Shown: positions 1-64,000 of the stretch, piece after piece | Layout of the letters: each line of letters begins with the position of its first letter | Position numbering within the stretch: position 1 is the first letter of the stretch | IMG/VR virus record: IMGVR_UViG_3300029444_000365 | Location: 1 to 64,000 of that record | Source: a virus | Strand: one strand, 5' to 3' | Length of the DNA stretch: 64,000 bases | Program-made: the position numbers and the translations under genes | Notes under the pieces: generated by a model | The model's database searches: none | Seen by the model: only the letters and a program-made list of their open reading frames with translations | What the model was told of the DNA's origin: nothing

Positions 1-114
1 ACGACATTTAAAACTCCAAGTGGTTTTATAATCGCTAAACTGATGATAAATAGCCTGTCCCATTGACAATTTGTAGGCATCTGTCTCCAATAAACTTGTA
101 ATAATCTGTTCCAT
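1..114 (-). CDS. pncB: nicotinate phosphoribosyltransferase, N-terminal 38 aa only (gene runs off window start)
   Basis: rc translation MEQIITSLLETDAYKLSMGQAIYHQFSDYKTTWSFKCR matches the conserved PncB N-terminus ([20 protein letters not shown]...FRCR); ATG 1 nt after stop of upstream ORF (TAATATG). Confidence 0.6.
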   Translation of the reverse strand, partial: MEQIITSLLETDAYKLSMGQAIYHQFSDYKTTWSFKCR

Positions 115-115
115 A

Positions 116-670
116 TTATTTTCCTTCTTTCTTGATTTGATTAAATATTGTTCTAATATCATATTCTCTGTTTTCGTACTCATAAAACAGATTAATATAC
201 TTATCAATAAAAGCTATGTCATTTGGATGCATTGCAATTGGCTTACTTTTCTTAGATTTCCACCATTTTAATTCCTTCTCAAAATTAAACGATTTACCAT
301 AATATGCTCTACCTGCTCCAAGATAATCACAAAACATTTCTTTTTTATACTTCATTGGCATTTCAATAGGATTTCCACCATTATCAAAATTGTCCTGCCA
401 ATATTCGTAATGGTGCTTGTTTCTTCCTTTATGGTGCATCCAAGCTGCTGACCAACCATTCTCTTTCTTGCAAGCATCTATTGGACTTGAAGTACCTTGA
501 TAATACTTAACACTCTCCCAAAATTCCGTTGGAGAAAATTTAGATAAATCATGTACTAACCCTTGAAATGGAATTCCCACTTTACAGCAATAGTAGAACA
601 CCCAATGTTTATGCGTACAGACTTTCTTAAAATGTCTGAAAGTATTAATGATATAATTCTTATACTTCAT
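116..670 (-). CDS. hypothetical Cys/His/Trp-rich protein (184 aa), translationally coupled between radical-SAM gene and pncB
   Basis: track ORF 116..745 trimmed to Met26 (MKYKNYIIN): GGAGAG RBS, ATG embedded in stop region of upstream gene (AATAATGAAGTATAA); no family recognised. Confidence 0.5.
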   Translation of the reverse strand: MKYKNYIINTFRHFKKVCTHKHWVFYYCCKVGIPFQGLVHDLSKFSPTEFWESVKYYQGTSSPIDACKKENGWSAAWMHHKGRNKHHYEYWQDNFDNGGNPIEMPMKYKKEMFCDYLGAGRAYYGKSFNFEKELKWWKSKKSKPIAMHPNDIAFIDKYINLFYEYENREYDIRTIFNQIKKEGK

Positions 671-1304
671 TATTCTCTCCAATCTTTCTATACTCCGTAT
701 ATACTTTGTTTTCACAGTAATACAAGTTATAATCACACTGTTCAATGTACCACCATAACTTCTGATGTCCTTCTTTAAGATATTCTCTACAATAATCTGT
801 TTCCTGATAGTGATTATCTACCATCTGTCTGAAACTCAACTCATCAATAATACCTGAGTTATGACAATATACTGCTATTCTGTTAATTAAATCCTCTGTG
901 AAATTTTCCGTGACCACAAATACAACTCTGACAATTTCGTTTTTTAATCGCTTGATGGATTTTAATTGTTTAAAATCATGTAAATGGTATACAACTCTGT
1001 CAAAATATGCATATGGTGCATCTTTTACATTTGGCATACTTGTATGTAGCTCTATCTGAACTCTATGTAAAGTTATATCGAAGAATTTCCTATACCACTC
1101 TACATTATTTTCTAAATTCCATAATGGATCTCCACCACCAGATATTGATACCCAATTACACTGATTTTTCTTAATCTCCTCTTCCAAAGAGTTCAATCCA
1201 TCAATCGTACTCTTTGGAATCTGAAGGTTATTATTCTTTACAATGCAATATGGACATGAATAGTGGCATCCAAAATTGGTTATCACACTCATGTACTTAT
1301 CCAT
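660..1304 (-). CDS. radical SAM enzyme (QueE/NrdG-activase-like, 214 aa)
   Basis: N-terminal CHYSCPYC (Cx3Cx2C) cluster, GGGDP (GGEP-like) SAM motif; B. subtilis-type QueE has similar CxYSCxWC. Confidence 0.75.
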   Translation of the reverse strand: MDKYMSVITNFGCHYSCPYCIVKNNNLQIPKSTIDGLNSLEEEIKKNQCNWVSISGGGDPLWNLENNVEWYRKFFDITLHRVQIELHTSMPNVKDAPYAYFDRVVYHLHDFKQLKSIKRLKNEIVRVVFVVTENFTEDLINRIAVYCHNSGIIDELSFRQMVDNHYQETDYCREYLKEGHQKLWWYIEQCDYNLYYCENKVYTEYRKIGENNEV

Positions 1305-1307
1305 ATT

Positions 1308-1817
1308 CTACTCTCCAATCACTTCAATCTGACAACTTTTCATAACTTCCATAGCCGCTTTATGTTTATCAGGTGTGACTCCTGCACAGCAACTTGCATC
1401 TACTGTGACATTAATAAATGGATAATCAGCTTTAATAATTAAAGCATTTGATACTACACAAATTTCGCTACAAAGACCAATAAGTTCTATATCATTGTTA
1501 AATCCAAAGTCAGTCCAATGTGTCCAACCAAAAGATTCCTTATTGATATATGCACAATTTGGAACTTCTAATCCGTCTGCAATCTGCCATCCATGAGTAT
1601 TGTAAATACAATGTTCAACTGGTAACTTGATACCTTCTGGTGTACTTAAATAGTTTTCATAATGTGTATCTCTTGTGAAAATAATTCTATCTCCACGATT
1701 ATAATATTCTTCAATTTTCTTCTTGACATTTGGAACAATTGCCTGTGCTTCCTTTGTACCGAGTGAGCCATCAATAAAATCATTCTGCATATCAATTACA
1801 ATTAATGTTTTGCTCAT
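1308..1817 (-). CDS. pncA: isochorismatase-family cysteine hydrolase, nicotinamidase (PncA)-like
   Basis: LIVIDMQNDF motif, catalytic Cys in GLCSEICV, DTH...H metal-site pattern typical of PncA; 169 aa. Confidence 0.65.
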   Translation of the reverse strand: MSKTLIVIDMQNDFIDGSLGTKEAQAIVPNVKKKIEEYYNRGDRIIFTRDTHYENYLSTPEGIKLPVEHCIYNTHGWQIADGLEVPNCAYINKESFGWTHWTDFGFNNDIELIGLCSEICVVSNALIIKADYPFINVTVDASCCAGVTPDKHKAAMEVMKSCQIEVIGE

Positions 1818-1951
1818 TTTGTTACCTCTTTTCTTTATTTTTATATGTATTTATTCTCTAAAAACCCAAAAGAAATTCCGCTTTCTTTCGGTCTTGGTTT
1901 TTATACAATATATAGTATTTCTTGCAATTCCTTGATACTATATATTGTATA

Positions 1952-2309
1952 TTATTTTAGTTTTCTACTGTCATAGATGTTTCCCATACCATAACCATGA
2001 GTGCAAGCCATTAATGTGAAACAAATACCCTCTATTCCAATAACTCTACCGCCAATAAGACTATTCTCACTTACAGTTCCAACTCTTTGTACATCGTTTT
2101 CATAAGTTAATTTTGAATAGAGGGTAAATTAAAATTTTTTGCCACCGTATACAAGTAACTGAACCCACCAGCATTACCTACAGGCTGTGCCAATAAACAC
2201 ATTGCTACATGATCTGAATCATATACTCTATTACCCTGACGAAATTGCTTTCCAAAATTTATTTCACCGACACCACCAACTAACTGTGGTTTATCACCAC
2301 AAGCAGAAC
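1952..2309 (-). pseudogene. degenerate C5-methyltransferase TRD-like remnant (two frames, no start codon)
   Basis: immediately after MTase stop; frames read QGNRVYDSDHVAMCLLAQPVGNAGGFSYLY and IGGRVIGIEGICFTLMACTHGYGMG, i.e. two copies of the Q(G/S)xR(V/I)Y..G..(P)TL.A.GGG...Y block that precedes motif IX in C5-MTases; interrupted by stops. Confidence 0.3.
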
Positions 2310-3818
2310 TTAATCCACTTGTGGCTGATGAAAATTTACCATCTTCTCATCTGTACAAATATATGTATTGTCATACTGAGCCTTATATAAATGCTCAATC
2401 AACAAAGAGATGCAAGTTGTCACTATACTGTTACCGCTTTGTTTATATCCCTGAGTATCAGACATTCCAACTGCTTTACAGTTCTCATAATCAATATCAT
2501 CGAATCCCATGAGCCTGTGGCACTCTTTTGGCGTGAGCTTCCTCACAACTCTTAAATTGTCTCTTTCAACTTTTGGTTCTGTATTACCGCCACCACAAGT
2601 ATGCATAGCTGGTGCAATTCCATCTTCGCTATATACTCTGCGAGACTGTTCATGCATTCTCTGAAACTTTTCGCTGCATAAATCAGCAATATGTATTGGT
2701 TCGTTTGAGTCGGCAAGAATCTGTTTTGGCTGTTTATAATCGGTTGCCACTAAAGTACCCATTACTGAATCCTGCTGATAAACTAAATCTCTGTTACCTA
2801 ATCTGGTACAATTTTGTCCAATTGTTGTTCCTACTACATTCTTTTCAAATTTTGGATCTGTTATCTGAAGTCTTTTCTGTACTTCATCAGATAAGAAATA
2901 TTTCTCCAGAACACTGCTATCTGTTTCTAATAAATCCTTTAATCTGATTCCTGTATCAAAAGGCTGTGGAAATTCAAAAGACTTGGTATCAATATCCTTA
3001 CGAATAGAGATACAGAAGATTCTATTTCGATTCTGTGGAATACCTGTATTCTTTGCATTGATTGTCTGATAATATGAGTTATATCCCAAGTTATCAAGCC
3101 GAATCAGCCAATCCTTAAAACTGTCAATATACTTCTTTGATACAAGAGCATCTACATTCTCCATAAGCAAATACTTTGGTAATGTATTATTCTCTTTTGC
3201 TTTTACAAGAAGTCTCTCAACTTCATACAATAAACCTGAACGAGTTGATTTAATGTTGTGGTTGCCACAATTAGGGCATGTATAACGAGTATCTACGTCT
3301 AATTCAGATGGATCATATTCACAACCACAATCATGACATGTCCACTTTAATCCTTCCTGCTTACCGGCGATTGACAAATCTGTACATGGAGTCGAGTATG
3401 TAAGTAAATCACTATATGGCAGTGACTCAATCTGCATCATATCGCCAAGATTATGTGAAATATGGTCTGCTAACCAATATTTCTCAATACCTTTTGCCTT
3501 GTTCTTCTTTCGTGAAAGCTTCTCCCAATCATACGGAACATCTTTCTTAAAATCATATCCAAGTCTCTTATCTGTAAGCTGTTTTACCATTTCTTCTTTA
3601 CTTGGATAATCTTCATAATTTTCAATCATCTCATTAGTTAATCCACAATGAATTGCAGCATAACTAACTACTACTTCTTTGTCTAAATCTGCTGTTGCAA
3701 TCATATTTGCATTGAAGAGATGAGTATTATCAATTCCCTTCATCTGCGCACCAATACCACTGCAAAGCTCAATTACACTTAACTCACAATAATTATTTTT
3801 TTCTTTATTCTCTGTCAA
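2310..3818 (-). CDS. DNA (cytosine-5)-methyltransferase with internal zinc-ribbon insert
   Basis: motif I ELCSGIGAQ, motif IV TPCTDLSIAG (PC), ENV, QNRNRIF, TRD block SRRVYSEDGIAPAMHTCGGG, motif IX RKLTPKECHRLMGF, motif X QSGNSIV; insert CHDCGC..CPNCG. Confidence 0.85.
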   Translation of the reverse strand: MTENKEKNNYCELSVIELCSGIGAQMKGIDNTHLFNANMIATADLDKEVVVSYAAIHCGLTNEMIENYEDYPSKEEMVKQLTDKRLGYDFKKDVPYDWEKLSRKKNKAKGIEKYWLADHISHNLGDMMQIESLPYSDLLTYSTPCTDLSIAGKQEGLKWTCHDCGCEYDPSELDVDTRYTCPNCGNHNIKSTRSGLLYEVERLLVKAKENNTLPKYLLMENVDALVSKKYIDSFKDWLIRLDNLGYNSYYQTINAKNTGIPQNRNRIFCISIRKDIDTKSFEFPQPFDTGIRLKDLLETDSSVLEKYFLSDEVQKRLQITDPKFEKNVVGTTIGQNCTRLGNRDLVYQQDSVMGTLVATDYKQPKQILADSNEPIHIADLCSEKFQRMHEQSRRVYSEDGIAPAMHTCGGGNTEPKVERDNLRVVRKLTPKECHRLMGFDDIDYENCKAVGMSDTQGYKQSGNSIVTTCISLLIEHLYKAQYDNTYICTDEKMVNFHQPQVD

Positions 3819-4005
3819 AATCCTTTAATCTACAGAGATTGCGCAATCATTTATCCTAGAATTTACTGTTAATTCCTTTCTTCTTAATTATTTTATTGTA
3901 AAATCCTATGGAATTTGCACGTCTGCAAAAACCATAAGAAAAAAATATTTCATTTTACTTTATTTTTGGAAACACTTGAACGAATGTACAAGTTAAGAAA
4001 TATTC

Positions 4006-4380
4006 TCACTGATTTTCATTAATCAGCATATCTTCCAGTTTATAAATTTCATCTTTTAGAGATCTAATTCTGGTTCTAACCAATTTATTAAATCCCCATA
4101 CAGCTTCCTCGTATGTATCAGCAAAGAATCTCGCATATATAGTTACACCATTCTTTTTCAAATCTTTACCATTTGCTTTATATTCATAGAAATATTTATC
4201 TTCTTTGATTCTCCCCTTTACGGGCTTACACATAAGATTTAATGCTCTCTCATCTTCCTTGTATGCAAAAGCCCAAAAATCTTTATTATAATGTGTTCCA
4301 TCATCAATGTATTGTAAATCATTAAAGATATTTCTATATATACCATTATATCTTGCATCTATATTGTTACAATAAATCAT
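4006..4380 (-). CDS. hypothetical protein (124 aa)
   Basis: ORF in co-directional array; no motif recognised. Confidence 0.5.
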   Translation of the reverse strand: MIYCNNIDARYNGIYRNIFNDLQYIDDGTHYNKDFWAFAYKEDERALNLMCKPVKGRIKEDKYFYEYKANGKDLKKNGVTIYARFFADTYEEAVWGFNKLVRTRIRSLKDEIYKLEDMLINENQ

Positions 4381-4415
4381 TTTCTTACCTCGCTTTGCTT
4401 GGAAAATTTGGCTGA

Positions 4416-4712
4416 TCAGCCTTTGAATAGAATCTCTATTTGAAATTTCTTTAATTCATCTTGAATCATCTTCTGTATATCTTCTTTGTCAAAAGATATA
4501 TTTGCAACTGGAATAATATTTGCATTTTGATTAACATCGCCAACAAGAGCATTATCAAATGCCTCTAAAAACATTTCTGCAATTTCTTTTTCATAGTTGC
4601 CACACATTCCATCGTAGTTAATATCTGCAATTACTCTCGAAAAGAAATCTTTGAACTTATCAGCGATAAAATCTTTCTCATACCCTATTGGAATATCAAT
4701 TGTTAATTTCAT
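4416..4712 (-). CDS. hypothetical protein (98 aa)
   Basis: ORF in co-directional array. Confidence 0.5.
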   Translation of the reverse strand: MKLTIDIPIGYEKDFIADKFKDFFSRVIADINYDGMCGNYEKEIAEMFLEAFDNALVGDVNQNANIIPVANISFDKEDIQKMIQDELKKFQIEILFKG

Positions 4713-4726
4713 TCTTTTATCTCACC

Positions 4727-5161
4727 TTACTTCCCAAATGGATTCTCCATAATACAATGGTCAACCATATCTTTAAATGCAAAAGGTGAATCAATCACTC
4801 TATTTGAATATCTGAAACGCTTTAAAAACTCAAGTACCTCATGTGCATCTCTATGTGATAATGGAATAAATGATACATACTCTGGATGACCTTTAATGCA
4901 TACAACCGCCCAAGAATGGTCATCAGAACAAAAACCAACATCCGTTCCAACATCTACCATCGAGTTCATCATCTTGTGACAATCATCAACCAATTTATAA
5001 GAATCTTCATATGCAATAGTTGCATCAGACAACCGTATATTGGCATATTCGCATCTTCTTCTTGCGTTATTGTATGATTTTTTAGCTGCTTCCACTTGAA
5101 ATAAATCATCTTCTAATAACCAATGTCTCAATTTATCTCGTATTTTATCCTTTAATTTCAC
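4727..5161 (-). CDS. hypothetical protein (144 aa)
   Basis: ORF in co-directional array, adjacent to macro gene. Confidence 0.5.
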   Translation of the reverse strand: MKLKDKIRDKLRHWLLEDDLFQVEAAKKSYNNARRRCEYANIRLSDATIAYEDSYKLVDDCHKMMNSMVDVGTDVGFCSDDHSWAVVCIKGHPEYVSFIPLSHRDAHEVLEFLKRFRYSNRVIDSPFAFKDMVDHCIMENPFGK

Positions 5162-5167
5162 ACTCTC

Positions 5168-5611
5168 TCACCTCTTACATACCAAAATCTCAACATCTGT
5201 ATCCGCAAAAATGTTTTTAATCTGTTCAGAGACATCATTCCAGTTCAATCTATCTAAGCCACAACCAATTACAGGCATTGCAATCTTCTTGATATTATTC
5301 TCCAAACAAATCTGTTTCATCTTTTCAAGTGCAAGTCTCATTGTAATTGTTGTTGGTTTGTGAAAATATCTCTCTTTTGTAATAAGATTTAATACCCTAT
5401 CTTCTAATAGACAATCACCACCAATCCTCTTATGAGTATACCGGTCAAAATAATATGGATATTTTGTCAGCAACCTTCTCTTCATATCAAACCTTTTATT
5501 GAACTCAACTACAATTCCTTTACCCATTCCAAAATCTGCACTGATACAATGTGCTAAATAATAATCTTCTGGTACTGTAAACAAGTCTTTATTTTCTTCT
5601 CTATATTTCAC
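5168..5611 (-). CDS. macro domain protein (ADP-ribose / ADP-ribose-1-phosphate / O-acetyl-ADP-ribose processing family)
   Basis: 147 aa, HCISADFGMGKGIVVEF...AMPVIGCGLDRL pattern typical of macro/Appr-1-p processing domains. Confidence 0.7.
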   Translation of the reverse strand: MKYREENKDLFTVPEDYYLAHCISADFGMGKGIVVEFNKRFDMKRRLLTKYPYYFDRYTHKRIGGDCLLEDRVLNLITKERYFHKPTTITMRLALEKMKQICLENNIKKIAMPVIGCGLDRLNWNDVSEQIKNIFADTDVEILVCKR

Positions 5612-5832
5612 TATTTCACCTCGCTTACCACTTTTATCTTACATTCGATTTCTACAACTTCTAGCTGCCTATCAGCGTTATAACGTCTTGACTTGAATCT
5701 TCTAACCGCATTCTCAGCAGTTTTTCTTGTTTCCCAATATTTGTGTCGTGGGTTTGTAAGATTACTTAGTAATTTTCCTGTTAATTTATCCATTACACCA
5801 TATAATGTAAATTCATTTTCCATCTCTTTCAC
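5611..5832 (-). CDS. hypothetical protein (73 aa)
   Basis: ORF, start overlaps macro gene stop. Confidence 0.45.
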   Translation of the reverse strand: MKEMENEFTLYGVMDKLTGKLLSNLTNPRHKYWETRKTAENAVRRFKSRRYNADRQLEVVEIECKIKVVSEVK

Positions 5833-5837
5833 CTCAC

Positions 5838-6038
5838 TTATTCTCTATATGGTTCAGGACATTTCTGCCACGCAACCACATCTACGGTGCTACCACTTGG
5901 TAAAACATCCCATATCCAATTTCCCTTTGGATATTCATATCTATCAGTTTGTCTTACCTGTCTCCCAAAAGATGTTTCTATTGTTACCAAATACCTTCCT
6001 TTTTTCTGTGGTGGATTTTTAGTTCCCCATTTTGCCAT
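5838..6038 (-). CDS. hypothetical protein (66 aa)
   Basis: ORF in array. Confidence 0.45.
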   Translation of the reverse strand: MAKWGTKNPPQKKGRYLVTIETSFGRQVRQTDRYEYPKGNWIWDVLPSGSTVDVVAWQKCPEPYRE

Positions 6039-6048
6039 TTATTTCACC

Positions 6049-6789
6049 TCACATCCATTTATCAATCTCGCTAAACACATTGCCTAGCGAATCAACAATC
6101 GTCAGATCCGTATCTTCATTCATTAACACTTGAATTTTTTCCCTATTGATAATAACCAAATGCCTACCACTGAAATACGAAATATAATTCGCTGCTGGAT
6201 AAACTTTTAATGAAGTGCCACCAATAATCAACATTTCAGCATCTCGAATGGCTCTGATTGCCCTATTTACCGCATCATTAGGAAGATTTTCTCCATATAA
6301 AGTTACGTCAGGTCTAATCAGACCACCACATTCACACTTTGGGATAGCTTCTTTAGTGTTAAACAAGAAATCTGAATGATATTCCATTTTACATTTACTA
6401 CAATAATTCCTCTGAGTAGTTCCATGAATTTCAAATACATTCTTACTGCCAGCTTTTTGATGAAGCCCATCAATGTTCTGTGTAACAATAGCCTTCAACT
6501 TACCTATTTCTTCCATCTTAGCAAGTACCTTATGAGTAATATTTGGCTCAATATTTCTTGTATCCATCTTCTGACGATAGAACTCATAGAATACCTTTGG
6601 ATTGTTATATAAGCATTCTCGACTCAAAAGATACTCTGGCTCGTATCTATCAAACTGAACGTCATGCTGATTATATAACCCATCCTTAGAACGAAAGTCT
6701 GGAATACCACTTTCAGTAGATACACCTGCTCCACCAAAGAATACAATATTATTTGATTCTTCTATATATTCTCTTAATTTTTCGTACAT
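6049..6789 (-). CDS. SIR2-family NAD-dependent protein deacylase (sirtuin)
   Basis: GAGVSTESGIPDFRS, QNIDGLH, two CxxC zinc pairs (CSKC..CECG), GTS motif; 246 aa. Confidence 0.85.
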   Translation of the reverse strand: MYEKLREYIEESNNIVFFGGAGVSTESGIPDFRSKDGLYNQHDVQFDRYEPEYLLSRECLYNNPKVFYEFYRQKMDTRNIEPNITHKVLAKMEEIGKLKAIVTQNIDGLHQKAGSKNVFEIHGTTQRNYCSKCKMEYHSDFLFNTKEAIPKCECGGLIRPDVTLYGENLPNDAVNRAIRAIRDAEMLIIGGTSLKVYPAANYISYFSGRHLVIINREKIQVLMNEDTDLTIVDSLGNVFSEIDKWM

Positions 6790-6799
6790 AGTTCTTACC

Positions 6800-7051
6800 T
6801 CACTCTATCATTTCAACTTTAATTCTAAATTTTGTTGTTTCTATATGTTCGCTTTCTTGATAAGGACGATTATAATCAAAGTGCTGATGTTTAACAGTCG
6901 CAATCAAGTGAGCATCATTGCCAGAAACAAATTTCGTATCTGTCTCATAAGTATCTTCTGAACCATCACCAAGTTTAGAGTCTGTACAATATATCTGATT
7001 TGCGTCTAATGCATCTTGAATAATTCTGTAAATTTCTCCTGTATTATACAT
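6800..7051 (-). CDS. hypothetical protein (83 aa)
   Basis: ORF in array. Confidence 0.45.
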   Translation of the reverse strand: MYNTGEIYRIIQDALDANQIYCTDSKLGDGSEDTYETDTKFVSGNDAHLIATVKHQHFDYNRPYQESEHIETTKFRIKVEMIE

Positions 7052-7061
7052 AGCTACTCCT

Positions 7062-8450
7062 TTAATACTCTATCCAACCATCTGTAATACCAGTCATCCA
7101 ATAAATAAGATCTTCTCTATCATTTTTTAATCTTCCATCTATTACACGAGTTAAGATTTCATTGAGCCAGTATCCAACTTCTTTTCCACTTTTAATGAGC
7201 ATTGTATCCATTACATCTTTTCCATTAACTGCTAAATCCTTTAGAGAAAAACATTCATCGTCCTGTAAAACTTCTTCCAAAATATATCCGATATTGTCAA
7301 TCTTCTGTAATCTTGTTTCCTGATTAATGTCTGCTTGTGCTTTAATATCAGCTCTACGAACATTTAATAACCTTCTGAACTGTTCTTCTCCAATTTTATT
7401 AAGCCATCTCTTGACATATTTCTTCCCCATCTCAAAAGTTGTATCATGATAATAAACAAGCTGCACTACTTTTTCTCTTGTATCATTATCAAAACGAAGT
7501 CTTTTCATAATTGTATCAGTCATATCAGCACTGACTCTTCCATGACCTTTAAAATGTCTAATACCATCTTCTCCATCCTGATAACAATGTGGTTTTCCTA
7601 TGTCATGAAAGAACACCGCTAATGATGTAATTAAATCTATTGAATTTAAGTCGGGTTCACAATCACATTCATAAGCTTGTACTGCATGTACTGTATGATT
7701 CCATACATCATAAATGTGATATGGATTATTCTGTTGAAAGCCAAGCATATCTTTAATTTCAGGAATGAACAACGAGAATACTTCACGGAATAATCCTATC
7801 TGTATATAAAACTCGCTTGATAATGCAATCTTACAGAACTCACTGTTGATTCTCTCAATAGATATATTCTCTAAATTCTTATACATTTTATGAATATTAA
7901 AACTCACATCAGAATCAACCACAAATCCCAGTTGTGAAGCAAACCGAATAGCACGTAAAATTCTTAAAGCATCTTCCGAAAATCTATCCTCTGCTCTACC
8001 AACACATCTGATTTTATAATGCTCAATATCTTCCATACCATTAAACGGATTTACAAGACCAACTTCATCATTGTATGCCATCGCATTGATTGTAAAATCT
8101 CTACGCTTCAAATCTTCTTTAAGACTTCGTGTAAATGTTACGCTATCAGGTCTACGACTATCTGAGTAATTACCGTCAATTCTGTAAGTGGTGCATTCAT
8201 ATCCTTCACCGTCAATTACAATGGTAATAGTTCCATGTTGTAAACCAGTTTCAATAATTCTCTTGTCCTTGAATACTTCCATCATTTCATCTGGTGTGGC
8301 AGAAGTTGTAATGTCGTAATCGTGAATTGGTCTGCCAAGAATACTATCTCTCACTGCACCACCACATAAAAATGCCTCATATCCATTATTCTGTAAAGTA
8401 TGAATAATTTCATTTGCACCAGATGGAATTTCAATTTTCAATTTCTTCAT
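7062..8450 (-). CDS. cca: CCA-adding tRNA nucleotidyltransferase with C-terminal HD domain
   Basis: GGAVRD..DxD head motif (LCGGAVRDSILGRPIHDYDITT), RRDFTINA, HD motif FFHDIGK; 462 aa. Confidence 0.85.
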   Translation of the reverse strand: MKKLKIEIPSGANEIIHTLQNNGYEAFLCGGAVRDSILGRPIHDYDITTSATPDEMMEVFKDKRIIETGLQHGTITIVIDGEGYECTTYRIDGNYSDSRRPDSVTFTRSLKEDLKRRDFTINAMAYNDEVGLVNPFNGMEDIEHYKIRCVGRAEDRFSEDALRILRAIRFASQLGFVVDSDVSFNIHKMYKNLENISIERINSEFCKIALSSEFYIQIGLFREVFSLFIPEIKDMLGFQQNNPYHIYDVWNHTVHAVQAYECDCEPDLNSIDLITSLAVFFHDIGKPHCYQDGEDGIRHFKGHGRVSADMTDTIMKRLRFDNDTREKVVQLVYYHDTTFEMGKKYVKRWLNKIGEEQFRRLLNVRRADIKAQADINQETRLQKIDNIGYILEEVLQDDECFSLKDLAVNGKDVMDTMLIKSGKEVGYWLNEILTRVIDGRLKNDREDLIYWMTGITDGWIEY

Positions 8451-8487
8451 TCAAATTCACCTCAATTTTTGGTATATTTATAAAATA

Positions 8488-9042
8488 TCACTTATTCGTT
8501 ATCATATCCAAAAACAACAAATCATCTTTCTTCAATGTGATATCATAACCTTTCCATTCTTCCATTAGCCCTCTTATATCAAATTTATGCGGAACAATAA
8601 TTGCATAGCCGTGAGGAGTCTTATGTACCTCTATCTCTAATAATGGAATTTCCGAATACATAGCTATCTCATGGACAAAATCATTCATCAATAACTCATC
8701 ATCCACATCAAAATCAAATAACCACTTGCCATCATCTCTGTTCTGCACTTGCAGTGCAACTGAAGCCAATGTGTGATTGAGACGTGTCATACTCAGTTTA
8801 TCTCTCAGTAGTCGGATAATAAATTCTTCTCTGATTTTATCTTCATTCCTTGAATTGACCGACCTGTATAATCTTGTCTGTTCACCAGGAACTCCTTTGG
8901 CTGCAAAACTCTTAAATTCTTCAATTATTTTGTCTTCATTCTCTTTATATTCAAGGATTGTTTCAATTCGCCCCTTGAAGTTTGGAACATCTTTATTATC
9001 CTTGTTACGAGAACGAATTAAATATACATATAAATTTGACAT
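8488..9042 (-). CDS. hypothetical protein (184 aa); weak 2H-phosphoesterase-like HxT x2 (NHTL, HKTP)
   Basis: track ORF trimmed to MSNLYVYLI start (AAGGAG RBS, 5 nt after Tpt1 stop); two HxT motifs only, weak. Confidence 0.5.
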   Translation of the reverse strand: MSNLYVYLIRSRNKDNKDVPNFKGRIETILEYKENEDKIIEEFKSFAAKGVPGEQTRLYRSVNSRNEDKIREEFIIRLLRDKLSMTRLNHTLASVALQVQNRDDGKWLFDFDVDDELLMNDFVHEIAMYSEIPLLEIEVHKTPHGYAIIVPHKFDIRGLMEEWKGYDITLKKDDLLFLDMITNK

Positions 9043-9047
9043 TGTAT

Positions 9048-9611
9048 TTATTCTCCTTCTAAATAACAGATTGGTACTTCTTTTGTAAGCCATACACCAT
9101 TTTGAGATAAAAAGAATTTATATCCGTCATTATACATATCTTTTGCTCGAACCTTATAAATAAACGGTTCTCCATGTCTACTGCCAACATTTGTTGCTGT
9201 TTCAATATCTTTTGATAGATGAACATATAAACGGCTCTTAGAGATTAATCCTTGTTTGTTGATTGAAGAACAATATTTGACACCTGTTCCATGATATAAA
9301 ATATCTGGTGGCATACACTCTTTTAATTCTACATCAACTTTTATAGAATGACCTTGATTTGCTCTTATAAGCGTCTTTTCTCGATTAAATGAATATCTCT
9401 GTTTAGAATCTTCTTCTACAATTTTCTCAAGCATTTTCATTGTAATCGTCTGAGTTTTATTGATTCCTTTTAATAGATCTGACACGTTAGCCCAACCATG
9501 TTTGTCTAATGTGATACCGATAACATCAGGTCTGTGTCTAAGAATTAATGCTATGTATTTGCTTAAATTATTTTGCTCTTTATTCGTCATAATGTTATCT
9601 CCATTCTCCAA
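9048..9611 (-). CDS. kptA: RNA 2'-phosphotransferase KptA/Tpt1 (NAD-dependent)
   Basis: LSKYIALILRHRP, HGT, RLYVHLS motifs; 187 aa. Confidence 0.8.
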   Translation of the reverse strand: MENGDNIMTNKEQNNLSKYIALILRHRPDVIGITLDKHGWANVSDLLKGINKTQTITMKMLEKIVEEDSKQRYSFNREKTLIRANQGHSIKVDVELKECMPPDILYHGTGVKYCSSINKQGLISKSRLYVHLSKDIETATNVGSRHGEPFIYKVRAKDMYNDGYKFFLSQNGVWLTKEVPICYLEGE

Positions 9612-9831
9612 TATACTCAGAACATTCTTTTTTGAATTTTTCCAATATATGTATTAAGCTATCTATTTCATAAGAATCCTTAAATGTTATTTCAATTATT
9701 TCAGGCTTAGATATATCAATATTGTCAGTAGTGTAGGGCAATGGTTTCATAAAGCAATCAAATCTGACGTTCAACCCTTTATGTGTCAATCTTATTTGAT
9801 TGACATTTTCTTTATTTCCAACAACCTTCAA
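9595..9831 (-). CDS. hypothetical protein (78 aa)
   Basis: ORF overlapping Tpt1 start region. Confidence 0.45.
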   Translation of the reverse strand: MKVVGNKENVNQIRLTHKGLNVRFDCFMKPLPYTTDNIDISKPEIIEITFKDSYEIDSLIHILEKFKKECSEYIGEWR

Positions 9832-9948
9832 ATAGATTTCACCTCCAAAATTCCATAAGAAATGTGCGTTTCTTTCTAATGCAAAATATATACCACATAT
9901 AGTATATATTGCTTATTTTTAATACTATATATGGTATATCCATAACAA

Positions 9949-10338
9949 TTATTCACTTAATTCTGCAAGTGCCTTATCCAGATCCTCATCAGACATATTT
10001 TCAAGTGCCGCATCCTGTCTCTTAGCTTTGATTTCAAGCAATCTCTGTCTCATCTCAGCATTTTTCTTAGCATCTTCTCTCTTCTTTTTCTCATCCAGCT
10101 TCACGCTAACAATATACTTAACAATTTCAATCTTGTTAGAAATCTCCTCGTCTTCCTTTGACTTAGTATTCAGAAGACTCTCTTCCTCAGACTTCTTTAC
10201 TTCCGCATTGAGTGTCTTGAATACTGAGTCCAGATTTGTGAGAGATAAATCCCACAAATCAATTACATTAATCATTCCTCTGAATGGGAACTGATAGTTT
10301 GCTCTTGTTGCATTAATAAATAATTCGTTGTTTGTCAT
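9949..10338 (-). CDS. hypothetical protein (129 aa), charged C-terminal coiled coil
   Basis: ORF in array. Confidence 0.5.
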   Translation of the reverse strand: MTNNELFINATRANYQFPFRGMINVIDLWDLSLTNLDSVFKTLNAEVKKSEEESLLNTKSKEDEEISNKIEIVKYIVSVKLDEKKKREDAKKNAEMRQRLLEIKAKRQDAALENMSDEDLDKALAELSE

Positions 10339-10356
10339 AATAATCTCCTTTTCTAA

Positions 10357-12414
10357 TTAAAACTTAATCTTCATTACACGCTCTGTTGCGCCCTTAACCT
10401 TAACAACTAAATCTGCTCTCTTTGTCATAGAGAATCCAATTCCTGAAAGCTGATCATCAGTATCTTCTACATGGCACTTAGCACCTAAAGCCTCAAATAC
10501 TCTCTTGTGCTTTTCAAGGTCACTCTTTAAGAACTCATTGTAATAGCCATTAGGATCTTCGCTATTTACACAATCCTTCAGGAAAAAGAATAAATGTCTA
10601 TGACCAATTCCATCCTGCTCATCAAAATAATTTGGACTATAACTAATTACTGATACAGGAACAAACTGATTAGTGCTTACACCCCAAATCTCACGACTTG
10701 AGATAGATGAACTTCCAGATAACTTTTCCTTAATTGAGAAGTTGCCATTCTTGTCAAGTGTTACCTCTGCCACCTGAACTTTCTCACCAGTTCTCATAGG
10801 ATTGCTATAATCAAATGAATAAATCTCTCCATTGAACTCAACTTCTGCTCTAAATCCATGTCTTACTGCACCTGAATACTGATGTACAAAGAACTTATAA
10901 ACACCTGGTTTCATTCTTGACAGGTCTTCCCAAGTAATATTCTCTACTGCAACCTTTCTATCTGGATGAATAATATCAACGTCTAACTGACCACCCATTC
11001 TTGAAACACTTGGCTTTCTACAATTACTAAAGAAAATTTCATTCTCATCTGGCTCAATACAATGTGCATCAAGGTCGTAATTATCATGACCATCTTCGTT
11101 CCACTGAATAGAAAATCTGAGTACACCGTCAACATTACCGCCAGCAGCTTTTACATTCTGTTTCATATCAGAATCAGTAATGTTTCCTGAATAAGCCCAA
11201 GACAATCCATTATTCCACTTGAACATTGTCTTAGCGTCTGGATTAACAGGTGCAACCATAGAAACAAAATTCTTCTCATGCTTATTCTCTACAAAAGCTT
11301 CAATTTCTTTTGCGGTTGGAAGTACCTTATCAATGAAATCCTGTGCTGAAATCTCTTCAACCTTAGAAAACTTCTTAGGACTTACAGCAACATCCTTTTC
11401 CATCTGACCAAAAATATCATCTGCACCAACCATTCTTCTTGCAGCACTCTTATTTGAGAACAGTACATTATTTACAGTAATATCATTCAGATTAGCAAAT
11501 CTTCTCTGTAATGAATCCATATATCCAAGCTCTGTAATGGTCTTCTTTGCATCCTCAAGCATTTTCTTTGTAAAAATAGCCTTTGGTCTTTTATAGTTGC
11601 TCGGTGCTGTAATCTGCTCATACTTCTTAACTGCTGTGTCAAGATCCATATCCTCACTTACATTAATAAGAAGTGTTCCAATAGAATGATTTCTAATTCT
11701 ACCGATAGCCATACCTGCTGTTACCGACTTCTCCCAAGCATATAAATCCTTTTCAGTATCAGAAGTCAGCTTATCATATTCTTTCTTATACTTCTTGAAC
11801 TCTGTGAGTACACCTTTCCACTCTTCGCCCTTGTAAAGTGTATTTGAATTGATAAGTTCAAGAATTGTATCGAGTGCATCCATAGTAATTTCATCAAGAG
11901 AACGCTTAAATACATTTCTTGTGTCTCTGAACTGTCCCTTAACTTCCTCGTTTGAACGGCTACTTCTATTTACGAACTTGCTTGGAAGTTCTAAGAAAAA
12001 GTGATCCCACTGATGAGACTTTCCATTGATTTCCTCAAAATTAAAATCTGTACCAATCTTAGGGAACTTAGTTGTATAAATATCTGTAACTGTATGAGCT
12101 TTTACGAAAGCATCAAGTGCATCACATACTGGCTGATATGTTGTATCACCAAGATTCAGTTCCCAAATCGTATGAATCTGGTTATCCTTGATAGTTACAG
12201 CAGAACCAATATTCTTAATAAACTGTCTACAACAACTACAATCATGTTCTCTACGCTCTCTGAAAATCTCATTTGTACCAGCAGGGAAGCTATCAAGATA
12301 TGTATTCCATAATTCATCCTTATCTACATTTACCTCAAATAAATGTGTTGCCTCTTTCTGCATTTCATCGAAGTGCTTCTGTAATGCCTTCTTAAATTTC
12401 ATAAATCCATCCAT
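10357..12414 (-). CDS. large hypothetical protein (685 aa)
   Basis: long uninterrupted ORF; CSCC cluster near N-terminus; no family recognised. Confidence 0.6.
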   Translation of the reverse strand: MDGFMKFKKALQKHFDEMQKEATHLFEVNVDKDELWNTYLDSFPAGTNEIFRERREHDCSCCRQFIKNIGSAVTIKDNQIHTIWELNLGDTTYQPVCDALDAFVKAHTVTDIYTTKFPKIGTDFNFEEINGKSHQWDHFFLELPSKFVNRSSRSNEEVKGQFRDTRNVFKRSLDEITMDALDTILELINSNTLYKGEEWKGVLTEFKKYKKEYDKLTSDTEKDLYAWEKSVTAGMAIGRIRNHSIGTLLINVSEDMDLDTAVKKYEQITAPSNYKRPKAIFTKKMLEDAKKTITELGYMDSLQRRFANLNDITVNNVLFSNKSAARRMVGADDIFGQMEKDVAVSPKKFSKVEEISAQDFIDKVLPTAKEIEAFVENKHEKNFVSMVAPVNPDAKTMFKWNNGLSWAYSGNITDSDMKQNVKAAGGNVDGVLRFSIQWNEDGHDNYDLDAHCIEPDENEIFFSNCRKPSVSRMGGQLDVDIIHPDRKVAVENITWEDLSRMKPGVYKFFVHQYSGAVRHGFRAEVEFNGEIYSFDYSNPMRTGEKVQVAEVTLDKNGNFSIKEKLSGSSSISSREIWGVSTNQFVPVSVISYSPNYFDEQDGIGHRHLFFFLKDCVNSEDPNGYYNEFLKSDLEKHKRVFEALGAKCHVEDTDDQLSGIGFSMTKRADLVVKVKGATERVMKIKF

Positions 12415-12515
12415 GTTTTGTACCTCTTCTTTCTTATATTTATTTTTGTTAATTGTTTCTACTATTATATTCTCCGTTTTATAAATTAAAAGGTCTGTTT
12501 TATTACCCTTTGAAT

Positions 12516-12545
12516 GAGTTAGTAGGCTATGACACCTACTAACTC
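12516..12545. other. perfect 11-bp inverted repeat hairpin (GAGTTAGTAGG / CCTACTAACTC, 8-nt loop) at 3' end of transporter operon
   Basis: seen directly; T-rich only on plus side, so not a canonical minus-strand intrinsic terminator. Confidence 0.4.
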
Positions 12546-12550
12546 TTGAA

Positions 12551-12643
12551 TTATTTATTCTTCTTACGTTTTCCTACAATAAAACCTGCTCCAAAGCATA
12601 CACCAAGACAGATTACGAAAACTCCAATGTTTAATACAATCAT
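12551..12643 (-). CDS. small hydrophobic peptide (30 aa, MIVLNIGVFVICLGVCFGAGFIVGKRKKNK)
   Basis: AGGTGA RBS, single TM helix plus basic tail; below track cutoff. Confidence 0.3.
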   Translation of the reverse strand: MIVLNIGVFVICLGVCFGAGFIVGKRKKNK

Positions 12644-12651
12644 ATTGTCAC

Positions 12652-14235
12652 CTACTCAATAATCTTAAATGATACATCTGTTCTTCTATTCATTGCACGA
12701 TGTTCCTCTGTATCATTATCTATTACAGGATTGCTTGAACCGTTACCAACAGTTACGATTCTATCTGCTGAAATACCATTCATAATGAAGTAATTCTTAA
12801 CAGCTTCCGCTCTCTGGGCTGATAACTTCTGATTGTACTCGTCCTGCGGATCTGAATTTGGATTAGGATCTGTATTACCAGCAATCTCAATAATTGCTCC
12901 ATCGAGTACATTTGCAATATCAATAAATTTATTAAGCTCCTCGGATGCGGCGGCTGAATCTGTAAACTGGGCTGTATTCTTATTAAATGTTACCGAAGCA
13001 GATCCACTTAATAATGCCTCCGTATCCTGTACTTCCTGCTTATTATCATCTGTTACCTTTACTGTGTCTGTGTTAGATACATCTGTAGCATTAAACTTGT
13101 CTGCAATGGCATTAATATATGTATCATCAAAAATTGTATCTACTAAATCAGCATTTACAGTCTCACCAATTGATGTCCAAACATTGCACATATCTGAATA
13201 AATAGTCTTTGCTGTGCCATTTAATAAATCAGAATTGTCTTTCCAAGTTGTGAGTTTTGCAGTAGCTGCACTTCCTGCAATATCTTCATCAGATGCAGTA
13301 TTGAACATTGGCATTACTTCTCTGATTGCTGTAAACTCATTGTCGTACATATCGGATGCTTCAAGAGAACCCTGAACAAATTTCTCTACTATCTCTGGAT
13401 ATGCCTCTGCAAAATTCTTATCAAATAAAATTCCATCCATTACAAGATTTGTTGAGCTTGCTGTACTAAATAATACATGTGCATCTGTCATATTCTGTGC
13501 CTGTGTTAAATAAGGCTCCCATGTAGCAGCTACATCAACTTGTCCTGCAAAAAATGCTTTTGCTGTATCATCTGCTGTTGAGAATAATACAAGATTATCA
13601 ATAATATCAGATTTCTCATCGTCTGATAAATCAGAATTATTAACAAACCAAATAACTAATGTCTGTGCCTCTGAAAACTCAGGGACACCAATTTTTGCAC
13701 CAACTAAATCTTTTACTGAATTAATTGATGATTTGGCAATAATACCATCACCACCATTTGAGTAGTTTGTAATATATGGCATAATTACATCTTCACCAGC
13801 TTCTGTAAACTTTTGTGATAAAAATGCTGTTCTATTGATTGTATAGCCTGCCGCATTTAAATCACCTTTAATAAGGGCGTTGCTTGACTGTGTAGCATCA
13901 TTAATAACATTGATATTTACATTGATACCGAGTTTTCCATAAATAGAATCTGGCTGTGTTGTAAGTCCACCATTAGCGTCAATAATAGATTTCCAGCCAA
14001 TCCACTCATCTAATGAAAGATTAATAGTTCCGTCACTATTAGCTTTCTTTTTATTAGAACTAGAAGATGTTGTGCCAGTTACTTTGTTCCCTGCATTACT
14101 TATCGAAGTGTTACTCTTGGTTTTAATTAACCCTGTCTTTACACCAGCGAAAACACCACCACCAATTAATGCAATAACCAAAACCATAATTAAAATTTTT
14201 GAAGCTTTGGTAAGTCTAAATCTTTTTGTACTCAT
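12652..14235 (-). CDS. TM-anchored NMT1/SsuA-like substrate-binding protein fused to C-terminal OmpA-like peptidoglycan-binding domain
   Basis: N-terminal TM helix; SBP-like body; C-terminus AIIEIAGNTDPNPN...NQKLSAQRAEAVKNYF...NRRTDVSF matches OmpA/MotB C-domain consensus. Confidence 0.65.
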   Translation of the reverse strand: MSTKRFRLTKASKILIMVLVIALIGGGVFAGVKTGLIKTKSNTSISNAGNKVTGTTSSSSNKKKANSDGTINLSLDEWIGWKSIIDANGGLTTQPDSIYGKLGINVNINVINDATQSSNALIKGDLNAAGYTINRTAFLSQKFTEAGEDVIMPYITNYSNGGDGIIAKSSINSVKDLVGAKIGVPEFSEAQTLVIWFVNNSDLSDDEKSDIIDNLVLFSTADDTAKAFFAGQVDVAATWEPYLTQAQNMTDAHVLFSTASSTNLVMDGILFDKNFAEAYPEIVEKFVQGSLEASDMYDNEFTAIREVMPMFNTASDEDIAGSAATAKLTTWKDNSDLLNGTAKTIYSDMCNVWTSIGETVNADLVDTIFDDTYINAIADKFNATDVSNTDTVKVTDDNKQEVQDTEALLSGSASVTFNKNTAQFTDSAAASEELNKFIDIANVLDGAIIEIAGNTDPNPNSDPQDEYNQKLSAQRAEAVKNYFIMNGISADRIVTVGNGSSNPVIDNDTEEHRAMNRRTDVSFKIIE

Positions 14236-14250
14236 TCCATTCTCTCCTTA

Positions 14251-14988
14251 TTATTTGTTGTATTTTTTCTTTAAACTGTCTAAATAATCATTACTGCTAT
14301 TCTTTTTAGCTTCGACTTCTGCTTTTGCAAGTTTCGTAGACATCTTGTTATTATGTACTACTTTTGAACCCTCAACAATTGCATCTAAGTCTTTATTCTT
14401 ATCTCTGACAGAATCAAGAAGTTTATCAGTTGCAGTTACATTTTTTAACTCGTCCATATCATCATAGACTTCCTGTAACTGTTTCTTCACTTTCATATTC
14501 TCCACAACTTCCTTACTTTCTCTCTTTAATTTGCGGAGATTCTTTTCACACATTTCCTGTGCTTCTTTTGCAGTGTTAGCTGCGTCTTCATATGCTTTAA
14601 CTAATTCTGAATATCTCCTGATATCAGCCATAATCTCTTCTCTCTCATCAGCTTTTAACTGTGCTAACTCTATCTTATTTGCTTTTACAAGAGATTCACA
14701 TTCAGATTCGACCTTCTCAAGCTTTGCTTTGAGATTCTTCATATCTTTTTGTGCATTGCTTAATTTACCAGCAGCTACCTTGTAAGCATTATCCGCTTTG
14801 TTATAAGCGTCTTGTGCCTGATCAATTTTTTCACCATAAATAGCCTCCGCACCTTCTGGGGTTGTAGCCATATCTTTGATAAACAGTCTCGTAATTCCCG
14901 AAAATAATGTTCTTACTTCAGGAAATAAAATAAAAATCAAAATAATAACTGCAACTACCAAAATCACAATAAGTTTTCCAAGATCCAT
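14251..14988 (-). CDS. PspA/IM30-like coiled-coil protein with N-terminal TM helix
   Basis: TM helix then LFSGITRLFIKDM..PEGAEAIYGEKIDQAQ resembling PspA N-terminus; long coiled coil. Confidence 0.45.
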   Translation of the reverse strand: MDLGKLIVILVVAVIILIFILFPEVRTLFSGITRLFIKDMATTPEGAEAIYGEKIDQAQDAYNKADNAYKVAAGKLSNAQKDMKNLKAKLEKVESECESLVKANKIELAQLKADEREEIMADIRRYSELVKAYEDAANTAKEAQEMCEKNLRKLKRESKEVVENMKVKKQLQEVYDDMDELKNVTATDKLLDSVRDKNKDLDAIVEGSKVVHNNKMSTKLAKAEVEAKKNSSNDYLDSLKKKYNK

Positions 14989-15518
14989 TAATTGTCTCCT
15001 CCTTCAATAAATTTAATTAATCCAGAAATTCTACCAACTTCTGTATTAATACTATTCTCTGAAACTTTCATCTCTGACTGCTGTTCAGAAATTTCTTTTT
15101 CCAATCTTGCAATCTCTTTTTTATGATTCTCAATTTCAGTTTCCTTATCAGCGACATTGGCATTTCCATCATCTAAGATTTTTGCCAATACACTATTTAA
15201 TACATCCACTCTCTGTTCGCCATCAAGTGTTACATCAGTAACCGTTAAGCCGAACACTCCAAGAGTTGCTAACACTGAACCTCTCTTTGTCTCTGTAACC
15301 ATTTCTTTTGGAAGAGAATTAATCAGTTCTTCAATTTTGAAAATTGATTTTGACCTATCAGATAACTCATTCTGAGCATAAATATCATCAATAAGAGTAT
15401 CTGTATGTACCTCGTCAAGTTCAACTGGAACTGTACTATCCTCTACAGAATAATCAGTGCCTACATCATAATTCTCTTCTTCTGGAACTTTCTCTACGAA
15501 AAAGTCTCTAAATCCCAT
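14988..15518 (-). CDS. hypothetical acidic coiled-coil protein (176 aa)
   Basis: ORF, 1-nt overlap with downstream gene. Confidence 0.5.
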   Translation of the reverse strand: MGFRDFFVEKVPEEENYDVGTDYSVEDSTVPVELDEVHTDTLIDDIYAQNELSDRSKSIFKIEELINSLPKEMVTETKRGSVLATLGVFGLTVTDVTLDGEQRVDVLNSVLAKILDDGNANVADKETEIENHKKEIARLEKEISEQQSEMKVSENSINTEVGRISGLIKFIEGGDN

Positions 15519-15535
15519 TTTGTTTCCTCCTTAAA

Positions 15536-16147
15536 TTAAAATTCTATAATCACGTCACACATTTTTTGTGCTTCTTCTTTGCTATGTGTAACCATAATTA
15601 TTGTGTTATTTGTTTCTTTATGCTGCTTGATAATCAAATCTTGCATTTTTTGTCTAGTTTCAATATCTAATGCAGATAATGGTTCATCCATAAGAATTAT
15701 TTCTGGATTCATAAATAATGTTCTTGCCAAAGCAAGTCTTTGTCTCATACCGCCTGATAGTTGTTTTGGATATTTATTTTCGTTATCTTTCAATCCAACA
15801 ATAGAAATCATTTCTTTTGCTCTATCAATATCACACTTATTTATTCTCCCTTTGACTTTCTGTGCTATCAGAATATTATCCAAACACTTTAACCAATCAA
15901 ATGAAGTATAATTTTGATGCATCATGTAAATATTATTTTTACTTGCCTTAGTAACTAATTCTCCATTTACAACTACATTTCCACTTAAAGGCTTAATAAG
16001 ACCTGCGATTGTTCTTAACAAAGTTGTTTTCCCACAACCAGATTCACCTAATATCCCATAGATCTTAGGATCAAATTGATAGTTGAAATTCTTCAATAAA
16101 GGCTTGTCTCTGCTATACCCTGTATATAACTCATTTAACTTAACCAT
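15536..16147 (-). CDS. ABC transporter ATP-binding protein
   Basis: Walker A GESGCGKTT, signature LSGGMRQR, Walker B ILMDEPLSALD, H-loop VTHS. Confidence 0.8.
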   Translation of the reverse strand: MVKLNELYTGYSRDKPLLKNFNYQFDPKIYGILGESGCGKTTLLRTIAGLIKPLSGNVVVNGELVTKASKNNIYMMHQNYTSFDWLKCLDNILIAQKVKGRINKCDIDRAKEMISIVGLKDNENKYPKQLSGGMRQRLALARTLFMNPEIILMDEPLSALDIETRQKMQDLIIKQHKETNNTIIMVTHSKEEAQKMCDVIIEF

Positions 16148-16886
16148 TTATATACCTCCATTTAAAAATGTGTTTTACTAACCATTTTGCAGAAAAATCA
16201 AATATAACACTTATAATCATGATTACGATAATAGCCATAAAAACCAAATCTGTTCTTCCTCTTGAAGAAGATTGTTGAATTATATAACCCAATCCATATT
16301 TTGCATTAATTGTTTCTGCTACTGCTATATATGTAAATCCAATTCCATACATCATGATAAAACTATTTAATACTCCTGGTAGAGATGCTGGTATCTGTAT
16401 TCTCCAAATAGTTTGTATCTTATTCATTCCGATTGTTAATCCTGTATCAATCAAATCACTACTGACTTCCTCTAAACATAAAATAACTGAAGGCATCATG
16501 TATACAAAAGTTGCGATAAATAAAAATACTATTTTCATCATTTCGTCTATACCAAACCACATAATCAGTAGAGGATAAAAAGCTGTGACAGGAATGTATC
16601 TCATAACACTGATAATCGGATTTAATATATCTTTTGCTACTTTTGAGTTATAAACTAAAATTGCAATAGGAAATGCAATAAATCCTGATACAAAAGTTGC
16701 TATAGTTATTCTCAAAAACGAATATTTAATAGCCATTATCAACTGTCCAGTTTTCAACATTGCAATTAAATCTTTAAATACTGTCTTTGGATCTGGAACA
16801 AATAATTGATTTACATGTTGTGAAGCAATACTCCAAATTATAAAAATAGTCATTAGTAATGCTATTCTTTTTAAAATAATTTTCAC
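16140..16886 (-). CDS. ABC transporter permease, NitT/TauT (SsuC/TauC) family
   Basis: 6 TM segments, EAA-like loop VAETINAKYGLGYII...RGRTDLVF. Confidence 0.75.
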   Translation of the reverse strand: MKIILKRIALLMTIFIIWSIASQHVNQLFVPDPKTVFKDLIAMLKTGQLIMAIKYSFLRITIATFVSGFIAFPIAILVYNSKVAKDILNPIISVMRYIPVTAFYPLLIMWFGIDEMMKIVFLFIATFVYMMPSVILCLEEVSSDLIDTGLTIGMNKIQTIWRIQIPASLPGVLNSFIMMYGIGFTYIAVAETINAKYGLGYIIQQSSSRGRTDLVFMAIIVIMIISVIFDFSAKWLVKHIFKWRYING

Positions 16887-16985
16887 ATTCTCACCTCTTT
16901 CTATATCTATATTCTCTTTTTAATTTGGGAATTTTATTGAGCTGAATCACTCAGAAATTTTTTACAATGAAACGAAGTTTTCTTG

Positions 16986-17273
16986 TTACTTATTGTAGAT
17001 ATAGTCAGCATTTCTAAACAATATATTTGGAAATATATTTACAGCAACATTACGAAGTGCTACAAACAAATCCCCTCTCTCATCTACACATGAATCATGT
17101 CCATCAACTGTCTTAAATACATTTAACTCATCATCGGAATTTTTATATACAAAGTAATCAGTATCCTCATCAAGAACAAAACCTATATGTAAAGTTTCAC
17201 ATAAAATTCTAAATGCTTCTGCTGAATCAATATCTATAGTACATATTGCTTTTGTATTAACATTTATTTCCAT
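16986..17273 (-). CDS. hypothetical protein (95 aa)
   Basis: ORF in array. Confidence 0.45.
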   Translation of the reverse strand: MEINVNTKAICTIDIDSAEAFRILCETLHIGFVLDEDTDYFVYKNSDDELNVFKTVDGHDSCVDERGDLFVALRNVAVNIFPNILFRNADYIYNK

Positions 17274-17287
17274 TTGTTTCCTCTTAA

Positions 17288-17500
17288 TTATCTCTTATAC
17301 TCTATCCACCTATCTGAACCCTTGAACTTCACTTTAATCTTCGTAGGACATCCATCTGGGATAGATTTTAATGATTTATAATCGCCTATAATTGTTGCTG
17401 TTTCCAAAGCCTTGTGATTCTTCTCACATTCCATTGCTTTTTCTTTATCTGCATAATCAGTATTACAGAACTGACAAGTATATAATGTCTTTGTAACCAT
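17288..17500 (-). CDS. hypothetical zinc-ribbon protein (70 aa)
   Basis: CQFC...CEKNH / C-pairs. Confidence 0.45.
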   Translation of the reverse strand: MVTKTLYTCQFCNTDYADKEKAMECEKNHKALETATIIGDYKSLKSIPDGCPTKIKVKFKGSDRWIEYKR

Positions 17501-17518
17501 ATAAATCTCCTTTCCAAT

Positions 17519-17725
17519 TTACCAAATTCCATTTACCGTCTTATCAATAGCTTCCCTCATTACACCACCAGTCATTTTATTCATTGTATCCGCAACAAGA
17601 CCTTTAAACTCTGCTCTTATTCGTTTATTATGATGAGTACATGGCGTTGAACAATAATTATTTCTTCTACATTTTTCACAGTTACCATTCAATTTCCACT
17701 GTTCATTTTCCTGAATCTGTTCCAT
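17519..17725 (-). CDS. hypothetical Cys-rich protein (68 aa)
   Basis: CEKCRR..CSTPCTHH. Confidence 0.45.
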   Translation of the reverse strand: MEQIQENEQWKLNGNCEKCRRNNYCSTPCTHHNKRIRAEFKGLVADTMNKMTGGVMREAIDKTVNGIW

Positions 17726-17766
17726 AATATTCGTATGTTCCTTTCAAAGTTATATATTTATTCTGC

Positions 17767-18096
17767 CTAATATTGCTCTGCTATATCATCATATTCTCTT
17801 GAAAGATATCCAACTAAATCCTTATAAATATCTAACTGATGTTCATGTAAATAATTACATAGTTCAATATCTGTATTGAAAAACTCTTCAATAGCTGTAG
17901 AATTAGCCCATCTATCAAAAGCGCTTCTTGTTGAAACTCTAAGCATCCATCTGTTTTTAGTTCCACTATGAGGCTCTACTACCATAAAAATAACTGTATC
18001 TGTTCTTGCTTCTAAATGACCTTCGTATTCGTCAATCTCGTAATTCTGACCATTATTCATTTGGTCGTTCTCAAACCATCTTCTTATATTTTCCAT
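17767..18096 (-). CDS. hypothetical protein (109 aa)
   Basis: ORF; preceded by conserved 5'UTR motif. Confidence 0.5.
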   Translation of the reverse strand: MENIRRWFENDQMNNGQNYEIDEYEGHLEARTDTVIFMVVEPHSGTKNRWMLRVSTRSAFDRWANSTAIEEFFNTDIELCNYLHEHQLDIYKDLVGYLSREYDDIAEQY

Positions 18097-18133
18097 TTCT
18101 TAACCTCTCTTCCAAAGAAATCGAACTTTCTTG

Positions 18134-18316
18134 CTACTCAAATTTCTTATTAACCCAATGTCCTGTTGGATCAATTCTGTATTCTTCAACCAAATGTACT
18201 TTTTCTAACCATGCACAGTCACCATTCTCACATCTAATTGGCAACCATGCGAATACAGTGGAGTATCTTAGTTCACCATGATAAGGTTTTCTTTGTACTA
18301 CTTGTTTCCATCTCAT
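18134..18316 (-). CDS. hypothetical protein (60 aa)
   Basis: ORF; preceded by conserved 5'UTR motif. Confidence 0.45.
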   Translation of the reverse strand: MRWKQVVQRKPYHGELRYSTVFAWLPIRCENGDCAWLEKVHLVEEYRIDPTGHWVNKKFE

Positions 18317-18350
18317 AGTTTTTACCTCTCTTTCAAAGAAACGAACTTTC

Positions 18351-18518
18351 TTAGTAATCGTTTCCTATCAAACATACAAAACAACCACACTCCATACAGT
18401 CACCATGTCCAGTTTCAGAACACTCTTCTGCCACATTACATAATTTTTCTGGAATTTTTGTTATGTAATATCCATTATCTTTTAAAAGCTCTATTGCTTC
18501 TTTAATTTTTGTTTCCAT
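18351..18518 (-). CDS. hypothetical Cys-rich protein (55 aa, METKIKEAIELLKDNGYY...)
   Basis: GAGGT RBS; below track cutoff. Confidence 0.4.
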   Translation of the reverse strand: METKIKEAIELLKDNGYYITKIPEKLCNVAEECSETGHGDCMECGCFVCLIGNDY

Positions 18519-18533
18519 TTTCTACCTCACAAT

Positions 18534-18749
18534 CTAGCAAATATGTTTGCTTGTGTCTATTTTTAAAGCATCTGCTTCCAAGTCTTCTACTAACGTTCTT
18601 CGTTTCACTATTCTTTTTCCATTACAATAATTACACTTTTCTTCCCAAGATTGATCTTCGTAACAATTTAATCTTTTTGAACATTGTATTTTCCCATTAC
18701 CATTACATATGGGGCAAATAATATTTTCAAATTTTTCTAATACTTTCAT
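18534..18749 (-). CDS. hypothetical zinc-ribbon protein (71 aa)
   Basis: CPICNG..C...CNYCNG. Confidence 0.45.
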   Translation of the reverse strand: MKVLEKFENIICPICNGNGKIQCSKRLNCYEDQSWEEKCNYCNGKRIVKRRTLVEDLEADALKIDTSKHIC

Positions 18750-18897
18750 TTATTTTTCTCACCTGTTCATGTTTATCTTCTCTCTCATAATTGTAAACAC
18801 CAACTACTTTTGCTATTTCTATGCAACATTCATAATCATCCAAATCAGGTGATTGCAATAACTCAATAATTTTATTTACTTTTTCTTCATCACTCAT
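18727..18897 (-). CDS. hypothetical protein (56 aa, MSDEEKVNKIIELLQSPDLDDYECC...)
   Basis: AAGAGGTG RBS; overlaps next gene start by 23 nt. Confidence 0.35.
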   Translation of the reverse strand: MSDEEKVNKIIELLQSPDLDDYECCIEIAKVVGVYNYEREDKHEQVRKINESIRKI

Positions 18898-18912
18898 ATT
18901 TTCACCTCTTAA

Positions 18913-19014
18913 TCATTTCTCAAATTCTTCGCCAGTTGCACAATCATTTTTGACAGGAATTTTATCACTGTTATTTATTTCTTTTATGATATCTTTTGCA
19001 AATTTAACTGACAT
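18913..19014 (-). CDS. hypothetical peptide (33 aa)
   Basis: weak RBS; low confidence. Confidence 0.2.
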   Translation of the reverse strand: MSVKFAKDIIKEINNSDKIPVKNDCATGEEFEK

Positions 19015-19022
19015 AGTTCACT

Positions 19023-19142
19023 TTACTTCCTTGTTAGTCTAATTATCATCTCTACAAGTCTTTCCTTACTCATAGCATGTAAATGCTCTCTCTTCTCATC
19101 ATCTGAGCAGTTTTTAATAATTTTTAAATCACTCTCTGGCAT
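19023..19142 (-). CDS. hypothetical protein (39 aa, MPESDLKIIKNCSDDEKREHLHAMSKERLVEMIIRLTRK)
   Basis: track ORF 19023..19211 trimmed so it no longer overlaps the tRNA; strong RBS TAAGGAGGA 8 nt upstream. Confidence 0.45.
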   Translation of the reverse strand: MPESDLKIIKNCSDDEKREHLHAMSKERLVEMIIRLTRK

Positions 19143-19171
19143 TTTTAATATCCTCCTTATATTTTTTCTAA

Positions 19172-19246
19172 CTAGGCTGGTGGGACTTGAACCCACAAAA
19201 CCTGCGGTCAAAGCGCAGTGCGTCTAACCAATTTCGCCACAGCCCA
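19172..19246 (-). tRNA. tRNA-Gln (anticodon UUG), no encoded CCA
   Basis: hand-folded cloverleaf: acceptor UGGGCUG/CAGCCUA with U1-A72, U8, D-loop GG, anticodon stem CUGCG/CGCAG, loop CUUUGAC, T-arm GUGGG-UUCAAGU-CCCAC, G73. Confidence 0.7.
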
Positions 19247-19289
19247 TTAGAGATGGTGTGGAATTTCACCACACCAAGTTATTCTCTAT

Positions 19290-19883
19290 TTACTGGTCTG
19301 AATCAGCATCCTTTGTAACTACAGTATCGCTACCCTGTACTGTAACCCATCCATGTTTAAGTCTTGCTTCTGCCTCTTTCATACGAATGAGCTGATCAGT
19401 AATTGAACTGTTAATCTTTGCATTTGCGTCTGCCTCTGCCTCTGCTGCGATAACCTTTGCGTCTGCATCACCCTGAGCTTTTGTAACCTCTGCTTCAGCG
19501 TCAGCTTTTGCCTTATCAATATTTGTCTGATTCTGAATTGCCTGAGTCTCTGCGTCCTGTTGAGCCTTAATCTTAGCATTTATAGCTTTCATTGTATCTT
19601 TATCCACATCAATATTGATTAAAGATACGTTGCTAATTGTAATACCATACGGCTCAAATTTCTTTGCAAGATAATCTGAAACTGCACTATTAATATTCGC
19701 TCTTTCAGAACCAAGAATATCGGATACTTTGTAATTTGCAACAATCTCTTTAGTCCAAGAAACAATATTAGGTTTGATAAAACTATCTCTTACCTCTTTA
19801 CCACTCTGACCTTTAAATCTTGTAAAAACGTCTGCAACACTATTTTGTTTATACTGGTATGTATAAGTAAGCTCTAAAGTCAT
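19290..19883 (-). CDS. SPFH/band-7 (HflC/stomatin-like) protein, C-terminal part (frame B of a frameshift-split gene)
   Basis: TASSSEGKSMTLELTYTYQY..VADVF band-7 core, Ala/Glu/Lys-rich tail. Confidence 0.6.
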   Translation of the reverse strand: MTLELTYTYQYKQNSVADVFTRFKGQSGKEVRDSFIKPNIVSWTKEIVANYKVSDILGSERANINSAVSDYLAKKFEPYGITISNVSLINIDVDKDTMKAINAKIKAQQDAETQAIQNQTNIDKAKADAEAEVTKAQGDADAKVIAAEAEADANAKINSSITDQLIRMKEAEARLKHGWVTVQGSDTVVTKDADSDQ

Positions 19884-20167
19884 TGACTTACCCTCTGATG
19901 AACTTGCTGTAAAACTATCATCGTCTGGTGAATCTCCTTTTTAGAAGCTGTTAGATATGACTGCTCAAGACCAACTGTATATAATGTTGTCTTTACCATT
20001 GGACTCTTCCAATGCCAACCTTGATCAAGTACCTTTTTCTCTACTCCACCGTTCGCATTGTACTGAACTGCTGCATAGCCAGCAGGTACTCTTACTAAAG
20101 ATTTCATACATATGATTACTCCAATTACAAGTACAATTGCTGCTACAAATCCTCCTAGTTTCTTCAT
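19880..20167 (-). CDS. SPFH/band-7 protein, N-terminal part (TM helix + start of band-7 domain)
   Basis: MKKLGGFVAAIVLVIGVII TM, VPAGYAAVQYNANGGVEKKVLDQGWHWKSPM; joins frame B by a -1 shift at CTAAAAAG (19938-19946). Confidence 0.55.
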   Translation of the reverse strand: MKKLGGFVAAIVLVIGVIICMKSLVRVPAGYAAVQYNANGGVEKKVLDQGWHWKSPMVKTTLYTVGLEQSYLTASKKEIHQTMIVLQQVHQRVSQ

Positions 20168-20319
20168 TCTTTTGTCTCCTTTTCATCTTTATTTATTTCT
20201 TCTATCACACTATTTTTTATTATCTTATAGATAAATGAGCCTATTTTTGTAAAAAATGGTGACAGTAAAAACCATAATATTAATAGTCCTATAATGACCA
20301 AAATCATCAAAACTGACAT
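20164..20319 (-). CDS. small membrane protein (51 aa) upstream of the SPFH gene
   Basis: AAGGAG RBS, TM helix, ATGA overlap with SPFH start. Confidence 0.4.
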   Translation of the reverse strand: MSVLMILVIIGLLILWFLLSPFFTKIGSFIYKIIKNSVIEEINKDEKETKE

Positions 20320-20323
20320 TTGA

Positions 20324-20719
20324 TTATTCTCCTTGTTTTAATGTTGATATTCCTAATTTCTCTTCTAATTTTCTTTTTTCTCTTTCCATTTTATTTAATT
20401 TAATTATCAAAGAATCATAGTTATTAATTACATCACAAGCTGCCATCATACTTTCTGCTAAATTTCTTATATATTCTTCTTCATGGCGGTAAATCTTCTG
20501 TAAGTCTTTAATATTTGTTTGCCCATTAAAAATTTTTATCAATACATTTGCTAATTCTTTTTGATTATTTGGTGAATAATTAAAATTCACGCTCCAAGAA
20601 AAAGGAATATTGGTTAATTTTTCTATTCTATTAATTTCAGTTTTTAGGCTATTTATTTGTACACAAGTTTCTCTTAGTTCTTCTAATAGAGATTGCTCTT
20701 TATTCTTTTTATCAAACAT
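20324..20719 (-). CDS. hypothetical coiled-coil protein (131 aa)
   Basis: ORF in array. Confidence 0.5.
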   Translation of the reverse strand: MFDKKNKEQSLLEELRETCVQINSLKTEINRIEKLTNIPFSWSVNFNYSPNNQKELANVLIKIFNGQTNIKDLQKIYRHEEEYIRNLAESMMAACDVINNYDSLIIKLNKMEREKRKLEEKLGISTLKQGE

Positions 20720-20723
20720 ATTA

Positions 20724-20858
20724 TTACCTCAACAACAAATATTTTAACCAATCAGGTATATCAGCATTTACAACCATACTAAATATCCCAATGTTTGCTA
20801 ATATAGCGAGTATCGTAATTACTATAAATATTCCTATAATAAATAACTTATCTTTCAT
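20724..20858 (-). CDS. small TM peptide (44 aa)
   Basis: GGGAG RBS; hydrophobic; below track cutoff. Confidence 0.35.
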   Translation of the reverse strand: MKDKLFIIGIFIVITILAILANIGIFSMVVNADIPDWLKYLLLR

Positions 20859-21076
20859 ATGTATTTATTCTCCCCTTGCCAACTTATATATCCAAGTATC
20901 AACAGTTTCTGTAAATCATTGCCATGAAAACCTGTTACATCGCAAAATGCACCAAGTATTTCTGTATCTTCATGTGTTATTGCATGATAATTTACACTAT
21001 TACATTCTTCTAAGTGATTCATATTTCCATTTTGGAAAAATGTGTCTTGTAATATTTCATATTCAGTATTCGTCAT
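20855..21076 (-). CDS. hypothetical protein (73 aa)
   Basis: ORF in array. Confidence 0.45.
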   Translation of the reverse strand: MTNTEYEILQDTFFQNGNMNHLEECNSVNYHAITHEDTEILGAFCDVTGFHGNDLQKLLILGYISWQGENKYI

Positions 21077-21079
21077 ATT

Positions 21080-21220
21080 TTATGCACCATATCTTTCCAG
21101 TTCATCTAAAATTTTCTCAGCTTTAATATTGTGTTCATCACATTTTTTAGATAATAGATTCATTATCGAAACATAAAATTTTATCACCGCAAGATGAAAT
21201 CTAAATCTAACTTCGTTCAT
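21080..21220 (-). CDS. hypothetical protein (46 aa)
   Basis: GGAGG RBS 6 nt upstream of second ATG. Confidence 0.35.
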   Translation of the reverse strand: MNEVRFRFHLAVIKFYVSIMNLLSKKCDEHNIKAEKILDELERYGA

Positions 21221-21308
21221 ACTCATCCTCCAAACATTTCATGCCGTATAACCATTCAGAAAATCCAACGACACCTGCGACCAATGTAATTTCCAAAATC
21301 CATTCCAT
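21207..21308 (-). CDS. small TM peptide (33 aa)
   Basis: AGAGG RBS; low confidence. Confidence 0.25.
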   Translation of the reverse strand: MEWILEITLVAGVVGFSEWLYGMKCLEDEYERS

Positions 21309-21310
21309 AT

Positions 21311-21787
21311 CTATAACCTCTGATTCTTGGCAATACGTTTAATTTTCAAATCTTTTGGAATATCCATTGGTCTGAAATCAGACCTTATAATCCTTGATAT
21401 AATTACTGGCTTAACACCACATTTGGTATAACACATGACTATATCTCCTACCGATATATTCTCCATAAACATATTCCATTTCTCAGAAGTCGGAACTCTC
21501 CAAACGTATTCTTTATCACTCTGCTGATTTGGGTGCTTGCCATATATGTATGTAACTACTTTTTTATTCTCTCTTTCATATCTATATTGTTTGACATGTT
21601 CCACATCAAACTCTTTAAGCACTAAATATCTTATGTATCCATCTACCAATTCTTTTTTATGGTTGATTATAATTGGCTTGTCCAGTTCTCCATACTTAAG
21701 GAAATATCTCTTTACTCTGTTCATCTTTGCCTCATTTGGTACAGACTCGGCAAGATAATCTGGGATTATAATGTCTGCTAACTTCAA
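21311..21787 (-). CDS. ParB/Srx-like nuclease domain protein (158 aa)
   Basis: N-terminal KPIIINHKKELVDGYIRYLVLKEF resembles ParB N-domain (PIiV..G.hR). Confidence 0.5.
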   Translation of the reverse strand: MKLADIIIPDYLAESVPNEAKMNRVKRYFLKYGELDKPIIINHKKELVDGYIRYLVLKEFDVEHVKQYRYERENKKVVTYIYGKHPNQQSDKEYVWRVPTSEKWNMFMENISVGDIVMCYTKCGVKPVIISRIIRSDFRPMDIPKDLKIKRIAKNQRL

Positions 21788-21815
21788 TTTATTTGTTCTC
21801 CTTTATTTTATGTAT

Positions 21816-23264
21816 TTATGCATTTGCCATCTTATCAAAACTTCTCTTCATGAAGTCATAATTTACCTTCTGTGAAGAGCTAAATTTCTTCTGATTTTTG
21901 TATTTATTAATCCATTCCTCAAACTTGTCCTCATTCTCATTCTTGCAAGCATAAGCCATTAAAGCAATTAATGCCATCTGACACTTCTGATATAGTGGAA
22001 TATCTATTTTTATCTGATTATGATTAAAACAATACTCAACTAAATCTGTATATTCTTCAACATCCTCATTTGTCACTTCAGAATCTGCATTCTCCTGAAC
22101 AAAGGAAAGAATGCTTTCTTCCGTATTATCTTCAACATTTTCTTCCGTATTATTATTCTCTATTTCCTTGCTATTTGTTTCTGCTGTATCAATATATAAA
22201 AAATCGTTCATCAAAGCTGTATATGTATTAATTTTAGCAACTACAAGTTTTTTATCTGTAGTACCAGACTCTTTATTTAACGAATCGTAACTGACACCAT
22301 TAACATCAATACTATGTAATTTTCCTGATAACTCATGAATAAAATCTGCAAACTTGCTATCTTCTAAACCACATTTTGCAAATCTACTAAATACTGTCAG
22401 CCATACAGGAATATCTTTTTTAACAAGAATATCTTTACAAGTATCTTTACAAGCCGCTTCGATTCTTTGAAAATATTCATGGATTGTATTAAACTCTTCG
22501 ATATTACTGTTATCTTCGAGATAATCACATATTTCTTTTGCACCACGTTTATAGTCATCAAAATGAAAAACATTCATAACAGATCTGCATACACTCTGCA
22601 TATATTCTCCGTTTTTTCTGGCAGTATCAGAATACTCAATACTATTTTTAAAGAATCCTTCATCGGCAATGTTTTTAATTTTTCTTGCATATGTAGGAAT
22701 CCAAGTCAACGCTCTCTGACTTGTATTCATTCCTCTTTGTACATTCAATTTTCTTACCAATTTACTTACCTTTTTCATATCACAATTTTGATATGTGGCA
22801 ATTCTAAGCTGATAATTGTCAAATCGTTTCTTCAGTTCTTTTGGAAAATCATCATATGTTTTATTTTTAATATCAAATGTTTTCTTTTCCCATACAAAAT
22901 TCCCATCATCATCTTTTAGAAATTTACCATTTTCGTCTACTTGCTTTTCCTGGTACTCAATTTCACTATCTTCAATAGCACCAGTAAATTTATGATTTCC
23001 ATATCTAATCTGCATCAATGCGGTTGTTCTCTGAAGACCATCTACAATATATTTCTGTACAATATCTTCATTTAAAGGAATTTCGGCTAAAATTAAAGGT
23101 GGAAGATAATCACCAGTTAAGATCGTAACACCGATTCCATTAACAAATGGTTTGTCGCTACAGAAATACCTCTGTACATCCTGATTGTCATTAACATCTC
23201 CATCTTTTACCTCACTGGTATAGTTAATCAATGGAATATTTTCTTCTCTTACTTTCTTTGCCAT
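21816..23264 (-). CDS. DUF262-like (GmrSD N-terminal, DGQQR-motif ParB-fold) protein, 482 aa
   Basis: IVDGLQRTTALMQI = DGQQR signature of DUF262; long acidic C-terminal region. Confidence 0.6.
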   Translation of the reverse strand: MAKKVREENIPLINYTSEVKDGDVNDNQDVQRYFCSDKPFVNGIGVTILTGDYLPPLILAEIPLNEDIVQKYIVDGLQRTTALMQIRYGNHKFTGAIEDSEIEYQEKQVDENGKFLKDDDGNFVWEKKTFDIKNKTYDDFPKELKKRFDNYQLRIATYQNCDMKKVSKLVRKLNVQRGMNTSQRALTWIPTYARKIKNIADEGFFKNSIEYSDTARKNGEYMQSVCRSVMNVFHFDDYKRGAKEICDYLEDNSNIEEFNTIHEYFQRIEAACKDTCKDILVKKDIPVWLTVFSRFAKCGLEDSKFADFIHELSGKLHSIDVNGVSYDSLNKESGTTDKKLVVAKINTYTALMNDFLYIDTAETNSKEIENNNTEENVEDNTEESILSFVQENADSEVTNEDVEEYTDLVEYCFNHNQIKIDIPLYQKCQMALIALMAYACKNENEDKFEEWINKYKNQKKFSSSQKVNYDFMKRSFDKMANA

Positions 23265-23283
23265 GAGTATTTCCTCCTTATGT

Positions 23284-23844
23284 TTACATTAAAATTTTTA
23301 CATTCTCATATGCTTGAATAGCTGCAAGATTATTAGAATATTGTTTGCTATCCATATGTAATAATTCTCTGATTTCCTTTGCCTTATATCCTTCAGATAA
23401 CAAAGCAACTATTTTCCGTTGATTATATGATAATTTATTCAAATATCTTTCTATCTTTGTGCCTTCAAGCATATACTCAGCAACAAGTTCATATGTATTA
23501 AAATCTGATGGAATTAATTCGCTTAATTCCATACCATCCTCTGATACCAAACTATTGATTGAATCAATCTTCTTCGCAGGAATTCGTTTGTTACGATTAC
23601 GATCACGAATTTCAGTTTTAAACTTTCGTTTAATGTTGCTGGCTAAGAATGAATCAAAACTGCATTGATTTTTTTCATCATATTTAAAAACCGAATAACT
23701 AAGTGTATCTAATGCAATGTCAAAGAAATCATCATAATCCTTATCAGATATGCCACCTATTTTGATTATCATTGGAAGACACATTTTCTTGAGCATAGCC
23801 ATTTCGTTGTTACAGTAATAGTTAAGTGTTTGTTGTATATCCAT
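23284..23844 (-). CDS. sigma-70 family (ECF/phage-type) sigma factor
   Basis: region 2-like core, region 4 HTH LSYNQRKIVALLSEGYKAKEIRELLHMDSKQYSNNLAAIQ. Confidence 0.7.
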   Translation of the reverse strand: MDIQQTLNYYCNNEMAMLKKMCLPMIIKIGGISDKDYDDFFDIALDTLSYSVFKYDEKNQCSFDSFLASNIKRKFKTEIRDRNRNKRIPAKKIDSINSLVSEDGMELSELIPSDFNTYELVAEYMLEGTKIERYLNKLSYNQRKIVALLSEGYKAKEIRELLHMDSKQYSNNLAAIQAYENVKILM

Positions 23845-23869
23845 TTCATTACTCCTTTGATTTTGATGT

Positions 23870-24148
23870 TTACTTATTCTCTGTTTCGTTCACTTCAATT
23901 ATTCGATATGTATATTTTCGGTTGAATAATCCATTTATTGCTTTTTGTGTTCTTTCTTTGCTGACTTTAGTGGTGTCTACTTCAGCAATTACATTATGTA
24001 TAATGACCATCTCATCTTTGAGGTTACGTCTATTTTTTCGATTTGTACGAATTCTCTTATAGAATATCCAGCCTCTGTAGAGATCAACTGGCTTTTCCAA
24101 CTCTACTTCATGTAAGATATCTATCAATTCTTCGTCAGCTCGCTTCAA
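23870..24148 (-). CDS. hypothetical protein (92 aa)
   Basis: ORF. Confidence 0.45.
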   Translation of the reverse strand: MKRADEELIDILHEVELEKPVDLYRGWIFYKRIRTNRKNRRNLKDEMVIIHNVIAEVDTTKVSKERTQKAINGLFNRKYTYRIIEVNETENK

Positions 24149-24220
24149 CTCAATTTCGAGTTCTTTATATCTTTTTGCTGCATCACTAAGAATTCGTTCA
24201 CATTCGCCAAACTTATCAAC

Positions 24221-24496
24221 TCAAGACTTAACTGATTCAGCAACTTCATATCCATCATTACCTTTAATTGATACTTTAGTTGCTTTAACAATTCTCTCAA
24301 CTGATGTTTCCATCTTAATATCAGGTATACATTCCAATTTAAAATGTAAACGTCTCATAGATTTTGGTAGATGCTCCAAGATATTTTCTGCCTTTTGCTT
24401 TTGAAATGTGTCTCTTGTTTTCTTTGTACAAGCAATTGGTTGTCCATTATTGAGCCTTATGTATACACCATTGTTGTTTACAATTGCGTATTCCAA
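24221..24496 (-). CDS. hypothetical protein (91 aa)
   Basis: ORF. Confidence 0.45.
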   Translation of the reverse strand: MEYAIVNNNGVYIRLNNGQPIACTKKTRDTFQKQKAENILEHLPKSMRRLHFKLECIPDIKMETSVERIVKATKVSIKGNDGYEVAESVKS

Positions 24497-24528
24497 TTTC
24501 TATCACCCTTTCTTCTTATTTATAATAA

Positions 24529-24588
24529 GAGGCATCAAGGAGTTGAACCTTACATAATTTGACTTTCCTGTAAAGCTGATGCCTCATC
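24529..24588 (-). other. tRNA-like remnant: 8-bp acceptor-like stem (GAGGCAUC/GAUGCCUC) + T-arm (AAGG-UUCAACU-CCUU) but no D or anticodon arm
   Basis: hand fold; middle hairpin has 5-nt loop so not a functional tRNA. Confidence 0.4.
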
Positions 24589-24715
24589 CGTTAGTGGATT
24601 AAACTATGGTAGAACTATAGCAGCTACACATTCTGCTCTTACAAGGCAATATGTATGTACAAAGAAACAAGTACCTTGCGTACTGCACTTACATCGGGTG
24701 TGATTCAGTGCATAA

Positions 24716-24787
24716 CGGGGCTACTGGGATTCGAACCCAGAAATACATGGATCAAAACCATGTGCCTTGCCATTTGGCGATAACCCT
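24716..24787 (-). tRNA. tRNA-Gln (anticodon UUG), no encoded CCA
   Basis: AGGGUUAUCGCCAAAUGGCAAGGCACAUGGUUUUGAUCCAUG...GGGUUCGAAUCCCAGUAGCCCCG; close to bacterial tRNA-Gln, unpaired 1:72, G73. Confidence 0.75.
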
Positions 24788-24845
24788 ATAATTTATTAAA
24801 TTTTGATTAAATATGTGAAAAATATGCTGAATTGCTTGAATTTAA

Positions 24846-24874
24846 TTGACATTCCATCAATTTATATGTATTAT
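24846..24874 (+). promoter_or_regulatory. sigma-A-type promoter TTGACA-17-TATTAT
   Basis: seen directly; drives the candidate sRNA. Confidence 0.5.
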
Positions 24875-24880
24875 AATTAT

Positions 24881-24977
24881 GAGCGTATTCCAGTACGTTC
24901 ATAATACAATTCAACCAAATATTTTTAGGAAAGTCGAGCTAGTGTTCCAGCACTATGATGCTCGGCTTTCTCTTTTT
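24881..24977 (+). ncRNA. candidate small RNA (~95 nt) ending in an intrinsic terminator
   Basis: promoter upstream; nested hairpin GUCGAGC[UAGUG-UUCCAG-CACUA]UGAUGCUCGGC followed by UUUCUCUUUUU; no RBS/plausible ORF; convergent with MazF operon. Confidence 0.45.
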
Positions 24978-25093
24978 GTATCTCACATTTTATATATTAG
25001 AACGTTCGTTCGATTTTGTCAATACTTTTATCGAACATTCATTCTGTTTTTTATATAATATCACGTTACGAGTCCCAAATTCTGCTCTCGTAA

Positions 25094-25360
25094 CTATTTT
25101 CTTGAAAGAATTGTATGTAAATATCCCCTTGGCGTTTCTTCTTGGATTTCTGAAAAAACTTTAAGCCCATTGGAAAATTCATCACATACCCTTGCGATGC
25201 TTGCAGCTTCTTCCAAGATATTTGTGCAGTCGCAAAATTTCTTTTTACAAAATCCAACATTCACATCAGGTTTTGCTAAATCCTGCTTCGCTACTAATAC
25301 AATAGCATCTTTTTTTGCAAACTTTTTCGCTTCTTCCAGCGACATTTTAATATATTCCAT
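25094..25360 (-). CDS. hypothetical protein (88 aa) downstream of MazF toxin, possible antitoxin/partner
   Basis: ATGA-type junction with toxin gene. Confidence 0.45.
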   Translation of the reverse strand: MEYIKMSLEEAKKFAKKDAIVLVAKQDLAKPDVNVGFCKKKFCDCTNILEEAASIARVCDEFSNGLKVFSEIQEETPRGYLHTILSRK

Positions 25361-25361
25361 A

Positions 25362-25724
25362 TTAAGCCTCCTCTAATTGCCCGAAATTAGCATCGTATAC
25401 TGCTTTGACTTTTATTTTCTCTTGTAATTTAGTGATAGTACCTAACTTCTTCATTATTCTCTTTTTTGAAACTTGCCTAACGCATTCACCAAGAATCATT
25501 GAATCTTTAGTTAATCCTTTGCCTAAATCCTTATGAAAGAAAGAATGTGTCGGTTGCTGAAGATGTTTTATTTTACTTGTAAATGGAATTACAATTGTTG
25601 TATCAGAATAAATATTGCCATAAGCATTCTGAATTACAACTGCTGGTCTTATACCGCCTTGCTCTCCAGCAAAGACCACATCTCCGAAATCAACTCTTAC
25701 AATATCAAAAGTATTTATTTCCAT
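25362..25724 (-). CDS. mazF: MazF/EndoA (PemK/Kid) family mRNA interferase toxin
   Basis: FDIVRVDFGDVVFAGEQGGIRPAVVIQNAYGNIYSDTTIVIPFTS...PTHSFF...KDSMILGECVRQVSKKR matches B. subtilis EndoA/E. coli MazF core. Confidence 0.8.
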   Translation of the reverse strand: MEINTFDIVRVDFGDVVFAGEQGGIRPAVVIQNAYGNIYSDTTIVIPFTSKIKHLQQPTHSFFHKDLGKGLTKDSMILGECVRQVSKKRIMKKLGTITKLQEKIKVKAVYDANFGQLEEA

Positions 25725-25873
25725 ATATCACATCCTCCTTTCTTATATTGAGTATTCATAACTACCTTGGATTACCTTTGATACTTCGTATTATATACCT
25801 ATACATATTATATGTCAACATATAATATTGAAAAATATAATATTTTTTGATATTATATTAATAAGTAATTCAC

Positions 25874-26092
25874 ATGGAGGTATTATATATGAAATTAAAT
25901 GTGAAACAAATTCTTGAAAAACAAGGCAAAACTCCATATTGGTTATCTAAGGTTACAGGAATTTCTAACAATAATATTAGCAATATTTGCAATGGTGACA
26001 CAAAAAGTATTCGACTTGACACCATTGAGAAAATATGTCATGCACTAAATTGCACACCAAATGATATTTTCACCAACGACACTAATAAATAA
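25874..26092 (+). CDS. XRE-family HTH transcriptional regulator (72 aa)
   Basis: HTH_3-like; divergent from mazF; GGAGG RBS. Confidence 0.65.
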   Translation: MEVLYMKLNVKQILEKQGKTPYWLSKVTGISNNNISNICNGDTKSIRLDTIEKICHALNCTPNDIFTNDTNK

Positions 26093-26285
26093 ATTTAACG
26101 AGATCAAATGGTTGCACTTCCATTGCTTTAGCAACCAAATCAAGTACAGCTAAGTCAGGAACAGCACTTCCATTTTCCCATTTACTGATTGTACTTGGTG
26201 CAATGTCAGACATTTTCGCAAGCCCTCTTACTGTTATTCTCTTTTCAGTTCTGATTTTCTTTCCAATATATTTAACCATAATCAC
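26082..26285 (-). CDS. XRE-family HTH transcriptional regulator (67 aa)
   Basis: RGLAKMSDIAPSTISKWENG; 3' end overlaps convergent XRE gene by 11 nt. Confidence 0.65.
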   Translation of the reverse strand: MIMVKYIGKKIRTEKRITVRGLAKMSDIAPSTISKWENGSAVPDLAVLDLVAKAMEVQPFDLVKFIY

Positions 26286-27310
26286 ATCTCCATCAATTTC
26301 TCTTTCATTCCAACAGCTCCGTTTGCATAATTATTAACTGTTGTATTTACACTACTATGCCCCAACTGTTGTTGCACAAATGCAAGATTTCCATTCTGAT
26401 TCATTATACTAGCATAATAATGTCGCATCATATGTGGAGTAATACCATTTCCATAATTCTCAAATATCTGTTTGATATTTCTTTCCGTGGTACGTGTGCC
26501 ATTCTTATTAATAAAAACTGCTTCTTTGTCTACAATATTATTCAATGTGTTTCTATACTCTAGCCATTCTCTTAATGCTTTCAGAGCAGATCCAGTAAGA
26601 TATACAGGTCTTTTTTCAGTTTCTCTTTGATATCCTTTTGGTAAAACCATAATATGTGACATATCATTAAGATCAATATATTCACTATTTTCATCTAAAT
26701 GCAAATCTGATAAATCCAAACCAGCAAGTTCAGACTCTCTTATTCCAGTTCCTCTTAAGACACGAAAAATAGCAATATTCCTATTCCTTACACATTCATC
26801 CTTTTTCCACATTATTTTTTCTTCCATACCATTAAGCTGATTTTCTGTTGGAAGTTTTTGTGTTAAGTTGTTTTTAGAAGATATCCCTTTATATTTTATT
26901 TGTTTACTAAAATCTTCCATACTGTTATAAAGTTCTCTCAATAAACATTCTCTATATGAATATACATTTTTTATAAAACTTTTTATAATATTCTTTCTTG
27001 TTTCCGTTGTGGTTGGCGACATTCCATTTGTTTCCTTATATCTAAGGTATGAACTAATATTTTGTGGTCGCAAGTCGCTAAAATCAGAAACTTCTATTTC
27101 AGAAATTGATTTCTTATTAATAATATTACTTTCAATCAACCACTGTAAAAAATCTTTAATTGCTACTAAATAATTTAACGCTCCGTTCTTGCTTTCCAAC
27201 TCATTCAAGTAATCTCTTAAAAACTGTGGTGCATTTAACTCATCCAACTTCCTATTAAGCTTTTCAGCATTTTTATTTTGCACTTCTATCTTATAACACA
27301 TAATTATCAC
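26282..27310 (-). CDS. int: tyrosine recombinase / phage integrase
   Basis: C-terminal HMMRHYYAS...LGHSSVNTTVNNYAN (HxxR...Y) catalytic motifs; 342 aa. Confidence 0.8.
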   Translation of the reverse strand: MIIMCYKIEVQNKNAEKLNRKLDELNAPQFLRDYLNELESKNGALNYLVAIKDFLQWLIESNIINKKSISEIEVSDFSDLRPQNISSYLRYKETNGMSPTTTETRKNIIKSFIKNVYSYRECLLRELYNSMEDFSKQIKYKGISSKNNLTQKLPTENQLNGMEEKIMWKKDECVRNRNIAIFRVLRGTGIRESELAGLDLSDLHLDENSEYIDLNDMSHIMVLPKGYQRETEKRPVYLTGSALKALREWLEYRNTLNNIVDKEAVFINKNGTRTTERNIKQIFENYGNGITPHMMRHYYASIMNQNGNLAFVQQQLGHSSVNTTVNNYANGAVGMKEKLMEM

Positions 27311-27621
27311 TCCCTTGTATAATCTGCTATCGCTTTTGCAATAGCTTTAGCTGCCATTTTACTCTTTAATGATTTCTGAATAGATTCTGTATTCCAAGGG
27401 ACATCACTAAACTCAGCTAACTCACCACCACAATTCCAATTCGGAATACTAAAGAATCCTCCATTTACATATTCTCCGAAAATCACACTATAATAATTTC
27501 CATTATATTCAACACCTATATGGTGAATATTTTCAACATAAGCATCACCATTATAACCGATTTTATAATTTTCCATATTAATCAACCTCACTTTCCTACA
27601 TACATATTCTCTGTTTTCCAT
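27307..27621 (-). CDS. hypothetical protein (104 aa)
   Basis: ATGA overlap with integrase start. Confidence 0.45.
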   Translation of the reverse strand: MENREYVCRKVRLINMENYKIGYNGDAYVENIHHIGVEYNGNYYSVIFGEYVNGGFFSIPNWNCGGELAEFSDVPWNTESIQKSLKSKMAAKAIAKAIADYTRE

Positions 27622-27887
27622 TCAGGTAGCAGCTCATTATTCTCATCATAATATTTTGACTTAATTTTCTTTGCATATTCCATTCGCTCATCAAAATCAT
27701 CGCACCACCTGACTTCAAGATTTTTAGTTCTCATTTGCAATTTTGTACATAGACAACACAAGTTTTTTACATGATCCTTTTCTCTCATATTCGGTCTACG
27801 AATTTTATCACCAACTTGATTTTTGCTAAGACATCTTAAACAGATAAACTCACTTGCTCTGCTCGTATTGTCGTGTCGTTTACTCAT
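27588..27887 (-). CDS. hypothetical Cys-rich protein (99 aa)
   Basis: CLRC...CCLC pairs. Confidence 0.45.
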   Translation of the reverse strand: MSKRHDNTSRASEFICLRCLSKNQVGDKIRRPNMREKDHVKNLCCLCTKLQMRTKNLEVRWCDDFDERMEYAKKIKSKYYDENNELLPEWKTENMYVGK

Positions 27888-27989
27888 AATTTTATTTACC
27901 TCGTTTTCTATACTAAAAAAGAAGCAGTTAATTCCTGCTTCTATTGCTTATTTCTATATTTAATTCGCTTTCAATAAGAAAGCAATTTT

Positions 27990-28403
27990 TCATTTGATTA
28001 ATGTATCTACATCAATATTTGTTTTAAAAATAACAAACGATCTTGACTTCATTAATTCATCCGTTTTCTTGGCAGCTTCTCTCCAATCTAATCCTTCATA
28101 ATCTCTTTTTGAAATTTCGATAAAATCAGTTTCGTAAATTTTCTTATGAGTCTTTTTTATATCAACACATCCACTACTATTCAGTTCAGGTCTTCGTATT
28201 TTTACAACATATGCATCATATTTTGTGTCGATTATAAGTACACTTGCCATTTCACAGATTCTTTTATCTGGTAATCTACTTATAAGTTTTGTTCTAATAT
28301 CTCTAATATCCTCTTTATATAAATGTGGCTCATAAACACAATCTACAAAGCTTCCAAGCACCTTCATATTATTACCTCCAAATTTCCCATAAGAAATCGT
28401 CAT
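27990..28403 (-). CDS. hypothetical protein (137 aa)
   Basis: ORF. Confidence 0.45.
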   Translation of the reverse strand: MTISYGKFGGNNMKVLGSFVDCVYEPHLYKEDIRDIRTKLISRLPDKRICEMASVLIIDTKYDAYVVKIRRPELNSSGCVDIKKTHKKIYETDFIEISKRDYEGLDWREAAKKTDELMKSRSFVIFKTNIDVDTLIK

Positions 28404-28606
28404 TTCTTAAACATCAATTCTTCAACTTCCTGCTTTATCATACTTATTTCAGATAAATCATACGATTCAATCATTTTCTCTAATTCATTAGATAATCCAG
28501 ACATTTGTGATAAATCTTCAATAGCTCTTTCCATATGTTCATAAGCTAAATCTAAATTGTTCCACACGGTATCTAAATTATTTTGCGTTTTATTAATTCG
28601 ACTCAT
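28400..28606 (-). CDS. hypothetical protein (68 aa)
   Basis: ORF, overlapping junctions. Confidence 0.45.
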   Translation of the reverse strand: MSRINKTQNNLDTVWNNLDLAYEHMERAIEDLSQMSGLSNELEKMIESYDLSEISMIKQEVEELMFKK

Positions 28607-28996
28607 TTATACCACCTCTTCTAATCTTCCAAGTAAATCATTCTTTACTTCGATTATTGTATTCAACCTTGATTCAGTTTCAGTAACCTCACAAGCTTCT
28701 ACATTATAAGTCATTTGCTTTTCTAGGTCAGATTCAAGTCTGTCAATTTCTGTATCAAGCTCACCAATATATTCTTTTATCTTTTCTCTCATATCTAGCT
28801 CATTAACAAAATCAACTCCACCAAAATCCTCTTTAGTTAGTTCTCTCCCACACTTAGGACAAAATCTAAAGCGATTATCATTATTGACTTGTTTTTTACT
28901 TCCTGAAAAAGCAATTCCTGTCATATCTAAATATTTATCAATTTGAACCATTCTAAAATCATATTTTCCACCACATAATTCACAATTATTATTCAT
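28607..28996 (-). CDS. hypothetical zinc-ribbon/coiled-coil protein (129 aa)
   Basis: CELCGG...CPKCG. Confidence 0.45.
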   Translation of the reverse strand: MNNNCELCGGKYDFRMVQIDKYLDMTGIAFSGSKKQVNNDNRFRFCPKCGRELTKEDFGGVDFVNELDMREKIKEYIGELDTEIDRLESDLEKQMTYNVEACEVTETESRLNTIIEVKNDLLGRLEEVV

Positions 28997-29034
28997 TATC
29001 TTTCACCTCCAAAGGAAAGTTAAAATTGCTTGCC

Positions 29035-29739
29035 TTATTTGCTTTCAATATCAACTGGATTTTCCAATTTTAAAATTTCATCTCTATGCTCTACCAACGC
29101 AGCACTTGCAATAGCATTTATTTTATTCTGGCAAAATGACTCAATTTCACCTTTTGCTTCCATAACAGTTTTATCCATCTGTTCATTGAACTGGTCTGCA
29201 ATAAAATCCAAATCACATCCAATATCCATACTTAATTTTCTAAGTTTAGATATTACAGCTTCTTTGTCTGCCTTTGTTAGTGCCTTTTTCTGTGAAAACA
29301 AATCAGTCACATCCTGAATTAACTGCTGTGCCTCATTCATTGCTTCCTTTGTTTTATCTTTGAATTCATCAGTAAACTGTTCTCTTTTACTAACAAAATC
29401 ACATGGAGGTATTTTACCATCTTTTTCAGTATAGCGAATTGTTACTGGAATTCCTGTTTCTTGTCCAAAAGATGTAATTGCCTCGGCAAATTGTGAATAA
29501 CTCATTTCGACTTTTACAATAGGCTTGTTGCCAAAAATATCGTCACGATTTAACCCTCTTGTAATATCAGCATGTCTAAGTTCCATTGTAATTACATTAC
29601 TATGTTCAATGCTACTTCCAAATAAAGGTGTCTTTCCACCATAAGCTCTGTTAAATAACAAAGTACCATAACTAGGATGGCTTGTTTTTGTTCCAAATTT
29701 TGTTTCTTCTACTTTATATTCATTTTCCATATATTTCAT
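29035..29739 (-). CDS. hypothetical protein (234 aa)
   Basis: ORF. Confidence 0.5.
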   Translation of the reverse strand: MKYMENEYKVEETKFGTKTSHPSYGTLLFNRAYGGKTPLFGSSIEHSNVITMELRHADITRGLNRDDIFGNKPIVKVEMSYSQFAEAITSFGQETGIPVTIRYTEKDGKIPPCDFVSKREQFTDEFKDKTKEAMNEAQQLIQDVTDLFSQKKALTKADKEAVISKLRKLSMDIGCDLDFIADQFNEQMDKTVMEAKGEIESFCQNKINAIASAALVEHRDEILKLENPVDIESK

Positions 29740-29769
29740 TCTCCTTCCATAATAAACTTAGAGTTCCTA

Positions 29770-29931
29770 CTATTTACTTTCGATAATTACATTGATTCCG
29801 TCAAGTTTCAATTCTCTTGCTATATTCTCTGCATTATACCAATCAAATTTTTCTGCATTATCTTTTGATACCCATGCACCATTATTGTAGTATTTAATAT
29901 CATTTTCTTTTTTTATGATATATTTACACAT
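29770..29931 (-). CDS. hypothetical protein (53 aa)
   Basis: GGGAGAATATATT RBS; below track cutoff. Confidence 0.4.
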   Translation of the reverse strand: MCKYIIKKENDIKYYNNGAWVSKDNAEKFDWYNAENIARELKLDGINVIIESK

Positions 29932-29970
29932 AATATATTCTCCCTGCTCACATAAAAACTTGTTTTCCTA

Positions 29971-30216
29971 CTATTTTTCATAATAACTACATGGTACTTC
30001 ACATTCTCCAGAGGACGTACATGCAGGATTTTTACCACACAATCCATTTCCTAGCATATATTTACACCCTTCTTTTCTTGTACCAATATTTCTCGAACCA
30101 CAATTATTACAATGATATGATTTCTCTTTTTCATCATATCGAATATCCATATTTCCGCAATCCAAACAAATCATATTTTTATTCTCCATTCTTCTAAAGG
30201 ATCTATTACAAACCAA
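29971..30216 (-). CDS. hypothetical Cys-rich protein (81 aa, 14 Cys)
   Basis: CLDCG..CNNCG..C..C. Confidence 0.45.
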   Translation of the reverse strand: MVCNRSFRRMENKNMICLDCGNMDIRYDEKEKSYHCNNCGSRNIGTRKEGCKYMLGNGLCGKNPACTSSGECEVPCSYYEK

Positions 30217-30616
30217 TCATTTTTTCAAAATACATTGCTGCTTTACCATTTCCACCTTCATGTTTATATCCAATACATCCAATTAATGCAGAATCAAGAG
30301 ATAAATATGAATGGTTTGTATCACTGTAGTTAATGTATCCATGATAATATGTTTTCTTATCTCTTTTATCAATATACTCTACAATCTGATATTCTCCAAT
30401 GCAATGTATCTTGATCACATTGCCCCATGTAAATTCTTTTTCTATCAGTTCCAACTTTTCATCGTGTGTTGCTTCTCTTACATCCTTATCTGTAATTGTA
30501 TCCAGTAAACTAAATGAACAACTTCCATAATTACACGGATGAAACTTAAAATCATTTTCGTTTTTTACTACTGTTCCAATCTGATTTTTGTATACAACAA
30601 TGTCTCCATATTTCAT
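30206..30616 (-). CDS. hypothetical protein (136 aa)
   Basis: ORF. Confidence 0.45.
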   Translation of the reverse strand: MKYGDIVVYKNQIGTVVKNENDFKFHPCNYGSCSFSLLDTITDKDVREATHDEKLELIEKEFTWGNVIKIHCIGEYQIVEYIDKRDKKTYYHGYINYSDTNHSYLSLDSALIGCIGYKHEGGNGKAAMYFEKMIGL

Positions 30617-30697
30617 ATAAATACCTCCAATTTTCTAATGAAACTATTATTTCTCGCTTTTATTTTAGCATGTAAAATGCATACTGTCGGTATTCAT

Positions 30698-31330
30698 TTA
30701 CCAATCTTCACCCCATAATTTCTTAGTCACATTAAAATCACTTGGCATTGTCCTACATTTTAAACATCCAAAATTCAACTTGTTAAATTCTTCCTCTGTA
30801 ATTTCAGTGCCCATATCTCCTTCAACAGTCGTATCATAATCAAGTTTTCCCTGACATTCTGGACGAAAATACCATACTCTATAAAATTCTTTTCCAGTTT
30901 TTCTATTTTTTCCGCTAAACAAACAAGTAATTGTTCTTCCTGAACTAATTTCGGTTGTTACTATTTTCCCAAAATAAGGATTATACTGTCCATATGAATT
31001 GTATCCTCTCTTGATATTATTTTGTTTGTCACGTTCACTCATTTCCAATAACTGCTGCGTACCTCTTCCGTAAGAAGTGTTATACACTCTGCTACTATTC
31101 ACTCCAACAGTTGAATACAACTTAACTCCATTTCTGTCCGTTGTTTCAACTCTCTTTACTCGCTCACCGTTGATATAATCATTGCACAATCTGTCCATAT
31201 AATGCACATTTCCATCTTTATCAACTGTACGAGTTGTTTTCTTCATGTCATAATTATCATAAGCTGCCTTTGCAGCACTTCCTGCATAAATTCCTAAGAA
31301 TGCTAATAGTCCTCCGAACATATTCATCAA
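30698..31330 (-). CDS. hypothetical secreted/membrane-anchored protein (210 aa)
   Basis: N-terminal signal-like hydrophobic segment. Confidence 0.5.
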   Translation of the reverse strand: MMNMFGGLLAFLGIYAGSAAKAAYDNYDMKKTTRTVDKDGNVHYMDRLCNDYINGERVKRVETTDRNGVKLYSTVGVNSSRVYNTSYGRGTQQLLEMSERDKQNNIKRGYNSYGQYNPYFGKIVTTEISSGRTITCLFSGKNRKTGKEFYRVWYFRPECQGKLDYDTTVEGDMGTEITEEEFNKLNFGCLKCRTMPSDFNVTKKLWGEDW

Positions 31331-31344
31331 CCACCTTTCTTATA

Positions 31345-31497
31345 TTATTTTCTCCATTTATCCATTTCGTCTACAGACTTCTTATTAAGATTGTTATACA
31401 TATCTTGTCTCTTTTTTGCTTCATCTTCCTGACTAGCTTTCCAAGGAAGATATATACATAAATATCCTGCAATCAAACATCCAATTAACTGTGCCAT
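31345..31497 (-). CDS. small membrane protein (50 aa)
   Basis: GGAGG RBS; TM helix. Confidence 0.45.
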   Translation of the reverse strand: MAQLIGCLIAGYLCIYLPWKASQEDEAKKRQDMYNNLNKKSVDEMDKWRK

Positions 31498-31545
31498 AAT
31501 AACTACCTCCGTTATCTTATTTCCGTTACCATATTACTACTTTTA

Positions 31546-31719
31546 TTATATCACTACTATTTCATTATTAATAGTATCAAAAATCTCGTAGAAATTCTCT
31601 TCATAAATATTATCCAGTTTATCAGCTTCCTCATACTCATTAAGGGCATACATCGCAGCTTCCAACGAATCGAAACTATCTATGACATTTCCACCCTGTC
31701 CATCTCTGATTTCAAACAT
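31546..31719 (-). CDS. hypothetical acidic protein (57 aa)
   Basis: GGAGGTGA RBS. Confidence 0.45.
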   Translation of the reverse strand: MFEIRDGQGGNVIDSFDSLEAAMYALNEYEEADKLDNIYEENFYEIFDTINNEIVVI

Positions 31720-31810
31720 ACAATCACCTCCATTATATTATTCTCCACTAAAAAACAGACAACCTTTCGATTGCCTGTTTCAAGTCACATATTCAATTTA
31801 CAATTTTATA

Positions 31811-32002
31811 TTAAAACTCTATAACTTTATTCTCTCTCCCATCTTGATATGTATCAGTATATTTATTTAGTACGTTAGCTAACTCTTCTAATGTTTCAGA
31901 CTGCTCAATTTCTTTTTTGTATTCAGTAAATTCTTTACAAAATCCTTCATAATCATCACCTAAATACTCTTCCCTAGTACATGGAATATTATCTTTTGGC
32001 AA
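31811..32002 (-). CDS. hypothetical protein (63 aa)
   Basis: ORF. Confidence 0.4.
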   Translation of the reverse strand: MPKDNIPCTREEYLGDDYEGFCKEFTEYKKEIEQSETLEELANVLNKYTDTYQDGRENKVIEF

Positions 32003-32141
32003 GTACCATTCCTTTGCCTCTTCTAATTTTGTAAAAACAACCTCTGTATCAACATTATTTCTTAATTTTTTTCATAATATTTGTACCTCCATTCTTTTTA
32101 ATTATATCATATAAAAATATGCACTTCTGTTTTCTGATATA

Positions 32142-32369
32142 TTATAAATCCATTATATCAATTCCAAACTCTGATTTCAATACATTCTCAAAGCCTGGAT
32201 CGAATTCACAGTATCTCTTAATAAATTCATTGTTACTACATGGTGCAAACTCATTATGTACCAGTTCTCTTATGCCACCATCCATAAATATTGCAATTGC
32301 AGGCATCGCATATTTACTTATTTCCATTTCATCAACCTCCTTTACACGCATTGAGCAAATAATATACAC
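32142..32369 (-). CDS. hypothetical protein (75 aa)
   Basis: ORF. Confidence 0.4.
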   Translation of the reverse strand: MYIICSMRVKEVDEMEISKYAMPAIAIFMDGGIRELVHNEFAPCSNNEFIKRYCEFDPGFENVLKSEFGIDIMDL

Positions 32370-32487
32370 ATTTTCTTATGATCTGTGTATGTTATCTTTT
32401 TCTTAGTTGTCTTGTTATAAACAGTAATACTCAATTGCTTTGTGAGCAGATTCTGATTTAGCACTATCTGCTTTTCTTTGTTGTCTT

Positions 32488-32736
32488 TTAATAACATGTA
32501 GCTTTCCTCCTAAACCCAAGTACTACTGCATAAGCCGAGTTAAAAATCATATCAGACAACTCAATATTATGTACTGATTTGAAAACTTCTGTAAACGCTG
32601 TTTTCTCGTCCTTTCCATCTTCAATATTAAAGACTGCTGAAAGAAAAGCATCTTCTCTCTCATATTTGTCTGGATTTATTCTGTATCTCTTTAATAGCTC
32701 ATTATATAGCTTACTGTAAAAATTATAATCTTTCAT
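32488..32736 (-). CDS. hypothetical protein (82 aa)
   Basis: ORF. Confidence 0.4.
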   Translation of the reverse strand: MKDYNFYSKLYNELLKRYRINPDKYEREDAFLSAVFNIEDGKDEKTAFTEVFKSVHNIELSDMIFNSAYAVVLGFRRKATCY

Positions 32737-32774
32737 ATTTTACCTCACTTTTTCCAAGAATTTTCCGTTTCTTC

Positions 32775-32963
32775 CTAATCGCTAATCGGTAGCCAATTTA
32801 CAACCGCTGGCATTTGAATTAAGCTTTCTGTTTTCTGTATATCTTTTTGCATTTCTTTTATGTCTTCTGTAGTTGGTGGAATATTTTTAAAATTATATAC
32901 CGCACTATATATTCCGTTTTCCGTATAAAATATTACTAAATGTTTCATACTTGTTTTCCTCAC
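32775..32963 (-). CDS. hypothetical protein (62 aa)
   Basis: ORF. Confidence 0.4.
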   Translation of the reverse strand: MRKTSMKHLVIFYTENGIYSAVYNFKNIPPTTEDIKEMQKDIQKTESLIQMPAVVNWLPISD

Positions 32964-32984
32964 TTTCCGCAGTAAATCATCGTT

Positions 32985-33188
32985 TCATTTCTCTGCTAGG
33001 ATGTCATTAATGTGTTTTGTATACGAAATAATCTCATCAATCTTATATTTAATTTTCTCTGTATGTGTTTCGCCATCCTCTATTTTGTCGATAAGCTTTC
33101 CAATATTACTTGCTGTTGTACGAATGCTCTGTTGGTAGAAGGATAAGCTTTCTACCTCGTCTGATGTTAAAGTATATAATTTCTGCAT
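32985..33188 (-). CDS. hypothetical protein (67 aa)
   Basis: ORF. Confidence 0.4.
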   Translation of the reverse strand: MQKLYTLTSDEVESLSFYQQSIRTTASNIGKLIDKIEDGETHTEKIKYKIDEIISYTKHINDILAEK

Positions 33189-33213
33189 ATATATTTCTCC
33201 AATCCTAAAATTA

Positions 33214-33483
33214 TCATTTTATGTCCAAATTTGCTTTAATCATATCCATTGCATTATCTTTGATTTCATTACGCACCTTTTGTAATTTATCCCATGTCAC
33301 ATCTTCCTTCATACCACAATCACCCCAATTACAGTACATGTATTCTGTGACTGTATCAATAATGTTCATAATTGCTTCGTCACTTGCTACAACCCCAATC
33401 TTTTTCATAGGTTCATTTAGTGACATCTTATAAATCTTATTATCCTGTATATGGTAAAGTCCGTTATTCATAATATTCTCCAT
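33214..33483 (-). CDS. hypothetical protein (89 aa)
   Basis: ORF. Confidence 0.4.
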   Translation of the reverse strand: MENIMNNGLYHIQDNKIYKMSLNEPMKKIGVVASDEAIMNIIDTVTEYMYCNWGDCGMKEDVTWDKLQKVRNEIKDNAMDMIKANLDIK

Positions 33484-33510
33484 TCTTCTAAATTTTACTT
33501 AATTGTGATA

Positions 33511-33771
33511 TTACTCCTTTCGATTCACTCGTTTCAAAATAATTTCTGTATCGGTATAGGCAGTACAATATGCAATGTTATTGTTTTCATCATAATAATT
33601 TACATAATACGTATCATCGTCAAATGTTCTATTGACTCCAATAAAACCACCTCTTCTTTTGCCGTTTAAATAAACATCATACTTTACTTCTTTTAATGTA
33701 TCTGCCCAATAATCTTGAGGATTTTTCACTCTCCATATAAAATCATGTGGTGTTGTTCTTAATTCATCCAT
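33511..33771 (-). CDS. hypothetical protein (86 aa)
   Basis: ORF. Confidence 0.4.
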   Translation of the reverse strand: MDELRTTPHDFIWRVKNPQDYWADTLKEVKYDVYLNGKRRGGFIGVNRTFDDDTYYVNYYDENNNIAYCTAYTDTEIILKRVNRKE

Positions 33772-33807
33772 TATTTTGCCTCCAATTCTTACCTTAAAAC
33801 TCTTGAT

Positions 33808-34038
33808 TCATAGTGACGTATATTCCGTCATTTCTGAATCTCCACGTTCTATTGTAATTCCTGTCCTATAATATTTTTTATTTGTTGTCTTACTCCATTC
33901 AACGATTTCATTCTGCATTCCGTCAACGAAGTTAAATCCACGATTAACGAGGGCAATAATCAAATTCTCTATATTGTCTGCAATACAAATTTGATTTCCA
34001 TAACCATTCCTTGTGGAAAAATCTGCTGTAAATTTCAT
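33808..34038 (-). CDS. hypothetical protein (76 aa)
   Basis: ORF. Confidence 0.4.
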   Translation of the reverse strand: MKFTADFSTRNGYGNQICIADNIENLIIALVNRGFNFVDGMQNEIVEWSKTTNKKYYRTGITIERGDSEMTEYTSL

Positions 34039-34053
34039 ACTTATACCTCCATT

Positions 34054-34266
34054 CTATCCCATACATCCTAATTCAAGAACATCAGGATTATCAGCAAACC
34101 AATGATTATCAATATTTTCAATTTCAATCATATCTTTGGTTATCACTGACTCGTATCCTCCATGCTCTGTATATGCTTTTAATACTTTCTGTTTGGCTTC
34201 CTCTTCTGTATCAGCTTTTACAATTCCATAAGTGTCATCGTCAAATGTGTATATCCAAAACTTCAT
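34054..34266 (-). CDS. hypothetical protein (70 aa)
   Basis: ORF. Confidence 0.4.
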   Translation of the reverse strand: MKFWIYTFDDDTYGIVKADTEEEAKQKVLKAYTEHGGYESVITKDMIEIENIDNHWFADNPDVLELGCMG

Positions 34267-34272
34267 AGATCA

Positions 34273-34461
34273 TCACTCCTTATCATCTTCCCAATAAGCA
34301 TTTACATCATCTTTGTTATCCTTGTCATCATCCCAACAATTAAATCCACATTTTACTTTTGCTTTACAATCCCATTTCTTATCACAATAATAACAACATC
34401 TATCATCTTTGTAACTGCAATCGTCTGTTTCAGGCTTTACATAATTTCCACATTTGTACAT
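34273..34461 (-). CDS. hypothetical Cys/Asp-rich protein (62 aa)
   Basis: ORF. Confidence 0.4.
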   Translation of the reverse strand: MYKCGNYVKPETDDCSYKDDRCCYYCDKKWDCKAKVKCGFNCWDDDKDNKDDVNAYWEDDKE

Positions 34462-34467
34462 ATATCA

Positions 34468-34674
34468 TCACTCCATTTCTAACTCTCTTCTAATTACAGT
34501 ATCAACAAACCATTCAACTTCTTCTGGAATTTCCTTTTCGCACTCATATAATTTGTTATGAAATTTTCCATCATTATATGTTTTAATCACAAATGATTCT
34601 TGATTATATATCAACCAATACTCATTATCTCCTGTTTGTCTAAAGTGAATATCAATATCTTGCATAATTATCAC
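34468..34674 (-). CDS. hypothetical protein (68 aa)
   Basis: ORF. Confidence 0.4.
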   Translation of the reverse strand: MIIMQDIDIHFRQTGDNEYWLIYNQESFVIKTYNDGKFHNKLYECEKEIPEEVEWFVDTVIRRELEME

Positions 34675-34880
34675 CTCTCTCCAATCTCAAATAATTCATT
34701 ACCTGAAAAATCAGTCATATCTTGTAATACTGCATGAGCAAATTCTTTTGCGTATTCTGACCATATTTTATCTTGCAATTCTTCTACACTTAATCTTTCA
34801 AGCTCATAATCCTTAACGAATTTCCGAACTATATTTTTCATTCTGTATTCATAATCTTCTTCTATTATTGGAATATGCAT
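34671..34880 (-). CDS. hypothetical protein (69 aa)
   Basis: ORF, 4-nt overlap. Confidence 0.4.
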   Translation of the reverse strand: MHIPIIEEDYEYRMKNIVRKFVKDYELERLSVEELQDKIWSEYAKEFAHAVLQDMTDFSGNELFEIGER

Positions 34881-34897
34881 ATCTTATACCTCCAATC

Positions 34898-35227
34898 TTA
34901 TAATTTTATCTTTCCATAATCAGGAATCATCTGAATAAATTCATCTGCATTTGTAAACTGTTTATTGATTTCAATCCAATATTGTTCGTTATTTGTATCT
35001 GTACAACAAGCTTCTAATTTAAAATCATGCTGTGCGTAAATCGTTAAACATAATTCCGCTTTCTGAATAGATACACCCTCTGGAACTTCTTCAACAGTTG
35101 CATATTCTTCTAAAAAGTCATCAATTTCGCTTTCTTTTAAATCATAATTGTAAAATGCCTGTAATGGTTTGTCTGTATCATCTAACTCATTAAATGTAAT
35201 TTTTGTATAATCTAACATATTAAGCAA
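34898..35227 (-). CDS. hypothetical protein (109 aa)
   Basis: ORF. Confidence 0.45.
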   Translation of the reverse strand: MLNMLDYTKITFNELDDTDKPLQAFYNYDLKESEIDDFLEEYATVEEVPEGVSIQKAELCLTIYAQHDFKLEACCTDTNNEQYWIEINKQFTNADEFIQMIPDYGKIKL

Positions 35228-35456
35228 TCCTTTCTACACTACAGAAGAAATCATCTTCTGTAAAACTATATCCATCATAGTGTTCATAAATAAATTCATC
35301 ACTAACATATTCATCAATACTTGCAATCATTTCATATGATGGTTCATTGATATTAACTCCCATCACTTCTGCAAAAGTGCCTTCATTTACAAGTTCTGAA
35401 TAATATGCCTGTTTCAATTCGTGTAACTGATCTCTATTTAATTCTCTCGCTGTCAT
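35220..35456 (-). CDS. hypothetical protein (78 aa)
   Basis: ORF. Confidence 0.4.
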   Translation of the reverse strand: MTARELNRDQLHELKQAYYSELVNEGTFAEVMGVNINEPSYEMIASIDEYVSDEFIYEHYDGYSFTEDDFFCSVERIA

Positions 35457-35469
35457 AATTTATCACTCC

Positions 35470-35955
35470 TTATGCAACTTTTGTTATTTCCATGTAGCAA
35501 CCATTCATAGCTTTATCATACTGTCTAATATCATAGAGCCAACTAAACGGAACTTTAACAGTTCCTTCTTTTTTCAATTTTTCCATTACTTCCCCAATAG
35601 AAAAATAGCCCTGCATCCAACCATAGCCTGATAAATACTGTTGTCTATCCAAATTACACAGTCTGTCATGATATTTGATTGTATTTTTCTTTAGAAATTT
35701 AATATATCTATCAGATAATCCATAATTTTCTTCTGGGTTGTCATCACTGTATTCCGACATAACAAATGAATTTCCGTGGAATAATTCAAGCTGCCACATT
35801 ACTTCTCTCATATTATAAAGAGTTCTCGTTATTCCGTTTATTGCAATCATATAATCATTTCGTGTGCCAGGTTCCCAATTCTTTTTACTACATCTTCCGC
35901 ATTTATATGTATCTGTATTAATTATCATTTTATATCTCGCCATACAATCAACCAT
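35470..35955 (-). CDS. hypothetical protein (161 aa)
   Basis: ORF. Confidence 0.5.
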   Translation of the reverse strand: MVDCMARYKMIINTDTYKCGRCSKKNWEPGTRNDYMIAINGITRTLYNMREVMWQLELFHGNSFVMSEYSDDNPEENYGLSDRYIKFLKKNTIKYHDRLCNLDRQQYLSGYGWMQGYFSIGEVMEKLKKEGTVKVPFSWLYDIRQYDKAMNGCYMEITKVA

Positions 35956-35960
35956 CCTTT

Positions 35961-36263
35961 CTATAATTCAAATTCCACGATTCTTCCAGAACTTAACACT
36001 ACATATTCATCTCCATTTTCTGCAATATGATTTCCAAGCTCTGTATAATCAAGAACCGCCTCAATATGATGATCTAATTCTCCAATTACGTTATCAATAT
36101 AATTACTTGCCAAGTCATAAGCGGAATCAAATATTGCTACAATATGTAAATCATCTTCTGTTACATTGTCGTTAAAATTTCCAAGAAGTTCATCAACTTC
36201 CCTTTCCCATATATCCTGATCTAATAAGTATTCTCTTAATTCTTCCATGATTTTATCCTCCAA
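35961..36263 (-). CDS. hypothetical acidic protein (100 aa)
   Basis: ORF. Confidence 0.45.
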   Translation of the reverse strand: MEDKIMEELREYLLDQDIWEREVDELLGNFNDNVTEDDLHIVAIFDSAYDLASNYIDNVIGELDHHIEAVLDYTELGNHIAENGDEYVVLSSGRIVEFEL

Positions 36264-36283
36264 TCTTAAAATGAAATTGCTAT

Positions 36284-36673
36284 TTACGGTGTTTCTTCAA
36301 TATTCTTTTCCAACATAAATACAAGTCCATCCTTATATGTAATTCTGAACTTATATGTTTCTTCAAGCCAATCGTTAAAACCATCATCAAAATATGTTTT
36401 TTCTGTTCCTCTTCTTGGCTTAATATTATCTAATAATTCGATAAAACAACCTGCAATCCCAAATACAGACTCTGCAATTACTATTGGATTTTCCATAAAT
36501 GCAAGTGTTGATGGAACTGCTATGAATCTGCACCTATTGATATTCGGGTTACTACTTTCTGTTCTTTCAACTACAATAGCTGCTTGATTGCAATTACTAT
36601 TCATAAACATATTATAAAATCTATTTGCATTTTCTTTTCGTTCTTTTTTGGTTGTTCTTTTCATTTTTATCAC
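36284..36673 (-). CDS. hypothetical protein (129 aa)
   Basis: ORF. Confidence 0.45.
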   Translation of the reverse strand: MIKMKRTTKKERKENANRFYNMFMNSNCNQAAIVVERTESSNPNINRCRFIAVPSTLAFMENPIVIAESVFGIAGCFIELLDNIKPRRGTEKTYFDDGFNDWLEETYKFRITYKDGLVFMLEKNIEETP

Positions 36674-36918
36674 TCCCTTATCATCATGTTTCTAAAGTAT
36701 GCAAATACCATTATCATCGCTTTATATTTCCGTGGATGTTTCATAATATCCTCAATTTCTTTCTCAAGACCTGCTGTATCTATGTCTAATTCGCTTTTTG
36801 TGAGAAAGAATCCGTTTAATCCACGAATTTCCTCATTGCTATAAGTTTCCATAATTTCTCTTCTTATCATTTTTGCTGTGTCTATTACAGCTTGCTCTAA
36901 TAATTTTTGATTTACCAT
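36670..36918 (-). CDS. hypothetical protein (82 aa; track ORF trimmed to MVNQKLLEQ start)
   Basis: GGAGAG RBS, start 4 nt after stop of upstream small ORF. Confidence 0.4.
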   Translation of the reverse strand: MVNQKLLEQAVIDTAKMIRREIMETYSNEEIRGLNGFFLTKSELDIDTAGLEKEIEDIMKHPRKYKAMIMVFAYFRNMMIRE

Positions 36919-36922
36919 ATAA

Positions 36923-37102
36923 TCACTCTCCAATCTCTTCTGCAATTTCTTTTCGTGTTCCTCTAATAGAGCAACCTTCTGTATCATGTTTGTTTAGAAT
37001 GTTCCAAATTGCATTTTCTTCAGCTTCGGTAAGACTAAATCCTTCCCAATAACCGAAATCATTATCTTCATGTTCTATTACAATTCCTGCGATTCTATTC
37101 AT
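36923..37102 (-). CDS. hypothetical protein (59 aa, MNRIAGIVIEHEDNDFGYWEGF...)
   Basis: AAGGAGG RBS; below track cutoff. Confidence 0.4.
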   Translation of the reverse strand: MNRIAGIVIEHEDNDFGYWEGFSLTEAEENAIWNILNKHDTEGCSIRGTRKEIAEEIGE

Positions 37103-37103
37103 A

Positions 37104-37457
37104 TTAAGCTACCTCCTTTAATATCTGTGCAACCTCATCATTTGTAAGTTCTCTGATGACTTTCATTTTCTGCGCCAATATCCAACTGCCGCCTTGTGAT
37201 TCAGGACGATTGTAACTATCCCAATCTTCTACTTCACATTCAACCCATACTCTCTGTTCTCCGTTTGCAAGCCGCATTGAAAGATGTGGCGCTAATGGTT
37301 TAAAACAACAATGCCAACCGCATCGAACTGCAAATCCCTTTGTTGGATAACACTCAGCTTGTATCCATTCATTGAATGGGGTTGCATATGTTTTGTGAAT
37401 GAACAGCGGATATAATTTTCCGTCAGATAACTTTCGTAATAGTTTATATGCTCTCAT
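37104..37457 (-). CDS. hypothetical protein (117 aa)
   Basis: ORF. Confidence 0.45.
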   Translation of the reverse strand: MRAYKLLRKLSDGKLYPLFIHKTYATPFNEWIQAECYPTKGFAVRCGWHCCFKPLAPHLSMRLANGEQRVWVECEVEDWDSYNRPESQGGSWILAQKMKVIRELTNDEVAQILKEVA

Positions 37458-37529
37458 GTATTATTCTCCTTTCCATAATAAAAGAGAGTAGATTTCTCTA
37501 CTCTCAAGAAACAGTTCTTTCCTTTGGTT

Positions 37530-38423
37530 TTATGCTACTGCCTCAACGCTGTCATACAATGTTTCGCTTACACCAAAATCGAGTGCTATTTCCTTAATCA
37601 ACTCATCTCCCCACTTATCATTGAAGAATCCCCAACAACTGTCTTTTTCTTCCCAGTCATCATCTTCTGTATCATATTCTTCCGTGATGACTCCATATAC
37701 TTCACCAGTTAAATACATGTCATATTCTTCAACTTCGCCTTGCATCCACTGGTATGCAGCCTTCTTCCAATTTTTATCTGTGGTTTTTACGTAATTCCCT
37801 TTTTCATTCCTAATTTTTCCACCGCAATCAATAATTGTTTTCTTGTCAGTGTAAATATATCCAACCTGTCCAGAGTCCCATCTGTCACCAAAACTTCCAG
37901 TGCTCATTGTGATTCCGCTATGGTCATACAGATAAAGTGGAAGATATACAATGTTTGCGTGTTTCTCTAACAAATACCATTTATCTTTCTGTGGTAAAGC
38001 TTCAATCATATCATCGACTAACCAATCAAGCGATTCATATTCTTCTATTACATCAAATTTTGCTTCTCTGCTTGTGCCAAGTGGAAACCAATAATATGTT
38101 CCCCATAACTGCCACATCTGTTCATGTCTGTCATATCTCAACTCAAGTCCATTAGATGCTTTCTTTGCCTTGATATAATTAATGATTGATTTATCTTCTA
38201 CATTTTCCCTTATGAGATTATTTAAAAAGTCCTCATTATCGTTGTAATCATTATCCTTATAATCTCCCAGTCTATAATCTCTATGCCAACACATCATTTT
38301 GCCTATTTGACCATCCCAATCATACCGTGGATCGAGTGGTTCATTATCCTGTTCAATATGTAGTCTCATAAGCTTTCCGTTATCTTTATAGTATCTGTAT
38401 TCTTTATCTATCATATCAATCAA
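37530..38423 (-). CDS. hypothetical Trp/Asp-rich protein (297 aa)
   Basis: ORF. Confidence 0.5.
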   Translation of the reverse strand: MIDMIDKEYRYYKDNGKLMRLHIEQDNEPLDPRYDWDGQIGKMMCWHRDYRLGDYKDNDYNDNEDFLNNLIRENVEDKSIINYIKAKKASNGLELRYDRHEQMWQLWGTYYWFPLGTSREAKFDVIEEYESLDWLVDDMIEALPQKDKWYLLEKHANIVYLPLYLYDHSGITMSTGSFGDRWDSGQVGYIYTDKKTIIDCGGKIRNEKGNYVKTTDKNWKKAAYQWMQGEVEEYDMYLTGEVYGVITEEYDTEDDDWEEKDSCWGFFNDKWGDELIKEIALDFGVSETLYDSVEAVA

Positions 38424-38431
38424 CCTCCGTT

Positions 38432-38869
38432 CTATATTTCATAATCTCTTACTGGTTCTGTATAACCACTATCCAATTTAATTTCCGTTGTTTCATAATC
38501 ATCATAAACACTCTTTTGTGTTCCTCTTGTATGAATAATCTTTGCAAGCTGCATAATTACATATCTGCGTTCACAACCATGTTCATCATAAATTTTATGT
38601 TGATAATATAATGCTCTACCATTGCAAACTGTAAAATTATCAAACTCTTTTCCATAGAACTGTTCACAATCACTAGCATGTAAATTCCGTAATGCGTGTT
38701 CTCTAATGTACTGTTTCTCTTCATCTGTTAATTTATCTGTGTTATCTAATAATGAGAAATCAAACAGAATATTTCTCTTACCAGTCTCAAATGAATCAAC
38801 ATATTCCAGGCTATTTTCTTTTGCTGTCTTTTTAGCTGTCTTGTACAATTTATATTCTTTAATTTTCAT
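38432..38869 (-). CDS. hypothetical protein (145 aa)
   Basis: ORF. Confidence 0.45.
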   Translation of the reverse strand: MKIKEYKLYKTAKKTAKENSLEYVDSFETGKRNILFDFSLLDNTDKLTDEEKQYIREHALRNLHASDCEQFYGKEFDNFTVCNGRALYYQHKIYDEHGCERRYVIMQLAKIIHTRGTQKSVYDDYETTEIKLDSGYTEPVRDYEI

Positions 38870-39098
38870 TTTCGTTTACCTCCGCTTTATATTTCTCAAA
38901 CACTTCTTCGCATCTCGCTTTGTCGCTGCTCCAAAATACTAAATGCCAGGAATAAACCCATTCTCCATTTTCAAAATATTTATATTTCTCTTGGATTTCC
39001 CATCGCTTATTCCAATGACTTCCAATTCCTTCAACCATTCTGTATTTCCGTAACCGCACCATTTCATTCACTCCTTCCATTACAAAAGGCAGACACAT
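38859..39098 (-). CDS. hypothetical protein (79 aa)
   Basis: ORF. Confidence 0.4.
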   Translation of the reverse strand: MCLPFVMEGVNEMVRLRKYRMVEGIGSHWNKRWEIQEKYKYFENGEWVYSWHLVFWSSDKARCEEVFEKYKAEVNENEN

Positions 39099-39131
39099 TT
39101 GTTTGCGTCTGCCTTTATTTATTCTCTGTTT

Positions 39132-39557
39132 CTAATCAATCTCATCACACTCTAAACTATCAACATCCCAATCAAGTTCATCAATCGGCTTATCCCACAA
39201 TCCATTATCATCCGCAATATAGTTCATAATCTTTGCAAAACTACTTGCTTTTACCTTTTCCATTTCCTCTGTAAATTTATAAGTCGGCTGCATAGCATCG
39301 TCTGTTTCATAGATGTACATATCAATTGTGTTGTCACTATTTACGAATGCCTTGATAAAGCCCATCTCATTTTTATGGAAAATGAGAAACTCACATAACC
39401 TGTTATTACAATTCCAATCAAAAGGTGTGCTGTCATTGCCATTCATATAATGAATAGCTCCGTTAGTATCAAGCATTTCATCTGTTACATTAGGACACAT
39501 ATTTCGTGCAACCTTAAAAATTCTTTCAATTTCTCTTTTAAATTCATATCCATTCAT
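39132..39557 (-). CDS. hypothetical protein (141 aa; trimmed to MNGYEFK start)
   Basis: removes 107-nt overlap with upstream gene; AAGGAAG RBS. Confidence 0.45.
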   Translation of the reverse strand: MNGYEFKREIERIFKVARNMCPNVTDEMLDTNGAIHYMNGNDSTPFDWNCNNRLCEFLIFHKNEMGFIKAFVNSDNTIDMYIYETDDAMQPTYKFTEEMEKVKASSFAKIMNYIADDNGLWDKPIDELDWDVDSLECDEID

Positions 39558-39558
39558 A

Positions 39559-40071
39559 TTATTTTTCTTCCTTTGGTGTAATAAGCTTTGTGATCTTCTC
39601 TCTGAAAAATTCACAATATCCGTTAATACTTCCGTCATTATAAACCCAGAACCAATCATCATCATAATTCCAGAAAATTATTACTTCGTGACCTGCTGTG
39701 ACACCATCAAATACATGTTTATCTCTCGTTCCATCTTTTGATTTAAAACAATCATTTATCGTATCATCACTTGCTCCATTTTTCTTTAAAACAAGGTATA
39801 AATATCTTTTAAGGTTTTCCAAATCTCTTTCTGTTTGTATATCAAAAATTTCAACTTTCTCATCATAGCTACAATCATCGTTTATGTCGCAATGTGATAA
39901 ATAGTTTTTGTTACCCATTCTCTTTAATTGTTTACTTAACGCAAACAGTGCTGATTCCTCATACTTTTTGCACTCCTCTTCGCTTCTAAATACAGTTCCA
40001 TCATCTGCAATGTATTCTATTCTTACAAGTTTCTCGATTGTTTCTGTTTTTCTTACTTCTTTTATCTTCAT
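39559..40071 (-). CDS. hypothetical protein (170 aa)
   Basis: ORF. Confidence 0.45.
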   Translation of the reverse strand: MKIKEVRKTETIEKLVRIEYIADDGTVFRSEEECKKYEESALFALSKQLKRMGNKNYLSHCDINDDCSYDEKVEIFDIQTERDLENLKRYLYLVLKKNGASDDTINDCFKSKDGTRDKHVFDGVTAGHEVIIFWNYDDDWFWVYNDGSINGYCEFFREKITKLITPKEEK

Positions 40072-40174
40072 TTTTTATTTTTAGTCTCCTTTTCTCTTAT
40101 ACTATATATTGTGGTTGCTCGTTTTATACGTCACTACATCTTGTAATTTTTTACCAGGAAATTACAATTTCCTG

Positions 40175-40363
40175 TTAATCTTCCAAAGTCCAATTGCCAA
40201 CTTTATTTCCATTGATATCCATTATGTAACCAGCTTGATATCCATATTCGAGTTTTTCTTTAATCTCTTTTAAATTTCGTCTTAACTCATATGCACTTCT
40301 GTCAAGCTCACCATCTTCATCTCTATAAGCTGCGCCACCTGTTTCAATTTCAATTTTCAGCAT
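40175..40363 (-). CDS. hypothetical protein (62 aa; trimmed to MLKIEIETGG start)
   Basis: GAGGAGG RBS; removes 149-nt overlap. Confidence 0.4.
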   Translation of the reverse strand: MLKIEIETGGAAYRDEDGELDRSAYELRRNLKEIKEKLEYGYQAGYIMDINGNKVGNWTLED

Positions 40364-40364
40364 A

Positions 40365-40778
40365 TCAATATTCCTCCTCATAGAATTTAATTGTTCTTTC
40401 CTTTTCAGCTTCATATTTCGTTTTATCAGTAAACAACGTGAGATAAATATCTCCCTCTGTATATGTGAATATTGCCATCTGTTCATCTGAATAAGCATAG
40501 GCACTATAACCATCTACCTGCACTAAATCGAATTTACATTTCTTTGCAAATGCATAACTTAAATCAGACATCCAATGTCCACCCAACATATAGTTTCCGT
40601 TTTTATCTTCTGTCTCTTCCATAAAGTTTACATTTGCAATTCGCTTTGTATCTTCATTTAATGAATATACTGATAAATCTAAGTCTGCAATTTCATACTC
40701 ACTTTCTACTTTCTTTACTCCAAGCTTATCAATTAATTCAAAATATTCATTTCTCGAAACATATTTCATATCAATCAC
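40365..40778 (-). CDS. hypothetical protein (137 aa)
   Basis: ORF. Confidence 0.45.
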   Translation of the reverse strand: MIDMKYVSRNEYFELIDKLGVKKVESEYEIADLDLSVYSLNEDTKRIANVNFMEETEDKNGNYMLGGHWMSDLSYAFAKKCKFDLVQVDGYSAYAYSDEQMAIFTYTEGDIYLTLFTDKTKYEAEKERTIKFYEEEY

Positions 40779-40786
40779 GCTCCTTC

Positions 40787-41374
40787 CTAAATCAACAACA
40801 TTCTCTTATACTCTGGATTCTTTTTATGTCTATCTCCAACTTTAACGAAAATCGACTTTCCATTGTCAATAGTCACAGCTCCCCAAGGATCTGTCATAAG
40901 TGGATTTTTCTTCCAACCTTCAGGTATTTTAGATACAACTTCCATACCTCTTTCTTTTGCAACTTCCATTACATGTTCAAGTTTCTTTTCCGTTGCACTC
41001 TTACCTGTGGCAGATTTAAATAATCTGATGCAAGCTTCAATGATTTTCTTTCTGTTTTCTTCTGTATCTTCAAGCAACCAATCAAAGTTAATCACATTTC
41101 GTTTCCCATCAAATTTTTCTGTCACATTATATCCACCATAACAACCATTTTCTGAATCATGTACATAAGTATGGCAACCAATATAGGTTTCCATTACTTT
41201 ATCAGTCCAACCATTTTTATACCACGCATAAGGTAATGAATTTTTTCCACCTGGATTTTCACAATGCACAATTTCAATTACCATTGTTTCCTGCTTTGCA
41301 TTCTTACCAATTACATGTACCCATGTACTACCAAAATCTCTTTTTTCTATTTCATACTTCATCATACTAATCAA
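40787..41374 (-). CDS. hypothetical protein (195 aa)
   Basis: ORF. Confidence 0.45.
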   Translation of the reverse strand: MISMMKYEIEKRDFGSTWVHVIGKNAKQETMVIEIVHCENPGGKNSLPYAWYKNGWTDKVMETYIGCHTYVHDSENGCYGGYNVTEKFDGKRNVINFDWLLEDTEENRKKIIEACIRLFKSATGKSATEKKLEHVMEVAKERGMEVVSKIPEGWKKNPLMTDPWGAVTIDNGKSIFVKVGDRHKKNPEYKRMLLI

Positions 41375-41383
41375 CCTGCCTTT

Positions 41384-41665
41384 CTAATCATCAATTAAAT
41401 GCTCAATGTGTGCTTTTTCGCTCAAACAAACTGGCGTATCAAGTGTTCCCATAGAATAATCATAATCATACCACTCACTCATTGACGGATTAGGATCATT
41501 CCAAATTGCATTACATAAATGACTTGCAATACAAAAGTTGTCTTCATCAATTTTTTCTTTAATAAATTCCTTTAAACTGTCAAGTGTTGTAATCTCATCC
41601 AATTCTTCATTAAGCTGACTCATTACATCTTCAAATGATTTCTCTTCAAATTCTGTTCTTGTCAT
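41384..41665 (-). CDS. hypothetical acidic protein (93 aa)
   Basis: ORF. Confidence 0.4.
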   Translation of the reverse strand: MTRTEFEEKSFEDVMSQLNEELDEITTLDSLKEFIKEKIDEDNFCIASHLCNAIWNDPNPSMSEWYDYDYSMGTLDTPVCLSEKAHIEHLIDD

Positions 41666-41677
41666 ACAATCATCTCC

Positions 41678-42364
41678 TTATCTCACATATGGAATATCTT
41701 TTCCATGCATATAATTTTCACCTCTAAAACAATCACCACAGTATTCCCAAATTCCATCATTCACCTTTTTGAATGTGGAATATGTTGTTCTGCCTTCTCC
41801 GTTTTCATCAATTCTGCTTGAACATGGTTCACCAATCTGTGAACAATCGCTTCTCATACAAACTGGTGGTAATAAATCCATAAAGAAATCAACCATATCT
41901 TCTGTGAAATACTCACCAACTTCATGTGCATCAAGTCCAAAATAGTGTTCTTTATCTACAACTTCCTTTCCCTTGTACATTTTCGGTTCGCTTAATGGAA
42001 CACCGTCATATTCGACTTCTTCAATCACTAAATCTTCATTGAACCATGTATATGATTCATAATGCTTTTTATAAACTTCTGCTGCTTTGCGTGTTGGGAA
42101 GATTTGTGGATTACCTGCTGATAATCTATATTCTCCGTTGTAATACACAACTTCATATCCCTTAAGTCCTTTTGTCCATCCTGGAATATCAGTTTCGATC
42201 ACATATCCGTTATCAACTGACCATTCAACTGCTTCATAATCATATTCGTCTACAGGTTCACCAACTGTTTTATACTTGTAACTTGCACATTCTTCTTTGC
42301 CTTTTTCTGTAAGTACAAAATGCTTTCCCTTGTCTGCTTTGTACCAATTGTTCCGTAATTTCAT
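41678..42364 (-). CDS. hypothetical protein (228 aa)
   Basis: ORF. Confidence 0.45.
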   Translation of the reverse strand: MKLRNNWYKADKGKHFVLTEKGKEECASYKYKTVGEPVDEYDYEAVEWSVDNGYVIETDIPGWTKGLKGYEVVYYNGEYRLSAGNPQIFPTRKAAEVYKKHYESYTWFNEDLVIEEVEYDGVPLSEPKMYKGKEVVDKEHYFGLDAHEVGEYFTEDMVDFFMDLLPPVCMRSDCSQIGEPCSSRIDENGEGRTTYSTFKKVNDGIWEYCGDCFRGENYMHGKDIPYVR

Positions 42365-42456
42365 AATTCGTTTCCTCCTTGTAATAAAATAGGCAGCTAG
42401 GTATTTATTCTCCTAACTGCCTTTGCGTTTGCGTTATTCTGTTTAGTTGCTAAACA

Positions 42457-42765
42457 TTACAGATACTCTGCAAAAATCTGAAGGTTAAATTTGTTACTCA
42501 ACTCTTCAATAGTCATATCTTTAAGTTTCTTTGCAAGTGATAATTCGTTTGCATTATAACTCCATTCCATTGCACATCCGTTTGGTGTTGCAGGAAATTT
42601 CACTTCTACACAAATTTCATTTGTATATTCTGTAACTTCTGTTACTGTACCAAAGAAACTTTTATGTGTTCTTTCTCCATATTCCTTTTCATATTCTGTA
42701 TCTGGGTTAGATACATACACTAAATCACCAACTTTAAACATCTTAATCACCTCATTTCTTTCCAT
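42457..42765 (-). CDS. hypothetical protein (102 aa)
   Basis: ORF. Confidence 0.4.
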   Translation of the reverse strand: MERNEVIKMFKVGDLVYVSNPDTEYEKEYGERTHKSFFGTVTEVTEYTNEICVEVKFPATPNGCAMEWSYNANELSLAKKLKDMTIEELSNKFNLQIFAEYL

Positions 42766-42991
42766 AGTTTACACTCATTGGATGCCAACTCATATCAAAT
42801 CCGAAATCATATTCCAGACATTCAACAATTTCATCCTCATTGAATGAAAGGGCTTTCATTTCTCTTATAATTATCTCCTCGAAATCATCTTCGTCCTCAA
42901 CTATTCCCATGAGATAATTAATAAGATATTTAAGCTTCTTACCATGCTTTCTGTAATCTGCTAACTGTTTCCGTGTATTTTCCGTTATCAT
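42752..42991 (-). CDS. hypothetical protein (79 aa)
   Basis: ORF. Confidence 0.4.
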   Translation of the reverse strand: MITENTRKQLADYRKHGKKLKYLINYLMGIVEDEDDFEEIIIREMKALSFNEDEIVECLEYDFGFDMSWHPMSVNYGKK

Positions 42992-43032
42992 TTTCCTTCA
43001 CCTGCTTCCTAAGAAATCTTAGTTTCATTCGG

Positions 43033-43317
43033 CTAATACGCTAATACAGATGTATAATAATCTAACTCAGCTTCATCTAATCCATGTTCTTCAGCAGATT
43101 CAACGTCTTTCAGTATATTAAAAATCATATCTATTGTCATATCTAATGTATATGATTCCCAATATTCTTCTTTTGTTAAATCATCATCTTCTGAACCGAG
43201 AAAATAAAATGCGTTATCACCAATTCTGCAACAAATGCCAATACATCCTGCATATTCTTCTTCGATTGAAACAGTTCCAGATTCAAAACCATTTCTAATC
43301 ATTTCTCTTGTAATCAT
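43033..43317 (-). CDS. hypothetical acidic protein (94 aa)
   Basis: ORF. Confidence 0.4.
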   Translation of the reverse strand: MITREMIRNGFESGTVSIEEEYAGCIGICCRIGDNAFYFLGSEDDDLTKEEYWESYTLDMTIDMIFNILKDVESAEEHGLDEAELDYYTSVLAY

Positions 43318-43352
43318 GTCCTATCCTCCAATCTTTTAAATAAATGCGAATT

Positions 43353-43556
43353 TCAAATACTCATTGTTCCATCCAAATAATCATTTACACCTTCAAAATA
43401 ATCTTCGTTTGACTGTTCCTGATGAGCAAATCCCTGTTCGCACTGTTCCTCATAAGCTGCCTTTTGTGTCTCTTCATAAATAATTTCATCAATTCTGTTC
43501 ATTTCTCTTGTCTCCAATTCTAATGAGATACACATATTTAGTGCCAACTTTCGCAA
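43353..43556 (-). CDS. hypothetical acidic protein (67 aa)
   Basis: ORF. Confidence 0.4.
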   Translation of the reverse strand: MRKLALNMCISLELETREMNRIDEIIYEETQKAAYEEQCEQGFAHQEQSNEDYFEGVNDYLDGTMSI

Positions 43557-43759
43557 GTAGAATTTCTATCAACTAATCCTTCTACTTCTGTACAATATCC
43601 TTCATAAGTTGTACAAGGATTGTACGCACTGCATCCGTCACAACGCTTGCACTTTCGCTTTGAACTGCTTACAATATGATACATATTCGGTTCTACATAT
43701 TTCTCTTTAATGTCTTCCCATTGTTTTTGAGTTACTTTTAAATAAGCATTTACAATCAT
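43538..43759 (-). CDS. hypothetical Cys-rich protein (73 aa)
   Basis: CKRCDGC..C; preceded by conserved 5'UTR motif. Confidence 0.45.
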   Translation of the reverse strand: MIVNAYLKVTQKQWEDIKEKYVEPNMYHIVSSSKRKCKRCDGCSAYNPCTTYEGYCTEVEGLVDRNSTCESWH

Positions 43760-43798
43760 TTTCTCTTACCTCCATTTTAAAGAAACACACAAATTTCT

Positions 43799-44038
43799 TT
43801 ATTCTGTATCGCATAATGTATATCCCATTCCTGCTAACACATCTGGTGCATTATTATAATTGATTTCCTCAAAATCTTCTTCCATCCATGATAAAGTTCC
43901 CTTACAATCACATTCAGGACAAGTGTCTTCTCCGTGATTTATCAGCATTGCTCTTCCACAGTTATTACATGCTACAAAATCACAACATTCGCTTTTGTTT
44001 TCATTTGTAACTCTGTCTAATACAATATTTTCATCCAT
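43799..44038 (-). CDS. hypothetical Cys-rich protein (79 aa)
   Basis: CCDFVACNNCG...CPECDC; preceded by conserved 5'UTR motif. Confidence 0.45.
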   Translation of the reverse strand: MDENIVLDRVTNENKSECCDFVACNNCGRAMLINHGEDTCPECDCKGTLSWMEEDFEEINYNNAPDVLAGMGYTLCDTE

Positions 44039-44095
44039 TTTTAATCACCATTCATCTTTCTTAAAATCCATAAGAAGCTCGCATTTTTATTTATC

Positions 44096-44230
44096 TTATC
44101 TAAACACATCAATACAAGATAATGGTACACTTAATTCACTTGCTAATTTTTTTCGTGCATTAAATTCGTTTTCAGCTTCTACTTCATAGCTTTTCATTGT
44201 TACTGTACAAAATAATTTCCATTTCATCAT
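44096..44230 (-). CDS. hypothetical protein (44 aa, MMKWKLFCTVTMKSYEVEAENEF...)
   Basis: AAAGGAAGG RBS; preceded by conserved 5'UTR motif; below track cutoff. Confidence 0.4.
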   Translation of the reverse strand: MMKWKLFCTVTMKSYEVEAENEFNARKKLASELSVPLSCIDVFR

Positions 44231-44260
44231 AATTACCTTCCTTTCTAAAGAAACACGCAT

Positions 44261-44563
44261 TTACTCAGTTACTCCCAGCTCTACCATACAGATATAAAAA
44301 TATCCATCTCCGTTTCTCTCTTTAAAACATAATGAATCTTCATAACTTTCATCTTTTACATAGCGAAAATCATTATCATCAATATATTCTTCTTTTCGCT
44401 TTTTCATATCTACAAGAGCTTTCTCTTTATTTGTGAATAATTTCATATCACATCCTTCTACACAATCAACATCTCCGTCCATATTGTAATTCTTTTCATA
44501 TACTAAAAACATATAATCACCTCTACCTTTCCGAAGAAACCATTTACTACCAACTAATCTCAC
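44261..44563 (-). CDS. hypothetical protein (100 aa)
   Basis: ORF. Confidence 0.4.
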   Translation of the reverse strand: MRLVGSKWFLRKGRGDYMFLVYEKNYNMDGDVDCVEGCDMKLFTNKEKALVDMKKRKEEYIDDNDFRYVKDESYEDSLCFKERNGDGYFYICMVELGVTE

Positions 44564-45329
44564 AAGTTTCTTTATTAAAGAAATAAGCGTGATCGCTTAA
44601 TATTTCTTCGGGTTCAACTTGTGTTTCATTTACCTCACGAACCATATTTGAATACATTTCCATATCTGGGTTATTGTCGATATGAATAATACATTCATGA
44701 ATACTTGATGGAAGAATTACAAGGTTACTATTATATTTCCTTGCAATATTGCTTAACAACTCTTTATTACAAATTGCAACTGCTCCATTTACCTTTTCCT
44801 TATTTGTAACAATAATCATTTTTGCTTCATCCATATCGAAAAGTTCGTCACAACCTATCATATTGGCAAGCATTTTTGCCATATCTTCAACAAGAATATT
44901 TTCTTTTGCATTTAACAATGCTCTTGCAAAAATCTCATCTTCGCTTACTTCTTTAAACATTCCTGGCTTTACCTTGTATGTAGCATCTTCTGCGACTTTT
45001 ACCCTAACATACATTTCCATATCAAGATAATCCCTCTTTAAAATATTTTCATTCGTCTTTCTCTGTAAACAAAGTTGCAAGTTATTCTTTGCATAATCCC
45101 ACTTTACGATCTTATCCGTATTTATATCCATTTTTGGAATGTTTTCATAAATATTAATAATTTCACTTACACACTCATCTACTGTATAATTTAAGTCGGG
45201 ATAAATAGTAGGTCTTATTGTACCTTCACCTATAATTATTCCGACTTTTTCAATTCCATTTTTTACCACTGTTGTACTTTCTGCCTTGTATCCTCTGTTA
45301 TTTAACTCTGCAATAATTTTATTCATCAT
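44547..45329 (-). CDS. hypothetical protein (260 aa)
   Basis: ORF. Confidence 0.5.
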   Translation of the reverse strand: MMNKIIAELNNRGYKAESTTVVKNGIEKVGIIIGEGTIRPTIYPDLNYTVDECVSEIINIYENIPKMDINTDKIVKWDYAKNNLQLCLQRKTNENILKRDYLDMEMYVRVKVAEDATYKVKPGMFKEVSEDEIFARALLNAKENILVEDMAKMLANMIGCDELFDMDEAKMIIVTNKEKVNGAVAICNKELLSNIARKYNSNLVILPSSIHECIIHIDNNPDMEMYSNMVREVNETQVEPEEILSDHAYFFNKETCEISW

Positions 45330-45373
45330 AATTTTTTACCTGCCTTTCTTCTAATGAAATATCCATTTACTCT

Positions 45374-45592
45374 TTACTCTAAATCCAAATCATCTTCATC
45401 ACAAACAGATCCGCACTGTCCATCTGATGTAAGAATTAAGGCTCTATAATCATTTCCTCTAAATGATGCTATGCCTTTACCTTCTTCAATATATCCAATG
45501 TATTCTCCATACATATCACCTGATGGTTGAAATACAATTTTCATATCTTCATCATAGTCATCCAACATTCTTTTTAATTCACCAACTGTCAT
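45374..45592 (-). CDS. hypothetical protein (72 aa)
   Basis: ORF. Confidence 0.4.
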   Translation of the reverse strand: MTVGELKRMLDDYDEDMKIVFQPSGDMYGEYIGYIEEGKGIASFRGNDYRALILTSDGQCGSVCDEDDLDLE

Positions 45593-45598
45593 ATTTAA

Positions 45599-45934
45599 TC
45601 ACTCACTTTCATTTTCAAACTCGTCAATAAACTTTTGTGTAAACCTACCTACTTTGTAAGTTCCATAGTTTACCTTTACCTCATCCGTAATTTCCAGATA
45701 TCCGTTCTCAACCATTTCGGTAATCAGATTGGGAGAATCGGCACTCAGAAATGATTCTCCCTCATTAAGTGAATACTGTGGGATATTGATTGTAACGTCT
45801 CCATACAATTCGCCTTTTTCATCACCACTTGCAACAAACGCAAGAACTGCTTTTCTATGGAACATATCTGCGTATGTATCTACTACAAAAGATACTTCGC
45901 AATCATTTACTTTTATTGTTTTCATTTTCATCAC
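45599..45934 (-). CDS. hypothetical protein (111 aa)
   Basis: ORF. Confidence 0.4.
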   Translation of the reverse strand: MMKMKTIKVNDCEVSFVVDTYADMFHRKAVLAFVASGDEKGELYGDVTINIPQYSLNEGESFLSADSPNLITEMVENGYLEITDEVKVNYGTYKVGRFTQKFIDEFENESE

Positions 45935-46383
45935 TCCTTACTATTTGCGCCATCTGCAAATCCATCATCGTAACCCTTGTTATACATAGGATTCTCAAAC
46001 TTTGTATTCGCTATTGGTGAATCTTCTTCAATGCCAAAGAAAGATTTCTCTTCCTCTGACATTTCACAGATTTCGTCAAAATATTCAAGAGCACTTTCTC
46101 TGTCGTCAGAGATAAGTCCATCTTTGAAGAGTATTGCAAGTTCTTCAAGTCTGCATCGTGGGATATATCCCTCTTCAGTTTTGTATCTAAAAGCATCAAT
46201 CGCTTTTGCTAATGCTTCTGCTTTTGATATTGGTGAAAATTCACCAAAGTTGTAATAGACATATGTCCATGCCCATTCACCTTTTGCCTTGTCAAGCCTA
46301 TTGACTACCGCATATTCATCCATCCGTGTTTTACGGAGAATTAATGCATAATCACCTTTTTCCATTATTACTTCATATTTCAT
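45931..46383 (-). CDS. hypothetical protein (150 aa)
   Basis: ORF. Confidence 0.45.
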   Translation of the reverse strand: MKYEVIMEKGDYALILRKTRMDEYAVVNRLDKAKGEWAWTYVYYNFGEFSPISKAEALAKAIDAFRYKTEEGYIPRCRLEELAILFKDGLISDDRESALEYFDEICEMSEEEKSFFGIEEDSPIANTKFENPMYNKGYDDGFADGANSKE

Positions 46384-46388
46384 TTTTA

Positions 46389-46616
46389 TTACCTCCTACT
46401 ACTAATTTTTGACAATAACTCTCTGCCACCCTTTAGCGAATGCCTTTTACATTCACCAAGCCATAGCATTCTATTTAACGACTCTGGAAGACTTATTACA
46501 TCTCCCTTTTCATTCTCATATATGTAATGAGAACCTGATTTCCGTTTGATATGGTATCCGTTCATCTCCATTACTGGATTGACGACACGGATATCACTAT
46601 GCCATCTTTTGCTCAT
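46389..46616 (-). CDS. hypothetical protein (75 aa)
   Basis: ORF. Confidence 0.4.
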   Translation of the reverse strand: MSKRWHSDIRVVNPVMEMNGYHIKRKSGSHYIYENEKGDVISLPESLNRMLWLGECKRHSLKGGRELLSKISSRR

Positions 46617-46725
46617 TTGTTTTCTCTCCTTTTATTTATTTGACCGTATAGCCGTTATCTCAGCTATTATGTATTATTTATGCATATACCATAACTATGC
46701 ACCTCCTTTGCATATAGTTATTCTC

Positions 46726-47646
46726 TTAAATTGCCTTCTTTCTTGTTGCTTTTTTCTTTGTTGCTGTAAATGGGCTTTCCATTTCGTAACGTACAATTTC
46801 TGACAGATAATCAAAAATCTGTGCCTGTGTTTTATCCATGATATTTTCAACAAAGTATTCAGTTCCATTACAATGTTTAATTAAGGCTTTCTCCATTTCG
46901 TCTGTTCTGCCTTCTGTGTATGCATATAATGCTTTTAAAGCACGAATAATTTTTGCAGTATATGCTTTTCCGTTGTAACTATCTGCATATCCATTCCATT
47001 TGAGTTTGGTAATAATATTAAGAATATGATCAAGCAATTCTGGATTCATACGAACTAATTCAATTCCATCTGTTATGGATGTGAGCGTTCCAACTTTGTT
47101 TGCCTTATTTCTATCTCCTTTGACCGACAGATTGTATTTTTTACAAATATCTCTAAGTGTAATATAATCCTCATCTCCACTTGTTATCTTTGCCTTATAT
47201 GTATCTTTTGGTCTAATCTGTGTTCTGCCTTTTGTTTGATCCGTAAATATAGCGATTGCTTTCTTTAAATCGCATTCAATTACTTGTCCTACAATAAAAT
47301 CTTTTCCTGATTTTACTGCTCCGTATGTTCTATGTTGCCCTTCAATAGCCCAAAGTAATCCCATAAAATGCCAATAAATAGGCAATCCCCACAAATCACT
47401 ATCATAGTTATTTCCAATAGATAAAGCCTTTGGTACTCTGATTTCCCTTTGCCATTCTGGGTAATGGATGTATTTCGGATCAATACAAATCAAAACCTTA
47501 TCACCAATCCGTGAATTTACCTTTGCGTTCTTTACAAGTTCCTTTATAAATATTTTCTCTGTCTTTTCGTCAATCCCTGCTGCCTTCCTGATTTCTGCTA
47601 CTTCTTTCTCTGCTTCTTCTGGGAATAAAAATGTTCTTTTGCACAT
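46726..47646 (-). CDS. DndB-like DGQHR-domain (ParB/Srx-fold) protein, 306 aa
   Basis: WAIEGQHRTYGAV = DGQHR signature. Confidence 0.6.
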   Translation of the reverse strand: MCKRTFLFPEEAEKEVAEIRKAAGIDEKTEKIFIKELVKNAKVNSRIGDKVLICIDPKYIHYPEWQREIRVPKALSIGNNYDSDLWGLPIYWHFMGLLWAIEGQHRTYGAVKSGKDFIVGQVIECDLKKAIAIFTDQTKGRTQIRPKDTYKAKITSGDEDYITLRDICKKYNLSVKGDRNKANKVGTLTSITDGIELVRMNPELLDHILNIITKLKWNGYADSYNGKAYTAKIIRALKALYAYTEGRTDEMEKALIKHCNGTEYFVENIMDKTQAQIFDYLSEIVRYEMESPFTATKKKATRKKAI

Positions 47647-47729
47647 AACTTTTACCTTTTTAACCTTTCTTAAATTTAAATTTTTTTGTATAAAAATAAC
47701 GGTTTGCCTTTTGACAAACCGTTTAGTTA

Positions 47730-47984
47730 CTAAATACCCAATTCTTTTCGGATTTCGCTTGTCCAGTAGCGAACATCCTCAAGCTCTTCTCCATTTGCAA
47801 TGTCTTCATCTAAATTAGTAAGCAAATACTTGATTGTATTATTTGGCTCACCTTTCTCTTTACTTGACTGAAACTCGCATAAATAATTATAAGCATTCTC
47901 AGCTATCTCGATTGGTGCGAAACCGCCTTTCCAATTCATATTAGCATAATCAGCTATGCGGTAGAAATCAGCATAATCTAACAT
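47730..47984 (-). CDS. hypothetical protein (84 aa; ATG start MLDYADF)
   Basis: track ORF start adjusted to first ATG, 1 nt after upstream stop (TAATATG). Confidence 0.4.
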   Translation of the reverse strand: MLDYADFYRIADYANMNWKGGFAPIEIAENAYNYLCEFQSSKEKGEPNNTIKYLLTNLDEDIANGEELEDVRYWTSEIRKELGI

Positions 47985-47985
47985 A

Positions 47986-48129
47986 TTAATCAACCTCTCT
48001 TCTGCCTGTAATAGTCAAAGTAAAATTCTGCCTTACCACTACTGTAATTTTTGTGTAGCCTTTTCTTTTTAATGAACGGATTGCCTTCCGCTCGTTGTAC
48101 ATTGGAACATTAAATAGTGTGTAACTCAT
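47986..48129 (-). CDS. hypothetical protein (47 aa, MSYTLFNVPMYNERKAIRSLKRKGY...)
   Basis: GGAGG RBS, ATGA overlap with upstream micro-ORF. Confidence 0.4.
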   Translation of the reverse strand: MSYTLFNVPMYNERKAIRSLKRKGYTKITVVVRQNFTLTITGRREVD

Positions 48130-48251
48130 GCTGCATCCTCCTTTAATAATACATATTCAAGATAATCAGTTTCCGTTGCGAATAACTGATATCTGCTTTC
48201 GCTTTTCAGCCATCCCATATAGCCGTTGGGTACGGTGTATCCTTTAATCAT
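48126..48251 (-). CDS. hypothetical protein (41 aa, MIKGYTVPNGYMGWLKSESRYQ...)
   Basis: AAGGAGG RBS. Confidence 0.4.
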   Translation of the reverse strand: MIKGYTVPNGYMGWLKSESRYQLFATETDYLEYVLLKEDAA

Positions 48252-48263
48252 TGTTTGCCTCCT

Positions 48264-48440
48264 TTACAGTAATGCGGATAATATTTCCGCAAAGCTCTTG
48301 TGATTTTTGTTTTGCCTTTTATTTCTCTTTGCATAAAGCTCCTCTGCATAACGCATATTCTCATATGCGATCTCTGCTTCAGGGCGAGCATCTATAATTT
48401 CCATTCCGTTGTACGCTCTGTATACTATTGCCTTTTGCAT
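48264..48440 (-). CDS. hypothetical protein (58 aa, MQKAIVYRAYNGMEIIDARPEAE...)
   Basis: AGAGGAGGA RBS; TAAAATG junction. Confidence 0.4.
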   Translation of the reverse strand: MQKAIVYRAYNGMEIIDARPEAEIAYENMRYAEELYAKRNKRQNKNHKSFAEILSALL

Positions 48441-48441
48441 T

Positions 48442-48582
48442 TTACAGTTCCTCCTCTCTTGCGGTGCGCAAAATCCGTGTTACCTCATTTTCGGATGTTG
48501 CATTTTTGATTTTATTAATTACGTTTTCGCTATAGCAAAGCTGCTTAGCAATGCGAATAGCGTTGTACTTTATTGCGCCCAT
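48442..48582 (-). CDS. hypothetical protein (46 aa, MGAIKYNAIRIAKQLCYSENVINKIKN...)
   Basis: GGGAG RBS. Confidence 0.35.
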   Translation of the reverse strand: MGAIKYNAIRIAKQLCYSENVINKIKNATSENEVTRILRTAREEEL

Positions 48583-48586
48583 TTAT

Positions 48587-49099
48587 TTATTCTCCCTTCT
48601 GTACGTAATCGAACCTTTCGATTACATCATCTGTATAGTTTGTATCTGGATTGTAAATTAGATACGTTACTATTGTGTCTCCCTTAGTGCAGTCAACACT
48701 TTCGTATGAGATATAGCTTCCGTCCTCAAGACTTCCGTTTTTCTCATCGTCTGTGACTGTTCCAATGCATTTTTCTATGATTAGTTTGCCTTGTCTATTG
48801 GCAAGAATATCTTCTGTAAGTTCAGAAGAATCATAGAATTGACAAATATTATCCGTTTCTGTTTCGCTTGGGATCACGTTTACATTTGGCTCAAAATTGT
48901 AACTGTCAGTTGATGTACTGATAGTCAACTTATTTTCGCTTGCATAGTAATCAATTGATTGAATATCATTGACTGCTAAGTATTGTTTTGCGTTTGGTTT
49001 TGGCTCAACTGTCTTCTGTATAGACATTGTTTTGCCTATTAAAAAAGCACTCATTACGAGTGCGGTTGTTGTTAGTATGTATGCAATTTTGTGTTTCAT
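48587..49099 (-). CDS. hypothetical secreted/membrane-anchored protein (170 aa)
   Basis: N-terminal hydrophobic signal-anchor. Confidence 0.5.
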   Translation of the reverse strand: MKHKIAYILTTTALVMSAFLIGKTMSIQKTVEPKPNAKQYLAVNDIQSIDYYASENKLTISTSTDSYNFEPNVNVIPSETETDNICQFYDSSELTEDILANRQGKLIIEKCIGTVTDDEKNGSLEDGSYISYESVDCTKGDTIVTYLIYNPDTNYTDDVIERFDYVQKGE

Positions 49100-49129
49100 G
49101 GTTCGTTTATCTCCTTAATTTTGGGTATA

Positions 49130-49165
49130 AAAATAGCACCCTTTGCGCTTTACGTTTGGGTGCTT
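49130..49165 (-). terminator. intrinsic terminator (AGCACCC...GGGUGCU stem + AUUUUUAU on minus-strand RNA)
   Basis: 7-bp GC-rich stem, 16-nt loop, U-run; downstream of 49195..49497. Confidence 0.45.
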
Positions 49166-49194
49166 GATTGGTGCGTTGGTTATATTTGACGCAG

Positions 49195-49497
49195 TTACAT
49201 TGTTTTTAGTTTCGCTTGAAGTTCTGCTATTTGAGCCTGGACTTCTTGCTTTGCCTGCTGCTTCTCTATATAATTACTATCTGGGATGAATTCCATTATC
49301 TCATCAGGCATACATTGAAAATAATCGCAAATACGACAAATAATTTCTAATGTTACAGATTCATTATTAATTAATTTTTGCATAGTACCACCACCAATAT
49401 TGGCAGCTATTTTAAATTCTTTTTGTGTTAAATTATTTTCTTTTAGCTTATTAAAAAGCCTAGTATATTCAATACGCATTTTCTTATATGCCTCCAT
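49195..49497 (-). CDS. XRE-family HTH regulator with C-terminal coiled coil (100 aa)
   Basis: LTQKEFKIAANIGGGTMQKLINNESVTLEIICRICDYF HTH_3-like. Confidence 0.6.
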   Translation of the reverse strand: MEAYKKMRIEYTRLFNKLKENNLTQKEFKIAANIGGGTMQKLINNESVTLEIICRICDYFQCMPDEIMEFIPDSNYIEKQQAKQEVQAQIAELQAKLKTM

Positions 49498-49578
49498 CAG
49501 TTATTCACCTCCTATAATAGCATATAATTTCGCTTTTGTAAAAGGGCAAAGTTGTCCCTTGCCCTTAATTTCCGTAGA

Positions 49579-49869
49579 CTATTTAACCCCAAAACTTTTT
49601 AATGTCTGAGGTTCAAGAGTGGCAACCATATAATAAAACAATGCATTCAGATATAATTCATCATCTTTTGCTATATGTTCCCAATTTTCCCTTGTTTCTT
49701 CTGCGGTTGCTTTCAGACCACCGCCATATTTTTGCCAAATAGTATCTCTGCTACCTACAGACATATCACGCAAATGGTTATCCATTTGACGCAAAGACTC
49801 CATCCGTTGAGCGGTGTTCCAATCGTTAATTTTGAGCATAGTAATGCCCTCCTTTTGTTTTTTAGGCAC
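49579..49869 (-). CDS. hypothetical protein (96 aa)
   Basis: ORF. Confidence 0.45.
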   Translation of the reverse strand: MPKKQKEGITMLKINDWNTAQRMESLRQMDNHLRDMSVGSRDTIWQKYGGGLKATAEETRENWEHIAKDDELYLNALFYYMVATLEPQTLKSFGVK

Positions 49870-49993
49870 ACTGTACCTATCTACAATGTTACCATAAAAT
49901 CAGCCTCCTTTTCAATTTCCGTTTCGCTACTGCTCATCGGTTACGGACTCACACCGTAAGACGGAAGGCAGAACTTAATCTGCCTTTATATAA

Positions 49994-50239
49994 TTATCCA
50001 AAACATAATGTTATTTTGCGTTCTGTATAAGTACGCAACTCATTATTCCAGACTGTGCCTTCTGTATGCGAATATGTGCATGGCAAACCCTCATATTTTA
50101 AATCCGCAAGACATATATCTTTTAATTTTTTATTAGGCAATTCTATTCCTAGATCTGCCTTTATAAGTTGAGATATTATATCTTTTGCCTTATAGTTACC
50201 TTCTGCATCTGAATGAATTGTTGTTTGCATATTAAGCAT
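49994..50239 (-). CDS. hypothetical protein (81 aa)
   Basis: ORF. Confidence 0.4.
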   Translation of the reverse strand: MLNMQTTIHSDAEGNYKAKDIISQLIKADLGIELPNKKLKDICLADLKYEGLPCTYSHTEGTVWNNELRTYTERKITLCFG

Positions 50240-50241
50240 GA

Positions 50242-50433
50242 TTATACCTCCTGCAAATCTAATTTAATCATGTCTATAACTACAGTTCCCTTATATTTCA
50301 AAGGTTCATTATAAAAGGCATTCCAACCCTCTTTGATTTTTTCAAGCTGTTTTTGAGACAGCCACATGTCAAGCATGTTTTCTATTAAAGCCTGATTATT
50401 CATGACGTAAGTCCTCCTTAATCTCTGAAACAC
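50242..50433 (-). CDS. hypothetical protein (63 aa)
   Basis: ORF. Confidence 0.4.
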   Translation of the reverse strand: MFQRLRRTYVMNNQALIENMLDMWLSQKQLEKIKEGWNAFYNEPLKYKGTVVIDMIKLDLQEV

Positions 50434-50600
50434 TCTTCAAAGTCGCAAAGTGCCATTTCCCTATAAATTCCAGACGCACCGCCAAAAGTTCGTGCATATA
50501 AAAGCGCAAACTTATTTCGTGCATACTCTTTTGAAAATACGCCTATATTATAGGCAAGTCGAATAGAATATAATTCTTGTGAAAACTTGTCTTTCATCAT
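50418..50600 (-). CDS. hypothetical protein (60 aa)
   Basis: ORF. Confidence 0.4.
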   Translation of the reverse strand: MMKDKFSQELYSIRLAYNIGVFSKEYARNKFALLYARTFGGASGIYREMALCDFEECFRD

Positions 50601-50611
50601 ACTATTTCCCC

Positions 50612-51097
50612 TTAATCTCTAATATTTGAGGCAGTCCAGCCAGCGTTGCCTTTTCCGTACCAATGAGCCTCTTCAGTTACCTCGTTCCACTCAAGCGGAT
50701 TATTAATCTGATGTGTGTTAATCCGTGAGCCAGTTCCTTTTTTATGCAAAGCATATGTTTTCATCATGCTTTTACAACTATCAAAGGACAGATTTTCCCT
50801 TTGAACCGTAGGAATATAGCCTAACTTTTCACACGCAGACTTTACCCACTTATAAATCGGATGGTCTGCATTTACAAGCACATCTTGCCAATATCCGCAG
50901 AAAATATGGACTGGCAATTTACCATTGAAAAGCGCAAAATCATCGCATACCCAGAAAACACGCTTTTCGTTTTCGTTGGTGTATCTACCGTAGATTGCAC
51001 CTGGTAACACCTTAAAATCGCAAGGCAGATTTGTAACAGTTCCCTTACATAAACGCACATAAAATTTTGGTGCGTGTACGTGGTTATTTTTTGGCAT
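50612..51097 (-). CDS. hypothetical protein (161 aa; trimmed to MPKNNHV start)
   Basis: AGGGGG RBS; removes overlap with hairpin and tRNA-like fragment. Confidence 0.45.
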   Translation of the reverse strand: MPKNNHVHAPKFYVRLCKGTVTNLPCDFKVLPGAIYGRYTNENEKRVFWVCDDFALFNGKLPVHIFCGYWQDVLVNADHPIYKWVKSACEKLGYIPTVQRENLSFDSCKSMMKTYALHKKGTGSRINTHQINNPLEWNEVTEEAHWYGKGNAGWTASNIRD

Positions 51098-51144
51098 GGT
51101 TTCACCCCCTAAAATTAGGCGCACTTGTAGTGCGATTTTTGAAA

Positions 51145-51185
51145 TAGGCAGGCAGGGAATCGAACCCTGCTCACCTAGCACTTGC
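51145..51185 (-). other. tRNA 3'-half-like fragment (T-arm CAGGG-UUCGAUU-CCCUG + acceptor 3' strand CUGCCUA), no 5' half
   Basis: hand fold; upstream part does not form an anticodon arm; typical footprint of integration into a tRNA gene. Confidence 0.4.
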
Positions 51186-51200
51186 GTACTACTACCTAGA

Positions 51201-52022
51201 TTATTTTGCAGCCTTTTTGTCCTCAGACTTTACTTCAGGCTTGATAACCTCATGGTATTTCTCATTCGCAAGGACAACCGAACACAAGTCGGTAATACTT
51301 GCTACTTGCTGAGCTTTAGTCAGATTAAGGTTGTAGTTATACGGCTCATAATTCACCGTTTTATTACCTAAATCATCCTTGCCAGTCTTAATCTTTCTAC
51401 TAGCGTTACCGCCAAAAGAAGCGACAAAATGATGTAATAACCACTCATCAATAAATGAACGCTTGCAAGTAACTGGATAGAAATACTTACAATCCTCATT
51501 GTTAAAAATCTCAACAATCAACGGACGGAGATACTCTTTGAATTGTTTAAGCCCTGAACCTTTTGTGTAAAATGTTTTGATAGCATCAGCAATTTTCTTT
51601 GCTCTTTCATCTGAAAGAAAATCAGAATTAAAAGCTGTAATATCAATAGATTTATAAATCTGGTGCGCTAATAAATTGATGTGAACACGGTCTGTCAGTG
51701 GTAAAGCGGTCACTGTATCGAGTGACATGCAAGCCTCTACCTCTTTGCGAAGTTCTACGACATTATTCCGCTTAGAGATAAAGTCCCCTGCATCTACTCC
51801 GAGCTTCTCAACGACAACCCCAACCTCAGCGGTTAAAGCATCCACACCAAGAGCTACTCTTTCAAACTTCTCGCGCAAGTCTGTAAAAGCCTTCTCAGCC
51901 TTTGCAAGCTCAGCATGACGGACAACGGTCTTGACTGCATCCATAACTAAGAAGTTATCCTTTTTGCAAGCATCGAGATTAGTTGCGTCAGTTTTGATGT
52001 CGAATAATTCAGATTTTAACAT
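51201..52022 (-). CDS. hypothetical protein (273 aa; start at second Met with GGAAGGA RBS)
   Basis: ORF; by eye more GC-rich than its surroundings. Confidence 0.5.
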   Translation of the reverse strand: MLKSELFDIKTDATNLDACKKDNFLVMDAVKTVVRHAELAKAEKAFTDLREKFERVALGVDALTAEVGVVVEKLGVDAGDFISKRNNVVELRKEVEACMSLDTVTALPLTDRVHINLLAHQIYKSIDITAFNSDFLSDERAKKIADAIKTFYTKGSGLKQFKEYLRPLIVEIFNNEDCKYFYPVTCKRSFIDEWLLHHFVASFGGNASRKIKTGKDDLGNKTVNYEPYNYNLNLTKAQQVASITDLCSVVLANEKYHEVIKPEVKSEDKKAAK

Positions 52023-52968
52023 AAATAGTCCTTCCATCCTAGTTTTAACGTGGGGACATCCACGAAAAAAAATAAATAAGTTTCAATGTTTTTTTTACTG
52101 GAATAATTCCAGCGACTGCGCTATAATGGAATTGAACCACTACAAAAGATTTTATAAAAATCCAATGGTGCCAACTAGCGCACTATTCACCGACTAAGGT
52201 TACTTATATTTTTTTAAACCGATTGAACTAAAACAAGTTTTCGGAGATTTTAAAACTTGAGTTTTTCGCACTAGCTCATACGGATATAAGCTATTTTGTA
52301 AACCAGTATAAAACCAAAATCTAACAATTAAATGTTTTTTACTGGCTTGTATGTAAAATCTGTACGAATACAGATTATAGAAAAGTTGTGCTATGTATTG
52401 GTACTTGCTAACGGATATATGCTGTATATACATTAGCTTGCGCCCCGTCAAATATGTTTAGGTAAAATTAGTTCATGCCCCTGAACTTGCTAACTACATC
52501 TCATGCAATAGCTGTCTGTAATGTTATTATATAGGTTTACCAAGGTTTACACCTACAATTCTATTAGTACCATTCTACCATTCTACGGTGGTACTAAGAC
52601 AGTTAAGTTCGCTGTCGTGGCTTTAGTCTATATAACCGTTTTGACATACGTTTTAAATACGTCTATTCCGTCATCTGCTGTGCGGTGCTTCGCTCGTGTG
52701 GTCTATGACCTTTTTATTATAGCTGAGCAAATAGCTATCTTGCTATCATGTAGCAAGTGGTACTTTATTAACTTGTCAATCACTACTGAATGAAGTAGTA
52801 ATTAGGTTTCCGACACCCTTAACGTATGGACTTATAAAAAGGGTTTTGCCCCTTGCCCTTTCGGACAAGTCAATAATAATACAAATTTTGGGATTTTGCA
52901 ATACATTTTTTAGGATTTTTATTATTTTGTTAAAATTGTATAATTTTAGTATAGTTTTGGTGTGGGTT

Positions 52969-53049
52969 ATTGTGAATTATTCACAATTTGTTGATAACTA
53001 TGTGGATAAGTTTTAATTGATTGTTGATAACTTATAAAAATGTGGATAA
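52969..53049. promoter_or_regulatory. 19-bp perfect palindrome ATTGTGAATTATTCACAAT followed by four direct DnaA-box-like 9-mers (2x TGTGGATAA = rc TTATCCACA; 2x TGTTGATAA = rc TTATCAACA)
   Basis: seen directly in the 1.6-kb non-coding hub. Confidence 0.5.
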
Positions 53050-53564
53050 ACTAACGATAACAAAACTATATCAGATAATAATATCAATACTATATAACAT
53101 AGTTTTTAAAACTACATATAATGGTTTTTATAGTTCTAAAAAGAATGTATAATATATATCTATTATCCATTGTTTTGCCTAATTGGGGGTAGTTAAAACT
53201 AATTAATAAGGCTGGAAATGCAGCAAGCCCTATAGCTGATTCATCCACACACCAACTCAAAAATCCATCCTTCCCCAATCCTCAAAAATCCCAACAAAAT
53301 CAAGCAAAATCCCAAATTCTCTCCTCCAAACCACTTATCGTACCCCATATCGTCAAAACCCACTAAAATCAAGCATTTTCCTTGCTTTACAACCCAAAAA
53401 TCAAACCTTCCTCTCACCAAAAATTCATCCATAAATCCAAAATCTTCCTTATTTATAGGTACTTTTAACGATAACGTTTTTCACCTCAAAATCGCCCAAA
53501 TCATCTCTCACCACACTCCTCACATAGGGGGGTACTCAAAAAACTACACACAAAATCACTCCAA

Positions 53565-53585
53565 TAAGAGAATAACTATATAACC
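53565..53585 (+). promoter_or_regulatory. AGAGAATA-type promoter-like motif (ATAAGAGAATAACTATATAAC) upstream of 53622 gene
   Basis: one of 6-7 related copies upstream of plus-strand genes. Confidence 0.35.
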
Positions 53586-53621
53586 AATACAAAAATAATT
53601 ATTCAACTTAAAGGAGAAAAC

Positions 53622-54599
53622 ATGAATACATATCTAATACCAACAACAGCAGCTTATTGCTATGAACCTTATGATCATATCTATCTCGCATATGCCAACA
53701 CTCCACTAGAAGCATATAGAAAAGCACAAACAGAATTACAAGGTGAATACATACCACAAAAATTACAAAAATATGAATCATACTCATTTGAATTATATAA
53801 GCCAAATGACACTGCTACTTTCCCATTTCCAGAATCTCAAAAATATGATATACTTACAGAAGCGTTTAAGAATACAAAAGGAGCTGAGAATATGGGACAT
53901 TTTAATGTAAATTGGAATGAATATACTGAAGTTTTATCTAAAAAAGCAGATAAAGAAATTTGGTCAAATCCGACTTATCCTAATAATGGTATATTAACTA
54001 ATTATCTAGTTCATACCTATAAACGTCTTAGAACAGAAAGACAAATTATAAGAAAAGATAATTATGCTTTATTTAATACAGGACTCTTTACCAAGTATTA
54101 TGAATCAATATATGCGTATTCTGATCAGGAGTATAATGTATCATTTCTTACTGGACATGAATTAAATCAACATGGAATATCTGAACGTCCACAAAAAGCT
54201 AATTATTTTGAAGATCCTTCTCTTCTATTGTTTGATTGGCATTACCCAATAGATATACATTTCAAGCATATTTTGGAAGATGAAAAGAATAAAGAAAGAT
54301 TACCAAAAGGATTTTTAGAAAAAGAAAATAAAATGTGTATCTTAACAGGCGCAGTTGAATTAATGAAACGTAGAGTTTCAGCAAACTATAAATTAGCAAT
54401 TCCACAATGTTATGAAGATAAAATTCAATTATTACTTCCTTTATGTTTAGACACAGACGAAGGAAAACCTGATTTAGCTCTTGCAGTCACAAAATTAGAT
54501 AATTGTTATCAAGGATACACATGTTTAACACTTGATATGGCATATAATAATGCTCGTCTTATAGCTAAACCAGAGTCTAGTTGGTTATATTCTAAGTAA
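53622..54599 (+). CDS. hypothetical protein (325 aa)
   Basis: strong RBS AAAGGAGAAAAC; no family recognised. Confidence 0.6.
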   Translation: MNTYLIPTTAAYCYEPYDHIYLAYANTPLEAYRKAQTELQGEYIPQKLQKYESYSFELYKPNDTATFPFPESQKYDILTEAFKNTKGAENMGHFNVNWNEYTEVLSKKADKEIWSNPTYPNNGILTNYLVHTYKRLRTERQIIRKDNYALFNTGLFTKYYESIYAYSDQEYNVSFLTGHELNQHGISERPQKANYFEDPSLLLFDWHYPIDIHFKHILEDEKNKERLPKGFLEKENKMCILTGAVELMKRRVSANYKLAIPQCYEDKIQLLLPLCLDTDEGKPDLALAVTKLDNCYQGYTCLTLDMAYNNARLIAKPESSWLYSK

Positions 54600-54611
54600 A
54601 AATTGTTTATC

Positions 54612-54652
54612 TAAGGCAGATTGATTACTCAGTCTGTCTTATTTTTATGTCA
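54612..54652 (+). terminator. intrinsic terminator (AAGGCAGAUUG / CAGUCUGUCUU stem with two G-U pairs, then AUUUUUA)
   Basis: seen directly after 53622..54599. Confidence 0.5.
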
Positions 54653-55115
54653 AAATATACATCCACTCTCTCTAGCGTTCATATTGCTTCAAATAAGCCA
54701 TTCTAATTTTTAGACAACAATCTCTCCACCCACTTTCTTTTACACACCTTAAAAGGCAAAATACAAGGTCATATTTTTTAACTTCAAATCTCAAACTATA
54801 CAATATAACTAAATATATCATCAATATTGCAACGTATTTTATATAAAATGTATAGCATTCATTCTCATAACACCCTCTATAAGCTGAAAATTCACTGTCC
54901 TGACAGTGTGTAGAAAGTTCCAACCTACTACCCTTACACTTTATTGGCTAAACAATGCATTTCTCAAATTTACTATTCCAATAAGGAAAAATAAAAATGT
55001 ATGTCATATGTGCGTAAGCACAAGATATAGTCCCTTGATAGGGACGGTCTTTTCGCAGCGTTAGCAAGAAAAGAATATCTCTAGGGTAGACAACTGATAA
55101 CAAGCCCATACCAAA

Positions 55116-55130
55116 AGAGAGAATAATATA
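55116..55130 (+). promoter_or_regulatory. AGAGAGAATAATATA promoter-like motif
   Basis: 18 nt upstream of 55148 start. Confidence 0.35.
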
Positions 55131-55147
55131 CCAAGGAGGAATCAAAT

Positions 55148-55519
55148 ATGATACAAGAAAACGAAATACCAAAATATCTCAAGTCAAAAGAAAGCAATAT
55201 CTCAAAGAGTAATCGCAAATCAAAACACAAACATCATTATGAAGAATGTTTAATTCAATACAGATCCACATTTATAGGAAAGACTCGTCTTAATACAGAT
55301 TTATATACCTACTGTACTATTTGTGGAAAAATAAATGAGCGATTCAAGGAAAATAAATCTATTGTAAAAGATTATATCAGAGAAGTTAATTCGCCAATAG
55401 GTAAATTCAAATGCTACTCTCGTATTTCTAGTGAGGAATTATATAAAAAATATCATGATAAATTGCCAATATTCTTTGTAGAGAATATTTACAAAGAGAA
55501 GTATGTTGATTTAGAGTAG
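55148..55519 (+). CDS. hypothetical basic protein (123 aa)
   Basis: AAGGAGGA RBS. Confidence 0.5.
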   Translation: MIQENEIPKYLKSKESNISKSNRKSKHKHHYEECLIQYRSTFIGKTRLNTDLYTYCTICGKINERFKENKSIVKDYIREVNSPIGKFKCYSRISSEELYKKYHDKLPIFFVENIYKEKYVDLE

Positions 55520-55532
55520 AATAATAATCCAG

Positions 55533-56651
55533 ATGGAGAATAAAACTATAGGTACATCATACATGTACCTAAATGAAACCATCAATTTAAAACATATGTA
55601 TTTAAATCAACCAATAACAATCAAACAAAAGAAAGAAGGAATTATTATAATTGGGGTATATTCTATAACAAATTTGAAAACTAAAAAATTATATATTGGA
55701 GAAAGTCTTGATATTGATAAAAGATGGATTAACCATAAAAATGATCTTTTAAATAACCAACACGCTAATTATTATCTTCAACAAGATTTTAATAAGTTTG
55801 GGAAGGCATTTTTTAAATTTGAAGTTCTGCAAGAAGTTGAAAGAGATAGTATCACTATTACTCAATCCAAATTATTGATGTTAGAAAATGCTTATATAGA
55901 AAAATATAAAAATGAAGATTATGAATTATATAACATAGAAAATACACTAGAAGATGTTCTTTCAAATAAAAGGAAATTATTGGTTTGCGAAGAAATTGCA
56001 AATTATGTTGTAGTGTCTCAATTTTTAAGAAATAAATATGTATATGATTATACAAATAAAAGATTTAATTATTGTCAAAGAGATACAATTGAAAATTTAA
56101 TATTATCTAATTCTTCCATCAAAGGGAAAGAAAAAGCAAAGCAAGTTGCAAACATAATATTAAAAGAGTTAATTGATCAGAATTTATATGAAAACTTTAT
56201 AATAGAAAACACTTACTCTATTTATCTATATCATAAAATTCAAGAACGTAAAATTATAGAAATTAATTCTAAAGGTCGAGAATATATATTAAATCATTAT
56301 GACTTTAATTCGTTTTTATTGAGAAAAAGAACTTCTGAAACCAAATTTTATATACAACAATATCCCTCTGAAAAGAAAATTAAACCAGAAGATCAAAATA
56401 GAATACAAGATGTTTGGCATAAACTTAAAGATAAATGCATTTTACCACCAGAAAATAAATACAATGATTTTCGAGATATGCTTATAAAATTAAATTTAAT
56501 TATTATTGATAATAATAAGAGAACACGAGCAACTGAATTTGCAATGAAAAATAAATATTTTTTAGTTGTTAAATATAATAAAGCTAAAGATATTTATCAA
56601 TATGTTATATCTCAAGATGGTTTAAGGTATATTTTAGCAAATATAAAATAA
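55533..56651 (+). CDS. GIY-YIG homing-endonuclease-like protein (372 aa)
   Basis: GVYSITNLKTKKLYIGESLDIDKRWINHKN = GIY...YIG..R..H/N motif; long DNA-binding-type tail. Confidence 0.7.
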   Translation: MENKTIGTSYMYLNETINLKHMYLNQPITIKQKKEGIIIIGVYSITNLKTKKLYIGESLDIDKRWINHKNDLLNNQHANYYLQQDFNKFGKAFFKFEVLQEVERDSITITQSKLLMLENAYIEKYKNEDYELYNIENTLEDVLSNKRKLLVCEEIANYVVVSQFLRNKYVYDYTNKRFNYCQRDTIENLILSNSSIKGKEKAKQVANIILKELIDQNLYENFIIENTYSIYLYHKIQERKIIEINSKGREYILNHYDFNSFLLRKRTSETKFYIQQYPSEKKIKPEDQNRIQDVWHKLKDKCILPPENKYNDFRDMLIKLNLIIIDNNKRTRATEFAMKNKYFLVVKYNKAKDIYQYVISQDGLRYILANIK

Positions 56652-56747
56652 AATTTTTTAATTTACAGAGTAATTTGTGAAACAAATTGCGCTGTAAATA
56701 GTCTGTCTTATTAAATAAGTTATATATCTTCTTTCAGTTCAGTTGAC

Positions 56748-56807
56748 CTACACAAAAGTGTAGTCAAAATTCTCATATTTTAAAATTGGACATACACAAA
56801 AGTGTAG
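56748..56807. promoter_or_regulatory. two copies of 16-bp palindromic operator (C/A)TACACAAAAGTGTAG, centres ~45 bp apart
   Basis: seen directly, upstream of 56890 gene and of an AGAGAATA motif. Confidence 0.55.
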
Positions 56808-56846
56808 TTTGCTGAACGCTCGTAAAGGCGTTTCTCTTTAAATAGA

Positions 56847-56866
56847 AACAGAGAATAAATAAATAT
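56847..56866 (+). promoter_or_regulatory. AACAGAGAATAAATAAATAT promoter-like motif
   Basis: 24 nt upstream of 56890 TTG start. Confidence 0.4.
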
Positions 56867-56889
56867 CACATACAAAGGAGTATTTTTAA

Positions 56890-57696
56890 TTGCAACAAAA
56901 AATAGAATATTTTACACGTTTCCCAAATGGCTATATCCAAGGGAATATCAAAACAAAATATGGAGTTAGTAGGAAATTTTATATCACATACATACTTATA
57001 GATAAATACAGATCATATGAAGACTATAGTTGGATTACTATTCGTAAAGTAATGGAATTCTATGGCTATAAAACAACCAAACATAAACCAAAAGCATTTC
57101 ACGAAATTCTCGATGTATTAGAATATATGGTTAATAATAAAATGATTGAAGTAAAACAAGACCTTGATTCTATAGGATATGATACTGGAATTGAGATTAA
57201 GATAATTCCTGAAAATTTTGATCCGTGTAAAGATTTTTCAAAACTCACATCATCTCAATATGATTTTATAATGATGAATGAATCTTCTATAAATAGAGAG
57301 AATATATTAGTAGCCTTTCTATATATTAATTCTTATATTTATCTACGACAAAGAGATAAAAATGGCAATGAGCTATTATCAAAACCACAAGACAAGCCAG
57401 AAGCCTTTTGGCGAAGTATAGATTCTATGTCGAAAGAACTTTCTATGTCAAAAGACACAATTAATCAATGTATTCAATATCTCACATCTTCTATTGGCGA
57501 CAAAGAACCACTTCTAATCAAAAAAGAAGTCGGTAGTGTTCAGCCTGATCCCAAAAAACCACCACAAAATGTACCAAATATATATGTACTTAATAAAGAA
57601 GGATATGAGCAAGAAATTGAATGGGCTATTGCTAAGATGTTAGAAATCTATAATGTAGACTCATTTGGAGAAATCAAAAACGGCAATAAGTCGTAA
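56890..57696 (+). CDS. hypothetical protein (268 aa), TTG start
   Basis: AAAGGAG RBS; operator pair upstream suggests a regulated (early/regulatory) gene. Confidence 0.55.
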   Translation: MQQKIEYFTRFPNGYIQGNIKTKYGVSRKFYITYILIDKYRSYEDYSWITIRKVMEFYGYKTTKHKPKAFHEILDVLEYMVNNKMIEVKQDLDSIGYDTGIEIKIIPENFDPCKDFSKLTSSQYDFIMMNESSINRENILVAFLYINSYIYLRQRDKNGNELLSKPQDKPEAFWRSIDSMSKELSMSKDTINQCIQYLTSSIGDKEPLLIKKEVGSVQPDPKKPPQNVPNIYVLNKEGYEQEIEWAIAKMLEIYNVDSFGEIKNGNKS

Positions 57697-57700
57697 CTAA

Positions 57701-57719
57701 AACAGAGAATAAACATATG
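57701..57719 (+). promoter_or_regulatory. AACAGAGAATAAACATATG promoter-like motif
   Basis: 77 nt upstream of 57796. Confidence 0.35.
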
Positions 57720-57795
57720 TAATAAATTAACGCAGCACTCAAAGGAGCTGATTACAATATGAATAATAATTTTAAAACAAAAGGAGAACTAATTA

Positions 57796-57996
57796 ATGAA
57801 CAAAACCGTAACAATTACATCAAAGAACCATAAATATGCAAATACATATGGGGGAAATATTTGTATATCAGATTTTTGCACTGATTATGAAGGCAGTCGA
57901 AATATTGCAGAACGTATTGAATCTGCATGGCGATTTGATAGGTCATGTGAAAGAAATAGAGTTGTATTAGATGATTATAAGGAGAGACAAAAATAA
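57796..57996 (+). CDS. hypothetical protein (66 aa)
   Basis: AAAGGAG RBS. Confidence 0.5.
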   Translation: MNKTVTITSKNHKYANTYGGNICISDFCTDYEGSRNIAERIESAWRFDRSCERNRVVLDDYKERQK

Positions 57997-58298
57997 TGGC
58001 AGATATAAATATGAGTGTATCAATTGAGGAGCAGGAAATTTGTATTAATGCAATGCGTGATGAAAAGTTTGCAACAATATATGCTTCCGATTCTACATAT
58101 ATTACGAAATTGGATAGATTGTATAAGGAAAGCCCTGATATGTACTCTCTTATTGAAGATACAAGTAGAGGCAAGAAATATTTATTAAAGGATAAAACTC
58201 TTATCAGTTTCAGAGCAAAGAAACGTGAACTTACAGATGAGCAAAAGAAACAAGCTGCTGAACGTATGAGAAAATATCAAGCCAATAAATCTAACTGA
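57996..58298 (+). CDS. hypothetical protein (100 aa)
   Basis: ATGA-type overlap with upstream gene. Confidence 0.5.
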   Translation: MADINMSVSIEEQEICINAMRDEKFATIYASDSTYITKLDRLYKESPDMYSLIEDTSRGKKYLLKDKTLISFRAKKRELTDEQKKQAAERMRKYQANKSN

Positions 58299-58436
58299 GA
58301 TACCCTTTCTAGCCAGAATTTCTAATGTAGACCATTGTACAGAAAATTCTAATCCCATTCGTGAAGAAATACTCGTCTAAGAATTACATTTTTCAAATTA
58401 CAATAAACAACAATAAATAGAAAGAAGGATTACATT

Positions 58437-58790
58437 ATGCTGAGAAATTATTATCAAGGAACAATGATAACTGTCGAGTTACCAAAGAATCAATATAAAG
58501 GTTATGTGGTTGATTGCATATACAGATATGTCAAGGATATGAACAAGTATGCACTGAGCATGTGGCTTCGTAATACTGGAGTTGACGACAGAATGCAGAT
58601 TTGCTCACAGGAAATTAATACTCAATACATTACAAGCACAAGAGAGAATATAAAGAAGGATGTGTGTGCAATTGTTGAGCAAGCTGCCAATAGTTCATAT
58701 TTTGACAAGTCGATTGAGACTTATGAGTATACACAGAAATGTTTTGAGCGTGGCAATGCTGAATTTGAGAATGAGGAGAACAGATCATGA
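58437..58790 (+). CDS. hypothetical protein (117 aa)
   Basis: AAGAAGGA RBS. Confidence 0.5.
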   Translation: MLRNYYQGTMITVELPKNQYKGYVVDCIYRYVKDMNKYALSMWLRNTGVDDRMQICSQEINTQYITSTRENIKKDVCAIVEQAANSSYFDKSIETYEYTQKCFERGNAEFENEENRS

Positions 58791-59017
58791 GCTGTCCATA
58801 TTGTAGAGGAATAGGTGAACATGATTACAGATGTCCTCTTTGGCAGCCAAGTAAAAAGGCAAGAGTTAAGTGTGGTTATTGTGATGAGTATATTCTTGAA
58901 GGTGACGATTACGTTGAGATTAATGGATGGGCTTATCACAAAGACTGCTTAACTGTTAATAGGTTACTTGATTTAATTGGAGTTATTACAAAGGAGATGT
59001 CGTATGAATTGGATTAA
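58787..59017 (+). CDS. hypothetical zinc-ribbon protein (76 aa)
   Basis: CPYCRG...C..C..CGYCDE; ATGA overlap. Confidence 0.5.
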   Translation: MSCPYCRGIGEHDYRCPLWQPSKKARVKCGYCDEYILEGDDYVEINGWAYHKDCLTVNRLLDLIGVITKEMSYELD

Positions 59018-59132
59018 AAGAAAGATAAAATGGATTATTTATAAACTTAATGGACTTATACCTAAGATACATGACTTGCCTGACGTTGTGTATATTAAGT
59101 GGATGGGCGAGGAATTCATTATTAAGAAGTAA
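59004..59132 (+). CDS. hypothetical protein (42 aa, MNWIKRKIKWIIYKLNGLIPKIHDLPD...)
   Basis: AAGGAG RBS 8 nt upstream; overlaps upstream gene end. Confidence 0.45.
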   Translation: MNWIKRKIKWIIYKLNGLIPKIHDLPDVVYIKWMGEEFIIKK

Positions 59133-59145
59133 ATAGAAATTTTAT

Positions 59146-59161
59146 TTGGAGAATATATAAG
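59146..59161 (+). promoter_or_regulatory. TTGGAGAATATATAAG promoter-like motif
   Basis: 24 nt upstream of 59185. Confidence 0.35.
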
Positions 59162-59184
59162 TGGAGAAAAAAGGAGGATTCAAA

Positions 59185-59505
59185 GTGTATTGTTTTCAAA
59201 AGAAGGATGGAACAGTAAAGAAATATTACAAAGAAGCCATCGACTACATTCTGACTGCAACAGTTCAAAAACATGAAATAATGGTTGGAAGATCTGATGA
59301 AGTTGGAAAAATATATGAATGCTATACAACTAAAAGGAAAAGATTTTTAGAACCCAAACGAAACACAATTCAATCTAAAATCATTGACATATGTGCTGAA
59401 TTTGGTTGTTATACAAATCCGTGGTATAGCGGTTATCAAGAAATTTCAATTGAATTGCATGGAGATAATGTGGAATTTATGCTAAATGAACTTAGAAAAT
59501 ATTAA
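59185..59505 (+). CDS. hypothetical protein (106 aa; GTG start with AAGGAGGA RBS)
   Basis: track ORF 59161 start moved to in-frame GTG with proper RBS spacing. Confidence 0.45.
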   Translation: MYCFQKKDGTVKKYYKEAIDYILTATVQKHEIMVGRSDEVGKIYECYTTKRKRFLEPKRNTIQSKIIDICAEFGCYTNPWYSGYQEISIELHGDNVEFMLNELRKY

Positions 59506-59526
59506 TAATAAACAAAAGGAGGATTT

Positions 59527-59991
59527 ATGGCTGGTATAGTTGAAAAAGAAACCAATTTTTATCTATATAAGATTATAGATAAAGACGAATTAGTGTATAT
59601 TGGGAAATCAACTAATATTGATAATAGAATTGAAGTTCATAGCGTTATAAATAATCATTTTGATAAAAACACGTATTTTATATGTAGAGGAGAAAGTATA
59701 TCAAATTTGGTTATTTATATTGCAAATGTTCCTGACGAGTATCTTTTGTCAATATATGAAATAACATTAATTTCAAAATATAAACCACTATATAATAACA
59801 GCGACAAGTATGATACAAAACATCTATTAAAGTTACCAAAAATAAATTGGTTTCCATATGTATCAAAAGAAAATTGTGAAGCAATTTATAACATGAAAAC
59901 AGGCAAGATTATTGATACTTGTTTAATAGATACACCACTAAAAAGATGGAATATTTTAAAAGATTTACATATGGAGGAAATTAAATGTTAG
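59527..59991 (+). CDS. small GIY-YIG-like endonuclease (154 aa)
   Basis: NFYLYKIIDKDELVYIGKSTNIDNRIEVH; AAGGAGGA RBS. Confidence 0.55.
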   Translation: MAGIVEKETNFYLYKIIDKDELVYIGKSTNIDNRIEVHSVINNHFDKNTYFICRGESISNLVIYIANVPDEYLLSIYEITLISKYKPLYNNSDKYDTKHLLKLPKINWFPYVSKENCEAIYNMKTGKIIDTCLIDTPLKRWNILKDLHMEEIKC

Positions 59992-62753
59992 ATACACAGA
60001 TTAATATGTATTCTGTTGATACAGGTCATTTTTATAGCAATCATGAAAAATACTTACATGAAATGAACTGTAAATACAGACGTGAAAGAAATTATGTAAA
60101 TAATATGCTTCCAAAATTAGAAGAAGAACTCGTAACGCAAGGTTATAACAAAGATGATTTTTCTGATTGGAAACGTTGTACCGTTGAAGACTACTATGAA
60201 CAAGAAAATGATTCTGTAAAAGAATATATGAAGTGGTGTTTGATTATAAAACACAAAAGAGAGAAAGCAAATTTATCAAAAGAAAAACTTTTGAATCTAT
60301 TATCAAATAAGACAATTCAAAAAGAGAATCTATCGAATAAAATCGAGTATTGCAAATCGCATAATATTCCATATAATAAAAAAATCGAATTAAGAGAGTT
60401 AAGAAAAGACGAACTAAATGATAATAATATCATTTCAGTATTTGAATCTTCCCTTACCCGTATTATCGGCATTAAAAAAGACGAACTAACAGACGCTCTT
60501 ATTGTAGTTCAAGTTTATTATTTTGATGTATTTAAAGATTTATCTTTTTATGGATTTATGTATAATGGCGAAAAATACAGATACTTTACATCTTCTGCTG
60601 GTCAAATTCGTAAGAAAAAAGCTGTTTTTATTAAAGAATCAGTATGGAATGAAGTTGAAAAGACAGTCATGTGTGGTCTTACTATTGATAAAATAAACTC
60701 AAAGGGTGGAAACAATGTAAATAAACATCTTGCATATATGGCATTGGCGAATTCAGCTACTGACCAGTGGAATGATTTTAATATAGACAGATGTATTGTT
60801 GTAGATGATTTTGAAACGAATGTTCCAGGAGAATTTGATTTTATTGATGAGACTGATTATTCGATTGAGAGAAAAACTGGTACTGTTCCGATTACTCATA
60901 CTGATGGAGCTGGCATGATGTTGCCAAGCGTAATGATGAAAAATACAATGTTTCGTGCGCCTTGGGTAAAAGGTTTATTGGGGGTATTTGATTTTAAAAA
61001 GTTTATTGAAGTGAACAACTGCTCTCCTATTATCACAGATATTTATGGACAAGACCATGATGTAATTGCTGAAGATATTAGAATAATTTTCACAAAAAGT
61101 CAATTTAAGATGTATAAGTTTTACGATTCATGGGATGAGTATAAGACATATTTTAAGCAATATCATTGTCAAGCTGGTAGATGCAACACTGAGGAAGATA
61201 GAATTAAAAATGCAAAAATCAATTATCAGATGTTACAAACTCTCACAAATGTAACAGACGAAGAGATTGATTTACTTACAAAGAAGTCTGTAGAACGAAT
61301 TACAAATATTTGTAACTCTGTTGATACCATGAAAGATATTCTTGGAATTACACCTTATAATACAAATATGACAGCTTTTCAAAAAGCAGTAAATATTTAT
61401 CCTGCTCTACTCAACGATACATATGCAAAAGACGTGATCCGTGAAGTAAAGAATAGCCTTTTAAAAAAATATAGAAGTGGAAAACTTGAAGTAAATGGAA
61501 AATATACTTTCTTACTTCCAGATTATTATGCAGCTTGTGAGTATTGGTTTGGGCACATTGATACACCTAAAGGATTGTTGGCAGACAAAGAGGTGTTTTG
61601 TTGGTTATTTAAACAATATGATAAACTTGACTGTCTAAGAAGTCCTCACCTCTACAAAGAACATGCTATTCGTTTTAATGTGGCGAATAAAGTATATGAG
61701 GAACGAGTTGATAAAATCAGAGAATGGTTTATAACAAATGCGGTATATACAAGTACATATGACTTGATTAGTAAAATTCTTCAGTTTGATGTTGATGGAG
61801 ATAAATCATTGGTGGTTGCTGATCCTGATTTTGTAAGAATCGCAGAACGTAATATGAATGGTGTTGTACCACTCTATTATAATATGCGTAAAGCTGAACC
61901 AAGAATTTTGAATAATCAGAGTATTTATGAAGGATTAAATGCGGCATTTACAGGTGGAAATATCGGTATTTATAGCAACAATATTTCAAAAATCTGGAAT
62001 AATGACGTATTTATCAATGGAACAGATGAGGAAAAAGAACATGCAACTAATTGTGTCAAGCGTTTATGCTGTCAAAATAATTTTGTTATTGATTACGCTA
62101 AGACATTATACAAACCTGAGTTTCCAGAAACAATTGGTGAAGAAATTAAAGAGTTTACCAATCAGAAACTTCCTGCATTCTTTGAATACGCCAAAGACAA
62201 GGAAAAATCACAAGTTGATGATAGAAATGATAGTTTTGTAAATAAACTCTACTCTCGTATTCCTAATAAATCAATTAATACAAGAGGTATGAAACTTGGA
62301 GAATTAAAATATAAGGATATGATGAAAAACCCTGATATTGTATGCTCTAAAGAAGTTTCTGATTTGTATGATGAGTTAAACAAGAAGTATCGTTATATGA
62401 TTAATATGAAGGATGAATATATTGATAATCTTCATTATGTAGCTTGTTCTATTAGAAACCAGTTTGCGGAGCTTGGATATTCGGAAGAAATGATTGCTGA
62501 TATGCTTGTGCAGTATTTGTATGAAGGGGAAAAACGTGGAAAACAATTATTTTGGTTTTGTTATGGTCAGTATGTAGTTGTCAATTTAGAGAAAAATCCA
62601 AATATTAAAAAGAAAAAGACTAAAATGATTCAGTGTATTGATTGTGGTGAATGGATTGAAGTTGATTTTATGTCCAAGTCATGTAGATGTGAACTTTGTC
62701 AGCATGAATATCGAAAACAGCTTGATCGAGAAAGAAAAAGAAAAAACAAGTAA
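59985..62753 (+). CDS. YonO-like single-subunit two-barrel (DPBB) DNA-dependent RNA polymerase, 922 aa
   Basis: LRSPHLYKEHA (beta-prime RxPxLH DPBB1 motif) ~50 aa upstream of QFDVDGDKSLVV (beta-prime NADFDGDQMAVH catalytic motif); size and phage context as SPbeta YonO. Confidence 0.6.
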   Translation: MLDTQINMYSVDTGHFYSNHEKYLHEMNCKYRRERNYVNNMLPKLEEELVTQGYNKDDFSDWKRCTVEDYYEQENDSVKEYMKWCLIIKHKREKANLSKEKLLNLLSNKTIQKENLSNKIEYCKSHNIPYNKKIELRELRKDELNDNNIISVFESSLTRIIGIKKDELTDALIVVQVYYFDVFKDLSFYGFMYNGEKYRYFTSSAGQIRKKKAVFIKESVWNEVEKTVMCGLTIDKINSKGGNNVNKHLAYMALANSATDQWNDFNIDRCIVVDDFETNVPGEFDFIDETDYSIERKTGTVPITHTDGAGMMLPSVMMKNTMFRAPWVKGLLGVFDFKKFIEVNNCSPIITDIYGQDHDVIAEDIRIIFTKSQFKMYKFYDSWDEYKTYFKQYHCQAGRCNTEEDRIKNAKINYQMLQTLTNVTDEEIDLLTKKSVERITNICNSVDTMKDILGITPYNTNMTAFQKAVNIYPALLNDTYAKDVIREVKNSLLKKYRSGKLEVNGKYTFLLPDYYAACEYWFGHIDTPKGLLADKEVFCWLFKQYDKLDCLRSPHLYKEHAIRFNVANKVYEERVDKIREWFITNAVYTSTYDLISKILQFDVDGDKSLVVADPDFVRIAERNMNGVVPLYYNMRKAEPRILNNQSIYEGLNAAFTGGNIGIYSNNISKIWNNDVFINGTDEEKEHATNCVKRLCCQNNFVIDYAKTLYKPEFPETIGEEIKEFTNQKLPAFFEYAKDKEKSQVDDRNDSFVNKLYSRIPNKSINTRGMKLGELKYKDMMKNPDIVCSKEVSDLYDELNKKYRYMINMKDEYIDNLHYVACSIRNQFAELGYSEEMIADMLVQYLYEGEKRGKQLFWFCYGQYVVVNLEKNPNIKKKKTKMIQCIDCGEWIEVDFMSKSCRCELCQHEYRKQLDRERKRKNK

Positions 62754-62792
62754 AATTCCGCATATCTTTAATGATATTTTGCACCCATTAGT

Positions 62793-62832
62793 AATGGACT
62801 ATTTTTAAATGCTATTTTTTAAATAGTCCATT
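62793..62832 (+). other. 12-bp perfect inverted repeat AATGGACTATTT...AAATAGTCCATT (16-nt loop) after RNAP gene
   Basis: seen directly; no U-run, so a hairpin or protein site rather than a classic terminator. Confidence 0.4.
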
Positions 62833-62953
62833 CAATATGGACTTTCATTTGTGTCTATATGGAGAACAACATATCATATAGGCATAAGCCTAATTTACAA
62901 ATCAAGATATGTTTCTATAAACGAATTCGTGCAGTTGGGAGGAATGATTATTT

Positions 62954-63247
62954 TTGACAATTACACAGGAAAAGATTATTAAAGAAATCGCAGAGAAAGA
63001 AGATATAAATGTAGCGACAGTCCGTAAGGTATTCAAAAGGGCAGAGAAATGTATATTCGCCTACCTATCTTCTACTACTCCCACTGATAATACAGTGGTA
63101 AAAATTTTAGATGGATTAAGTTTGGAATGTAAATATATTCCAGAAAAAGAAATTCATACATATGATAATATCCGATGTGAGGCAAAAATTTGGACGAAAC
63201 CAAAAATAACTCGTTATTACAATAGAAAGTTAAATGGATATTTTTGA
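62954..63247 (+). CDS. HU/IHF-like DNA-binding protein (97 aa), TTG start
   Basis: ITQEKIIKEIAEKEDINVATVRKVF...VKILDGLSLECKYIPEKE resembles HU family (as SPO1 TF1); GGGAGG RBS. Confidence 0.4.
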   Translation: MTITQEKIIKEIAEKEDINVATVRKVFKRAEKCIFAYLSSTTPTDNTVVKILDGLSLECKYIPEKEIHTYDNIRCEAKIWTKPKITRYYNRKLNGYF

Positions 63248-63281
63248 TTAAACAATGAAATCAGCTTTTCTTGGCTGATAA

Positions 63282-63300
63282 AACAGAGAATATATAATTG
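63282..63300 (+). promoter_or_regulatory. AACAGAGAATATATAATTG promoter-like motif (contains TATAAT)
   Basis: follows hairpin ATCAGC-ttttcttg-GCTGAT. Confidence 0.35.
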
Positions 63301-63615
63301 TCGAGAGACATTATAATATTTCGCCTAACACATGGATATATTTTAGTTGCTGTGAAGCCATGTGAAAAACTTGTGTATGAGTGTGAGAAATCAAGTGAGT
63401 TCAGCAAGCAAAAACTTGTACCATACATTTCTGTGGAAGCTATTTGAAGGCTATTGTCATTATGACACATGAGCCAAAGGCGTTTTCAAGCAGAACAATT
63501 CTAAAAATTATTTCTAAGATTGGTATATATTCATATTGTACTACCTCTTCTTATATGTGTTGGTGGCTGTACTACAGTTCTTGTAGTATGGTCACTGATA
63601 ATTCTTAAATATTAT

Positions 63616-63689
63616 CGCGGAATGACGAGCAATGGAAGCTCACTTGGCTCATAACCAAGAGTATGCAGGTTCGAGTCCTGTTTCCGCAA
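63616..63689 (+). tRNA. tRNA-Met/initiator-like (anticodon CAU), no encoded CCA
   Basis: anticodon stem CUUGG/CCAAG with loop CUCAUAA, T-arm GCAGG-UUCGAGU-CCUGU, acceptor CGCGGAA/UUCCGCA with C1:A72 mismatch (initiator-like), D-arm GAGC/GCUC; D-region offset unresolved by hand. Confidence 0.5.
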
Positions 63690-64000
63690 CTCTCCTACTT
63701 TTTGTAGGACGGTCGGTTTCGGATCGTGAGTTGTTGAAACTCAAAATAAACTTAGTAATAAGGATAAAGCAGGAATGTCTTTAGTTCGCATAAGACACTG
63801 CGACTGCGCATAGTAGTTTGACGGAAAACACAGATAATCTATACCAAACCTAAAACCAGAGGGCTACTGCTAATGATATGGCTTGGTAGGGGCGATGAAA
63901 AACGCTCTGTATTAACATGGAAACATGGGTATGATTACTGTCTTATTGGTGCGATTTCCGCAAGAAAAAGTGCTGATATTGATTGTTGCAACGTTTCTTA

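Follow-up and report, generated by a model that had tools for sequence, protein, structure and literature searches.

Which protein reads the short word that recurs upstream of genes in this phage DNA, and is the word a promoter at all? The window (the whole stretch of DNA analysed, 64,000 nucleotides) comes from a Lachnospiraceae phage or prophage of the SPbeta-like type. Transcription in SPbeta-like phages, which are large and temperate, is incompletely understood even in the Bacillus model, where early genes are expressed from sigma-A promoters with an MrpR operator and late genes need YonO. No near-identical DNA was found in the annotated phage collection. Both readers proposed in an earlier, sequence-only reading of this DNA exist in the window: a YonO-type single-chain two-barrel RNA polymerase of 922 aa (59985–62753, plus strand; Pfam PF05183, phrog_8308), 44% identical to SPbeta YonO, and a sigma-70-family, sigma-H-like sigma factor of 186 aa (23284–23844, minus strand), which is the favoured reader.

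The word, AAAC-R-GAGAATA, recurs 5' of genes in both arms and is always oriented along the gene direction. The exact form ACAGAGAATA is found in 8 copies against 0.39 expected, a number reached in no shuffle, and RGAGAATAWNWA in 22 copies against 1.6 expected in the window. Motif discovery in the intergenic regions of both strands, suggested in the sequence-only reading, yields the same word: the top motif of an unseeded EM search is AAAAGAGAATAAATAAATAT, seen in about half of the 47 intergenic regions, in both arms. A weight matrix trained on intergenic sites, taken from the window and from its relatives, finds 34 matches in the window, all of them in gene sense, and none in the reversed sequence used as a control; in 80 related loci, the motif occurs 360 times in sense and never in antisense.

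Of 66 occurrences of the short core GAGAATA, 44 are in coding sense (0.82 per kb), 20 in intergenic sense (1.98 per kb), and 2 in antisense, both within coding sequence. The sequence-only reading had held that equal abundance in coding sequence would speak against a promoter; the core is indeed common there, yet intergenic DNA carries the extended 12-mer at 4.5 times its density in coding sense, and information in the flanks is restricted to intergenic GAGAATA copies. Bare GAGAATA abounds within coding sequence and also serves as a spacer of ribosome-binding sites, so that a diagnostic site must show the extended form, A-A-(A/C)-R-GAGAATA-W, together with A/T-R about 12 nt downstream. A separate subset of GGAGAATAAATAnATG copies (9055, 15848, 20331, 20872, 30186, and 48594) is a plain Shine–Dalgarno sequence plus spacer, with GGAG 5–10 nt 5' of the start and the start codon 12–16 nt away; the earlier assignment of such strings at start codons to ribosome binding was right. 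The promoter-like sites, about 18 per 64 kb, lack this arrangement: all 18 have their own Shine–Dalgarno sequence further downstream, at a motif distance of 26–91 nt from the start codon or RNA gene. Some lie within the last 11–52 nt of the upstream ORF or 3–6 nt past its stop, and two precede tRNA or ncRNA genes.

All six plus-strand strings listed in the sequence-only reading are present, with the first G of GAGAATA at 53568, 55119, 56851, 57705, 59149, and 63286; three are strong, two are good, and the one at 55119 is weak. The first, ATAAGAGAATAACTATATAACC (53563–53584; first G 53568, matrix score 17.9, good), lies 54 nt before the ATG of a DUF3825 gene, the first gene of the plus arm, and is conserved in the relatives L028 and L042. 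The weak copy AAAGAGAGAATAATATACC (55114–55135; 55119), below the matrix threshold, abuts the Shine–Dalgarno sequence of a 123-aa gene and is kept at the same gene in L014, L028, and L042. Two strong copies follow, GAAACAGAGAATAAATAAATAT (56846–56867; 56851, score 22.5), 39 nt before the TTG start of a 268-aa gene, and AAAACAGAGAATAAACATATGTAA (57700–57721; 57705, score 21.8), which lies 6 nt past the upstream stop codon. The good copy TTTGGAGAATATATAAGTGG (59144–59165; 59149, score 18.6) stands 5' of the genes preceding yonO. Directly after the terminator-like hairpin that follows yonO, the variant TATGGAGAACAACATATCAT (62857–62878) corresponds to canonical GGAGAATAAATAAATAGG in relatives. 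The last strong copy, AAAACAGAGAATATATAATTG (63281–63302; 63286, score 22.2), follows a small HU-like ORF of 97 aa and opens a non-coding stretch of 1.6 kb; its position is kept in relatives with YonO 81–98% identical and also in L108 (70%). The statement that every copy precedes a gene fails here as far as proteins are concerned, as downstream of 63286 there are a tRNA-Met and a GOLLD-like RNA and no protein gene. In the window, only tRNAs were found by Rfam at the gathering threshold; the GOLLD-like match is seen only in the extension L076, below the gathering score.

The absence of a comparable minus-strand set, as claimed earlier, proved wrong. Five of the eight exact ACAGAGAATA copies are on the minus strand (168, 3812, 23881, 27611, and 39126), further good minus sites lie at 1858, 12474, 16916, 19286, 31745, and 46725, and these approximately 11 good sites are all in gene sense. 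Occurrence on both strands irrespective of gene starts had been named as evidence against a promoter; the motif does occupy both strands, yet always in the sense of the gene. As the plus-strand restriction, used as an argument, falls, the motif would represent a genome-wide promoter class, not one special to the yonO arm.

The exact minus-strand copies are AAAACAGAGAATA at 152–173 (site 168, score 18.3), with the stop of ORF 116–670 lying 52 nt further on; GACAGAGAATA at 3796–3817 (3812), 5' of a cytosine-5 methyltransferase gene, whose modelled ATG (3743) is 69 nt downstream; GAAACAGAGAATA at 23865–23886 (23881, score 19.0), 37 nt before the ATG of the sigma-factor gene; AAAACAGAGAATA again at 27595–27616 (27611), inside the 3' end of the upstream ORF, with the next ATG 35 nt downstream and conservation in L126, L191, L204, and L209; and GAAACAGAGAATA again at 39110–39131 (39126, score 18.9), 3 nt past the upstream stop codon and followed by a GC hairpin. 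The other minus-strand copies are TTTAGAGAATAAATACATAT at 1842–1863 (1858), 41 nt before an isochorismatase-like gene; AAAACGGAGAATATAATAGT at 12458–12479 (12474, score 19.8), 60 nt before a 685-aa gene and conserved in L126, L158, L191, and L210; AAAAAGAGAATATAGATATAG at 16900–16921 (16916), 30 nt before the GTG of an ABC-permease gene; AAATAGAGAATAACTTGG at 19270–19291 (19286), followed by a hairpin and tRNA-Gln (19246–19172) and conserved in L126 and L209; AGTGGAGAATAATATAATGG at 31729–31750 (31745), with an ATG 26 nt on and a separate Shine–Dalgarno sequence GGAGGTG; and TTAAGAGAATAACTATATGC at 46709–46730 (46725), 5' of a 75-aa gene.

Judging by its form and placement, AAAC-R-GAGAATA is most likely the phage's own promoter; from the sequence we infer both transcript starts at the motif sites and the identity of the protein reading them. 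The core GAGAAT follows the pattern of a −10 box, whose two flipped-out bases are A at position 2 and T at position 6. It is invariant in the strong class (the eight exact ACAGAGAATA copies without exception, and the 154 non-redundant strong sites collected from the window and from relatives) and agrees with the clostridial SigH −10 box (TAGAAT) at five of six positions, while the upstream AAMR occupies the location of an extended −10. The predicted promoter block reads A(−16) A(−15) M(−14) R(−13) G A G A A T(−12 to −7) A(−6); the predicted transcription start lies about 12 nt downstream of the first G, where a purine is seen in 78% of sites, followed by T. In relatives, mosaic junctions are concentrated at the motif edges, from −4 to −13 and from +7 to +16 in motif coordinates, as expected for the head of a transcription unit. 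No −35 information is seen, with no position from −45 to −6 above 0.2 bit in the 154 non-redundant sites; nor is there a SigH-type −35 (RnAGGAwww, approximately 12–14 nt upstream), no AGGA-type k-mer being enriched in the same sites. No sigma-A −35/−10 pair is found in register or nearby at motif sites, and the mean best sigma-A score near the 18 sites is 8.36, compared to 8.42 at random positions.

The polymerase itself is not settled by sequence, and the evidence leans towards the sigma factor. We consider it about as likely as not that the motif is a promoter class with an extended −10 and no −35, used by host core RNA polymerase together with the phage sigma; the phage-specific extended −10-type promoter proposed in the sequence-only reading is the best-supported interpretation, even though its plus-strand argument fails. 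The sigma factor matches PHROG phrog_351 ("RNA polymerase sigma factor", E 5.5e-7), and its homologues, which contain PF04542/PF08281, are annotated as sigma in their source records. Its profile matches sigma-H 3mzy best in the PDB (E 2e-4), and the top 50 Foldseek matches are all sigma factors, the best being a B. subtilis SigH model; Pfam and NCBIfam searches missed the protein that PHROGs, the PDB profile, and the fold search detected. In tblastn against phage records, a single record was matched, a faecal metagenome phage, with no match in SPbeta.

A motif copy precedes the sigma gene both in the window and in relatives with three different sigma types; alternative sigma factors that activate their own expression usually have such a site before their gene. 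The sigma locus itself is hypervariable: the sigma-like protein is only 23–74% identical in 18 contigs whose YonO is 82–98% identical to that of the window, and the motif is unchanged between sigma types. This constancy weakens, without excluding, the assignment to sigma, with which it is compatible only if the GAAT specificity of the family is retained by every sigma allele; the alleles do share the segment F-x-T-F-L-x-x-N-I-x-R. The sigma-like protein always adjoins a DUF262 (GmrSD_N-like) protein, to which it is fused in some relatives, so that its role may be narrower than that of a general transcription factor. Two further observations were counted against sigma, the lack of a −35 box at the motif despite the region-4 helix-turn-helix, and the copies in the late arm (63286 and, in L076, also 64726 and 71676). 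A more remote variant, by analogy with T4 gp55 and its sliding clamp, is a sigma tethered to DNA by a ParB/DUF262-type domain; such tethering would explain the missing −35 box.

With the phage sigma as reader, the proposed entry point of the cascade would be a canonical sigma-A promoter, TTGACA-17-TAATAT (24994–25046, minus strand), which has a LexA (Cheo) box CGAACGAACGTTC in its spacer and is located on the strand of the sigma gene, 1.15 kb upstream of it. DNA damage would lift LexA from this promoter (25022–24994); the sigma gene would then be transcribed and self-reinforced from the 23881 copy; the sigma holoenzyme, combining host core with the phage factor, would fire the approximately 18 motif promoters in both arms, including five before the yonO cluster and one before the tRNA/GOLLD-like RNA region; and YonO would take over late transcription, as in SPbeta. 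Since the phage carries YonO in addition to the sigma-H-like factor, a programme of three steps is implied: the LexA-controlled sigma-A promoter, the phage sigma, and YonO. The Lachnospiraceae gut branch appears to have replaced the sigma-A/SPBRE early promoters by a private promoter class.

The B. subtilis SigH −10 region follows the pattern RnnGAATww, and the "cin-box" of streptococcal ComX, TACGAATA, is, like the phage motif, one block in the −10 region. The phage sigma is nearest to sigma-H by profile and fold, and a −10 core AGAAT(A/T) is common to both: the phage R-GAGAAT-A-W may be compared with GTAGAATA and ATAGAATT of the C. difficile SigH −10 boxes, the others being GTAGAATT and GAAGAATA (PMC7438776 Table 3). 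However, the SigH −35 box (AAAGGA or AGAGGA, approximately 12–14 nt upstream) is missing here, and the AAAC extension directly abuts the −10 instead; moreover, this sigma is phage-encoded, 186 aa long, and paired with a DUF262 protein. Phage-sigma promoters without a −35 box are those of T4 gp55 (late, TATAAATA) and phiEco32 gp36 (TAATGTATA). These resemble the motif in having a single 8–12 bp block near −10 whose numerous copies all follow gene sense, and in the redirection of the host core by a small, divergent phage sigma, as probably happens here; they differ in sequence and sigma lineage, and YonO is additionally encoded here.

The motif could instead be the promoter of the phage YonO, alone or with a helper such as the adjacent small HU-like protein, which we consider conceivable and on balance unlikely. 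The enzyme is encoded in the window, its promoter sequence is undefined in any phage (PMC5467207), and the motif, if read by it, would be the first YonO promoter consensus. The 63286 copy is placed as expected from SPbeta, downstream of yonO and a small ORF (weak HU-like fold), heading a long non-coding RNA region before yonJ-like genes; the mapped SPbeta YonO start is in the corresponding place, after yonO–yonN and before an unannotated ncRNA and yonK. Furthermore, the motif follows YonO conservation rather than the sigma allele, being the same across the 18 contigs described above, and persists in relatives down to approximately 70% YonO identity; in more distant YonO loci, no common motif was obtained by per-locus EM or counts of repeated 10-mers, both over-fitted or uninformative there. 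Phage RNA polymerases typically use promoters of one block that lack a −35, as do those of P23-45 and the AR9 nvRNAP (AACA-N6-T-A/G). However, in SPbeta, YonO is required only for 37 late genes with one known start site of undefined determinants, early genes being YonO-independent (PMC5467207), whereas the motif is present in approximately 18 copies on both arms and stands in front of dozens of early-arm genes as well as the sigma gene and even the yonO cluster; if YonO were the reader, a prophage could not make the enzyme without already having it. Of the 18 copies, 63286 alone heads a late operon and follows yonO with its small neighbour gene; the other 17 have different locations. The core, in turn, resembles a sigma-type −10 and matches the −10 of the family to which the phage-encoded sigma belongs. 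No GAGAATA-like word is evident between the published SPbeta primer-extension primers, i.e., in the 200-nt bracket holding the SPbeta YonO start (L001 4550–4350); the published primer for this start (B. subtilis 168 position 2225998) had no exact match in the genome collection. The wider version, in which AAAC-R-GAGAATA-W is a YonO-type promoter class, possibly aided by the conserved HU-like protein, and YonO transcribes most of the Lachnospiraceae-phage genome, seems to us marginally less probable still.

The late promoter of the AR9 non-virion RNA polymerase, A(−11)ACA-N6-T-A/G(+1) (PMC5449584), is also a short −10-only promoter starting with AACA, from an AT-rich Firmicute phage with a non-canonical two-barrel polymerase. 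However, the motif is spaced as AACA-N5-TA, one base off the AR9 pattern, and the AR9 polymerase is multisubunit and reads template-strand uracil through gp226; no such enzyme is encoded here, and Pfam/NCBIfam family scans of the window ORFs report no beta/beta'-like gene.

Rather improbably, the motif could serve not as the promoter itself but as a site bound by a phage regulator, a counterpart of the SPBRE operator for MrpR. The genome layout is alike: SPBRE, from a related phage type, has approximately 10 sense, AT-rich, non-palindromic, MrpR-bound copies just 5' of ribosome-binding sites, and approximately 10–20 sense AT-rich copies so placed are a feature common to both systems (PMC10516654). 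The two are alignable in register (ACA, 10 nt, ATATGTA), although within the 15-bp-plus SPBRE consensus ACAAATAYAAAWAATATGTAT only ACA and a partial ATATGTA agree; the Bacilli relative L123 carries ACAAATAAARTTATAA, and the window encodes a tyrosine-recombinase-like protein (26282–27310) and two Cro/CI-type HTH proteins. However, SPBRE sits inside a sigma-A promoter that is complete (TAGACA-17-TATAAT) and conserved in its spacer (TAGACA-AATACAAAWAATATGTA-TATAAT), whereas the motif is GAGAATA-centred and its sites, having no −10 hexamer at +17 to +22, offer no sigma-A promoter for a repressor to act on. SPBRE is also confined to the early arms, whereas the motif is present in the late arm too. 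No MrpR (YopR) homologue is found within the window: its sole tyrosine-recombinase-like protein has BLASTP E > 1 against both YopR and YopP and, as read in the alignment, keeps the recombinase box motifs TGIRESEL and HMMRH.

Very improbable is an RNA signal for processing, stability, or translation, or else a by-product of the purine-rich coding strand and GGAGAATAAATA-ATG ribosome-binding sites: all copies are on the transcribed strand, GAGAATA is frequent in coding sense, many GGAGAATAAATAnATG copies are true Shine–Dalgarno sequences with spacers, several copies are followed by ATG-TAA or ATG-TAG mini-ORFs, and an RNase-J-like protein is encoded just downstream, but the intergenic enrichment of the extended 12-mer and its flanks, the variable spacing to the Shine–Dalgarno sequence and start codon, and the mosaic junctions at both motif edges, which suggest a role at the DNA level, all speak against it. 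To our knowledge, moreover, long sequence-specific sites are not typical of general bacterial ribonucleases.

Two further candidates were rejected. A sigma-A promoter, with or without an extended −10 (TGn), has neither the −35 nor the TG, and its matches are at the random level. An ECF-type assignment, with AAAC as the −35 "AAC" and GTA at +14 as the −10, was dismissed because the start would fall after the Shine–Dalgarno sequence at 27611, 31745, 16916, and 55119. The host SigH alone is unlikely, its −35 box being absent.

The motif could be used for annotating transcription units in hundreds of uncultured gut phage genomes. Its copies coincide with mosaic junctions and thus help to explain module exchange between these phages; at the 57705 copy, the upstream flank is exchanged in relatives exactly at the motif edge.

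The motif AAAC-R-GAGAATA (site positions refer to the first G of GAGAATA) is real, strongly directional, conserved within the clade, and not of the sigma-A type. All six strings quoted from the plus strand by the sequence-only reading are found at their positions. In the window (G+C content 32%), ACAGAGAATA occurs in 8 copies versus 0.39 expected, and RGAGAATAWNWA in 22 copies versus 1.6 expected. After the SD was trimmed from the full set of 47 intergenic regions on both arms, an EM search not seeded with the motif yields AAAAGAGAATAAATAAATAT as the best motif, present in about half of the regions. A weight matrix derived from intergenic sites in the window and in relatives matches the window 34 times, each time in the direction of the local genes, and has no match in the reversed sequence; 80 related loci around an integrase-like gene show 360 sense and 0 antisense sites. 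Minus-strand genes occupy 1 to 53432, and plus-strand genes the part from 53622 on. The claim that nothing comparable precedes minus-strand genes fails: the minus strand holds five of the eight exact copies (at 168, 3812, 23881, 27611, and 39126), with further good sites at 1858, 12474, 16916, 19286, 31745, and 46725.

A similar frequency inside coding sequences, which would speak against a promoter, is seen in part for the short core GAGAATA (0.82 per kb coding sense versus 1.98 per kb intergenic sense; two antisense copies, both within coding sequence), but the extended form AA[AC]AGAGAATA is 4.5-fold denser in intergenic regions, and half of its "coding" copies fall in the final 11-52 nt of an ORF, right before the next gene. 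GGAGAATAAATAnATG forms a distinct population, whose copies are simply an SD with its spacer and lie 12-16 nt ahead of the start codon.

In a non-redundant set of 154 strong sites, taken from the window and relatives, information is limited to positions -5 to +8 from the first G (A, A, A, A/C, A/G, GAGAATA, W, W) and a weaker preference for A, T, and R at +12 to +14; these sites show no conservation between -45 and -6. In the neighbourhood of 18 window sites, sigma-A-like -35/-10 pairs score no higher than at random positions, while genuine sigma-A promoters are found elsewhere in the window, e.g., at 25818 (a 12/12 match) and, with a LexA box, at 25022. The best explanation of the motif is a phage-specific promoter of the extended -10 kind, all functional statements on it being drawn from sequence; the earlier promoter proposal stands in kind, but not in its restriction to the plus strand. 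If GAGAAT is taken as -12 to -7, A(-11) and T(-7) are present, AAMR would occupy the extended -10 position, and the purine-rich +12 would be the start point, +1. Sigma-70-family factors flip out A(-11) and T(-7). Since the shortest motif-to-SD distances are 15-18 nt (at 31745, 55119, and 16916), a start near +12 fits and one near +22 is excluded; AAAC as an ECF-type -35 box, needing the latter, is ruled out.

Many copies are followed, about 14 nt past the first G, by a start codon with an immediate stop (ATG-TAA or ATG-TAG; window 57715-57720, and related loci L002 7591, L028 1669, and L056 3867), which may be incidental to the A-T-R preference of the initiation region or a start-stop element. 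Two minus-strand copies have a stable GC hairpin within the next 10 nt, at 39095-39126 (GGCAGACGC...GTGTCTGCC TTTTG) and 19254-19286 (TGGTGTGG...CCACACCA). Each would be either a stem-loop that stabilises the 5' end or a terminator downstream of the promoter, the latter being relevant should the reader ignore intrinsic terminators, as flap-less YonO might.

The window has an SPbeta-like layout, with a long arm of small early genes diverging from the yonO arm, where, as in SPbeta, a small ORF comes after yonO, ahead of a long non-coding region and the yonJ-like genes. The ORF at 59985-62753 (+) encodes a single-chain RNA polymerase of the YonO type, 922 aa long, with matches to Pfam PF05183 and to phrog_8308 (E 2.7e-246); it is 44% identical to SPbeta YonO and 49% to the homologue of C. 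botulinum phage D-1873. Many relatives are present in the gut viromes of IMG/VR, and others are prophages in the genomes of Lachnospiraceae (Lachnospira, Eubacterium, Lactonifactor, Faecalicatena, and Blautia); one metagenome contig, L076, has the same sequence as window 49985-64000 and extends 8.7 kb beyond it. The motif 12-mer recurs at syntenic places in relatives with YonO at least about 70-76% identical, e.g., after yonO and the small ORF, and in front of both the 66-aa gene cluster and the sigma gene; more diverged relatives (YonO about 70-80%) have variants such as TAGAGAATA, AAGAGAATA, and CAGAGAATC. In pairs of relatives sharing sequence on one side of a motif copy only, most of 179 pairs have the break at -4 to -13, on the upstream side, and 53 of 56 have it at +7 to +16, on the downstream side. 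As the breaks cluster at motif edges, the copies lie at module boundaries, where they supply short stretches of homology for exchange, a role that repeated promoters also have in other mosaic phages.

The favoured reader, at roughly even odds on the sequence evidence, is a phage sigma factor. Pfam and NCBIfam scans of the window ORFs find none; PHROGs flags the ORF at 23284-23844 (-) as "RNA polymerase sigma factor". This call is confirmed by its homologues, which have the domains Sigma70_r2 and r4_2 and are labelled sigma in JGI and nr; by a profile of 27 homologues against PDB (sigma-H, 3mzy, E 2e-4, then SigA region 2); and by Foldseek with the AlphaFold model (pLDDT 80), where the top 50 matches are all sigma factors, the best of them a model of B. 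subtilis SigH. The -10 boxes of C. difficile SigH promoters (GTAGAATA, GTAGAATT, GAAGAATA, and ATAGAATT; PMC7438776) share the AGAAT(A/T) core with the motif, but their AAAGGA -35 box is absent at motif sites. A strong motif copy lies 37 nt ahead of the sigma ATG and is kept in relatives with three different sigma types. The same strand carries a canonical sigma-A promoter (TTGACA-17-TAATAT, 24994-25046 (-)) about 1.15 kb ahead of the sigma gene; its spacer holds a LexA (Cheo) box, CGAACGAACGTTC, and GAATGAATGTTC, immediately upstream, resembles a second one. GTDB prophages have similar LexA-box promoters ahead of a sigma-like gene next to yonO. In tblastn against phage records, the sigma has no match in SPbeta, and the sole matched record is a faecal metagenome phage. 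SPbeta, which shares YonO, has sigma-A promoters in its repeated element, SPBRE; hence, the difference in the sigma gene parallels that in the repeated element.

Some features count against the sigma factor as reader. A DUF262/GmrSD_N-like gene always follows the sigma-like gene (window 21816-23264 (-)); the two are fused in some relatives (590-740 aa, e.g., locus L094 7758-9533 (-)), and in distant Lachnospiraceae clades the fusion gene adjoins yonO, divergently oriented. The sigma locus is hypervariable, with alleles 23-75% identical in phages otherwise 95% alike. Sigma-H/ComX-type factors have a family-wide GAAT specificity. Because the alleles vary under an unchanged motif, yet share a putative recognition segment, F-x-T-F-L-x-x-N-I-x-R, in addition to this specificity, the sigma factor survives as the reader with reduced confidence.

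The live alternative, clearly less probable, is that YonO reads the motif. In 18 contigs with both loci, the motif is unchanged with YonO 82-98% identical to the window's versus 23-74% for the sigma-like protein; the YonO promoter sequence is undefined in the literature (PMC5467207), and the copy at 63286 is placed like the SPbeta YonO start, ahead of a GOLLD-like RNA and tRNAs. However, SPbeta has a single YonO start and YonO-independent early genes (PMC5467207), and a motif preceding yonO itself is awkward for a prophage obliged to start with host enzymes. Between yonO and the strong copy at 63286 lies a 97-aa ORF (62954-63247 (+)), conserved as 65 distinct homologous sequences among the related loci examined. 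It has no Pfam match; a collinear hhalign match to HU suggests a divergent protein of the HU/IHF type, a candidate YonO partner, as does a predicted helix-helix-strand-strand-strand-helix fold (pLDDT 70) that has HU proteins as its top Foldseek matches (probability 0.9, E 0.28). The 1.6-kb non-coding stretch past it (63303-64000, continuing in L076 13300-14860) contains tRNA-Met, a second tRNA, and a full-length GOLLD match (Rfam RF02032, 74.7 bits, E 5e-19, below the gathering score of 150); SPbeta has at the corresponding place a 1.7-kb non-coding stretch with a DUF3800-VIII RNA match. Two GIY-YIG homing-endonuclease-like genes are found in the yonO arm (55533-56651 (+) and 59527-59991 (+)), one directly abutting yonO; in phage records of some SPbeta relatives the yonO match is in two pieces with extra annotated ORFs between, one record having a GIY-YIG nuclease.

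An operator resembling SPBRE is improbable. On inspection, SPBRE elements are complete sigma-A promoters (TAGACA-17-TATAAT-like) with a conserved 17-nt spacer, at NC_001884.1 64161, 66415, 68705, 68769, 76195, 77884, 83407, 99580, and 110900, all in gene sense; they drive SPbeta early genes, and the master repressor MrpR binds the spacer (PMC10516654). The motif sites have no promoters nearby for an operator to act on, and no MrpR homologue was found when the window recombinase-like protein was compared. Degenerate SPBRE copies lie in SPbeta at 63919, just upstream of yonO, and at 61399, inside the yonO 3' end. An RNA-level signal or a compositional by-product is very unlikely, an RNA-level role fitting poorly with the variable spacing and with mosaic junctions at the DNA level.

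In the region 25790-25856, the perfect sigma-A promoter TTGACA-17-TATAAT at 25818-25790 (-) precedes a PemK/MazF-like toxin gene and is faced by promoter-like sites on the plus strand; relatives have here a divergent Cro/CI-type HTH gene pair beside the integrase-like gene, and the region is probably the lysis-lysogeny switch. An RNA-repair/NAD-related cluster at 6049-9611 (-), including 7062-8450 (-), encodes a Sir2 deacylase, a CCA-adding tRNA nucleotidyltransferase, and a Tpt1/KptA RNA 2'-phosphotransferase, joined in relatives by an RNA ligase (locus L206 14391-15548); it looks like a counter-measure against host anticodon nucleases. Two tRNA-Gln genes lie away from it. The ABC transporter set at 12652-16886 (-), a permease and an ATPase followed by a 527-aa protein with a substrate-binding NMT1-like and an OmpA-like domain, is unusual cargo in a phage early arm.

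Follow-up and report, generated by a model that had tools for sequence, protein, structure and literature searches.

Among the known relatives of cellular RNA polymerases, enzymes of the YonO type are the smallest, and they serve as models of the ancestral two-barrel enzyme. YonO of phage SPbeta is DNA-dependent and processive, with a strong preference for DNA templates; its Asp triad is essential, the 3D>3N mutant being inactive, and late genes require the enzyme (PMC5467207). Eight residues are invariant in all two-barrel RNA polymerases, namely four Asp, three Arg or Lys and one Pro, which in QDE-1 are D709, R738, K743, R962, P964, D1007, D1009 and D1011 (Ruprich-Robert & Thuriaux 2010; PMC2919709). 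Here we analyse a polymerase gene near the end of a 64,000-nucleotide stretch of viral DNA, hereafter the window. The enzyme class was described and characterised before, so that one further member is unsurprising, and the window polymerase is a true yet unexceptional representative of the already characterised YonO family.

The open reading frame starts at an ATG preceded by a Shine–Dalgarno sequence that makes a good site as judged from sequence, and homology among relatives begins exactly at this Shine–Dalgarno sequence and start codon. BLASTP aligns the protein with SPbeta YonO over 779 residues at 45% identity (E = 0), catalytic loops included, and phrog_8308 matches it end to end (residues 2–891 of 922). 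By tblastn, 25 phage records reach a query coverage of 80% or more; almost all are SPbeta-like Bacillus phages annotated as yonO or DNA-directed RNA polymerase. A preliminary description had read this 922-residue frame as a YonO-class two-barrel polymerase of a Firmicute phage on the strength of two quoted motifs. The frame is real, both motifs can be located in it (Table 1), and sequence, predicted structure and synteny together give full support to its assignment as a single-subunit two-barrel RNA polymerase of the YonO class.

Table 1. Features of the polymerase locus, in window coordinates.
Feature	Position	Strand	Remarks
Larger GIY-YIG homing-endonuclease-like gene	55533..56651	+	372 aa; Pfam 30.4 bits, E = 4.8e-7
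Small GIY-YIG nuclease gene	59527..59991	+	154 aa; Pfam GIY-YIG 31.5 bits (cut-off 22.6), E = 2.3e-7
Shine–Dalgarno GGAGGA of the polymerase gene	59973..59978	+	Within the 3′ end of the small GIY-YIG frame
Polymerase gene (YonO-family single-subunit two-barrel RNA polymerase)	59985..62753	+	922 aa
Beta-like barrel active-site residues THTDGAG (D307) and FRAPWVKGLL (R324, K329, G330)	60894..60980	+	Invariant in 142 homologues
TKSQFKMY motif	61092..61115	+	T370, S372 and K375 invariant; recurrent interruption site in relatives
LRSPHLYKEH, R-x-P motif of the beta-prime-like barrel (R552, P554)	61635..61664	+	aa 551–560; invariant in 142 homologues
QFDVDGDKSLVV, catalytic Mg-binding loop with Asp triad D602/D604/D606	61782..61817	+	aa 600–611; triad invariant
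NNFVIDYAKT motif	62076..62105	+	D703 and K706 invariant; main intron-like insertion site in relatives
C-terminal CxxC-N14-CxxC, putative zinc ribbon	62634..62699	+	C884/C887/C902/C905
Terminator-like hairpins	62793..62843	+	40–90 nt past the polymerase stop codon; scan match 62825–62843
HU-like DNA-binding protein gene, divergent	62954..63247	+	97 aa; position of SPbeta yonN
AACAGAGAATATATAAT, recurrent-motif copy at the head of the non-coding leader, candidate promoter	63282..63298	+	Overlaps sigma-70-like TTGGCT-16-TATAAT
Leader tRNA-Met, 3′ of the polymerase/HU-like pair and ahead of the late genes	63616..63690	+	ARAGORN, Rfam
Structured non-coding region; probable 5′ portion of a GOLLD-like RNA	63691..64000	+	Fold z = −2.5

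Counterparts of all eight invariant residues (D307, R324, K329, R552, P554, D602, D604 and D606) are present and are themselves invariant in a set of 142 homologues that spans three clades and reaches down to about 20% identity. Mapped by motif, not by structural superposition, they follow the same order as in QDE-1, with the same R-to-K (+5) and R-x-P spacing. In the beta-like barrel, D307, R324 and K329 match QDE-1 D709, R738 and K743; in the beta-prime-like barrel, R552 and P554 correspond to R962 and P964 of QDE-1 and to R446 and P448 of Rpb1 (PMC2919709), and the loop QFDVDGDKSLVV aligns with QFDNDGDKALII of YonO. The invariance of R552, P554, D602, D604 and D606 places both quoted motifs, LRSPHLYKEH and QFDVDGDKSLVV, far beyond chance. 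They had been presented as the two hallmark double-psi beta-barrel motifs; both are present, but both belong to the single beta-prime-like barrel, and the signature of the beta-like barrel (D307/R324/K329) lies in neither. Conservation shows D602, D604 and D606 to form the two-metal site together with D307 from the other barrel, and R324, K329 and R552 to make contacts with the incoming NTP and the 3′ end of the RNA. At the C terminus, the four cysteines of the putative zinc ribbon are kept in 92 of the 92 homologues having this tail, YonO shows the same pattern, and two short strands (879–883 and 890–894) are predicted in the region by AF2.

The AF2 model of the whole polymerase is confident (pLDDT 91.9, pTM 0.86), and the predicted fold comprises two double-psi beta-barrel (DPBB) domains forming a catalytic cleft. 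Rather than lying in a disordered region, the DxDGD tract is modelled with pLDDT above 90 and adjoins strand 607–611. The preliminary description had proposed a comparison with DPBB polymerases, gp66 among them, and this similarity is indeed found: the strong PDB neighbours of the model are two-barrel polymerases only (RDR2, QDE-1, crAss gp66 and P23-45 gp62/gp96), with RDR2 and QDE-1 making up the top 17 Foldseek matches (E = 2e-17 to 2e-10). Searches of PDB sequences return no polymerase match with either the protein or the 142-sequence profile as query, and the link to solved structures is by fold comparison only. That the best structural neighbours are cellular RNA-dependent RNA polymerases, that the sole Pfam match is ‘RdRP’ (PF05183, 46.8 bits against a gathering threshold of 23.8) and that homologues are labelled ‘RNA dependent RNA polymerase’ in databases could suggest an enzyme that copies or amplifies RNA instead of transcribing phage DNA. 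However, the Pfam family name is not to be taken as function, the closest characterised homologue being DNA-templated. YonO, the only characterised close relative, prefers DNA and is needed for late-gene transcription (PMC5467207), and the window gene belongs to a dsDNA phage, where it heads a late module with the SPbeta gene order; we therefore consider RNA-templated activity very improbable. From the 45% identity to SPbeta YonO and the shared gene order, we infer that the polymerase is DNA-dependent and processive, its template specificity, promoter and regulon all being transferred from the homologue at this level of identity.

The neighbourhood reproduces the SPbeta order yonO–yonN(HU)–ncRNA–yonK–yonJ. 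In a phage or prophage setting, at the head of the late module, the polymerase gene is followed by the HU-like gene, a non-coding tRNA/RNA leader and YonK/YonJ-type late genes, and the terminator-like hairpins stand where SPbeta has an annotated stem-loop. The HU-like gene lies directly 3′ of the polymerase gene in 45 related loci. Its 97-residue product is weakly assigned by sequence: hhalign aligns it with HU over its full length at E = 2.5e-4 with a probability of 43%, relatives match Pfam Bac_DNA_binding (E = 0.0016 and 0.0086), profile searches give weak PDB matches to ASFV pA104R and SPO1 TF1, and a single-sequence AF2 model (pLDDT 54) is too poor for a fold search. In contig L002, to which the window is identical across 14 kb, the conserved 3′ domain of the GOLLD-like RNA is found just past the window end (L002 14068–14524, equivalent to window positions 64052–64508). 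The Rfam GOLLD model (RF02032) is covered in full at 74.7 bits (E = 6e-19); because this score is below the gathering score of 150, the RNA is named GOLLD-like only. As is usual for GOLLD RNAs, tRNAs lie on either side of it. Downstream of the polymerase gene, window-identical contigs carry genes for an HU-like protein, beta-CASP and ClpP, then a small ORF and genes for a YonJ-like protein and HU, and the small ORF preceding the YonJ-like gene in relative L013 has a Pfam YonK domain.

Taken as a whole, the locus is very probably best explained by a YonO-family DNA-dependent polymerase that transcribes the late module of an SPbeta-like Lachnospiraceae phage. One polypeptide chain of about 105 kDa would carry the two double-psi beta-barrels that form the active site in cellular RNA polymerases. 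It would be made from an operon extending from about 57.7 to 62.8 kb and ending at the terminator-like hairpin, and would then transcribe the late module, starting within the non-coding leader that follows the HU-like gene and reading tRNA-Met, the GOLLD-like RNA and a second tRNA and then the genes for a beta-CASP nuclease, a ClpP-like protease and YonK-/YonJ-like proteins. The HU-like neighbour could, speculatively, act as an accessory or promoter-architecture factor. The polymerase gene is preceded by 6.4 kb of a plus-strand block made up of small unknown genes, and because SPbeta has no such block, the timing of expression may differ from that of SPbeta YonO. Packaging in the virion and injection with the DNA, as for crAss-like gp66 or P23-45 gp96, is extremely improbable: the protein has 922 residues, compared with 2166 in gp66, and no structural-protein fusion, its gene lies upstream of and outside the structural module, and SPbeta YonO is expressed after induction.

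A recurrent motif, AGAGAATA, had been put forward in the preliminary description as a possible promoter of the polymerase. It occurs 34 times, compared with 6.6 expected, every time on the coding strand. More than half of the copies (19/34) are at gene boundaries, one of them 34 nt upstream of a tRNA-Gln gene, and the copies share no −35 element but an extended consensus, AAAC-AGAGAATA-(A/T)n-TATA. Such a pattern could be read as the signature of a general or early polymerase acting at about 20 gene-boundary copies genome-wide and perhaps amplifying itself through the copy ahead of its own operon. The copy at 63282 is located where analogy with SPbeta, in which the YonO transcription start site is within the yonN–yonK gap, predicts a late-operon promoter, and a Pfam scan of about 26 neighbouring ORFs detects no sigma factor. 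Against this, copies of the motif stand ahead of early-type genes on both arms and ahead of the operon with the polymerase gene itself, whereas in SPbeta YonO serves 37 late genes only, from one start site. The motif is also absent from SPbeta and from most relatives with 55–80% identical polymerases, including L014 (80%), and the copy at 63282 overlaps a sigma-70-like element. Phage sigma-like factors that work through the host polymerase recognise single 8-bp elements just as typically, T4 late promoters being an example. We regard a general or early role as unlikely. The suggestion that AGAGAATA is the promoter of the polymerase is not supported, and its distribution in SPbeta and relatives leads us to reject a family-wide role as YonO promoter; the motif seems to be a transcription signal specific to the lineage. 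A sigma-70 promoter scan is uninformative (77 matches against 76 expected), and among 40 relatives no k-mer is conserved 3′ of the HU-like gene beyond A-rich words at shuffle level. An 11-mer, GATTAAACAAT, common to the region after the HU-like gene and to the SPbeta YonO start-site region, is judged a chance match because it is absent from all closer relatives and its one-mismatch copies number 5 where 6 are expected. It is a doubtful proposal that the YonO-type polymerase and the divergent HU-like protein, its universal neighbour, together initiate at a short single-element AACAGAGAATA-type promoter at 63282, with the tRNA and GOLLD-like leader as first products ahead of the late genes. If true, it would supply the promoter and initiation-factor logic of YonO-type enzymes and would name the polymerase making a giant ornate RNA in lytic growth.

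Both GIY-YIG genes lie upstream of the polymerase gene, and the downstream neighbour is HU-like, so the polymerase is not ‘flanked’ by them as first described. The small gene abuts the polymerase start with a 7-nt overlap (ATGTTAG) and is translationally coupled to it; the 3′ end of the larger gene is 3.33 kb upstream. Pfam recognises the GIY-YIG catalytic domain alone in each, with about 60 uncharacterised C-terminal residues in the 154-residue protein, and the larger protein matches phrog_7168 ‘homing endonuclease’ (E = 2.6e-15), PHROG homing-endonuclease family matches spanning 175–250 residues. In the four contexts shown for the identical polymerase, the small gene is always present, and the larger one is carried by L002 and L004 but not by L003 and L005. 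Other relatives have unrelated ORFs of 346 or 118 residues in the slot just upstream, with homology resuming exactly at the polymerase start. The window polymerase gene is uninterrupted, and several relatives are split exactly at catalytic motifs, some insertions carrying GIY-YIG: BUCT083, Goe14 and phi3T at YonO residue 625/626 (NNFTID|FAKTL), L048 at the equivalent NNFVIDYAKT site and L049 at residues 377/378, by the TKSQFKMY motif, with fragments ending in ...NNFxID or ...TKSQFKM. The insertions in L048 and L049 match no Rfam intron model, and BUCT083 gives only a sub-threshold group I match (20 bits, E = 0.02); group I introns may interrupt these yonO genes. The variable upstream slot, the presence or absence of the larger gene and the interrupted relatives indirectly support the homing-endonuclease traffic suggested earlier for this locus. 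Both genes would be free-standing mobile nuclease genes that have settled beside a conserved essential gene and are not part of the polymerase.

The phage that carries the gene is large, temperate and SPbeta-like, with gut Lachnospiraceae as hosts. The identical polymerase protein occurs in 76 contig blocks, relatives are located in Lachnospiraceae genomes, and clustering the YonO family at 50% identity gives about 1,180 clusters; when the 12 kb surrounding the polymerase gene are compared with phage genomes by megablast, no near-identical record is returned. The gene shows that the YonO family is common in gut Lachnospiraceae phages. With its conserved HU-like partner gene, its tRNA/GOLLD-like leader and, in the family, recurrent intron-like insertions at three catalytic motifs, the locus brings together, in a small space, features that bear on questions raised in SPbeta: which promoter and which accessory factor are used, and what role the long non-coding leader plays.

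Compared with SPbeta YonO (Forrest et al. 2017, PMC5467207), the window polymerase has the same motifs (TDG, R..KG, TKSQFK, RSPHL, DxDGD and NNFxIDxAKT), the same N-terminal beta-hairpin/helix start and C-terminal CxxC...CxxC, and the same surroundings of hairpin, HU-type gene, long non-coding leader and downstream YonK/YonJ-type late genes. It differs in having 83 additional residues, mainly in a longer N-terminal coiled-coil (helices 19–51 and 76–125), and in its host, Lachnospiraceae instead of Bacillus. The protein encoded next downstream is HU-like but highly divergent, and a canonical HU is encoded about 8 kb beyond it; the leader contains tRNAs and a GOLLD-like RNA, and a coupled GIY-YIG gene is found upstream where SPbeta has yonP. 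Neurospora QDE-1 and plant RDR2 share only 11–15% identity with it, are both missed by a profile search of PDB sequences and are RNA-templated eukaryotic silencing enzymes, whereas the close homologue of the window polymerase is DNA-templated. Gp66 of crAss-like phi14:2 and gp62 and gp96 of Thermus phages P23-45/P74-26 have no detectable sequence similarity to it, and gp66 and gp96 are virion proteins or structural-protein fusions with a different domain decoration. Free-standing phage GIY-YIG homing endonucleases are exemplified by the T4 Seg proteins and by F-CphI with its ‘collaborative homing’. The window genes resemble them in their catalytic domain, in their intergenic slot beside a conserved essential gene, in presence, absence or replacement among syntenic genomes and in a neighbour family with intron-like insertions; they differ in that the 154-residue protein lacks a recognisable DNA-binding module and that the polymerase gene beside it is intact.

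The polymerase gene encodes a member of the family of YonO, the single-chain two-barrel RNA polymerase of phage SPbeta, and by analogy the enzyme would work like YonO. The 922-residue ORF announced in the preliminary description is present, with both peptides quoted there. Pairwise BLASTP gives 45% identity to SPbeta YonO over 779 residues (E = 0), with LRSPHLYKEH aligned to LRSPHLFREH and QFDVDGDKSLVV to QFDNDGDKALII. The two proteins have in common the extreme N-terminus (MYSVDTGHFYSN in the window, IYSIDTSAFYND in YonO) and a C-terminal CxxC...CxxC, and the 83 extra residues of the window protein are an expanded N-terminal helical region with no new domain. In PHROGs, phrog_8308 is matched end to end (E = 2.7e-246); the single Pfam match is RdRP (PF05183, E = 2.3e-12, 46.8 bits against a cut-off of 23.8), a family name that should not be taken as the function of the polymerase. 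A tblastn search of 50,697 phage records matched 40, 25 of them at at least 80% query coverage; nearly all of these 25 are SPbeta-like Bacillus phages whose gene is named yonO or 'DNA-directed RNA polymerase YonO'. Matches also came from Clostridium phage D-1873 (49%) and, over 100% of the query, from Psychrobacillus phage Perkons (43%). In the assembly collection, 76 blocks hold contigs that encode the identical polymerase. Because a genome scan found 42 related loci at 55–80% identity, and an exhaustive HMMER search gave 1,180 clusters at 50% identity (E <= 1e-3; 373 at <= 1e-30), the polymerase ranks as typical of a family that is large and already described. The related loci are almost all from Lachnospiraceae (Lachnospira, Faecalicatena, Lactonifactor, Blautia, Roseburia and Acetatifactor), to which we take 'Bacteroides pectinophilus' to belong. 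Since that species is among the carriers listed in 2010 and 2017 (PMC2919709, PMC5467207), those papers had in effect already recorded the Lachnospiraceae branch.

We aligned the polymerase with 141 full-length, non-redundant homologues drawn from three clades, whose identity to the query is 83–73%, 49–43% and 23–19%. The 37 invariant columns include D307-G308, R324, K329-G330, T370/S372/K375, R552, P554, D602, D604, D606, D703 and K706. Eight residues are invariant in all two-barrel RNA polymerases according to Ruprich-Robert & Thuriaux, in QDE-1 D709, R738, K743, R962, P964, D1007, D1009 and D1011 (PMC2919709). Their counterparts here are D307, R324, K329, R552, P554, D602, D604 and D606, in the same order and with R(+5)K and R-x-P spacing identical to QDE-1. 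This correspondence places both motifs of the preliminary description in the beta-prime-like barrel; the signature of the beta-like barrel, which that description missed, is THTDGAG ... FRAPWVKGLL at residues 304–332. AlphaFold2, run on the homologue alignment, gave a mean pLDDT of 91.9 and a pTM of 0.86, and the catalytic DxDGD block, with pLDDT above 90, adjoins strand 607–611, so the loop lies in an ordered region as anticipated. The expected similarity to DPBB polymerases was also found: plant RDR2 and fungal QDE-1 account for all 17 significant Foldseek matches in the PDB (E = 2e-17 to 2e-10, TM 0.40–0.52), and in a viral predicted-structure library phage 'RNA dependent RNA polymerase' entries come first. 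Conserved catalytic residues, a confidently predicted fold and matching synteny, together with the identity to YonO, bear out the proposed class.

The polymerase start and the stop of the upstream 154-residue ORF share 7 nt, ATGTTAG. Among seven aligned relatives, DNA-level similarity starts exactly at the Shine-Dalgarno sequence and start codon and is absent upstream, which fixes the start codon and marks the preceding slot as variable. That slot holds an unrelated 346-residue ORF with a weak DUF2726 match and the same 7-nt overlap in 80%-identity relatives, and a 118-residue ORF in one 73%-identity relative. Both the 154- and the 372-residue GIY-YIG ORFs pass Pfam; the larger is in two, and missing from two, contigs encoding the identical polymerase, and the DUF3825 gene is kept in all four. 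In one such contig (L005, 6558–7679, against window ~56890–57696), an IS605-type TnpB (OrfB_IS605/Cas12f-like) and other ORFs stand upstream of the polymerase in place of the large GIY-YIG gene and a 268-residue ORF, from which we conclude that mobile genes have a hot spot in the 6 kb before the polymerase.

In Bacillus phages BUCT083, Goe14 and phi3T, yonO is split exactly between residues 625 and 626 (NNFTID/FAKTL). The insertion measures ~0.45 kb in phi3T and ~1.3 kb in the other two; in BUCT083 it carries a GIY-YIG/NUMOD3/HTH ORF, in Goe14 an ORF of equal size that has no annotation. Two Lachnospiraceae relatives are split at the NNFxID motif (L048, ~5245–5656) and after TKSQFKMY (L049, 4084–4442). 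Many fragments among the 50%-cluster representatives break off exactly at ...ILQFD (whose D is the first catalytic Asp), ...NNFxID or ...TKSQFKM, and one starts M-DGDKSLVV. These splits and fragment ends point to three recurrent insertion sites, each within an invariant catalytic motif (TKSQFKM/, ILQFD/xDGD and NNFxID/xAKT). Mobile introns classically leave such a pattern, and the yonO insertions are probably mobile group I introns. Interrupted homologues were recorded at L007 3338–4627, L056, L057, L048 and L049, and among the representatives P0371–P0510; the window's gene is uninterrupted at all three sites. The variable slot and the interrupted relatives support the suggested homing-endonuclease traffic in spirit, but the GIY-YIG genes do not flank the polymerase.

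The motif AGAGAATA occurs 34 times in the window against 6.6 expected, on the coding strand only. A crude gene model puts 12 copies between genes and another 7 <=40 nt from the end of the upstream ORF; the intergenic copies have a common longer form, (A/G)AAAC-AGAGAATA-(A/T)-rich-TATA, frequently after a hairpin. The extended form reads AAACAGAGAATA(A/T). One copy stands 34 nt 5' of tRNA-Gln, which argues for a transcription rather than a translation signal. Copies precede early-type minus-arm genes, the first plus-strand gene and the polymerase-containing operon. SPbeta has none. Among 40 related loci, an exact copy lies <=200 nt after the HU-like gene only in the window's own group, L009–L012 and L039; L013 carries a one-mismatch copy in that interval and an exact one further downstream, the 2.4 kb downstream in L014 (polymerase 80% identical) contain none, and no other conserved word was found after the HU-like gene in the 40 loci. 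Its place before early-type genes and its absence from SPbeta and most relatives make it improbable that AGAGAATA is the promoter of the window polymerase, as had been proposed. It is a strand-specific gene-boundary motif restricted to the window's phage lineage, and probably a promoter, with the host polymerase plus a further factor, or the phage polymerase, as candidate readers.

Positions of the polymerase gene, its signals and other features of the phage
Feature	Position	Strand	Basis or remark
Polymerase ORF	59985-62753	+	922 aa; ORF listing of window
Shine-Dalgarno GGAGGA before polymerase ATG	59973-59978	+	sequence
LRSPHLYKEH	aa 551-560 of polymerase	+	sequence
QFDVDGDKSLVV	aa 600-611 of polymerase	+	sequence
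Terminator-like hairpin, presumed end of polymerase operon	62793-62843	+	
AGAGAATA, example sites	56850, 57704, 63285	+	
AGAGAATA, example sites	39127, 23882, 19287	-	
DUF3825 protein, first plus-arm gene	53622-54599	+	Pfam E = 8e-57
C5 cytosine DNA methylase	2310-3818	-	minus-strand arm
CCA-adding tRNA nucleotidyltransferase	7062-8450	-	PolyA_pol head + HD
tRNA-Gln(UUG), two genes besides tRNA-Met	19172-19246, 24715-24788	-	
Weak GmrSD_N-like protein	21816-23264	-	minus-strand arm
Tyrosine recombinase (Phage_integrase)	26282-27310	-	minus-strand arm

Directly 3' of the polymerase gene lies a 97-residue HU-like ORF (62954–63247), as in 45 of the 45 related loci where its homologue was sought. 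Its 27-sequence profile aligns with HU over the full length (hhalign E = 2.5e-4, probability 43%), two relatives have sub-threshold matches to Pfam Bac_DNA_binding (E = 0.0016 and 0.0086), and its weak PDB profile matches are HU-family proteins, including ASFV pA104R and SPO1 TF1. In SPbeta, BUCT083, Goe14, phi3T, D-1873 and PMBT24, too, the gene after the polymerase is of HU type; the HU genes that come after yonO in SPbeta-like, Clostridium and Enterocloster phages are canonical. Apart from the polymerase, nothing at the locus is better conserved than this pairing, and this makes the HU-like protein, by inference, a reasonable candidate for the 'additional factor' of YonO left open by Forrest et al. 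(PMC5467207).

YonO carries out processive, DNA-templated RNA synthesis without proofreading and with an essential Asp triad; it is expressed after induction, and the late operon is transcribed from a start downstream of the HU gene (PMC5467207). By analogy, we infer that the window enzyme shares these activities and the late-operon role. Its gene would be the last cistron of the operon ending at the hairpin, and the enzyme would then serve the late module beginning in the leader, ~63.25–64.9 kb.

Contig L002 is identical to the window across their shared 14 kb. After the polymerase gene come the hairpin, the 97-residue ORF and a 1.6-kb non-coding leader, then a beta-CASP metallo-beta-lactamase nuclease, a 496-residue protein, a ClpP-type protease, a small ORF, a YonJ-like protein (Pfam YonJ_N/YonJ_CC) and a canonical HU; at the position of the small ORF, L013 has a Pfam YonK-domain protein. 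Within the leader, between tRNA-Met (63616–63690) and a second tRNA, lies a GOLLD-like giant ornate RNA (window 63691–64000, continuing at L002 14017–14524, window-equivalent 64001–64508), which covers the full Rfam model RF02032 at 74.7 bits (E = 6e-19), below the gathering score of 150. At this place, downstream of yonO/HU, L013, L048 and D-1873 (L008) have tRNA islands. The D-1873 leader has a drum RNA (L008 12350–12457; 47.7 bits, above gathering score). Other small structured-RNA families occur in the SPbeta yonN-yonK gap (L001 10189–10254 and 8835–8944), where a DUF3800-VIII RNA scores 47.5 bits, above gathering score, beside a sub-threshold skipping-rope match.

The gene order in SPbeta is yonP-yonO-hairpin-yonN(HU)-1.7 kb non-coding-yonK-yonJ, and the YonO-dependent transcription start lies inside the yonN-yonK gap (PMC5467207); the published primer-extension primers map to L001 9090–9113 and ~9307–9332. 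At the relative position of the window's GOLLD-like RNA, SPbeta has this YonO start site and an 'unannotated ncRNA'.
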